This document shows positions 1 through 57,374 of a DNA stretch of 57,374 nucleotides, piece by piece (position 1 is the stretch's first letter; every line of letters begins with the position of its first letter). The position numbers and the translations under genes are program-made. The stretch is from Macrostomum lignano (lineage: Eukaryota). The stretch spans positions 1-57,374 of the forward strand of contig NIVC01002539.1 of the NCBI GenBank assembly GCA_002269645.1. Direction: 5' to 3'. Below the pieces are notes generated by a model. It made no database searches and had not been told where the DNA came from. It saw only the letters and a list, made by a program, of their open reading frames with translations.

Positions 1-270
1 ATGTACATTTTTACATAACTAAATTCCTACATGTACATTATTTTCAGAATCGGTGTTGTCAGAGTTTATTTTGGCGTCGCGGGCACTCATTTTGGTGCCC
101 TGAAGCAAAATTATTGATTTCCATAACGGGTCCCAACCACAGGGTGGGTTGGGGAGACAAAGAATTGGCAAAAAACCATAGCTTCTACTCGGGGGGGGGG
201 GGGGGGGACATGTCATGTCCCCCCCGGTGGCCTTGCCCCTGGACATGTTGCAATGACCTGGATCACCTTT

Positions 271-560
271 GTGATGACCAACTCACTTGGGTGATGACCA
301 CCTCACTTGGGTAATGACCAACTCACTTGGGAAATGACCAACTCACTTGGGTAATGACCAACTCACTTGGGTAATGAACAACTCACTTGGGTAATGACCA
401 ACTCACTTGGGAAATGACCAACTCACTTGGGTAATGACCAACTCACTTGGGTAATGAACAACTCACTTGGGTAATGACCAACTCACTTGGGTAATGACCA
501 CCTCACTTGGGTAATGACCACCTCACTTGGGTAATGACCACCTCACTTGGGTAATGACCT
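271..560. repeat. 20-bp minisatellite (GATGACCAACTCACTTGGGT-like)
   Basis: About 14 tandem units with period 20, read directly. Confidence 0.95.
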
Positions 561-590
561 AATTAACGCGAGACAGCATGTGTGCACTTA

Positions 591-745
591 AGACTCATGC
601 ATTTAAGATGCGCGCTTGTGCCAGACTCATGCATTTAAGATGCGCGCTTGTGCCAGACTCATGCATTTAAGATGCGCGCTTGTGCCAGACTCATGCATTT
701 AAGATGCGCGCTTGTGCCAGACTCATGCATTTAAGATTCGCGCTT
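591..745. repeat. 32-bp minisatellite (AGACTCATGCATTTAAGATGCGCGCTTGTGCC)
   Basis: Unit starts at 591, 623, 655, 687 and 719. Confidence 0.95.
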
Positions 746-1344
746 AATATTGCGCCCCGGGTGCTGAAGTGCCGTGAGAACCCAAATAAACAATGAGCAA
801 AGAACACAAACGCGTCTCAATAAGCGAGTTTTAAGAGACGAAAAGGTTAGAAATACGCCGAGGGCACAACTTGCGCATAGATGCATCTATTTTTAACAAG
901 GAATAAATAATTCTTAAATAAATTAACTTCTAAAGCACACATGAACCTCAGCTGACTGCCAGCATGGCTTCAAAATAGCAGGTCTAGTTAAAATTTGCAT
1001 GATACATTAGCCATGCATCATAAATAACTGGGCAATTAAAAAATTAACCCATTCAAGCCTCATTAGGTGCTTCAACAAGTTTAACGTAAACGTAAAAACG
1101 AAATTAATATTATTGAAAAAATAGTTCGTTATAAACCTAATACTCGTAGCAAGACGAAAGAAACTAAAAGAAAACTAATTGAAGCATTAGGCGGAACTAA
1201 CAACATTAAGACATACAGATATATTGTAGCTAAATATGAGATTTCGTTCATACATCGGCAGATGCCTTTTGAAACAGAGATCGGAAAGCGTCTTCACATT
1301 TGCCATATGAGGTCAGGTAAAAAGACCAGTTCATGGCTGCAAGC

Positions 1345-3416
1345 CAGTGTGAGAAGAGGGGAGGGGAGAGAGGGAGGGGGAGGGAAGAGAGGAGAGTGGG
1401 GGGAGAAAGAGGGAGAGAGAGGAGAGGAGAGGGAAGGGAGAGAGGAGAGTGGAGGGGAGAAAGAGGGAGAGAGAGGAGAGGAGAGGGAAGGGAGAGAGGA
1501 GAGGAGGGGAGGGAAGAGAGGAGAGTGGAGGGGAGGAAGAGAGGAGAGTGGAGGGAGGGAGAGAGGAGAGGGGAGGGGAGGAAAGAGGGAGAGAGAGGAG
1601 AGGAGAGGAAGGGAGAGAGGAGAGTGGAGGGGAGAAAGAGGAGAGAGAGGAGAGGGGAGGGAAGGGGGAGAGAGGAGAGGGGAGGGAGGGAGAAGAGAGG
1701 AGAGTGGAGGGAGAAAGAGGGAGAGAGAGGAGAGAGGAGAGGGGAGGGAGGGAAGAGAGGAGAGGGGAGGGGAGAAAGAGGGAGAGAGAGAGGAGAGGGA
1801 GGGAAGGGGAGAGAGGAGAGTGGGAGGAGAAAGAGGGAGAGAGAGGAGAGGGAGGGAAGGGGAGAGGAGAGGGGAGGGGAGGGAAGAGAGGAGAGTGGAG
1901 GGGAGAAAGAGGGAGAGAGAGGAGAGAGGAGGGAAGGGGAGAGAGGAGAGGGGAGGGGAGGGAAGAGAGGAGAGTGGAGGGGAGAAAGAGGGAGAGAGAG
2001 GAGAGGGAGGGAAGGGGAGAGAGGAGAGGGGAGGGGAGGGAAGAGAGGAGAGTGGAGGGGAGGGAAGAGAGGAAAGTGAGGGAGGAAGAGAGGAAAGTGG
2101 AGGGGAGGGAGAGAGGAGAGTGGAGGGGAGGGAAGAGAGGAAAGTGGAGGGAGGAAGAGAGGAGAGTGGAGGGAGGGAAGAGAGAGAGTGGAGGAGAAAA
2201 GGAGAGGAGAGAGAGGAGAGTGGAGGGGAGGGAAGAGAGGAAAGTGGAGGGGAGGAGAGAGGAGAGTGGAGGGGAGGGAAGAGAGGAGAGTGGAGGGGAG
2301 AAAGAGGGAGAGAGAGGAGAGGAGAGGGAAGGGGAGAGAGGAGAGTGGAGGGGAGAAAGAGGGAGAGAGAGGAGAGGAGAGGGAAGGGGAGAGAGGAGAG
2401 GGGGGGAGGGAAGAGAGGAGAGTGGAGGGAGGAAAGAGGAAAGTGGAGGGGAGGGAAGAGAGGAGAGTGGAGGGGAGGAAGAGAGGAGAGTGGAGGGGAG
2501 GGAAGAGAGGAGAGTGGAGGGAGGGAAGAGAGGAGAGTGGAGGGAGGGAAGAGAGGAGAGTGGAGGGGAGGGAAGAGAGGAGAGTGGAGGGGAGGGAAGA
2601 GAGGAGAGTGGAGGGGAGGGAAGAGAGGAAAGTGGAGGGGAGGGAAGAGAGGAAAGTGGAGGGGAGAAAGAGGGAGAGAGAGGAGAGTGGAGGGGAGGGA
2701 AGAGAGGAGAGTGGAGGGGAGAAAGAGGGAGAGAGAGGAGAGGAGAGGGAAGGGGAGAGAGGAGAGTGGAGGGGAGAAAGAGGGAGAGAGAGGAGAGGAG
2801 AGGGAAGGGGAGAGAGGAGAGTGGAGGGGAGAAAGAGGGAGAGAGAGGAGAGGAGAGGGAAGGGGAGAGAGGAGAGTGGAGGGGAGGGAAGAGAGGAGAG
2901 TGGAGGGGAGGTAAGAGAGGAAAGTGGAGGGGAGGGAAGAGAGGAGAGTGGAGGGGAGGGAAGAGAGGAGAGTGGAGGGGAGGGAAGAGAGAGAGAGTGG
3001 AGGGGAGGGAAGAGAGGAGAGTGGAGGGGAGGGAAGAGAGGAAAGTGGAGGGGAGGGAAGAGAGGAAAGTGGAGGGGAGGGAAGAGAGGAGAGTGGAGGG
3101 GAGGGAAGAGAGGAGAGTGGAGGGGAGGGAAGAGAGGAGAGTGGAGGGGAGAAAGAGGGAGAGAGAGGAGAGGAGAGGGAAGGGGAGAGAGGAGAGTGGA
3201 GGGGAGAAAGAGGGAGAGAGATGAGAGGAGAGGGAAGGGGAGAGAGGAGAGTGGAGGGGAGAAAGAGGGAGAGAGAGGAGAGGAGAGGGAAGGGGAGAGA
3301 GGAGAGGGGAGGGGAGAAAGAGGGAGAGAGAGAAGAGGGGAGGGGAGGGGAGAGAGGAGAGGGGAGGGGAGAAAGAGGGAGAGAGAGGAGAGGGGAGGGG
3401 AGGGGAGAGAGGATAG
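1345..3416. repeat. ~2.1-kb polypurine (GA-rich) low-complexity tract
   Basis: Plus strand is almost only G and A, with recurring GAGAGGAGAGTGGAGGGGAG motifs. It produces the spurious E/R/G and S/P/L ORFs. Confidence 0.95.
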
Positions 3417-3681
3417 AGGCTTGACTTAGTTATAGGGGGCATCGTTCGGCGGATGCAGCGAGGAGGCGGAGAGAGGGGAGGGGAGGGAGGAGGGGGAGAA
3501 GAGAGCAAAGACACAAACCCCGAACAGGCCGGACAGAGGCTTCGCGGGGCCTGATTAAAAGTCTTTTTATAACACAATTTAATAGATTTGAAAACGAAAT
3601 CAAACGAAAAAAGGGCCAGAGTCGAATAAGCAAAGGTTAGGGCTCGAAAAGTTTAGCGAGGTTATAAAAAATTAAATTAAT

Positions 3682-3687
3682 TTTATT
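3682..3687 (-). terminator. Putative AATAAA polyadenylation signal of the malic enzyme gene
   Basis: TTTATT on the plus strand about 60 nt beyond the TAA stop. Confidence 0.5.
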
Positions 3688-3747
3688 AAGAAACTACTTG
3701 TGAGTAGTTTTCTTAAATAGTATAAATCGAAAATGACAACCATTATC

Positions 3748-6700
3748 TTAGACAGCTTTGCAGTGATCGGCCGGCCAGTCGTACGGCTCGGGCACAATGT
3801 CTGGGTAATCTGTCCGGTACACTCGGTCGCTGATGTAGGCCGGCAGGTCAGGAGGAGCCTGGCCAATACCGGCTAGGCCGTGGCGCAGGGCGTGCTCAGC
3901 TACTTTGACGGCGATCTCCAGACTGACTGCCTGAATGTCAGCCAGAGGCGGGTACAGGCGGCCCTCGGCCAGGTGCTGGTCGGTGACCAGGCCGGCTAGG
4001 GTCTGCGCGGCGCGGAGGAACACCTTGTCCGTGATTGGCCGGATTCCGCAGGCCACGATGGCCAGGGCTACGCCAGGAAAGATGTAGGCATTGTTGCCCT
4101 GGCCCGGGTAGAGCACAGTGCCATTGTCCAGCTTCACTGGGCCGAATGGCGAGCCTGCGGCGGGTGCGGCGCTTTGGCTGATTAGCATTTTGACACATAA
4201 ATATGAAGGGTGGAAGCCGAGGGGCTGGAGGGGCTGGCAGCTGAGGCACTGGGGGAGGAGAGGATGGCAGCTGAGGCACTGGGAGAGGAGGGGCTGGCAG
4301 CTGAGGCACTGGGAGAGTAGGGGCTGGCAGCTGAGGCACTGGGGGAGGAGGGGCTGGCAGCTGAGGCACTGGGAGAGTAGGGGCTGGCAGCTGAGGCACT
4401 GGGAGAGGAGGGGCTGGCAGCTGAGGCACTGGGGGAGGAGAGGCTGGCAGCTGAGGCACTGGGGGAGGAGGGGCTGGCAGCTGAGGCACTGGGAGAGGAG
4501 GGGCTGGCAGCTGAGGCACTGGGAGAGGAGGGGCTGGTAGCTGAGGCACTGGGAGAGTAGGGGCTGGCAGTTGAGGCACTGGGAGAGGAGGGGCTGGTAG
4601 CTGAGGCACTGGGAGAGTAGGGGCTGGCAGTTGAGGCACTGGGAGAGGAGAGGCTGGCAGCTGAGGCACTGGGAGAGGAGAGGCTGGCAGCTGAGGCACT
4701 GGGAGAGGAGAGGCTGGCAGCTGAGACACTGGGAGAGTAGGGGCTGGCAGCTGAGGCACTGGGAGAGGAGGGGCTGGCAGCTGAGGCACTGGGAGAGGAG
4801 GGGCTGGCAGCTGAGGCACTGGGAGAGGAGAGGCTGGCAGCTGAGGCACTGGGAGAGGAGGGGCTGGCAGCTGAGGCACTGGGAGAGGAGGTTAATCAGA
4901 ATAAAAGTGCAGAGCGTCAGGCACAGACCGGAGGCGAAGATGGCACGGCCGCCGGTGTGCTTGTAGGCCTCTTCGGCGGTGCACTCGGCCTGGGAGGTCG
5001 GGTTGCTCAACGCGAACACGATGGGGCGATCGTTGAGCTGCCCCATCTCCTGCAGCAGCTCGGGCGTGAAGGTGCCAGGCACTGCCGCGGCGCCAATGAT
5101 GCCAGTGGGCTTGACAAGGCGCACGCACTCCAGCAGGCTAGGCGTGTCCGGCAGGTCCTTGGCGAACTCCTGCTTGTGGCCGGACAGGCCCGACCGCGTC
5201 TTGGTGATCAGACCCTGCCAGGGTTGTCGGGCTGACTCAGTCACTGCTCTAACTCGTAGTAACACTTCTCTACCTGGGAGTGACACTTTTCTTACTGGGA
5301 GTGACACTTCTCTACCTGGGAGTGACACTTTTCTTACTGGGAGTGACACTTCTCTAACTGGGAGTGACACTTCTCTAACTGGGAGTGACACTTTTCTAAC
5401 TGGGAGTGACACTTTTCTAACTGGGAGTGACACTTTTCTTACTGGGAGTGACACTTCTCTAACTGGGAGTGACACTTTTCTAACTGGGAGTGACACTTTT
5501 CTAACTGGGAGTGACACTTTTCTTACTGGGAGTGACACTTCTCTAACTGGGAGTGACACTTTTCTAACTGGGAGTGACACTTTTCTAACTGGGAGTGACA
5601 CTTTTCTTACTGGGAGTGACACTTTTCTAACTGGGAGTGACACTTCTCTAACTGAGAGTGACACTTTTCTAACTGGGAGTGACACTTTTCTAACTGGGAG
5701 TGACACTTTTCTAACTGGGAGTGACACTTTTCTAACTGAGAGTGACACTTTTCTAACTGGGAGTGACACTTTTCTAACTGGGAGTGACACTTTTCTAACT
5801 GGGAGTGACACTTTTCTAACTGGGAGTGACACTTTTCTAACTGGGAGTGACACTTTTCTAACTGAGAGTGACACTTTTCTAACTGGGAGTGACACTTTTC
5901 TAACTGGGAGTGACACTTTTCTAACTGGGAGTGACACTTTTCTAACTGGGAGTGACACTTTTCTAACTGAGAGCGACACTTTTCTAACTGGGAGTGACAC
6001 TTTTCTAACTGGGAGTGACACTTTTCTAACTGGGAGTGACACTTTTCTAACTGGGAGTGACACTTTTCTAACTGGGAGTGACACTTTTCTAACTGGGAGT
6101 GACACTTCTCTACCTGGGAGTGACACTTTTCTTACTGGGAGTGACACTTTTCTAACTGGGAGTGACACTTTTCTAACTGGGAGTGACACTTCTCTACCTG
6201 GGAGTGACACTTTTCTTACTGGGAGTGACACTTTTCTAACTGGGAGTGACACTTTTCTTACTGAGAGTGACACTTCTCTAATTCGAAAGGACTTTTCTAA
6301 TTCGTAGTCACACTTCTCTAATTCGGAGTGACGCCTCCAATTCGGAGTCCAATTCCGAAGATCGGAGTGAGTGACACAAAAATTCAAGGTCAGCGACAAT
6401 TTTCCAAAGAATACCCAGACTATACAAAACAACAGCAACATCAAAACAAAGTATGCTCACCTTGCTATCCACCATAAAAATCTTCTTAAGTCCCTCCTCC
6501 CTCTGCATGCCCTCCTCCTGCATTGCCTCCAGAATGAGCTTGGCGATGCCAATGTTGGCCTCCCCGGCGCCCTGGAACAGGAACACGTTGTCCGAAACGC
6601 GCTTCTTGGTCACTCGGACAGCGGCCAGCAGGCCGGCCACGGCCACCGAAGCCGTGCCTGTGGATTTCGGAAGGGTGGCAACAGGTGCTGAGCTGCATTC

Positions 6701-9289
6701 TACCGTCTCTCCCTGCATTCCATCGTCTCTCTCTGCATTCCATTCTATCGTCTCTCCCTGCATTCCATCGTCTCTCTCTGCATTCCATCGTCTCTCTCTG
6801 CATTCCATCGTCTCTCTCTGCATTCCATCGTCTCTCTCTGCATTCTATCGTCTCTCCCTGCATTCCACCGTCTCCCTCTGCATTCCACCGTCTCTCCTTG
6901 CATTCCATCGTCTCTCCCTGCATTCCATCGTCTCTCCCTGCATTCCACCGTCTCTCCTTGCATTCCATCGTCTCTCCCTGCATTCCACCGTCTCCCTCTG
7001 CATTCCACCGTCTCTCCTTGCATTCCATCGTCTCTCCCTGCATTCCACCGTCTCTCCCTGCATTCCACCGTCTCTCCTTGCATTCCATCGTCTCCCTCTG
7101 CATTCCATCGTCTCTCCCTGCATTCCACCGTCTCTCTCTGCATTCCACCGTCTCTCCTTGCATTCCATCGTCTCCCTCTGCATTCCATAGTCTCTCCCTG
7201 CATTCTATCGTCTCTCTCTGCATTCCATCGTCTCCCTCTGCATTCCATAGTCTCTCCCTGCATTCTATCGTCTCTCTCTGCATTCCATCGTCTCCCTCTG
7301 CATTCTATCGTCTGTCCCTGCATTCTATCGTCTCTCCCTGCATTCTATCGTCTCCATCTGTATTCTATCGTCTCCCTGCATTCCACCGTCTCTCCCTGCA
7401 TTCCACCGTCTCTCCTTGCATTCCATCGTCTCCCTCTGCATTCCATCGTCTCTCCCTGCATTCCACCGTCTCTCCTTGCATTCCATCGTCTCTCCCTGCA
7501 TTCCATTCTATCGTCTCTCCCTGCATTCCACCGTCTCTCCCTGCATTCCTTCGTCTCTCCCTGCATTCTATCGTCTCTCCCTGCATTCTACCGTCTCTCC
7601 CTGCATTCCACCGTCTCTCCCTGTATTCCATCGTCTCTCCCTGCATTCCATTCTATCGTCTCTCCCTGCATTCCACCGTCTCTCCCTGCATTCCTTCGTC
7701 TCTCCCTGCATTCTATCGTCTCTCCCTGCATTCTACCGTCTCTCCCTGCATTCCTTCGTCTCTCCCTGCATTCTATCGTCTCTCCCTGCATTCTACCGTC
7801 TCCCCCTGCATTCTACTGCGTCTCACCCTTAACACTATCGTCTTGCCAACAGTTTTATCTACTCACTCAGCCTTTATTCGATTGTAGCACCCTTTATTCT
7901 ACCATACATCCTTCGTTCATTCTATCTCTTATTCTATCTTTCATTCTAGTTCTAGCCATCATTCTACCCCCTCATCCTAGCCCCTTGAATCGCCCGAGCA
8001 CTGAATCCTGGATCCCAGCCGTCAGCGGACCAGCCATGCCCTCACCCTGGATGTCATCGTTGAACACGCAATAGTCGTAGCGGTACTTCTCCAAGAATCT
8101 GAACGCATTGGCGTTGCCGAAATCCTCGAACTGCACGAGGCAGCTGCGGCCGTAGGTCCTCACCACGGCTTGCATGAAGGCGTCAATGAATTCATCGTAC
8201 TCGGCGCCGCGGACCCTCGGCATGCGCAGGCCGCTGTACATGGAGTCGCTGACCAGCTCTTTGCGGTTGCAGCCAACGTCCAGCGCGATGGGCAGGCAGT
8301 TGCTGGGGTTGACGCCGGCCAGGGCCGTATACAGGCTGAGCTTGCCAACCGGGATGCCCATGCCGTTCGTGCCCAGATCGCCCAGGCCAAGGATTCGCTC
8401 GCCGTCTGTCACCACGATGGCGCGGATGTCGTTCTCCGGCCAGTTGCGCAGAATTTTATCGATGTTGTCCTTGTCGAATATGGTGATGTACAGCCCGCTG
8501 CGGGTTGCGGTGCATTGGGGCCTCAAGGCCGATAGGAAATACCTTCCTATATAGGAGATAGTAGATACCCTCCGTTATGGGAACTACCCCCCGGTGTGGG
8601 AAATACCCTTCGATTTGAGAAATATCTTCCGGTATGAAAAATTCCCTTCGATCTGGGAACTGCCCTCCGTTCTGAAAAATACCCTCCGGTATGGGAAATA
8701 CCCTCCGACATGGGAAATACCCTTTGATTTGGTAAATACCCTTCGATATGAAAAATACCCTCTGACGTGGGAAATACCCTCCGATGGATTAGAGAAACGA
8801 ATAGGAGAGACACAGAGTCACAGTGAAAGCAACAGATTCAGACAAATATCCTAGTAGCTCAACTAACCGCGGCCGGCGAAAGATGTGGCCGAACTTCTGG
8901 CAGGCGAGGCCAACGGTGGGCGTGTAAATGAGCGGCATGGCCTCTTCAACGCTCTCGGACAGGTAACGATAGAACAGCCGCTCGTTCCTGTCCTGCAGAG
9001 ACATCAAGTAGATGTACTTATTCAGCGGATCCTCGTAGCGCTGCAGGTTGTAGCGAATGCGCTCCAGCTGGCTCTCCTGGGTCTTCACTGAGGGCGGCAG
9101 CAGGCCGTGGATGTTGAGCACCTGGCGCTCGCGCAGAGTGAAGGCCTGGCCGCGGTTGGTGCGCGGGTCTCGCAGCACGTCGATGCCGCGGGCCCGCCTG
9201 GCCAGGCTGGCGAACGGGTCGTGGGTGGCGGATTTTCGGCCGGGGCCGCTGAGTGCGCGCCGGCTCAGGTGGCTGACAATGGACTGCAT
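3748..9289 (-). CDS. ME: Malic enzyme (NAD(P)-dependent malate dehydrogenase, decarboxylating), 5 coding exons, 587 aa
   Basis: Exons 9289-8868, 8497-8046, 6657-6461, 5214-4929, 4154-3748, all GT-AG, total 1764 nt. Junctions rebuild family motifs RRPR|GLYIT, FNDDIQG|TASV, MVDSK|GLIT and IFASG|SPF. Also [42 protein letters not shown] and [12 protein letters not shown]. The Arg/Ser-rich N-terminus resembles a mitochondrial transit peptide (inference). Confidence 0.96.
4228..4891. repeat. 30-bp minisatellite in malic enzyme intron 4
   Basis: Unit GGCTGGCAGCTGAGGCACTGGGAGAGGAGG. Confidence 0.95.
5262..6320. repeat. 21-bp minisatellite in malic enzyme intron 3
   Basis: Unit TTCTAACTGGGAGTGACACTT, about 50 copies. 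Confidence 0.95.
6693..7820. repeat. ~20-bp minisatellite in malic enzyme intron 2
   Basis: Unit CTGCATTCCATCGTCTCTCC with variants. Confidence 0.95.
8535..8785. repeat. Degenerate ~19-bp tandem repeat in malic enzyme intron 1
   Basis: Recurring GGAAATACCCTYCGRYATG-like units. Confidence 0.8.
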
Positions 9290-9788
9290 TACTGCACTGC
9301 TGCTGCTGCGGGCTGCAGGCGATTCTAGGCAGGTAAGCCAGGCGAGCTGTCTATATTTGAAAAGTACATTTACAAATGGTACCTTACTATAGTATTGGCA
9401 ATAATATTTGCATGAAGGCTGCGGGTCAGCGCCAATATTGTACGCAGGCACACACTCCTACACACGCTCACGCAAGATGTACAGTGGCCCGAACTTTCTA
9501 ATACAAGGCTTCTAATAATAAGGCTTCTAATTTCTAATAAAGGCAAGGTTAAGATCCCAATACCTAATCTTAATCTTATCCTAAGATCTTAGATATAATT
9601 GGCTACAACTCTCTATTTTGGCCAAGAGTCAAACTGTGCTAGATACTAGATAGTTTTCAAGATTTAAAAGCATACTAGACACTAAAATAGCCTAACTGAT
9701 AAGTATATGGTATACACTTATCAGCCTATAGTTAGGCCTATGCCAAGCATTTTTTCTATGCCAAAGATTGCTACCTATTGAAACAATG

Positions 9789-10232
9789 CAGTGGCTGCGC
9801 AGTATCTCTAGTTGGGGGGGGGGGGGCAGTAGTTAGGTGGTCACCCCCTTCCCCTACCAATCAAAATTAAACAAAAAACATTTGGATTTGTTTTTCAAAC
9901 ACAAATTTTCTAATAAAGTAAAAATTATGAACAAATTATGATACACTTCCGACAAAATGAATGTGCAACATGAAAATTCTTATAAAAATGCATTTTTAAT
10001 CATTGATACAAGTTACATAGAAGGGGGTGACCATCTGCCCTCCCTTCCTAGGGTGTTTTTAAGGGCTGTGGAGATGGTGAGGTGGTCACCCCCTTGAGGC
10101 AGTGACCTGTGGTTACCCAGGGGCAGCTGCCCCCCACCCCCTTTGTGTCCCCCCCCCTATTGGAATAAGTTTCAAAAACCAGCGGACATGCGACACGGGT
10201 GCCAAAATTGTGCCCCCCCTGCGCTACCACTG
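9789..10232. mobile_element. Non-autonomous hAT-type MITE (444 bp)
   Basis: Termini CAGTGGCTGCGCAG ... CTGCGCTACCACTG (imperfect TIR) flanked by an exact 8-bp TSD AAACAATG (9781-9788 and 10233-10240). Internal inverted GGTGGTCACCCCCT motifs. Confidence 0.85.
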
Positions 10233-12223
10233 AAACAATGCTTGGTTACAGTAGAATAGGCTTAGGATCACTAATAAATAGACAATTATTAAAAATAGCA
10301 TTATAAATTTTTCTAGAAAATAGTTAAAAGATATTAGCATATTATTATTATAGTAATAATTAACTCTTATTTAGAAATTAAAACTTAAAAAATTGAATTC
10401 CTTGTTCAATTCTAAGCAAATGAATGATATTATAATAGCCTCTAAGCTTGCAAACACCAATTGATAAATAAGGATATCAGGATGTTGATAAAAATATTTA
10501 TTTACACTTGAATTTTCATGGGGGTCTAGGCCTAGTTGTTAAGTGGGAATTTGTATTTATTTATTATACTAAGAAAAGCAATAGTCAAGCCAGTATTTTG
10601 GAGGGGATAGTGCGCCAGTGTTTGACAGTATGCTGTGTACATTCAAATAGACTAAAAATCTAGAAGAGAGCAAATAGTGGCTATCATGTGAATAATAGAC
10701 GAATAGTGTGATAGGCCACCCTCTCCTGGCTGCGCTACTTGTACTAAGCGTTTTCAATCAGTAGGACAGTATAGAAAAGTAAGTGAAACATTGCTGTCAG
10801 TTGAAAATTAACTAATGAATTTAGTTGCATACAAAAAAGCTGCTGGGTGAGAGCTGGCTATGAAAGAAGAAAAGTACGAGCACTTAGGGAGACTAGAAAG
10901 AAATTTGTGGAGGTCGGAGGATTTAGCTAGATCCAACAATTGCAAAGACGGTGAAAATGCTTTTGGCCCCAGCTGAGGGGGCGATGACCCCCCCCCTTGG
11001 TCCTGCCTCTATTCGCCAATGCACTGATTAAACATGTTGAACATGTAAGGAAAGGTCGATGTTACGAGCTAGTTTTTATTGCTAAAGCAGACTTTCTTGC
11101 AAAATACGAAAGTTAAAAACTTCATCGTATAACGTTTGTTTTAGTTAAACAAATACAATTGTATAAAAGTTGAACAGAAAAAAATAATCTTTTCTTTATC
11201 TAATTTTTTTAAAAATTAACTCAACAAGCATATATTCTTTATATGATTTACAATATAAAGATAAATCATTAGCTTGACACGAAAACCCAAATTTGAAGTT
11301 TTTAATTTCTTCGAAAGGTTATCTTTCAGATTAACTTGATACATTGCTCATCGATCATGGTGGCTGCATGTCAAAGTGGTAATGTCAAAATGATTACAAA
11401 TATTTCATGGACGTCTTGAATAAAATAAGGAGCCTCGTCTAATTTATCCTGCTTCTGAATACTAATAAATGTGTATATTGATATATTAATATATATTATA
11501 TATTATCAATGTTAATGCTATGAAGCTGAGGTCAAGCTGACTCAGCTGAGGTATCAGCTGAGGTCAAGAATATGCCTGGTCTCTCAAACAGAAAAGCATC
11601 CCTCAAACAGTGCCTGGCCCCACCTCAAATTCACTAGCTAATTTTACTTCAATTTTACTTTGGGCTGCCAGTATTACAGCAGTTGTTAAGCAGTAGCAAA
11701 CCTAGAAATATTTTTTTAATATTGCAATTGCAACTAACAAACTAGATAATTATCATTATTCATGATGTTTATAACCTCATGATGTGATTTAAGAATTAAT
11801 AAATACTAAGGGTTTCCTATATTAATGCATTTCAAACAATGCTATTCTAATAGCTATACAGAAAAAAAAAACTATAAATCTCTTTAGAAAAAACTTTTTT
11901 ATTTTGTGCCCTAAATAATTGACTCATAGTTGTGTCAATGAGAATCTTGACTGGCATAAACATTTAATCTTTTAGTTCACAAAGGCCTAACATTTCCATA
12001 CATTTACTAGAATTTATTTAATCATATAGCTCTAAACAGAAAGTTTTTTTGTGTTGCTAACATACTAATTAATAAAATTTTCTTAACATTAACTCCTTCA
12101 TTTGCCTAAGCTGATAGAGACAAAAATGTAGAGACATTATAGAGACATGGTATAAATTTTATCCTTGCAGCTTGCATCTTACATTCAATAAAGTTTTTTA
12201 AAATAATTAAGTTTATTTGCTGC

Positions 12224-12868
12224 ATGCGTGCGGCAAAGCTCATTCTAGTGGCCATAGTGCCAATCGCTCTGTGCCTGCAGCTGCAGCGAGTGCTCCTGTC
12301 TGCTCAGCCTGCCATTGATGAGGCGCTGCTTCACACCGTGGCCAGGAAGCACGCGGTGCAGCTGCTCAGCATCGAGCGGGCCTACAAAGCTGTGGTGACC
12401 GATCTCGAGGCCAATTTCCCAGCTGTGAGATTCCTGCCTCCGGAGCGGCGAGAATGGATCTTCATCAACGCTGGAGGCTGGATGGGGGCCGTACACCTGT
12501 TGTACGCCTCCTTCACCGAGTACGTGCTGCTGTTTGGCACCGCTGTGGACACCAGCGGCCACTCCGGACGCTACTTTGCCAACGTGTCCGACACGCTTCT
12601 GTCCGGCAGCTTCGTCCAGTGGAAGGAGGGCAGTTTGGACACGAACAGCTACAAGGCTGGGGACACCGTGTACCACACTTGGGGCGAGGCCACTGCTGTA
12701 CAGTGGTCTGGCGGCACCTGGATGGTCGAATATGGCCGCGGCCTGCTGCCAACCACCCTGCCGTTCGCGCTGGCTGACTCTGTGTTTTCCACTCTTGACT
12801 GGTACTCTGCTTATAAGCTTGTGCGGCTGTACTGCTTGGCACTACTACGTTGCTATGGGCTGATGTAG
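12224..12868 (+). CDS. SIGMAR1: Sigma-1 receptor / ERG2 (C-8 sterol isomerase) family protein, 214 aa, intronless
   Basis: N-terminal hydrophobic segment, then WIFINAGGWMGA, LYASFTEYVLLFGT, GHSGRY, SDTLLSG, WMVEYGRG (ligand-binding Glu) and FALADSVFST. Confidence 0.95.
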   Translation: MRAAKLILVAIVPIALCLQLQRVLLSAQPAIDEALLHTVARKHAVQLLSIERAYKAVVTDLEANFPAVRFLPPERREWIFINAGGWMGAVHLLYASFTEYVLLFGTAVDTSGHSGRYFANVSDTLLSGSFVQWKEGSLDTNSYKAGDTVYHTWGEATAVQWSGGTWMVEYGRGLLPTTLPFALADSVFSTLDWYSAYKLVRLYCLALLRCYGLM

Positions 12869-13750
12869 CTAATAGCTGATGCGTTGCTATTGGCTGATGT
12901 AGCTAATGGCTGATGCGTTGCTATGGGCTGATGTAGCCAATAGCTAATGCGTTGCTATGGGCTGATGTAGCCAATAGCTGATGGGTTGCTATGAGCTGAT
13001 GTAGCTAATAGCTGATGGGTTGCTATGTGCTATGTAGCTAATAGCTGATGGGTTGCTATGGGCTGATGTAGCCAATAGCTAATGCGTTGCTATGGGCTGA
13101 TGTAGCCAATAGCTGATGGGTTGCTATGAGCTGATGTAGCTAATAGCTGATGGGTTGCTATGGGCTGATGTAGCTAATAGCTGATGGGTTGCTATGTGCT
13201 ATGTAGCTAATAGCTGATGGGTTGCTATGGGCTGATGTAGCTAATAGCTGATGGGTTGCTATGGGCTGATGTAGCCAATAGCTAATGCGTTGCTATGGGC
13301 TGATGTAGCCAATAGCTGATGGGTTGCTATGAGCTGATGTAGCTAATAGCTGATGGGTTGCTGTGGGCTGATGTAGCCAATAGCTAATGCGTTGCTATGG
13401 GCTGATGTAGCCAATAGCTGATGGGTTGCTATGGGCTGATGTAGCTAATAGCTGATGGGTTGCTATGTGCTATGTAGCTAATAGCTGATGGGTTGCTATG
13501 GGCTGATGTAGCTAATAGCTGATGGGTTGCTATGGGCTGATGTAGCTAATAGCTGATGGGTTGCTATGTGCTATGTAGCTAATAGCTGATGGGTTGCTAT
13601 GGGCTGATGTAGCTTATAGCTGATGCGTTGCTATGGGCTGATGTAGCTAATAGCTGATGGGTTGCTATGTGCTATGTAGCTAATAGCTGATGGGTTGCTA
13701 TGGGCTGATGTAGCTAATAGCTGATGCGTTGCTATGGGCTCATGTAGCTG
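12848..13750. repeat. 34-bp minisatellite, block 1
   Basis: Unit GCTAATAGCTGATGGGTTGCTATGGGCTGATGTA. The first unit overlaps the SIGMAR1 stop codon. Confidence 0.95.
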
Positions 13751-14231
13751 CTAGTAATAACAGCGAACAGTAAGTAGGCAGTAATTATAAAACTTATTTT
13801 ATTGCTTATTCTATAGATAGATTATCTGATATGAGCTGCAATAACTCTTACACAAAGTTAATCAATTTGCCAAAATTAGTCCATTTTTCTATAAAAATTC
13901 CCAATCATTGATGGTACTGACTGAACATGATGTAATTCAATATATTTCATTCACAGTCATATTAATCCCGTTTTAGTAGTTATGAAACATATTATACATT
14001 TCGGTTGCAGTTCTGGTGAAATGCTTTGCAGTACATTTGGCTGATTGACTATTTTACAATCTAGCAACTTCCAATTGTAGCTTGATTTAAAACTCTTACA
14101 ATATATATTGACACTATGCATTATTTCCATTGTTAAAATTGAACATATAAAATTGCAGGTTTTCTCAGTTCAATTCAATCTCATTTCTCAGAAGCCGTTC
14201 CACAGGGACTTCGAGACGATGTGGGTCAATA

Positions 14232-14905
14232 GCTGTAGCCAATGTAGCCAATAGCTGATGGGTTGCTATGGGCTGATGTAGCTAATAGCTGATGGGTTGC
14301 TATGGGCTGATGTAGCCAATAGCTGATGGGTTGCTATGGGCTGATGTAGCCAATAGCTGATAGGTTGCTATGGGCTGATGTAGCTAATAGCTGATGGGTT
14401 GCTATGGGCTGATGTAGCTAATAGCTGATGGGTTGCTATGGGCTGATGTAGCCAATAGCTGATGGGTTGCTATGGGCTGATGTAGCCAATAGCTGATGGG
14501 TTGCTATGGGCTGATGTAGCCAATAGCTGATGGGTTGCTATGGGCTGATGTAGCTAATAGCTGATGGGTTGCTATGGGCTGATGTAGCCAATAGCTGATG
14601 GGTTGCTATGGGCTGATGTAGCCAATAGCTGATGGGTTGCTATGGGCTGATGTAGCCAATAGCTGATGGGTTGCTATGGGCTGATGTAGCTAATAGCTGA
14701 TGGGTTGCTATGGGCTGATGTAGCCAATAGCTGATGGGTTGCTATGGGCTGATGTAGCTAATAGCTGATGGGTTGCTATGGGCTGATGTAGCCAATAGCT
14801 GATGGGTTGCTATGGGCTGATGTAGCTAATAGCTGATGCGTTGCTATGGGCTGATGTAGCTAATAGCTGATGCGTTGCTATGGGCTCATGTAGCCAATAG
14901 CTAAT
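14232..14905. repeat. 34-bp minisatellite, block 2 (same unit as block 1)
   Basis: Period 34, e.g. 14281 to 14315. Confidence 0.95.
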
Positions 14906-15021
14906 GGGCTCAGTAATAGCTCACGTTGCATTGCAGGCTTTCTCAGTTCAATTCAATCTCATTTTGTTTATTGATTAAACTCATTTATGAGCAGTCGCCA
15001 TTGTCAGATTGCTGTGGCAGT

Positions 15022-15444
15022 TCAAAAGTCCCTCTTCTGAGAGTCGTACCACATGTCGTACTTGTCCTTCACCAGGTGGTAGTGATAGTGGCTGATGGGA
15101 ACCGTCTCGCTGAACTCCACCCTGTTGAACTTGTAAATTGGCTGGTTGTCCTGGAATTTGGTTATGACCTCCTGCAGTCTCTGCAGCTTAGCTAATGGAC
15201 CCTCTACGCAACTCTTCACATAGTAGTTATAGTAGAGCTCTTCGAACTGAATACAGCCTCTCAGCCCCAGCTCCACGGCGTACTGGTGGAATACTTTGCT
15301 GAAGCACTCCTGCAGCCAGTGCGCCGCGTCAGGCGTGTTGTCCTCAAAGCTGGCGTAGATCCTCATTCGATAGATCTGACAAACGGCTTCGTCCATTGGT
15401 GAGACCGATTTAGCTGGCTGGCTTGAGGTGGCGCTTGGCTTCAG
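15022..15444 (-). CDS. Hypothetical protein or terminal exon of an unidentified gene
   Basis: Non-repetitive 124-aa ORF from ATG 15396 with exon-like C/G-ending codons. The frame stays open to a possible acceptor (TTTTCGATACAAG) at 15445. No family recognised. Confidence 0.5.
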   Translation of the reverse strand: MKPSATSSQPAKSVSPMDEAVCQIYRMRIYASFEDNTPDAAHWLQECFSKVFHQYAVELGLRGCIQFEELYYNYYVKSCVEGPLAKLQRLQEVITKFQDNQPIYKFNRVEFSETVPISHYHYHLVKDKYDMWYDSQKRDF

Positions 15445-15589
15445 CTTGTATCGAAAATTATCAACTATGCTGCTGTTTCAAGGTATTTTACGCAACCGCT
15501 AAACTAAATGGGACTGGCAAGGAAATGCTTTTCGCCGTGTTTACATAGTCTATGGTCGGGGGAAAGCGAAGTAAATCACTCCCGATCCA

Positions 15590-16385
15590 CCCCTGAGAAT
15601 CACTCCTGATTTACCCCTGAGAATCACTCCTGATTTACCCTTGAGAATCACTCCTGATTTACCCCTGAGAATCACTCCTGATTTACCCTTGAGAATCACT
15701 CCTGATTTACCCCTGAGAATCACTCCTGATTTACCCCTAAGAATCACTCCTGATTTACCCCTGAGAATCACTCCTGATTTACCCTTGAGAATCACTCCTG
15801 ATTTACCCCTGAGAATCACTCCTGATTTACCCTTGAGAATCACTCCTGATTTACCCTTGAGAATCACTCCTGATTTACCCCTAAGAATCACTCCTGATTT
15901 ACCCCTGAGAATCACTCCTGATTTACCCCTGAGAATCACTCCTGATTTACCCCTGAGAATCACTCCTGATTTACCCCTGAGAATCACTCCTGATTTACCC
16001 TTGAGAATCACTCCTGATTTACCCCTGAGAATCACTCCTGATTTACCCCTGAGAATCACTCCTGATTTACCCCTGAAAATCACTCCTGATCCATCCCTGA
16101 GAATCACTCCTGATCCACCCCTGAGAATCACTCCTGATTTACCCCTGAGAATCACTCCTGATCCACCCCTGAGAATCACTCCTGATTTACCCCTGAGAAT
16201 CACTCCTGATCCACCCCTGAGAATCACTCCTGATTTACCCCTGAGAATCACTCCTGATCCACCCCTGAGAATCACTCCTGATTTACCCCTGAGAATCACT
16301 CCTGATCCATCCCTGAGAATCACTCCTGATCCACCCCTGAGAATCACTCCTGATCCACTCCTGAGAATCACTCCTGACCCCCTGA
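15590..16385. repeat. 24-bp minisatellite (TGAGAATCACTCCTGATTTACCCC)
   Basis: About 33 tandem units. Confidence 0.95.
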
Positions 16386-16861
16386 GAATTTGCTGAAGGC
16401 AAGTACAAATAAATTTATGCATACTACTTCAGGTAGACTACGCGAATTTAAATATTTTACTCGTTCATTCTTCAACTTTTGAATCAGTATTGAAATCGCC
16501 CCAACAAACTACCATTCACTTATAATGCTACCGATTCTGGGTAGTTTATGGATGGCTCAGTAACTCAACGCTCCCGCAAATTTCCTGTTGACCTTCTCAT
16601 TCTTCTCATTAAGTTCACAAAATTTACGGCTATTATTGGTTAAGCCAAAAGTTAAGCTGAAAGACTCTGAAAATATGATTTTACTCGAGTAGCCTCAGAC
16701 GCGATGCTTTGAAGTGGACAGTGGAACTGCGGTATGCATTGTGCTTCTGTGCATCTTCTGTCTTGGTGCTTAGTAAATAATTTAGGTACAGATATGGGTG
16801 CATTACTATCGTGTGGCTGTCTCAGCAAAGCGACGGCTAAAAGATGTGCTTGTCTAGCAGC

Positions 16862-17445
16862 GCCAGCCTCCCAGATCCTCAGCTGCTGGGCCAGCCTCCC
16901 AGATCCTCAGCTGCTGGGCCAGCCTCCCAGATCCTCAGCTGCTGAGCCACCCTCGCAGATCCTCAGCTGCTGGGCCACCCTCGCAGATTTAATCCTCAGT
17001 TGCTGGGCCACCCTCGCAATCCTCAGCTGCTGGGCCAGCCTCCCAGATCCTCAGTTGCTGGGCCACCCTCGCAGATCCTCAGTTGCTGGGCCAGCCTCGC
17101 AGATTCTCAGTTGCTGGGCCAGCCTCGCAGATCCTCATTTGCTGGGCATTCAGCCTCCCAGATCCTCAGTTGCTGAGCTGCCAGCCTCCCAGATCCTCAG
17201 TTGCTGGGCTTTCAGCCTCCCAGATCCTCAGTTGCTGGGCCAGCCTCCCAGATCCTCAGTTGCTGGGCTTTCAGCCTCCCAGATCCTCAGTTGCTGGGCT
17301 TCCAGCCTCCCAGATCCTCAGTTGCTGGGCTTTCAGCCTCCCAGATCCTCAGTTGCTGGGCCAGCCTCCCAGATCCTCAGTTGCTGGGCTTCCAGCCTTT
17401 CAGATCCTCAGTTGCTGGGCTGCCAACCTCTCAGATCCTCAGCGC
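16862..17445. repeat. 28-32-bp variable minisatellite (CAGCCTCCCAGATCCTCAGTTGCTGGGC[TTT])
   Basis: Tandem units with small indels. Confidence 0.92.
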
Positions 17446-18130
17446 CCATTCATATCAGCGCCTTCGGCAATATCGTTGCACAAACAGTGCTGAGACAATT
17501 CTGCTCATTCCACTGACTCCTGAGCATCGACCCCGGCTCTCTAATCGTTAGGCATGTACACTACTCTGGTTAGGATTAAGGTCAGCACATACCCCGATGA
17601 CTTCTCCGATACAAATATGAAGAATAAATTTATGACCAGCATCGAAGCTGCCATCAATGCATAATAAAACAAATTCAAAGCCGCGCACGAAATCCCAATC
17701 TATGACCTCTAGCAGCGCTGCAGCAGTTCCCGAATGTACATACAGATTGCATTATACGATCGCCGCGGATTATCTTTATATCCGCCTGAACTGCATCGAT
17801 GTTGCGAAGCCGCAAAACCTGCTTCTGCTGCTGCTGATTTAATCAGATTTCGTTCGCCCCGCCACACCGCCGCCTCGCCCTCGCGTCCCTGTCCCAAAAG
17901 TTGCCCCCCCTTCCCGGTCGCCGAGACATCTGCATGCGACTGGAGCCCGGAGCGTGTTAAATTATGGCGCTGCCCGCCACTCCCGGCTCAGCACTAATAT
18001 AGCCTACAGCCAGTATATTCCTGTTGTAGGTATTTTTTTATTAGAGGCAGGGGGGTTGTGTGCACCCTGGCGCACTTTAAGCGACATAGGCACACAACCG
18101 GCGAGAGGCATTACTGCCCATTCCGCCGAC

Positions 18131-18390
18131 TCCCCTGAGCAGGCACACAAGCGCGCGGATACGTACGCAGGCACACACTCACACAGGAGTGTACAGCAGC
18201 CCTGACTTTATTTACCGTTAGGCATGTACACTTCACTGCGCCTTGGGGGTTGGCTCTCAAGGCCGTTAATTGCACGAGCAGAGCCAAGCCGAGATTCCAA
18301 TTCAGCCCCAAATTAATGCGACTGCACTTGGAATCGAGCCTGGGTCGCTGGACACCAGAGCAGCTGCGCTACCGCTGGGCTACGGCCCCC
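18131..18390 (-). mobile_element. tRNA-derived SINE family 1, copy 1
   Basis: Minus-strand head GGGGGCCGTAGCCCAGCGGTAG (A box) and GGCTCGATTCC (B box). About 260 bp alignable by eye to 25868-26134. Confidence 0.75.
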
Positions 18391-21300
18391 TGTTGTAGGT
18401 ATGGTCCGGGACTTAGCTACCCACCGCCCCCCCCCCCCCAATGAACAAGTTGAGAAGGCGCGAGAGAAGGCGAAGAGGCAGTGTCTGGGATTGTTAGCTG
18501 CAGTTTACAGTGATTTACGACAGATGCAAATGGAACTGTGCTCTGGATAGTAACTCCTCTAGGATTATCTGCTTCTTTTTTACTTGATTTGCTTTGGCAA
18601 TCAACTCAGGGAGGAGCAGAGCCGATCTCCACCCACTCTATGTGCTCAGAAGTTTGCGGAATGGGCAGATTTGCATCGCGCCAATGGTGCCCGCCTGCAA
18701 ATGTGTGTATATTTTTGGTAGCCAACATTCAGAGCCCCTTCCTCGCTTCTCCTGAACACTGTAGCTCTCTACTCTGCTAGCAGTGCTCAAATACGGCAGC
18801 AAGAGATGTGAAACAGCTGGAAGAAGGTTTTCTGGATTGGAAGGGCAAGAAGGAATAGATGGAGGGTGAGCCACTCGCGCAACAGCTGTGCCCCCTTGCT
18901 CATGAAAGGCCGTTTCTTCTATGCCCCCCCCCATAGCCTGGCGGAGCAGCACTTGTCGAGCTGCCAGACCGACAGCTCGCGCCTACAATATTTCAGCCCC
19001 TCGCCCGGCCCCCTTTCCTCTTGCTGGTAGGCTGGAAGCAATAATCGAATTAGTTGCCGAGCAGTAAAACACCGTGGGGTCTTCCCCCTCCTCCCGAACC
19101 GCAGCCGGGGGGTGGGGGGCAAACAGGGCCCATAGCAACCGGACTGTTCCCATAGGGCTACTGCTCCAGGCATTAGCCTCGAAATGTTGCCGGCAGCTCA
19201 GCTAATCGAATGAGCAACTATCCGAGCTGGCTGCGTGCCATGGAGAGCTGAGCTAAAAATGCACAACGCCAGGCAAATCGCTACCTTTTGCCATGTCTAG
19301 CGCTTCAAAACTGGCAATGTGGCCTTAGAGATTTGCAGAGCCTTCAAAGCTTCGGCTCTGCATGGGCAGTTAAAAGTTGCTGTAAACAGTTGCTGATGAG
19401 AAAACTTAACGAGAAGAATCGATCGAATCGATTAGATTTCTGCAACTGGGATGGAGAGCAGTTTTAAGGTTAGGCCAATGGAAAGGAATTCAGTGTATTG
19501 CTGCAGTATCTGTGACACCATTACAATAAGGCTTTAGCGATAAAAGTTCCCTTGCAATATCGCAATAATTTTTGGTACTAACAGCCTTACCTACTTGGTT
19601 TACAGACCATACGCCGTCTAGAACTGGAAAGGCACTGATGCCGCTCCCTGATTGGTTCGTTGTGAGAGTGACCTGTCTGATTGGAAGGGGAACATTGAAA
19701 TTCGGTTTCAACAGCTATAAGATGGACACGGAGACCGGCCTGGCCACTTGTCCAATAAGTAGAAAATAGAAATAAAGTTCGCTGACTCTTTAGCAGAAAT
19801 TTGAGTCAAAGTCTTCTATATCAACCGATCGAGTTAAACAGGTGAGACTTGAATTTAATCATTGATAATGCCCTGGGGAGGGTGACAATGACTGCGAGCC
19901 GGACAAATTGCAGGGGGGTCAAACACTGCGATTTGGATCCTGGACCTGAGCCAGACCTGCCTCAACTGGTCAGGTTCTGCATCAAAGGTTTGCAGACAAG
20001 CCGAAATATAGTTAATATAGCAAATGCAACAACGGGCTGCTTACCGCTAGCAAAACAAATCAATTCTTTTTTTTAGTGGAATTTTCGCCAATAGGCACTT
20101 GTCATGGACATGCACATTGCATTTAGAGTAGAACTGCCTGGAGCTCTTGTCTGAACCTCCGCTCAGTCGCTCCTGCTGGAGCAGCCATGCAGCTGTCATT
20201 CAGGGCTAGATCAGTCTTCTGCTCCTTCCTGTGAGCTCTGAGCTCCCCCAGACAGGTATTGAAAACTGCTCAGGCTGCATTTACTCAATATAAGCAGTAG
20301 CTCGCGTGCCCAGCAAATTTCTGGGTCACGCAACCGCTGACAGGCACTCTGACGGGCGCTCCTGTCCCAGGCCCTGGCAGAGCTGCAGCTGGCACGGTTT
20401 GTTAAGACCGGATTGTGCAAGCATTTTGCAGAGAGTAAAAATCCATTTCCCACAGTCTGGGTCTGGGAGGGGGGGTGCAGTTTCTGGGAAAGAAACCGGA
20501 GCCAAGAGAGAGAGTGGCAGCAGCTAATTCCTGTAAACTCAAGGCTGAGCATTAGGAGATACGAAATTTGCCAAAGGCATTTTGAGTATCTGCTCGTCAA
20601 GCTCCCGGATCAATGCCTCAATGTTTCATCTGGCATCGGTGCTAGAACACAGACAAATTTTAGCACCAACCAACTTAAGGTGCCGCTGATGCGTCTAAAG
20701 CAATGGATAAAATGTCGCTCCATCTGTTAGATCGATTGAATTGATTCAAGCCATTGAAGCATGACTGAATCCACCCAGCCCCGGCTGTTCATTTAGTTTC
20801 AAGAGTCTGGGAGGGTATGGACCTGTTGCTTTGGGGACACTGCACAGACTGAGAGCGAGTACTCTCACAGCCACTGACCTGAGCAGCCTGGCTATCGATC
20901 CGTCTCTTGTACTCCACTAGAGAGCGGCTTTGTTTGAGCAGCCAGTACTTTGACTGCCGCATCCCACAGGTTGGGTTCTCCAGCCTCCCTTATTGTCCGT
21001 TGCTATCAACGAGAGAGCCTCATCTACTACATGTAACTATTCAGAATTCGTGTTTTGATGTTCAGACGACTGGAGTCCACCCTATACCTGCCGTTCCCTT
21101 CCTCTCCGCAACCAGCTATTTATGGCTAGCGAAATTCTACTCGCAATCTCTCATATCCCATGCTAATTTCCCATTTTCACGCACCAGCTTCACCCGAGAG
21201 TCGGGAAGAACGGGTGCACTTCTTCAGTCAACAACTTTCGACAAGAGGAATCCTTAAAAGCGAGGCAGTTCGTGCCTACTTATTCAAATTACAAGGGCGC

Positions 21301-21534
21301 GCTTCTTTTTGCAAAAAACATTATTCCACTTTTTCATATTTCATACCAAATCTTATTTTATATAAGCAGTTGCTTGACAAAACTGGGCTTGTGTAAGACC
21401 CAATTAGCAATGCGCACCTAATTATAGACGTAGTTTTTTAAGCCTTTCCCAAAAAAGAAACTTGCTGTATTGATTTACTATGCAAACTTTTTATAGCCGT
21501 GACTACACGGCCTCTGATTGCTGACTCTGATGTT

Positions 21535-21975
21535 CGTTTGACTGCTGTTCACCTGTGCTATCTGACTGCTGTTCACCTGTGCTATCTGACTGCTCTTCAC
21601 CTGTGCTATCTGACTGCTCTTCACCTGTGCTATTTGACTGCTGTTCACCTGTGCTATCTGACTGCTGTTCACCTGTGCTATCTGACTGCTGTTCACCTGT
21701 GCTATCTGACTGCTGTTCACCTGTGCTATCTGACTGCTGTTCACCTGTGCTATCTGACTGCTGTTCACCTGTGCTATCTGACTGCTGTTCACCTGTGCTA
21801 TCTGACTGCTGTTCACCTGTGCTATCTGACTGCTGTTCACCTGCCCCATACCTGACCGCAATTCACCTGTCCCATACCTGACCGCAACTAACCTGTCCCA
21901 TACCTGACCGCAACTAACCTGTCCCATACCTGACCGCAATTCACCTGTCCCATACCTGACCGCAATTCGCCTGTC
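21535..21975. repeat. 24-bp array (TGACTGCTGTTCACCTGTGCTATC) followed by a related 26-bp array (CCCATACCTGACCGCAATTCACCTGT)
   Basis: Periods read directly. The switch occurs near 21845. Confidence 0.93.
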
Positions 21976-23049
21976 CCTTTGACTGTCATTTCCTGTCGCT
22001 CTTTAATCGTTTCAGTAATTGTTCAGGTTTCCACTTTGCTCTCAGATTTGCTTTCTCACCTGCAACTGCATGCCACCCTTCACAGCCCGGCTCAGTGTGC
22101 TCAGGTCTCGAGCCGGCGTCAAGTCCCAATTTTCGCAAATCCCTTTTCTTGTGTCCCTCTCTCTTACCTGTCCTGGTAAACGACTTCCAGTCTCTTAACG
22201 CATGCTTCATCAACCGCCGATCGGCCCATCATGAACAGCTTCCCCAAGCCTCATCAACTTAGTCTACTGAGACTCACGCTGCCCGTGTCTGACCTTCATT
22301 TGTCTGCACCAATTCACCAGCACGGAATTTATAACCCTTCTCTCCTGACGGTCAGCTGACCCCCTTGACCCCCCAGCCATGGACCCCTAAGCTTTTCCTT
22401 GCCTGTGCACCCAAAACAAATGTATAGCAAACATACTTTGGGTCTCGAACTTGGGACCTCTCTGAAGCAAGGAAAGCAACTTAACCGCCAGAGGATGAAA
22501 GTCTTGAGACATCCTGAGCTAAAATTGGCACAATGGACCAGGAGCCCAGGTCCATAGTCCGCATCCAGGAAGCTGCTGAGGCCCCATTTTAAGCAGCGAG
22601 TTTCAATGCCCATTGTGCCGCAGCCGCAGCACTGGGGAAGTGAAATTTCTGGGCTCTGATGGAGCAGCGAGATTACACTGCACACGCAGCCATGTCCGGC
22701 TCCCCAGTCAATCATTTTCCGTCATCGTTCATGCGCCGTTTTTCAAAAAAAATCCAACCAGATCTTATTAGCATTTTTCATCGGCTCATCCATCAGCTCC
22801 AGGTGCTTATCGATCATCTCAGCTTTGAAAAGCTGAACAACAGAGAAAGTCAAGACAAGCTTTGCTCAAAATATTTGCTGGCCACGATAGAATGCTCGCA
22901 AGTCGCTACTTTGAGTACGAAAGCTCTCAAGCATCCGGATTTGTTGTTTCTAGAAAATTATTTGGTCGTAAATTATTGCGCAGCCAAGGTGGATCTATTC
23001 TAAAGGGGTAGCGCGGTAGAAATACAGGAAGACGAGGTTGCAACCCCCT

Positions 23050-23480
23050 TCAAGCTGTACACAGCCACCTACAGTGCCAGCAGTGTATCAGCTGTACACA
23101 GCCACCTACAGTGCCAGCAGTGTACCAGCTGTACACAGCCCCTACAGTGCCAGCAGTGTATCAGCTGTACACAGCCCCTACAGTGCCAGAAGTGTACCAG
23201 CTGTACACAGCCACCTACAGTGCCAGCAGTGTATCAGCTGTACACAGCCCCCCACAGTTCCAGAAGTGTACCAGCTGTACACAGCCACCTACAGTGCCAG
23301 CAGTGTACCAGCTGTACACAGCCCTACAGTGCCAGCAGTGTACCAGCTGTACACAGCCCCCTACAGTGCCAGCAGTGTACCAGCTGTACACAGCCCCTAC
23401 AGTGCCAGCAGTGTACCAGCTGTACACAGCCCCTACAGTGCCAGCAGTGTACCAGCTGTACACAGCCCCCTACAGTTCCA
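23050..23480. repeat. ~37-bp minisatellite (CAGTGCCAGCAGTGTACCAGCTGTACACAGCCCCTA)
   Basis: Tandem units with 1-2-bp length variants. Confidence 0.93.
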
Positions 23481-24052
23481 GAAGGGGATCGGCTGTGCCG
23501 CTGGCTGCCTCACCTGAGGCGCATCCAGCAGGAGGTTCAGGCTAGGCGTAAAAATCATTTCGCCACCGAGCTCCCATGGGGTAAGAGATAGCGACTGCAG
23601 GCTGTATTTATTCGCGAGAAAAGCTGATGAGTCTAACCAAAACCAAGACGAGAAGATGCAGGCTTGAAAGGCATGTGCCATAGTCAAGACAGATGAGCCG
23701 CGATAAATGAGCCGGTCGGGAGTTCTGCAGCCGATCCGTCAGCGAGTCAATCATTGCGGCTGTCACCCCGGCTGCACCGTTTGATTGGTTGGTGAAACTT
23801 CCCACCAACCGGGATTTCCCCCATTCCATCAGAGACTTGAATTGGCCCAGGCTAACAAATCTGGCGGCTTGGGTCAGCTGGCCAGACAGCTCTCTGTTGT
23901 CGGCTCCCTCTGTCGGTTTGCCTGCTCGCATGAAGCGGCTACTCCACCCAGAGCACTGCTCTCCCGATCTGAGCCGCCTGGATCACTGCTGGCCCTCCGC
24001 TTCAGCTGGCATGCGCTCCGGTTTCGCTTGCAGGCGCTCAGCCGGAGCCAGG

Positions 24053-39483
<15,431 letters not shown>

Positions 39484-40181
39484 GAGCTCAAGAGATTCCA
39501 ATGCACTGGTGTCCGGAACCCTGAAATTTCACTGCTTTTGTGTTACTGAAGCAAAGCTTAAACTTCTATACTAAATTAGCAATGGTAATTCGATAATTCT
39601 ACTGTAATGCCTCCGTGATTTCTTTGTGCTTCTGTGATTTACATACTTCTACTAAATGCATGGAATGACTTTTCCGGCAAACCGGCGTATTGATCAAAGT
39701 CCTTACGCCTGTAAACTATGCAATGTGAATTATGTCAATCAACACTCTTGAATATTGAGCTTATTGCGATTTAAGTTTGCAGAGCAACACGCACGCACAC
39801 ACACACATCCGTACTACGATAAAGTACATTTACTACAAAGTACATTTACTGTAAAGTATACATTCACTGTAAAGTAAATTTACTGTTAAGTACATTCACT
39901 AAAAAGTACATTTACTGTAGCTTGTATATCGAGACGGTGCGGGATAATTGTGTTCAAATATTTTATTTATTCAACGTCACGACCAAAATAATAGAAGAGA
40001 AAAAGTGTTCTGTAAGCCTATTTTGCTTTTTGTGTAGTGCGTAGTGTCAAAAAGAAAACTATTTTTTTCGGTCAAATATGTTAATCAAGATTGAGATATT
40101 TCTAGTAAGTTCTGTACACACTTGGCCCGCTTCTCAGCCAAACAAAAGAACCAATGGCAGTTTGCTATATAATAAGCTCTC

Positions 40182-41886
<1,705 letters not shown>

Positions 41887-42769
41887 GCCGATTAAGTCTT
41901 TGGACAGGATTTCTTTCAGCTGAAAGCAGCTCTAAAAGCTCCTAAGACAAGGCAGACGCGCTCTAAGGCTGCATGAGTTGTAGATGTCATGAGTGGAATT
42001 GCGCTTTAGTTTGCACAGGTCGGTAGCAAGCTCATTACCGCCCACCAGATCGTGTGCTGCAAGTCGCCTCCTCTTGCCCCCGCTCTCTACCCCCCTCCGC
42101 TCATTATGAGCTCGCCGCGTGTTTGCGTCTGTCAAACTTTCGCTTTCACTTCTCTCTCTTCTGGCCTGGCCAGCACACGCGGTGCCTCCCATATGTGCCA
42201 GCAATTGCTGCCTGTGGAGAGTGCTGCCCTACCAAATACAAGGCCCTTCAAACTGTATAAGTGTAAGACTCTCTCTTAAACTGCCGCAACCTGTCGCTCG
42301 ATGCAAGGCATGAACAGCACGGCAATTATCTGTACGCTTCAGTAGGCCCCCGAGTCTTGCATTGAAAGCTTGGCCATGGACAACAACCAGTAGCAGGACG
42401 CTACGCTACACTTCATTTCTTAGAAATCAGCCGCATTGACCAGATTTTTCTTTGCCGAATTTGTCTATGGCAAAACCCCATTCAGCGCTGTGCATTATCT
42501 AGCAGAGAATTCAGAACTGATCAGCTGTCTATGGCTTGGACCCAGCTGGAGAATAAGTGCAAATCTACATGTACATGTAAGCTTATTCTGTATAATATAG
42601 AGAAAGTTGATAATTTTCATTTATTTACAGACAAAAGCATGTGTAACATTCAACTAAATCAAGGGGTCGGCAAAATCCGCCACATACGTTCCCCGAAGCG
42701 AACCCTCTGTATACAGCCCTGCCGCCCCTTTACATCTTCACAATGGAATCCGGACAGCTCGGGCTCGCC

Positions 42770-43155
42770 CCCCACCTCTCTTTTCTTTCTTTTCGGCTCT
42801 CTCTTCTCCTCTTCACTCTCCTCTTCTCTCTTCTCTTCTCTTTTACCTCCTATATTCTCTATTCTCTTTTATCTCCTTCTCTCTTCTCTCCTCTCTCCCT
42901 CTTCTCTCTTCCCTCTTCTCTCCTATCTCTCTTCTCTCTTCTCTTTTCTTTACTCTCTCCCCCTCTTTTCTCTACTCTTATCTACTCTAATCTCATCTTT
43001 CTCATTTCTTTCCCCCATTCTCTAATCTCTTATCCTAATCTCATCTCCTCTCTATTCTTTCCTCTCATCTCTCACCTCTCGCCCTCTCCTCTTTCCTCTC
43101 ATCACTCCTCTGTTCTTTCCACTTCTCTCTCCTCTATTCCCTCTCATTTCCTTTC
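42770..43155. repeat. Polypyrimidine (CT-rich) low-complexity tract
   Basis: Direct reading. Confidence 0.9.
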
Positions 43156-43435
43156 ACCTGGCCCGCAGCCACAAGCTGGATTTGGCCTTTAGTAAAAGAG
43201 TTTGCCGATCCCTAAACAAAATAGTGTTGCCTCGGGTCTAGAATCTAAATTGGCCTCTCAAATTGACTATCAGACAACTGGATTTTTCCTTCACCTGGCA
43301 TGCTGCCAATGCCATTTCTTTCTGTGAATAACATAGTTACTACAAAACATGTATCGAATGATTTATCCACCAATATAGCAAATGTCTACAATGCAAGACT
43401 ATTAAATTTTATATTAGTATAAACTACATTTGCGG

Positions 43436-44100
43436 AGCTAAATTGGCGCTTAAATCTCACCTGCTGAGCTAAAGTGACTCTTATAGTAATCACCTGCTGA
43501 GCTAAATTGGCGCTTATAGTAATCACCTGCTGAGCTAAATTGGCGCTTATAGTAATCACCTGCTGAGCTAAATTGGCGCTTAAATCTCACCTGCTGAGCT
43601 AAAAAGACGCTTATAGTAATCATCTGCTGAGCTAAATTGGCGCTTAAATCTCACCTGCTGAGCTAAAGTGACGCTTATAGTAATCACCTGCTGAGCTAAA
43701 TTGGCGCTTATAGTAATCACCTGCTGAGCTAAATTGGCGCTTATAGTAATCACCTGCTGAGCTAAATTGGCGCTTATAGTAATCACCTGCTGAGCTGAAT
43801 TGGCGCTTATAGTAATCACCTGCTGAGCTAAATTGGCGCTTATAGTAATCACCTGCTGAGCTAAAGTGACGCTTATAGTAATCACCTGCTGAGCTAAATT
43901 GGCGCTTATAGTAATCACCTGCTGAGCTAAAGTGACGCTTATAGTAATCACCTGCTGAGCTAAAGTGACGCTTATAGTAATCACCTGCTGAGCTGAATTG
44001 GCGCTTATAGTAATCACCTGCTGAGCTGAATTGGCGCTTATAGTAATCACCTGCTGAGCTGAATTGGCGCTTATAGTAATCACCTGCTGAGCTGAATTGC
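43436..44100. repeat. 33-bp minisatellite (TAGTAATCACCTGCTGAGCTAAATTGGCGCTTA)
   Basis: About 20 units. Confidence 0.95.
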
Positions 44101-45147
44101 CGCTCAAATCTTTCCGGTACAGGAGATTGCCGGCCAAAATGGGAAATGGGACTGGGAAATGGGACTCTTTCCCCCTGGCAAAAGTATTCCTCGGCGCCTG
44201 ATTGTTACAATTACATTGACTATATAGCTGTTGTGGCTCCGACTTGTTGTGATCCCTCCTCACGTCCTCAGATGAAAATCCTGGCTACGACACTGCGGCA
44301 GCGGGGTCACACAGTTATGATGACAATAGACAGATGACGCAGGTTTCCACAGGATGGGGGGGGGCTCCACGTCGCATCTTAGTCAGGGGCCAGAGCTAGC
44401 TAGAATTGGAAGTCCATCTGTACTCAGTAATTAATCAGTAAGTCATCTAGAATAAGCTAGATGTTCAGTTGATAGTCTAATTAGTTCCGTCCAGTCCTAC
44501 ACTACGTAGCTATTACGTTGACTATGATCTCATGAATCGTCAAAATGCATCATTTATTTCTTTCTCTACTGCAGCAGCCAGGCACGCACAGTATGCTGTG
44601 GGGGCATGGCATTTCATATTGTACAGAGGTTGCTAAAAATAACTTTGTTTATCGCTTAGGCTTGAAAGAAACTTGTTCATCACATTTCTACGATGGTTAG
44701 GGTAAGACAATTCTAAGTTCTAACAGTAAGTAATGTGGTGTGATATTAACCCCAGCGGCCAGCGCTAAATTCTATTTCCAGGAAAACTATTATGTGCGCG
44801 TAAATAGCGCTGTTGCCCCTCCCCGCCGGCTTCAGACACGCCTCTCAATTTGCGTACATTTCCAAATGTACTTAGTGCTCTCTCGGGGGGTGGGATGGCG
44901 GGGGTGGGCCGGCCGGATAAGAGGCCAATGTACACTGGACGTATTGATTTTGTTAGAAGTTCCCTTTCCTTTCAACGCGCCCAGCCAACCGGTTTTACTT
45001 TTAACAGCGGGGAACGCTCAGGTCTCTCTCTGTTCACACCGGGCTTGAAATCCTGTCCAACCTGCCTAACCCCGTTTCGTACATAAAAAGGCCTCGCAAA
45101 CCTTATTCAGTACTCTCCAGGAGCCGAGGCCGTTTTGCTTTTAGACA

Positions 45148-45428
45148 TCAGTTCTCATTTCTGCGACTCAGGTGAGTCTATCGTGTTTTTTATTTTATTT
45201 TTTATCCGTGCGAAATTATTAATAACATCCAGGCCAAATTGATTCTAGATAGGAAGCTTAGTTAGGGGTTGGGGCCAACGCCAAGCAAATATTGAAGGGT
45301 GGCGTCTCAGTCAGCTCAACCTAATCATCTGCCTGTGCGATGATGGCGTGACCCATTCTAAGACTGTGAGAGTCTTGTTTCAGACTACGTCGTCTACGAT
45401 TCTTCCCATCTCCCCTTTCCTATTGCAG
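45148..45428 (+). promoter_or_regulatory. Putative initiator, short 5'UTR exon and intron of the DM9 gene
   Basis: TCAGTT at 45148, donor CAG|GTGAGT at 45172, and a long pyrimidine tract with acceptor TTGCAG at 45428, 13 nt before the ATG. Confidence 0.5.
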
Positions 45429-45441
45429 TCCGCATTCGAAA

Positions 45442-45978
45442 ATGTACGGCAACCAGCCTTACCCGCAACCGGGCGCCCAGCCTCCGCCGTACGGTGGCGG
45501 CGGTGGCAGCGGCAAGCCGGCCCAGGTGTGCCTGAGCTGGGTGCCGGCCTCCAACGGTCAGGTCCCGCCCAGGGCGGTGCAGGTGGGCACCCAGCGCGAC
45601 GGCTCGCCCGTGTACGTCAGCCGGGCCCGCCACGGCAACGAGCTGATCCCGGCCAAGCTGGTGCAGGGCCACGGCCACGTCTGCCTGCCCTACGGCGGCA
45701 AGGAGCACCTTGTGCAGCAGTACGAGGTGCTGTGCGACTCCGGCATGCCTTGCTTCGGCTGCGGCTGGGCCTGGGCCCCCTGCCAGGGCTTCAACGTGCC
45801 GCCAAACGCCATCATTGGCGGACACACTGACAGGAACGAACCCCTTTACATCGGCAAGGGATTTGTTAATGGCGACGCGGCTGCCGGCAAGGTTTATAGT
45901 CCGCATCAGTGCGCCTACTTCAGCTGGGGCGGCGCTGAGCACTCTAGCAAGCAGTTTGAGATCCTTGTGGCCATGTGA
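45442..45978 (+). CDS. DM9-repeat (DUF3421) protein, putative mannose-binding lectin, 178 aa
   Basis: Two DM9 repeats: WVPASNGQVPPRAVQVG...YVSRARH...IPAKL...YGGKE...YEVL and W...VPPNAIIGG...LYIGKG...GKV...WGGAE...FEILV. Pro/Gly/Tyr-rich N-terminus. Confidence 0.92.
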   Translation: MYGNQPYPQPGAQPPPYGGGGGSGKPAQVCLSWVPASNGQVPPRAVQVGTQRDGSPVYVSRARHGNELIPAKLVQGHGHVCLPYGGKEHLVQQYEVLCDSGMPCFGCGWAWAPCQGFNVPPNAIIGGHTDRNEPLYIGKGFVNGDAAAGKVYSPHQCAYFSWGGAEHSSKQFEILVAM

Positions 45979-46901
45979 ACTCAATTACTGATTATTCTAA
46001 TACAGACTCTTGTCACTGAGAGGCCTATGTTGTTAAGCCGTTTGTTTTTTTGTCAAATTTGTGGTCAATTTTCCCTCGTTTGCGTGGATTTTTGTTGGCC
46101 ATATAAAAACCTATTATACGTAGATGTGTCTTCTGTGTTAATTTTCTAGCTAATCTCTTTCTCTATGTCCAGCTGTTCGCGACTCTGACTACACTTTTTA
46201 ACCCAGTACTGGCTCATTCCGACTGAAAACCACCGGCCAAGTGCGCAAAGGGCAGTGCGGCTCTTTCTCATATTATTTTATCCTTGATGGCCCGCCCTGT
46301 TTATTCTCTCTGGAGCTCTGCTCCCCCATACTGAAATATCATTCAGCTGTCTGAGCTATTTCTCTTAATACTGCACAGTCTTGGTTAATAATCTACAGAG
46401 ATGAATTCCTTTGCTCGAAGGAGGTGCCACCAAACTGGTTTGTCACTGGCCTCTATAGTTGCATAGTAGATCTAGAAAGAACTGGCCAGCTTGTATGCTA
46501 TTGAGCACCTTGAGTACACTTGATGAGCTAGCAGAGATGAGGCTTGAGTTGACTAGGCTAAACGCTTCGCTATTGTATTCGAAACTGACCGAGTACAGTC
46601 AGTCATTCCAGAGAACTAGCAGGCTGAGTCAGCTGGACTCTAGCGCGATTTCTGCCTACTTCGTTATACTAGCAATCCAGTGCTGTGACCATGACAACTA
46701 TTTTAGCGGTATCTAGTTGTAAAGGTCTACCTCAATAAAAATTTTACTATAGCTGAGGACTCGCGTTGCGACCTCTGGTTCGATTCCGTGCGCGTCATTT
46801 TAAATTAGAAATCAGAAATTGACTTAAGGGGCTTGTGCGATTCACAATGAGGGCCCCATGATGGCACCTGGCTCAGTGTACAGTATGTGTTACATGTACA
46901 G

Positions 46902-47166
46902 GCGGTTGTAACCTAGTGGTTAGAGGTCTGACTCGCGACTGAAAGGTCGGGGGTTCGATTCTCTACCCACTTGGAACAATTTGTGTCCCTGAGCATGACA
47001 CTTAACTCTGCATTGCTTGAGTTCACCCAGAATGGGTGCCAGCATTAGCTGGGGTAATTGAGGCTGTGTGGCGACCCCCCAGTCCCTTGGACTGAACAGC
47101 CGTACGCAGCCTTCATAAGCGCCGCGCAATAGCTGCGGCTGAGCTGTCGGTTGCAAATCTGTCCAT
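46902..47166 (+). mobile_element. tRNA/CORE-like SINE family 2, copy C
   Basis: GTAACCTAGTGGTTAGAG (A box), GGTTCGATTCTC (B box). The body matches copies A and B. Confidence 0.85.
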
Positions 47167-47949
47167 TGGGGCAGGTGTAATCAATATTATTAATATTATG
47201 TATGCATGAGTGCGTACAGTATCCGCGCGTTTAATTGTATGTGCTCAGAATTCAGCGCAATTGGCGCAAAATCGGTTTTGGGACGATGCCGCCGAAGGCG
47301 TTGCGCCAAAAAGGTGCTCACAACGAAGATCTAGCCAGGTTACCATGGAACCGACATTAATTATATGTAAGTATACAGTCCCATTTTTACAATGCAAAGG
47401 TGCAGGTCATGTATGGACTATGAAATGAAGAATGTATAATCTAGGCTCCACATCAACATGTGGCCTAGCTCAGGTCGTCACATCGAGAGCAAAAAGTACA
47501 TTTCTATAAAATCAATCGCATATATACGAGCTTCGAACATTACATTGTCAGTTCCATCCAGTGGATTTTCATTGCAGCATTCTGTATTTGCAATTGCTTC
47601 AGCCTTCAGATCAATTGGGTTCATCATCTCAGGCATCCATTGATGAGCTATCGACTCAACACAAAAGAAATACGTCAGTACAAAGGAATGGAAACGACGC
47701 AAAGCTGTCATTAAACATAATAGGTTGCAATTTTTAAGAGCCTTCTACACGTACTGCTACTAATAAAATCTATTGATTAATCATACAGGCTCAATATTAT
47801 ATTATTGGCATATAGCAGTACGTTACAATTACTGCTTTTATATAAATTGTACTGACGTAATATTTGATCGTTTAACGCAATGATAATTAATTTCTTGGTT
47901 TTGCTCGTAAACGGTTTACAGCATCGTCGATTTGTACTGCATCGCAGCT

Positions 47950-48195
47950 TAAAACTTCACAAGCTCGAAACTTCACAAGCTCGAAGCTACACAAGCTCGA
48001 AACTTCACAAGCTCGAAACTTCACAAGCTCGAAGCTACACAAGCTCGAAACTTCACAAGCTCGAAACTTCACAAGCTCGAAACTTCACAAGCTCGAAGCT
48101 TCACAAGCTCGAAACTTCACAAGCTCGAAACTTCACAAGCTCGAAACTTCACAAGCTCGAAACTTCACAAGCTGGAAGCATCACAAGCTGGAAAG
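47950..48195. repeat. 16-bp minisatellite (AAACTTCACAAGCTCG)
   Basis: About 15 units. Confidence 0.93.
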
Positions 48196-49066
48196 TTCGT
48201 AAGCTCAAAACACCCTCTTCATGAGAACCGAGAGTGGCAGCTTTAATCCAGCTCTAGTCATAACTCTTCACTCTCTTCTCACCAGCCCAAGCCAGGGCCT
48301 TGCGACGCAAAACTGCATCACCCAACAGTTGAGACGAGAACCGCGGGCGATTGCAATAACTTGAGGCTGAGACCTGGGAAAAGTTGACCGCTTGTTTGAC
48401 CACTGTGGAAATCTGACATGTTGCTGCAGAATGAGCGAGCGCACTGCCTGTAGTTGCACACAAACTCGTGACACATTACTACGTAATGTGCAGATAGAGC
48501 AGGGTTTTCAGATGTTTTGACGCAAAAAAACGCAAATTATACTACTATCTGAAAATGAAGTAAGTAGTATACAAAAACGCTATCCTAAGCGTGATATGGA
48601 AATATGTAGTCGTAATAATCCATGTGCTCATATATGTACATTAATTCCATGTACATTATTCCCTATCTATCTCAAATTGTACATTAATTCCATGTACATT
48701 AATCCCTATCCCAAATTGTCTATCCCCAATTCTACATGTACACTCACATTAATCTACAGTGTCATCCCCAGCGCGCGCACACCCCAAGATTACAACTCGA
48801 AACCCTACTACATGTACAATATCATCCAAATGAGTCAACACCCAAGTTTTACAAACCACGTTATATACATATTCCTATTTATATGTCAATTATTCAAAAT
48901 CTACATGTAGCTGATTACACTACTACCTTTAGTAGAGTTACAAATCAAGATTCTATTGAAAAAGACTGTATTCATATAGTTTTCACATTGGAAAAGCGTA
49001 TATTTTTTTCATTTCAATAATTGAAAAAGAGAGCAAAAACAGTAAGAGACGACAGCAAGTTGAGAC

Positions 49067-49525
49067 TTAATTATAGCCTGTACTACCAAACCCTCCTGCA
49101 CCGCGAATTGAGTGGCTGCCAGCGGCCTCCTCTTCGCCATTCCCTCTATAGAGATCCCTTACAACTACGGGAGCAATCATTACACGCTCCAAAACTAATT
49201 GAGCGATACGGTAGCCCCGAGTTATGAACCAGTCCGCACTGCCATGATTAAATATCACCACAGTCAATTCTCCAGTATAGTCAGGGTCGATCACGCCGGC
49301 GCCCACTTGTATAGACTTGCGCAACGCCAGCCCAGACCGGCCGGCAATCCGAGCGTAGGTCCCATCAGGCGGTTGGATCGAAATTCCGAGAGGCACCTGC
49401 GCAACCGACCCTGCCCGGACAACCACATCTTCAGAGGCAAAGAGATCGTAGCCAACAGAACCGATCGTCTGGCGAGCCGGCGGGCGGGCACCTTCAGTCA
49501 GCAGCGACACCTTTAAAGCAGCCAT
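49067..49525 (-). CDS. dut: Trimeric dUTPase, intronless, 152 aa
   Basis: All five motifs present: SVGYDL, IAGRSGLA, GVIDPDYTGEL, RIAQLV and RGAGGFGSTG. ATG at 49525 (the track start at 49570 is a GTG). Confidence 0.96.
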   Translation of the reverse strand: MAALKVSLLTEGARPPARQTIGSVGYDLFASEDVVVRAGSVAQVPLGISIQPPDGTYARIAGRSGLALRKSIQVGAGVIDPDYTGELTVVIFNHGSADWFITRGYRIAQLVLERVMIAPVVVRDLYRGNGEEEAAGSHSIRGAGGFGSTGYN

Positions 49526-49866
49526 GATGACGTAGCTGGAATTGGTGAGTTTGCGGTTATAATCAGTCACAGTGTTTACACACGGAATGGTTTATAGTTT
49601 TTTTTCATTCTAAATATCATTAATCGAAAAAATGGTAAAAATCTCAACGCAATATTTAAATTTTGCAAAACAATTTATTTGAAAAGAATGTGCATGTGGA
49701 TAGCGTAAGTGTGCATACACAACATTTATAGCGAGTCGAGATATATACTATGGGTGCATGAAAATTTAGATTGAGTGCAGACACAACACTTGATATAAAA
49801 CAAGATATGTACAAGGTGCATGAAAATAAAAATGCGTGCAGACACAACATTAAATTGTCAACAATA

Positions 49867-50763
49867 TTAACAAAGCCCCGAGCCGGGGAATAATCTGTCC
49901 AACTCTTCAGCGACCTCCTCATGGAGGTCAGCCTCATACACCCGCCGCTCCTTCACCGCCGTGTAATACGCACGCTCCTCAGAGCGGCTGCCAAAACAAT
50001 AGTCGGCTAGCTAGAAAAGGGAATGGGCGGGGAAAGTTTTCCGCTATAATGCATTGAAATTTTGAATCAGCAATTAGTTGCTAAATGAAAAGTTTTCGGA
50101 TAAAATGCAATTATTTACCATGTCCAAGTCTGGCTCGCGGCACCAACGCCGCAAAAACTCTTGGTAGGTTGCCTCGCCATCGTCGTCAGCAGCACCAACA
50201 GCAGCCTTTTCACTAGCAGCAGCGTCAGTACTGTGCTGCTGCTGCTGCTGCTGCAGCCCCATCCGAGGGGCTAAATTGATGCCCAATCGGCAGCGGCTCG
50301 TCTTCTTATTCTTCAGTTGCCGCGGTTGCTGATTCAGACTGCTGCTGCTGCCTTCAATAGTCGCGGCGGCAGCGGTGGCGACTGCGGCATATTCGCAAGG
50401 GCTGGCTCCCAGCAGCCCACAGTCATTACCGGGCTGGCAACATTCATTGCCGCAGTAGCTACCGCCGCACCAACCTTGAAAGTCGTCAACGCTGCTAGTG
50501 TCTCCACTGATGCTACTGCTGCTGCTGCTGCTGCTGCCGCTACTACTGTTGTTGCTGTTGTCAGACTTACACGCCAGACTTAAAACCGGTCGGGCGGTAG
50601 ATCGAAGCGGCGGGTTCCGGCCTACTCGACCGCCCCCAACCCCGCACCACAGGATTGAGGGAGATCGGCCGCAACGCAGTGCTACAGCCACCGCAACTAA
50701 CTGCGACGGCTCTTCTACACTGCTGCTGCTGCTGCTGCTGCTGCTACCGTTGCCGCTATTCAT
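49867..50763 (-). CDS. Hypothetical two-exon protein, 262 aa
   Basis: Exons 50763-50119 (ATG|GTAAAT) and 50010-49867 (acceptor CCCTTTTCTAG), 108-bp phase-0 intron. TATAAAAA about 70 nt upstream. Low-complexity N-terminus and a charged, probably helical C-terminus. Confidence 0.6.
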
Positions 50764-51034
50764 TGTGTGTGTGTGTGTGTGGTTGATCGTAAATTTGAAA
50801 AGATTTTCAGCCGCGCAGGGGTCTCGTTTTTATAGTGATTTTACGAAGTCTCTCATTGGCTCCGCCAGTCCGCAAGCAAGCAAGCAAGCAAGCAAGTCTG
50901 CCCAAACCTCAGCCCAGCCAGCGAGTTAGTCAGTCTGACTCAACAGCGAGCTATACCTGTTTTAACAATAAAATTTCAGATTCTCAAAAATTTCAGAGTC
51001 TAGGTTATTTCAATTTCGGCTGCAGTTCGGCTGC

Positions 51035-51358
51035 AGTTCAATCGGTGGCACTCGTATCCCCCGGACTCACCTGCAGCCGCAGGTGAAGAAGCTTTCTACG
51101 ACTGACGGCGGCAGCGGCAGCGGCAGCAGCTACAAGTGGTGGCACTCGTACCCCCCGGACTCGACTGAGCTCGAGAGCTGGGCTGCTGGCCTGACTGATG
51201 AACAGCTTTTCAAGACCCCGACCCATCAGATTGGGCCTCACGAGCCGGCCTTTGCTGCCTGGGCTGCTGTGATCAAGGAGCAGAACAAGCGAATTAAGCT
51301 AATCTACAGCAGCGACAAGGCCAAACTGCAGCAGCTGCCTACAATGCGTGTCGAGTGA
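51035..51358 (+). CDS. Possible small protein or gene fragment in the palindrome spacer
   Basis: Exon-like GC-rich frame 51083-51358 without ATG. The peptide WHSYPPDS is encoded twice in different frames. Confidence 0.3.
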   Translation, partial: SSIGGTRIPRTHLQPQVKKLSTTDGGSGSGSSYKWWHSYPPDSTELESWAAGLTDEQLFKTPTHQIGPHEPAFAAWAAVIKEQNKRIKLIYSSDKAKLQQLPTMRVE

Positions 51359-52286
51359 AATGATTAAGACAATTGCTAAAAAGACTCTTTTTGTGTGGGC
51401 TGTATAATCATTGCTTTTTGTGTGGGAATATTCATATTCGTAATGTGTGGGCTGTATAATCATTGCTTTTGTGGGGATATATGGTTTGTATAATAATAAC
51501 TCTACTGTAGAACCTTGTTTATGTGCTTGAAAACAAGCTCTGCAGTGAAGCGGGCGGCACGTTAATAGTGAGCAACATTTTGTTGGCCGTTAGTTTGGCT
51601 GAGATGAAATCGTTAGCGTGCAGGTCAGCGCAGAGGGTTGTTATTATTTTCGCAAATGTGTCTCGACATCGACAATATCCGCTGTGAAGGCTACTTCATA
51701 TTCGTAGCCTTTTGCTTTAAATTTAGGCAGGGCCTTTGATGTTGATGCTGATTAACTCTCAATTGTATAATTTTTACTTGTGGGAATTTGTGTTTCTGCG
51801 ATTATATCAACTCTAATAATGTGAAAACCATCTTTTGAATAAACTGGAATTGACAAATACCATCTCTGGAATTAAAATGGTCTTATTTCATTTGTTTTTT
51901 GAAATTGAAATAACCTAGACTCTGAAATTTTTGAGAATCTGAAATTTTATTGTTAAAACAGGTATAGCTCGCTGTTGAGTCAGACTGACTAACTCGCTGG
52001 CTGGGCTGAGGTTTGGGCAGACTTGCTTGCTTGCTTGCTTGCTTGCGGACTGGCGGAGCCAATGAGAGACTTCGTAAAATCACTATAAAAACGAGACCCC
52101 TGCGCGGCTGAAAATCTTTTCAAATTTACGATCAACCACACACACACACACACACAATGAATAGCGGCAACGGTAGCAGCAGCAGCAGCAGCAGCAGCAG
52201 TGTAGAAGAGCCGTCGCAGTTAGTTGCGGTGGCTGTAGCACTGCGTTGCGGCCGATCTCCCTCAATCCTGTGGTGCGGGGTTGGGG

Positions 52287-55200
52287 CACAGACCAATAAG
52301 TATAACTAGACTGCGCATCCAGCATTGCTTGCGTGGGCTCGTTTTTTGACAAAATGACAAAGCAAAAAATGGTCCTCTCTACCCCAGCCCAAAACGATCG
52401 ATATTTTTGGCTTGGGGAAGACTGGCCCTTCTTCAGCTGTCTGCACTGGCCTTTTTTAAATTAACATGTATATTAATGCGGCTTGGGGACCACAATAGCA
52501 ATGCTATACTAACCTTAAACAGCTAAGCAAAGTTATTAAAAAATTAATAATTTCTCAAAACGAAATGGAAGAACAACCTGAATCTTCTAAATTGCCGAGG
52601 AAAAGAAAAGGAAATTACGGCAGCTTTTGCTGCGCTGCTGGCTGCTCGAACAACTCAGCAATGTCTTTGGCGGGAGTGTCCTTTCATACTTTTCCAAAGG
52701 ACAAGGAAATAAGGAAAAAGTGGCTGATAGCGCTGAAAAGAAAAGATTTTGAGCCATCGCCATGCTCAATGCATTTTGAGGAATCTTGCTTCAAAGAGCA
52801 ATTTGCAGGCTTTCTGCCTAGCGTCAAAAGACGGCTATATCCAAATGCCGTTCCTTCCATCTTCCCGGCGTTCCCTGACCATCTGCAGCCGAAAGCTGAG
52901 AAGAAACGGAAGACTGCCACCGCGGCCGCAGCTCGCGAAGTTGATTTCGCTGCATTTTGTAAATCAACAGAGAGCAGCGAGCCGGAAGCTCCAGTGGCTG
53001 CCAAGGAAGATGAAGATCCTGGACCGGACATCCATGTTAACTGCGTGCCCAGAGAAGAATTCGACAAGAAGGTGAGAGCACTTAAAAATCTTCGGCGCAG
53101 ATACAGAAGGCTTCTATCTACTCATAGCCGGTTCAAGAAAAGTGCAAAGGCTGTTGAAATCTTAAGGCGGTCGCTCCAGAGCAAGTACCGCAAAATTCGA
53201 TCACTGCGCTCAAAGCATAGGCAAATTAAACAAAGAGCCAAGACCCTGAAAGATGTGATTCGAGAGTTAAGGGCCAAATGTATTTTGAATGAAGCTGCTG
53301 CATCTCGGCTGAATTTCTTGACCTCCGATTCACTGCTTAGCAGCATTTTGCCAAGCAAGATTACCAAGAGGACAAGAATATTCTCCCACGAAGTGCGGAA
53401 ATTCGCCTCCACATTGCACTTTTACAGCCCGAAGGCCTATGCGTATGTGAGACAGTACTTTCAGCTTCCGCATCCAGCTTCGCTTAGAAGATGGCTCTCG
53501 AATGCGAAATGCCTTCCAGGATTTTGTGACCAAGCCTTTCAGGAACTTTCTCGGCGACGCAGCTCCAATGATGACCGATCCTTCGACTACTGCAACGTTG
53601 TAGCTGATGAAATGTCACTGGAAGCGATGGTTGAGTGGAATTCAAATGAAGGCAGTTTCTTTGGCTATGTTGACAAAGGCGATGGCAAGTCAACTGATCA
53701 GGAGGCAACTTCAGCATTGGTAGTGATGGCAGTGGGTCTCAAGAGCTATTGGAAGCTACCTTTAGGATATTTTCTAGTGAGCGGAGTTGATGGCGAATTT
53801 CTTTCAAGTGTCGTAGAGGAATCAATCCAGCGGCTCTACCAGGTTGGCGTTATTGCCTCATCATTTACATGCGATGGGACTCAGCACAATATTCGAGCGA
53901 TCGAGCTTCTTGGTGCCAGAATAAGCTCTCCCAATGAGATAGTTTCCTCTTTCCCACACCCCTGCGATCCCGGCATTCAGGTTTCAGCCTTCTTGGATGT
54001 GCCGCACATGTTGAAGCTGATTCGAAACCAGTGGCAGTCCCTGGGAACATTTGTTTGGCCGGACAGAGGAAATATTGATTGGAAATATGTGTGCACGTTG
54101 CAGCAAGTACAGGAGAGCCATGGACTCAGACTGGGCAATAAGCTGAGCAGGCATCACATTAACTTTGCTAATTTAAAGATGAAAGTTTATTTGGCCTCAC
54201 AACTTTTTAGTAAGTCGGTGGCTGACTCATTACGATGGGTGCACAAGCAAGGCTTGGCCGGATTTGATCATTCCGATGTATTAGTGACAGCAGATTTTAT
54301 TGAGCACATCAATGATCTGTTCGATGCGTTCAACTCGAAGCGACTGGTAAATTATGGGGCTAAAATGGCTCTAAGAGCTGACAACCAGTCTGACTGGATT
54401 GACTTCTTCACTGACTCGATCCAGCTTCTCAAGAGCTTAGAAACTCCAGCTAGATGCAAAATCGTTGACACTGCAAAGAAGACAGGATTTTTAGGCTTCA
54501 TCACCAATTGCCATGCCGTTATTGCGCTTGCCAAGTATTTATTTTCAACTGGCGAATTCTTCTTTCTTTGCACTTACAAGCTGTCTCAGGACTTTCTAGA
54601 ACTATTCTTTAATGCAGTCAGGCTTCGAAATGGCTGGAACCACAACCCGACACCAAAGCAGTTTCGCTCGGCATTTAGGCAGCTGCTGGTGCATGCCGGA
54701 GGTGGGATTCTCCAGTCTGTCAGCCCGAATGTGAAGCAGCAGGATGCCACCATTCAACTGTCCTTGTCATGCCTACCATCATCAGCTGAATCAGCACAGA
54801 AGCAGTGGAAGATGAAAGTTCAGAATGATATGGGACTGAGTCTTGAATCCATCCAGCACTGCATGAATGCATCTAATTGTGAGATTTGCCAGTCTATTGT
54901 GTACTATATTGCCGGAGCAGTTGTGCGAAGCATGTTGAAAGTTGTCGAATGTGCTACGTGCAGGTCAGCTCTGACTGCCAGCTCCGAGACGCCACCAGCT
55001 TTTCGTGCCCCTTGCTCACTTGTTGCCTTGAAGAATGTTTTGAACAAGGAAGGAACTGGCGGCTTGATTTTTCCCAGCAGCGATGTCTTCCGTGTGCTGC
55101 TCAGTGCTGAGTCTGTTATTCGACGTGCCAGCTATAACAGCCAATTCTCCAGTGACGTAGCAGTTCACGAGACTTTGCGCATGTCGAGCAATCTATTCCC

Positions 55201-55768
55201 TGAGCTTGACTCGCATTCGGCATCCGCAAGCAGCGGCATTGAGTCGCACAAGCTCCATTTAATTCGAGTCATGGCCGGGCTCTTCATAAAGATCAGAATG
55301 AAAAAACTAGCTAAAGAACTTTCTCGCGCAGGAAGAAGACCAGGAAGGAGGCAGAGACTACTTCGAGCAGCGATATTTCTTAATCTATAGTATATTCGAA
55401 ACCAGGTGAGCTATTTATATACTTTTATTACTGCTTCTATGCTATCAGCAACAACAAAAAGGTCTCATTTTGTCTGCAAGCGTTTTTGTACGGTTTTTTA
55501 GTTTTTAATAAATCGAAAAATAATACTGGATTTAAACTGTTAAATTGCTAGTTGCACATAAAGTTGGTTAAATGGTTAGCAATCCGTGTTCCATGGCAAA
55601 AGGCAACAATTAATACAGCGGGCCCAATGACAGAGGGGTTGGAAGGGAAAGGAAGCCAAAAATATCGATCGTGAGGGGGTGGGAGCTGGGGTGCCATTTT
55701 TCCTACTTGGAAAGAGGCACACATTTCTTGCCCCACACGCGCAGTCTAGTTATACTTATTGGTCTGTG
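52287..55768 (+). mobile_element. Complete P-superfamily (THAP9/Galileo-like) DNA transposon, 3482 bp
   Basis: Perfect 30-bp TIR CACAGACCAATAAGTATAACTAGACTGCGC. 7-bp TSD GTTGGGG (52280-52286 and 55769-55775), with the empty site preserved in the left arm. Perfect 20-bp subterminal inverted repeat at 52394-52413 and 55653-55672. Confidence 0.96.
52565..55390 (+). CDS. P-element/THAP9-type transposase, 941 aa, intronless
   Basis: THAP zinc finger CCAAGC...W...CSMHF...AVPSIF, coiled coil, LHFYSPKAYAYVR, ADEMSL, TCDG, DVPHMLKLIRN, KMKVYLASQLFS and KLSQDFLELFF. Confidence 0.96.
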   Translation: MEEQPESSKLPRKRKGNYGSFCCAAGCSNNSAMSLAGVSFHTFPKDKEIRKKWLIALKRKDFEPSPCSMHFEESCFKEQFAGFLPSVKRRLYPNAVPSIFPAFPDHLQPKAEKKRKTATAAAAREVDFAAFCKSTESSEPEAPVAAKEDEDPGPDIHVNCVPREEFDKKVRALKNLRRRYRRLLSTHSRFKKSAKAVEILRRSLQSKYRKIRSLRSKHRQIKQRAKTLKDVIRELRAKCILNEAAASRLNFLTSDSLLSSILPSKITKRTRIFSHEVRKFASTLHFYSPKAYAYVRQYFQLPHPASLRRWLSNAKCLPGFCDQAFQELSRRRSSNDDRSFDYCNVVADEMSLEAMVEWNSNEGSFFGYVDKGDGKSTDQEATSALVVMAVGLKSYWKLPLGYFLVSGVDGEFLSSVVEESIQRLYQVGVIASSFTCDGTQHNIRAIELLGARISSPNEIVSSFPHPCDPGIQVSAFLDVPHMLKLIRNQWQSLGTFVWPDRGNIDWKYVCTLQQVQESHGLRLGNKLSRHHINFANLKMKVYLASQLFSKSVADSLRWVHKQGLAGFDHSDVLVTADFIEHINDLFDAFNSKRLVNYGAKMALRADNQSDWIDFFTDSIQLLKSLETPARCKIVDTAKKTGFLGFITNCHAVIALAKYLFSTGEFFFLCTYKLSQDFLELFFNAVRLRNGWNHNPTPKQFRSAFRQLLVHAGGGILQSVSPNVKQQDATIQLSLSCLPSSAESAQKQWKMKVQNDMGLSLESIQHCMNASNCEICQSIVYYIAGAVVRSMLKVVECATCRSALTASSETPPAFRAPCSLVALKNVLNKEGTGGLIFPSSDVFRVLLSAESVIRRASYNSQFSSDVAVHETLRMSSNLFPELDSHSASASSGIESHKLHLIRVMAGLFIKIRMKKLAKELSRAGRRPGRRQRLLRAAIFLNL

Positions 55769-56877
55769 GTTGGGGGCGGTCGAGTAGGCCGGAACCCGCC
55801 GCTTCGATCTACCGCCCGACCGGTTTTAAGTCTGGCGTGTAAGTCTGACAACAGCAACAACAGTAGTAGCGGCAGCAGCAGCAGCAGCAGCAGTAGCATC
55901 AGTGGAGACACTAGCAGCGTTGACGACTTTCAAGGTTGGTGCGGCGGTAGCTACTGCGGCAATGAATGTTGCCAGCCCGGTAATGACTGTGGGCTGCTGG
56001 GCCAGCCCTTGCGAATATGCCGCAGTCGCCACCGCTGCCGCCGCGACTATTGAAGGCAGCAGCAGCAGTCTGAATCAGCAACCGCGGCAACTGAAGAATA
56101 AGAAGACGAGCCGCTGCCGATTGGGCATCAATTTAGCCCCTCGGATGGGGCTGCAGCAGCAGCAGCAGCAGCACAGTACTGACGCTGCTGCTAGTGAAAA
56201 GGCTGCTGTTGGTGCTGCTGACGACGATGGCGAGGCAACCTACCAAAGTTTTTGCGGCGTTGGTGCCGCGAGCCAGACTTGGACATGGTAAATAATTGCA
56301 TTTTATCCGAAAACTTTTCATTTAGCAACTAATTGCTGATTCAAAATTTCAATGCATTATAGCGGAAAACTTTCCCCGCCCATTCCCTTTTCTAGCTAGC
56401 CGACTATTGTTTTGGCAGCCGCTCTGAGGAGCGTGCGTATTACACGGCGGTGAAGGAGCGGCGGTGTATGAGGCTGACCTCCATGAGGAGGTCGCTGAAG
56501 AGTTGGACAGATTATTCCCCGGCTCGGGGCTTTGTTAATATTGTTGACAATTTAATGTTGTGTCTGCACGCATTTTTATTTTCATGCACCTTGTACATAT
56601 CTTGTTTTATATCAAGTGTTGTGTCTGCACTCAATCTAAATTTTCATGCACCCATAGTATATATCTCGACTCGCTATAAATGTTGTGTATGCACACTTAC
56701 GCTATCCACATGCACATTCTTTTCAAATAAATTGTTTTGCAAAATTTAAATATTGCGTTGAGATTTTTACCATTTTTTCGATTAATGAATATAGAATGAA
56801 AAAAAACTATAAACCATTCCGTGTGTAAACACTGTGACTGATTATAACCGCAAACCACCAATTCCAGCTACGTCATC

Positions 56878-57334
56878 ATGGCTGGCTTTAAAGGTGTCGC
56901 TGCTGACTGAAGGTGCCCGCCCGCCGGCTCGCCAGACGATCGGTTCTGTTGGCTACGATCTCTTTGCCTCTGAAGATGTGGTTGTCCGGGCAGGGTCGGT
57001 TGCGCAGGTGCCTCTCGGAATTTCGATCCAACCGCCTGATGGGACCTACGCTCGGATTGCCGGCCGGTCTGGGCTGGCGTTGCGCAAGTCTATACAAGTG
57101 GGCGCCGGCGTGATCGACCCTGACTATACTGGAGAATTGACTGTGGTGATATTTAATCATGGCAGTGCGACTGGTTCATAACTCGGGCTACCGTATCGCT
57201 CAATTAGTTTTGGAGCGTGTAATGATTGCTCCCGTAGTTGTAAGGGATCTCTATAGAGGAATGGCGAAGAGGAGGCCGCTGGCAGCCACTCAATTCGCGG
57301 TGCAGGAGGGTTTGGTAGTACAGGCTATAATTAA
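56878..57334 (+). pseudogene. dut: Second dUTPase copy with four single-G indels
   Basis: 457 nt versus 459 nt for the left copy: +G near 56884, -G near 57169, 57185 and 57258. Confidence 0.8.
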
Positions 57335-57374
57335 GTCTCAACTTGCTGTTGTCTCTTACTGTTTTTGCTCTCTT

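What the first reader, a model, noticed from the sequence alone, without database searches (positions are those of the whole stretch)
49027..57374. Large gene-bearing palindrome: twin dUTPase plus orphan-gene cassettes around a unique spacer
With the P element removed, the locus is a >=1.99-kb arm, an 883-bp spacer (51018-51900) and a >=1.99-kb inverted arm, nearly identical. Each arm has a central promoter-like region (TATAAAAA facing outward; CCAAT, GC-box and Inr-like motifs facing inward), a two-exon orphan gene and an intronless dUTPase, both transcribed outward. The compact, intron-poor layout contrasts with the flanking host genes. It may be an undescribed foldback or giant-TIR mobile element, or an endogenised DNA-virus fragment carrying a nucleotide-sanitising enzyme (inference). 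No integrase or polymerase is seen.
Basis: partly seen in the sequence, partly recalled or inferred. Interest (0 to 1): 0.85.

Follow-up and report, generated by a model that had tools for sequence, protein, structure and literature searches.

The report
Rearranged Maverick-like virus remnant, palindromic
The 2-kb inverted repeat is really in the sequence, but its "orphan" gene and dUTPase are leftovers of a Maverick/Polinton-type virus-like element in the flatworm Macrostomum lignano, later hit by a P-type transposon, so it is an ordinary though instructive piece of genomic debris and not a new kind of mobile element.

Summary
The window is the whole contig NIVC01002539.1 of the Macrostomum lignano Mlig_3_7 assembly (PacBio/Canu). 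The palindrome is real in the sequence. The left arm is 49027-51017, the spacer is 883 bp, and the right arm starts at 51901 and is cut by the contig end. The arms are 99.3% identical (2 substitutions, 10 short indels).

The 3.48-kb insert is a P-superfamily transposon with 30-nt TIRs, a 7-8 bp target duplication and an uninterrupted 941-aa transposase ORF.

The "orphan" gene is not an orphan. The 3' part of its exon 1 is 67-83% identical to the N-terminus of a M. lignano protein-primed DNA polymerase B, and the match stops exactly at the predicted splice donor. The spacer holds a further 82-codon scrap of that polymerase.

The dUTPase groups (85/100 bootstrap, plus a shared rare 10-residue insertion) with a M. 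lignano dUTPase. That dUTPase lies directly downstream of a protein-primed PolB in a Maverick/adintovirus-like element, which itself has ≥2-kb perfect inverted repeats.

Best reading: a rearranged, non-autonomous Maverick-like remnant. I could not test whether the inverted duplication is genomic or assembly-made, its outer ends, its copy number or its expression.

The parts
49027..51017 (.). Left arm of the inverted repeat. Its outer limit is set only by where the contig cuts the right arm.
49067..49525 (-). dUTPase, left copy: open 152-codon frame from ATG, with all five trimeric-dUTPase motifs and a 10-residue insertion before motif 5.
   Evidence: Pfam PF00692 E 6.5e-31; PDB alignment to 3p48; linker lengths
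49536..49541 (-). TTCCAG, 10 nt upstream of the dUTPase ATG. It fits the M. lignano SL trans-splice acceptor motif [T/C]TNCAG. Possible operon-type processing is inferred.
   Evidence: sequence; motif from PMC8629364
49674..49679 (-). AATAAA downstream of the upstream cistron, about 140 nt before the dUTPase acceptor-like site.
   Evidence: sequence
49867..50010 (-). Predicted exon 2 of the upstream cistron, left copy (47 codons plus stop). No homologue found.
   Evidence: searches
50011..50118 (-). Predicted 108-nt intron (GTAAAT...TTCTAG), left copy.
50119..50763 (-). Exon 1 of the upstream cistron, left copy (215 codons, low-complexity 5' part). Its last ~80 codons are homologous to residues 42-120 of the M. 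lignano pPolB UniRef A0A1I8GWG8, and the match ends at the splice donor.
   Evidence: phmmer E 7e-22, 83%; BLASTP 67%, E 1e-21; identity of the hit
50820..50834 (-). TATA-box motif of the left copy, 57 nt upstream of the ATG.
51018..51900 (.). Unique spacer (883 nt), not itself palindromic.
51083..51358 (+). 91-codon ORF in the spacer, GTG-initiated in the ORF list. No family or homologue found; whether it is real is open.
51505..51739 (-). Scrap of a protein-primed PolB gene (equivalent to residues ~136-217 of a ≥778-residue protein). It is truncated at both ends and read in three pieces (two frame changes).
   Evidence: tblastn E 4e-23, 63-84% identity
51901..52286 (.). Right arm, inner part (upstream region, TATA at 52084-52098, start of the exon-1 copy).
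52157..56287 (+). Exon-1 copy of the right arm. Broken by one transposon insertion and three short indels relative to the left copy.
52287..55768 (+). P-superfamily DNA transposon: perfect 30-nt TIRs (52287-52316, 55739-55768) and target duplication GTTGGGG (8 bp if the ambiguous terminal G is counted).
52565..55390 (+). Uninterrupted 941-codon P-type transposase ORF (THAP, HTH, split RNase-H-like fold with GTP-binding insertion domain).
55769..57374 (.). Right arm, outer part, ending at the contig end.
56396..56538 (+). Exon-2 copy of the right arm. One single-base indel relative to the left copy.
56878..57334 (+). dUTPase copy of the right arm. Frame disrupted by four single-base indels, all in homopolymer runs, with no substitutions.

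Best explanation
The locus is a rearranged, non-autonomous remnant of a Maverick/Polinton-type (adintovirus-like) endogenous virus-like element of Macrostomum lignano.

Each arm carries the upstream region and first coding exon of the element's protein-primed DNA polymerase gene. Almost all of the polymerase body is missing. After it comes the element's dUTPase gene, about 140 nt beyond a poly(A) signal and behind a trans-splice-type acceptor. The spacer holds another scrap of the same polymerase.

The segment was copied in inverted orientation. This probably happened by the same process that gives a related element of this genome its kilobase-long, perfectly identical inverted repeats that cut through genes. 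That process would be template switching or terminal-repeat extension in a protein-primed linear replicon (inferred), or else an ordinary replication fold-back in the host. A P-type transposon then inserted into one arm.

In an intact element the dUTPase would keep dUTP low while the element's own polymerase copies its DNA. That role is established for herpes-, pox- and retroviral dUTPases and is inferred here. In this remnant only the left dUTPase copy is open, and nothing else needed for replication or integration is present.

Shown: the repeat, the transposon, the homologies and the dUTPase grouping. Inferred: the order of events, the mechanism of duplication, the operon-like expression and the enzyme's role.
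For: - Source: contig of GCA_002269645.1 / NIVC01, which is M. lignano Mlig_3_7.
- Exon 1, residues 134-215, versus UniRef A0A1I8GWG8 'DNA-directed DNA polymerase', M. lignano: E 7e-22, 83% and 67% by BLASTP. It was the only hit among 1.84 billion representatives, and the match ends at the splice donor.
- That protein carries a DNA_pol_B_2 signal. It is 36% identical to a pPolB on a metagenome contig that also carries a Capsid_N-like ORF.
- Spacer scrap of the same polymerase: E 4e-23.
- The M. lignano dUTPases P0043 and P0241 lie directly downstream of a pPolB (DNA_pol_B_2, E 2e-19). A PLA2-like gene and a P-loop ATPase follow them, and a deoxynucleoside kinase lies upstream of the pPolB. PLA2-like genes are described as typical of Alpha adintoviruses (PMC8502044).
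- The window dUTPase is sister to P0043 in 85 of 100 NJ bootstraps. The two share a motif4-motif5 linker of 35 and 34 residues, against 25 in 99 of 119 sequences.
- The window dUTPase scores lower against fly, shrimp and human dUTPases (101, 96, 94 bits) than against yeast and chlorovirus ones (114, 112). Its closest non-flatworm relatives sit on gene-dense virus-like contigs.
- The related element in the interior of a 440-kb contig has ≥2-kb inverted repeats of 97-100% identity around an 8.4-kb core, and their inner edge cuts the ATPase ORF.
- The empty site in the left arm and the filled site in the right arm show two physically distinct copies.
Against: - No integrase, capsid, protease, packaging ATPase or full polymerase is in the window. 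The assignment therefore rests on two short polymerase homologies and a dUTPase tree built from 140 columns, with two long branches.
- The polymerase scrap lies upstream of exon 1 on the same strand. A single deletion plus one inverted duplication does not produce that order, so the history is more complex than modelled.
- A0A1I8GWG8 is an automatic gene model. Its fusion of exon 1 to the polymerase body could be an annotation error.
- The palindrome sits at a contig end of a Canu assembly of a neopolyploid with 180-312 Mb of duplicated sequence.
- Neither gene is annotated in the GenBank record, so expression is unknown.
- The host's canonical dUTPase was not identified, so the direction of transfer is open.
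Confidence: 0.6

Rival explanations
1. The inverted duplication is an assembly product. The true locus has one arm plus the spacer, and the contig turns back along a second haplotype or homeologue that carries the P-type insertion. The Maverick-derived content would still be real.
For: - The right arm runs into the contig end.
- The assembly is PacBio/Canu, polished with Pilon, from a line with extra chromosomes and 180-312 Mb of duplicated sequence.
- Differences between the arms are 10 indels to 2 substitutions, half of them in homopolymers and all coding ones in the contig-terminal copy. This is the signature of consensus error where short reads map ambiguously. It shows that this end is poorly supported.
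Against: - A missed-adapter fold-back read gives a palindrome with no spacer or only an adapter. Here 883 nt of unique, non-palindromic sequence separate arms whose inner ends mirror each other exactly.
- The junction from spacer to inverted arm to transposon must exist in some molecule.
- A comparable ≥2-kb perfect inverted repeat lies in the interior of a 440-kb contig of the same assembly.
Confidence: 0.2
2. These are host genes. The dUTPase is the flatworm's own (or a recent paralogue) and exon 1 belongs to a host gene. Maverick-like elements captured copies of both, and the palindrome is a one-off local inverted duplication of a host locus.
For: - The left dUTPase copy is open and keeps all five motifs.
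- TATA box, canonical splice sites, poly(A) signal and an SL-type acceptor fit host gene architecture.
- Flanking genes are ordinary host genes: malic enzyme, sigma-1 receptor, DM9.
- No canonical M. lignano dUTPase was identified to exclude this.
Against: - The window dUTPase scores worse against animal dUTPases than against fungal, chloroviral and virus-like metagenomic ones.
- Its nearest relative is element-borne.
- Exon 1 and a polymerase scrap occur together within 1.5 kb, which is hard to explain without an element.
- Neither gene passed the 'core genes' filter used for the GenBank annotation. That filter removed non-coding transcripts and those overlapping repeats.
Confidence: 0.12
3. 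The palindrome is a functional unit in its own right. It would be either a short derivative element made almost entirely of giant terminal repeats, or a hairpin-RNA locus whose read-through transcript folds into a ~2-kb duplex and yields small RNAs against Maverick-like polymerase and dUTPase transcripts.
For: - Arms are near-identical over 2 kb with a short loop.
- The content is element-derived.
- A related element has giant gene-cutting inverted repeats.
Against: - No termini, target duplication or further copies could be seen.
- The P-type insertion now interrupts one arm.
- No transcript or small-RNA data are available, and nothing in the sequence requires this reading.
Confidence: 0.08

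Closest known systems
Maverick/Polinton elements and adintoviruses (integrating linear dsDNA elements that encode a protein-primed PolB)
   Same: Homology to a protein-primed family-B polymerase (two fragments). The dUTPase is sister to one encoded directly after a pPolB, in an element that also carries PLA2-like and P-loop ATPase genes. Long inverted repeats occur in the related element. dUTPase genes have been noted in related midsize linear dsDNA viruses (PMC8502044).
   Different: The window has no integrase, capsid genes, protease, packaging ATPase or complete polymerase. Its termini and 6-bp target duplication are unseen. The repeats face each other across 883 nt and do not bound a 15-20 kb genome.
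Maverick-like element on M. lignano contigs NIVC01000272.1 and NIVC01004009.1
   Same: Same genome. The dUTPase lies downstream of the polymerase gene in the same orientation. It has ≥2-kb inverted repeats of 97-100% identity that cut through a gene. Its dUTPase shares the rare linker insertion.
   Different: Only the dUTPase is recognisably shared (50% identity). Its polymerase is not detectably similar to the one matched by the window, so it is a different lineage. It keeps an 8.4-kb core.
Terminal-repeat expansion in linear DNA replicons (poxvirus and adenovirus ITRs, linear plasmids)
   Same: Perfectly identical inverted copies whose boundary falls inside genes, making the genes within them diploid. 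This comparison rests on established knowledge.
   Different: Here the copies are integrated in a chromosome, the ends are unknown, and the mechanism is inferred, not shown.
Foldback (FB) transposons
   Same: Long inverted arms around a short middle.
   Different: FB arms are made of tandem subrepeats and carry no genes. These arms are unique sequence with two genes.
P-element superfamily (P, THAP9-type transposases), for the insert only
   Same: THAP DNA-binding domain, RNase-H-like catalytic fold split by a GTP-binding insertion domain, ~30-nt TIRs and a 7-8 bp target duplication.
   Different: A single uninterrupted 941-codon ORF, whereas the Drosophila P element has a multi-exon gene (own knowledge).

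Membership tests
Maverick/Polinton (polintovirus, adintovirus-like) | [quoted passage not shown] | tested here: inconclusive
   Only fragments are present: an exon-1 homologue and an 82-codon scrap. No catalytic domain is in the window.
Maverick/Polinton (polintovirus, adintovirus-like) | Retroviral-type (rve) integrase | tested here: not met
   No rve-type ORF appeared in the Pfam scans of window ORFs or in the ORF lists.
Maverick/Polinton (polintovirus, adintovirus-like) | [quoted passage not shown] | tested here: not met
   No ORF of suitable size flanks the arms. tblastx against the related elements matches only the dUTPase.
Maverick/Polinton (polintovirus, adintovirus-like) | Terminal inverted repeats at the element ends with a 6-bp target duplication | not testable with these tools
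   The right arm is cut by the contig end. No inverted match to the inner arm end lies in the left flank.
Trimeric dUTPase (PF00692) | Five conserved motifs including the C-terminal RGxxGFGSTG arm | tested here: met
   Left copy: Pfam E 6.5e-31. The alignment to yeast Dut1 (3p48) covers all motifs. The right copy is frame-disrupted.
P-element superfamily (the insert) | THAP domain plus RNase-H-like transposase with GTP-binding insertion domain | tested here: met
   PF05485, PF12017, PF21787, PF21788 and PF21789, all above their cut-offs.
P-element superfamily (the insert) | Short TIRs and a 7-8 bp target-site duplication | tested here: met
   30-nt perfect TIRs. GTTGGGG is duplicated, and the empty site is kept in the other arm.
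Foldback elements | Arms composed of tandem subrepeats, with little or no coding content | tested here: not met
   Within the arms there are only trinucleotide runs and one 61-nt two-copy repeat. Each arm carries two reading frames.
Hairpin-RNA / small-RNA generating inverted repeat | Read-through transcript and small RNAs mapping to both arms | not testable with these tools

The most novel reading that the evidence does not exclude
Macrostomum lignano harbours at least two undescribed lineages of Maverick/adintovirus-like endogenous viruses. They carry nucleotide-metabolism genes (dUTPase, and in one lineage a deoxynucleoside kinase as well) and generate kilobase-long, perfectly identical, gene-cutting inverted repeats. 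On this reading the window shows an extreme derivative made almost entirely of such repeats. It may be kept identical by arm-to-arm conversion, or used by the host as a hairpin source of small RNAs against these elements.
Probability: 0.25. Interest if true: 0.6.

Novelty: new member of a known kind. Interest (0 to 1): 0.38.

Why it matters
The result turns an apparent "orphan gene plus twin dUTPase palindrome" into an annotatable remnant of a virus-like element. It shows that the held literature has no account of Maverick/Polinton-type elements in Macrostomum. It also points to flatworm elements that pair a protein-primed polymerase with dUTPase and a nucleoside kinase, a gene set better known from large DNA viruses.

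For users of the Mlig_3_7 assembly it flags a contig end whose second arm probably carries uncorrected indels. It also flags a P-type transposon with an uninterrupted transposase ORF. None of this opens a long-standing question.

Tried and rejected
- Exact look-ups of the window's transposase, dUTPase, sigma-1 receptor ORF and DM9 ORF found no record. The source contig came only through the homologue search.
- Rfam found nothing in the window.
- The word-indexed search with the masked 262-residue 'orphan' protein found nothing at E ≤ 10. Only the exhaustive phmmer search found the polymerase hit.
- Pfam and PHROGs gave nothing for exon 2, the 91-codon spacer ORF or the 83-codon ORF.
- blastn and tblastx of the locus against the related elements L002 and L008 matched only the dUTPase.
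- A weak tblastn match of polymerase residues 534-615 to the spacer (E 0.12) was rejected. It overlaps the real scrap in another frame and contains a stop.
- A search for a terminal repeat of the inner arm end in the left flank found nothing.
- IMG/VR scans with the polymerase and with the dUTPase found no relatives. The metagenome scan gave only two distant polymerase loci.
- The encoding contig of A0A1I8GWG8 is not on record, so the intact gene order of that lineage could not be read.
- A missed-adapter fold-back read was considered and rejected because of the 883-nt unique spacer and the one-sided transposon insertion.
- No reconstruction I tried (a single deletion, an inversion, or tandem copies) accounts cleanly for the polymerase scrap lying upstream of exon 1. 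I leave the history as unresolved.
Full report
**Source.** A homologue search with a flanking ORF returned a 100% match on a 57374-base contig. Its record is NCBI GCA_002269645.1, NIVC01002539.1. NIVC01 is the Mlig_3_7 assembly of the flatworm Macrostomum lignano, line DV1. It was assembled from PacBio reads with Canu 1.4, polished with Pilon and scaffolded with SSPACE. The assembly holds 180 Mb of duplicated non-repetitive blocks, or 312 Mb when repeat-annotated regions are counted. The GenBank annotation was restricted to transcripts that are coding and do not overlap repeats (PMC5730564). The window is therefore a whole contig, and the right arm is cut by a contig end.

**The observation.**
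- The inverted repeat is as described: left arm 49027-51017, unique spacer 51018-51900, right arm 51901-52286 and 55769-57374.
- After removal of the insert, the arms align over 1994 columns with 2 mismatches and 10 short indels, 99.3% identity.
- Every difference inside a reading frame is an indel. There are four in the dUTPase, all in homopolymer runs, three in exon 1 and one in exon 2. All open frames are in the left arm.
- An indel-to-substitution ratio of 10:2 is what residual PacBio consensus error looks like. The differences also sit in the copy at the contig end, and the region is one where short reads map ambiguously.
- By contrast, the inverted repeats of a related element in the interior of a large contig are 100% identical over 1478 and 265 nt.
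- I therefore think the two arms are identical or nearly so in the genome. This is an inference.

**The insert.** Positions 52287-55768 form a P-superfamily transposon.
- It has perfect 30-nt TIRs and a duplicated GTTGGGG target. The uninterrupted target is still present in the left arm.
- It carries an uninterrupted 941-codon ORF with THAP, P-transposase HTH, RNase-H-like N and C parts and the GTP-binding insertion domain.
- The empty site in one arm and the filled site in the other show that the arms are two physically different DNA copies. The insertion came after the duplication, or it distinguishes two alleles.

**The 'orphan' gene.**
- The predicted gene is exon 1 at 50763-50119, a 108-nt GT...AG intron, and exon 2 at 50010-49867.
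- A TATA motif lies 57 nt upstream of the ATG in each arm.
- A word-indexed search of 5.8 billion proteins found nothing.
- An exhaustive phmmer search of 1.84 billion representatives found exactly one hit, E 7e-22, 83% identity over residues 134-215.
- The hit is UniRef100_A0A1I8GWG8, 'DNA-directed DNA polymerase', Macrostomum lignano.
- BLASTP gives 56 of 83 identical residues, and the match ends at ...YQEFLRRWCREPDLDM. That is the last residue before the predicted splice donor in the window and residue 120 of the hit.
- Beyond that residue the hit is a protein-primed family-B polymerase. It has a marginal DNA_pol_B_2 match (E 1e-5). It is 36% identical to a polymerase with a strong DNA_pol_B_2 match (E 3e-46) on a metagenome contig that also carries a Capsid_N-like ORF.
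- A tblastn of the hit against the window found a second significant match. Residues about 136-217 lie on the minus strand of the spacer (51505-51739) in three pieces, 63-84% identical, joint E 4e-23.
- The 'orphan' exon is thus the first coding exon of a polymerase gene of a virus-like element, and a further scrap of that polymerase lies in the spacer. Exon 2 and the 91-codon spacer ORF remain without relatives.

**The dUTPase.**
- The left copy (49525-49067) is open and matches PF00692 at E 6.5e-31. It aligns to yeast Dut1 through all five motifs, with a 10-residue insertion before motif 5.
- No protein in the large collection is more than 54% identical to it.
- Against solved structures it scores higher with yeast (114 bits), chlorovirus (112, 109) and Arabidopsis (107) than with fly (101), shrimp (96) or human (94) enzymes.
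- Two of its nearest relatives, P0006 and P0005, lie on gene-dense metagenome contigs. These carry thymidine kinase, N-myristoyltransferase, a cap methyltransferase, a DNA methyltransferase and several DUF families. I read these contigs as large DNA viruses from my own knowledge; this was not tested.
- The one M. lignano protein among the top hits, P0043 (50% identity), lies directly downstream of a pPolB (DNA_pol_B_2 E 2e-19). A PLA2-like ORF and a P-loop ATPase ORF follow it.
- A second copy of that locus, in the interior of a 440-kb contig, adds a deoxynucleoside kinase upstream of the polymerase. Its flanks are co-linear with the first, so the two are homeologues or alleles, not separate insertions.
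- PLA2-like genes are described as characteristic of one class of adintoviruses, and dUTPases have been noted in related midsize linear dsDNA viruses (PMC8502044).
- In a neighbour-joining analysis of 42 sequences and 140 columns, which excluded the linker insertion, the window dUTPase is sister to P0043 in 85 of 100 replicates.
- The two share a motif4-motif5 linker of 35 and 34 residues, against 25 in 99 of 119 sequences.
- Both are long branches, so attraction cannot be excluded. The shared insertion is independent support.

**A precedent for the palindrome.** In the 440-kb contig, the polymerase-dUTPase element is bracketed by inverted repeats of at least 2 kb at 97-100% identity. They surround an 8.4-kb core, their inner edge falls inside the ATPase ORF, and they run off the fetched locus. 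Kilobase-long, perfectly identical, gene-cutting inverted repeats are therefore a feature of such elements in this genome. That example is not at a contig end.

**What the window lacks.**
- There is no integrase, capsid, protease, packaging ATPase or polymerase catalytic domain.
- There is no second copy of the arm elsewhere in the contig.
- There is no terminal repeat in the left flank that matches the inner arm end.
- The arms are not made of tandem subrepeats.
- The locus is a remnant, not an element.

**How it is put together.** On the minus strand the order is: polymerase scrap, 487 nt, upstream region, exon 1, intron, exon 2, about 340 nt, dUTPase. In the related lineage the dUTPase follows the polymerase in the same orientation. 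The arm therefore looks like a polymerase-dUTPase module from which nearly all of the polymerase body has been lost. The scrap lying upstream of exon 1 is not explained by one deletion and one inverted duplication. The history involved at least one more rearrangement or a second fragment, and I could not resolve it.

**Expression (inference).**
- The dUTPase ATG is preceded at 10 nt by TTCCAG. This fits the [T/C]TNCAG motif enriched at M. lignano spliced-leader acceptor sites.
- The nearest upstream AATAAA is about 140 nt away. Operon spacings in this species peak near 100 bp (PMC8629364).
- An operon-like arrangement is therefore plausible, but no expression data were available. Neither gene is in the GenBank annotation.

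**Is the palindrome genomic?**
- For: 883 nt of unique, non-palindromic spacer; exactly mirrored inner arm ends; a one-sided transposon insertion; and the precedent inside a large contig.
- Against: its position at a contig end in a redundant assembly of a neopolyploid.
- I put about 0.75 on a genomic inverted duplication and about 0.8 on the Maverick-type origin of its content, which gives 0.6 for the combined explanation.

**Comparison with what is known.** The content belongs with Maverick/Polinton/adintovirus-type elements by homology, but the window fails the membership test for an element of that kind. The insert is a regular member of the P superfamily. The held literature has no description of Maverick/Polinton elements or of dUTPases in Macrostomum. 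I rate the finding a new member of a known kind and of moderate interest.

Noticed in passing
window 52287-55768: P-superfamily transposon with perfect 30-nt TIRs, a clean 7-8 bp target duplication and an uninterrupted 941-codon transposase ORF. The empty target is preserved in the other arm, so the insertion is recent.
   Followed up: yes
L008 (NIVC01000272.1) 1-13701; L002 (NIVC01004009.1): Maverick/adintovirus-like element of M. lignano. Its core carries deoxynucleoside kinase, pPolB (read as three consecutive ORFs; whether the two interruptions are introns or damage was not determined), dUTPase, a PLA2-like gene and a P-loop ATPase. It lies between ≥2-kb inverted repeats of 97-100% identity whose inner edge cuts the ATPase ORF. 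The two contigs are homeologous or allelic copies of one insertion.
   Followed up: partly
window 30831-33068: PIF/Harbinger-type pair: a 358-codon DDE_Tnp_4 transposase ORF (minus strand) and a 271-codon Myb/SANT-like ORF (plus strand), both open.
   Followed up: partly
window 46904-47166, 33430-33623, 35660-35886: Repeat of about 200 nt with a tRNA-like 5' part, in three copies at 87-88% identity. It looks like a SINE.
   Followed up: no
window 1262-7900, 15550-16420, 29180-29820, 38290-39150, 40500-41640, 47898-48265: Very dense minisatellites and a long (CTAT)n-type tract, several of them inside introns of a malic-enzyme gene (exons at about 3.7-9.5 kb, minus strand). They create long spurious ORFs in all frames.
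   Followed up: no
window 45442-45978 and 12224-12868: Single-ORF DM9-repeat gene (Pfam E 3e-52) and a sigma-1 receptor gene. The receptor's best relatives are only 50-57% identical and are spread over molluscs, annelids, cnidarians and vertebrates.
   Followed up: partly
L003, L005 (metagenome contigs): The closest non-flatworm relatives of the window dUTPase lie on gene-dense contigs with thymidine kinase, N-myristoyltransferase, mRNA cap methyltransferase and DUF5824, DUF5754, DUF5832 and DUF5792 families. These contigs look like large DNA viruses.
   Followed up: no
window 51028-51068 and 51121-51162; 49711-49849: Short direct repeats: a 42-nt pair (86% identical) at the start of the spacer ORF, and a 61-nt-spaced pair (71% identical over 45 nt by the repeat finder; 77% over a 79-nt BLAST alignment) in the region between exon 2 and the dUTPase. 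Meaning unknown.
   Followed up: no
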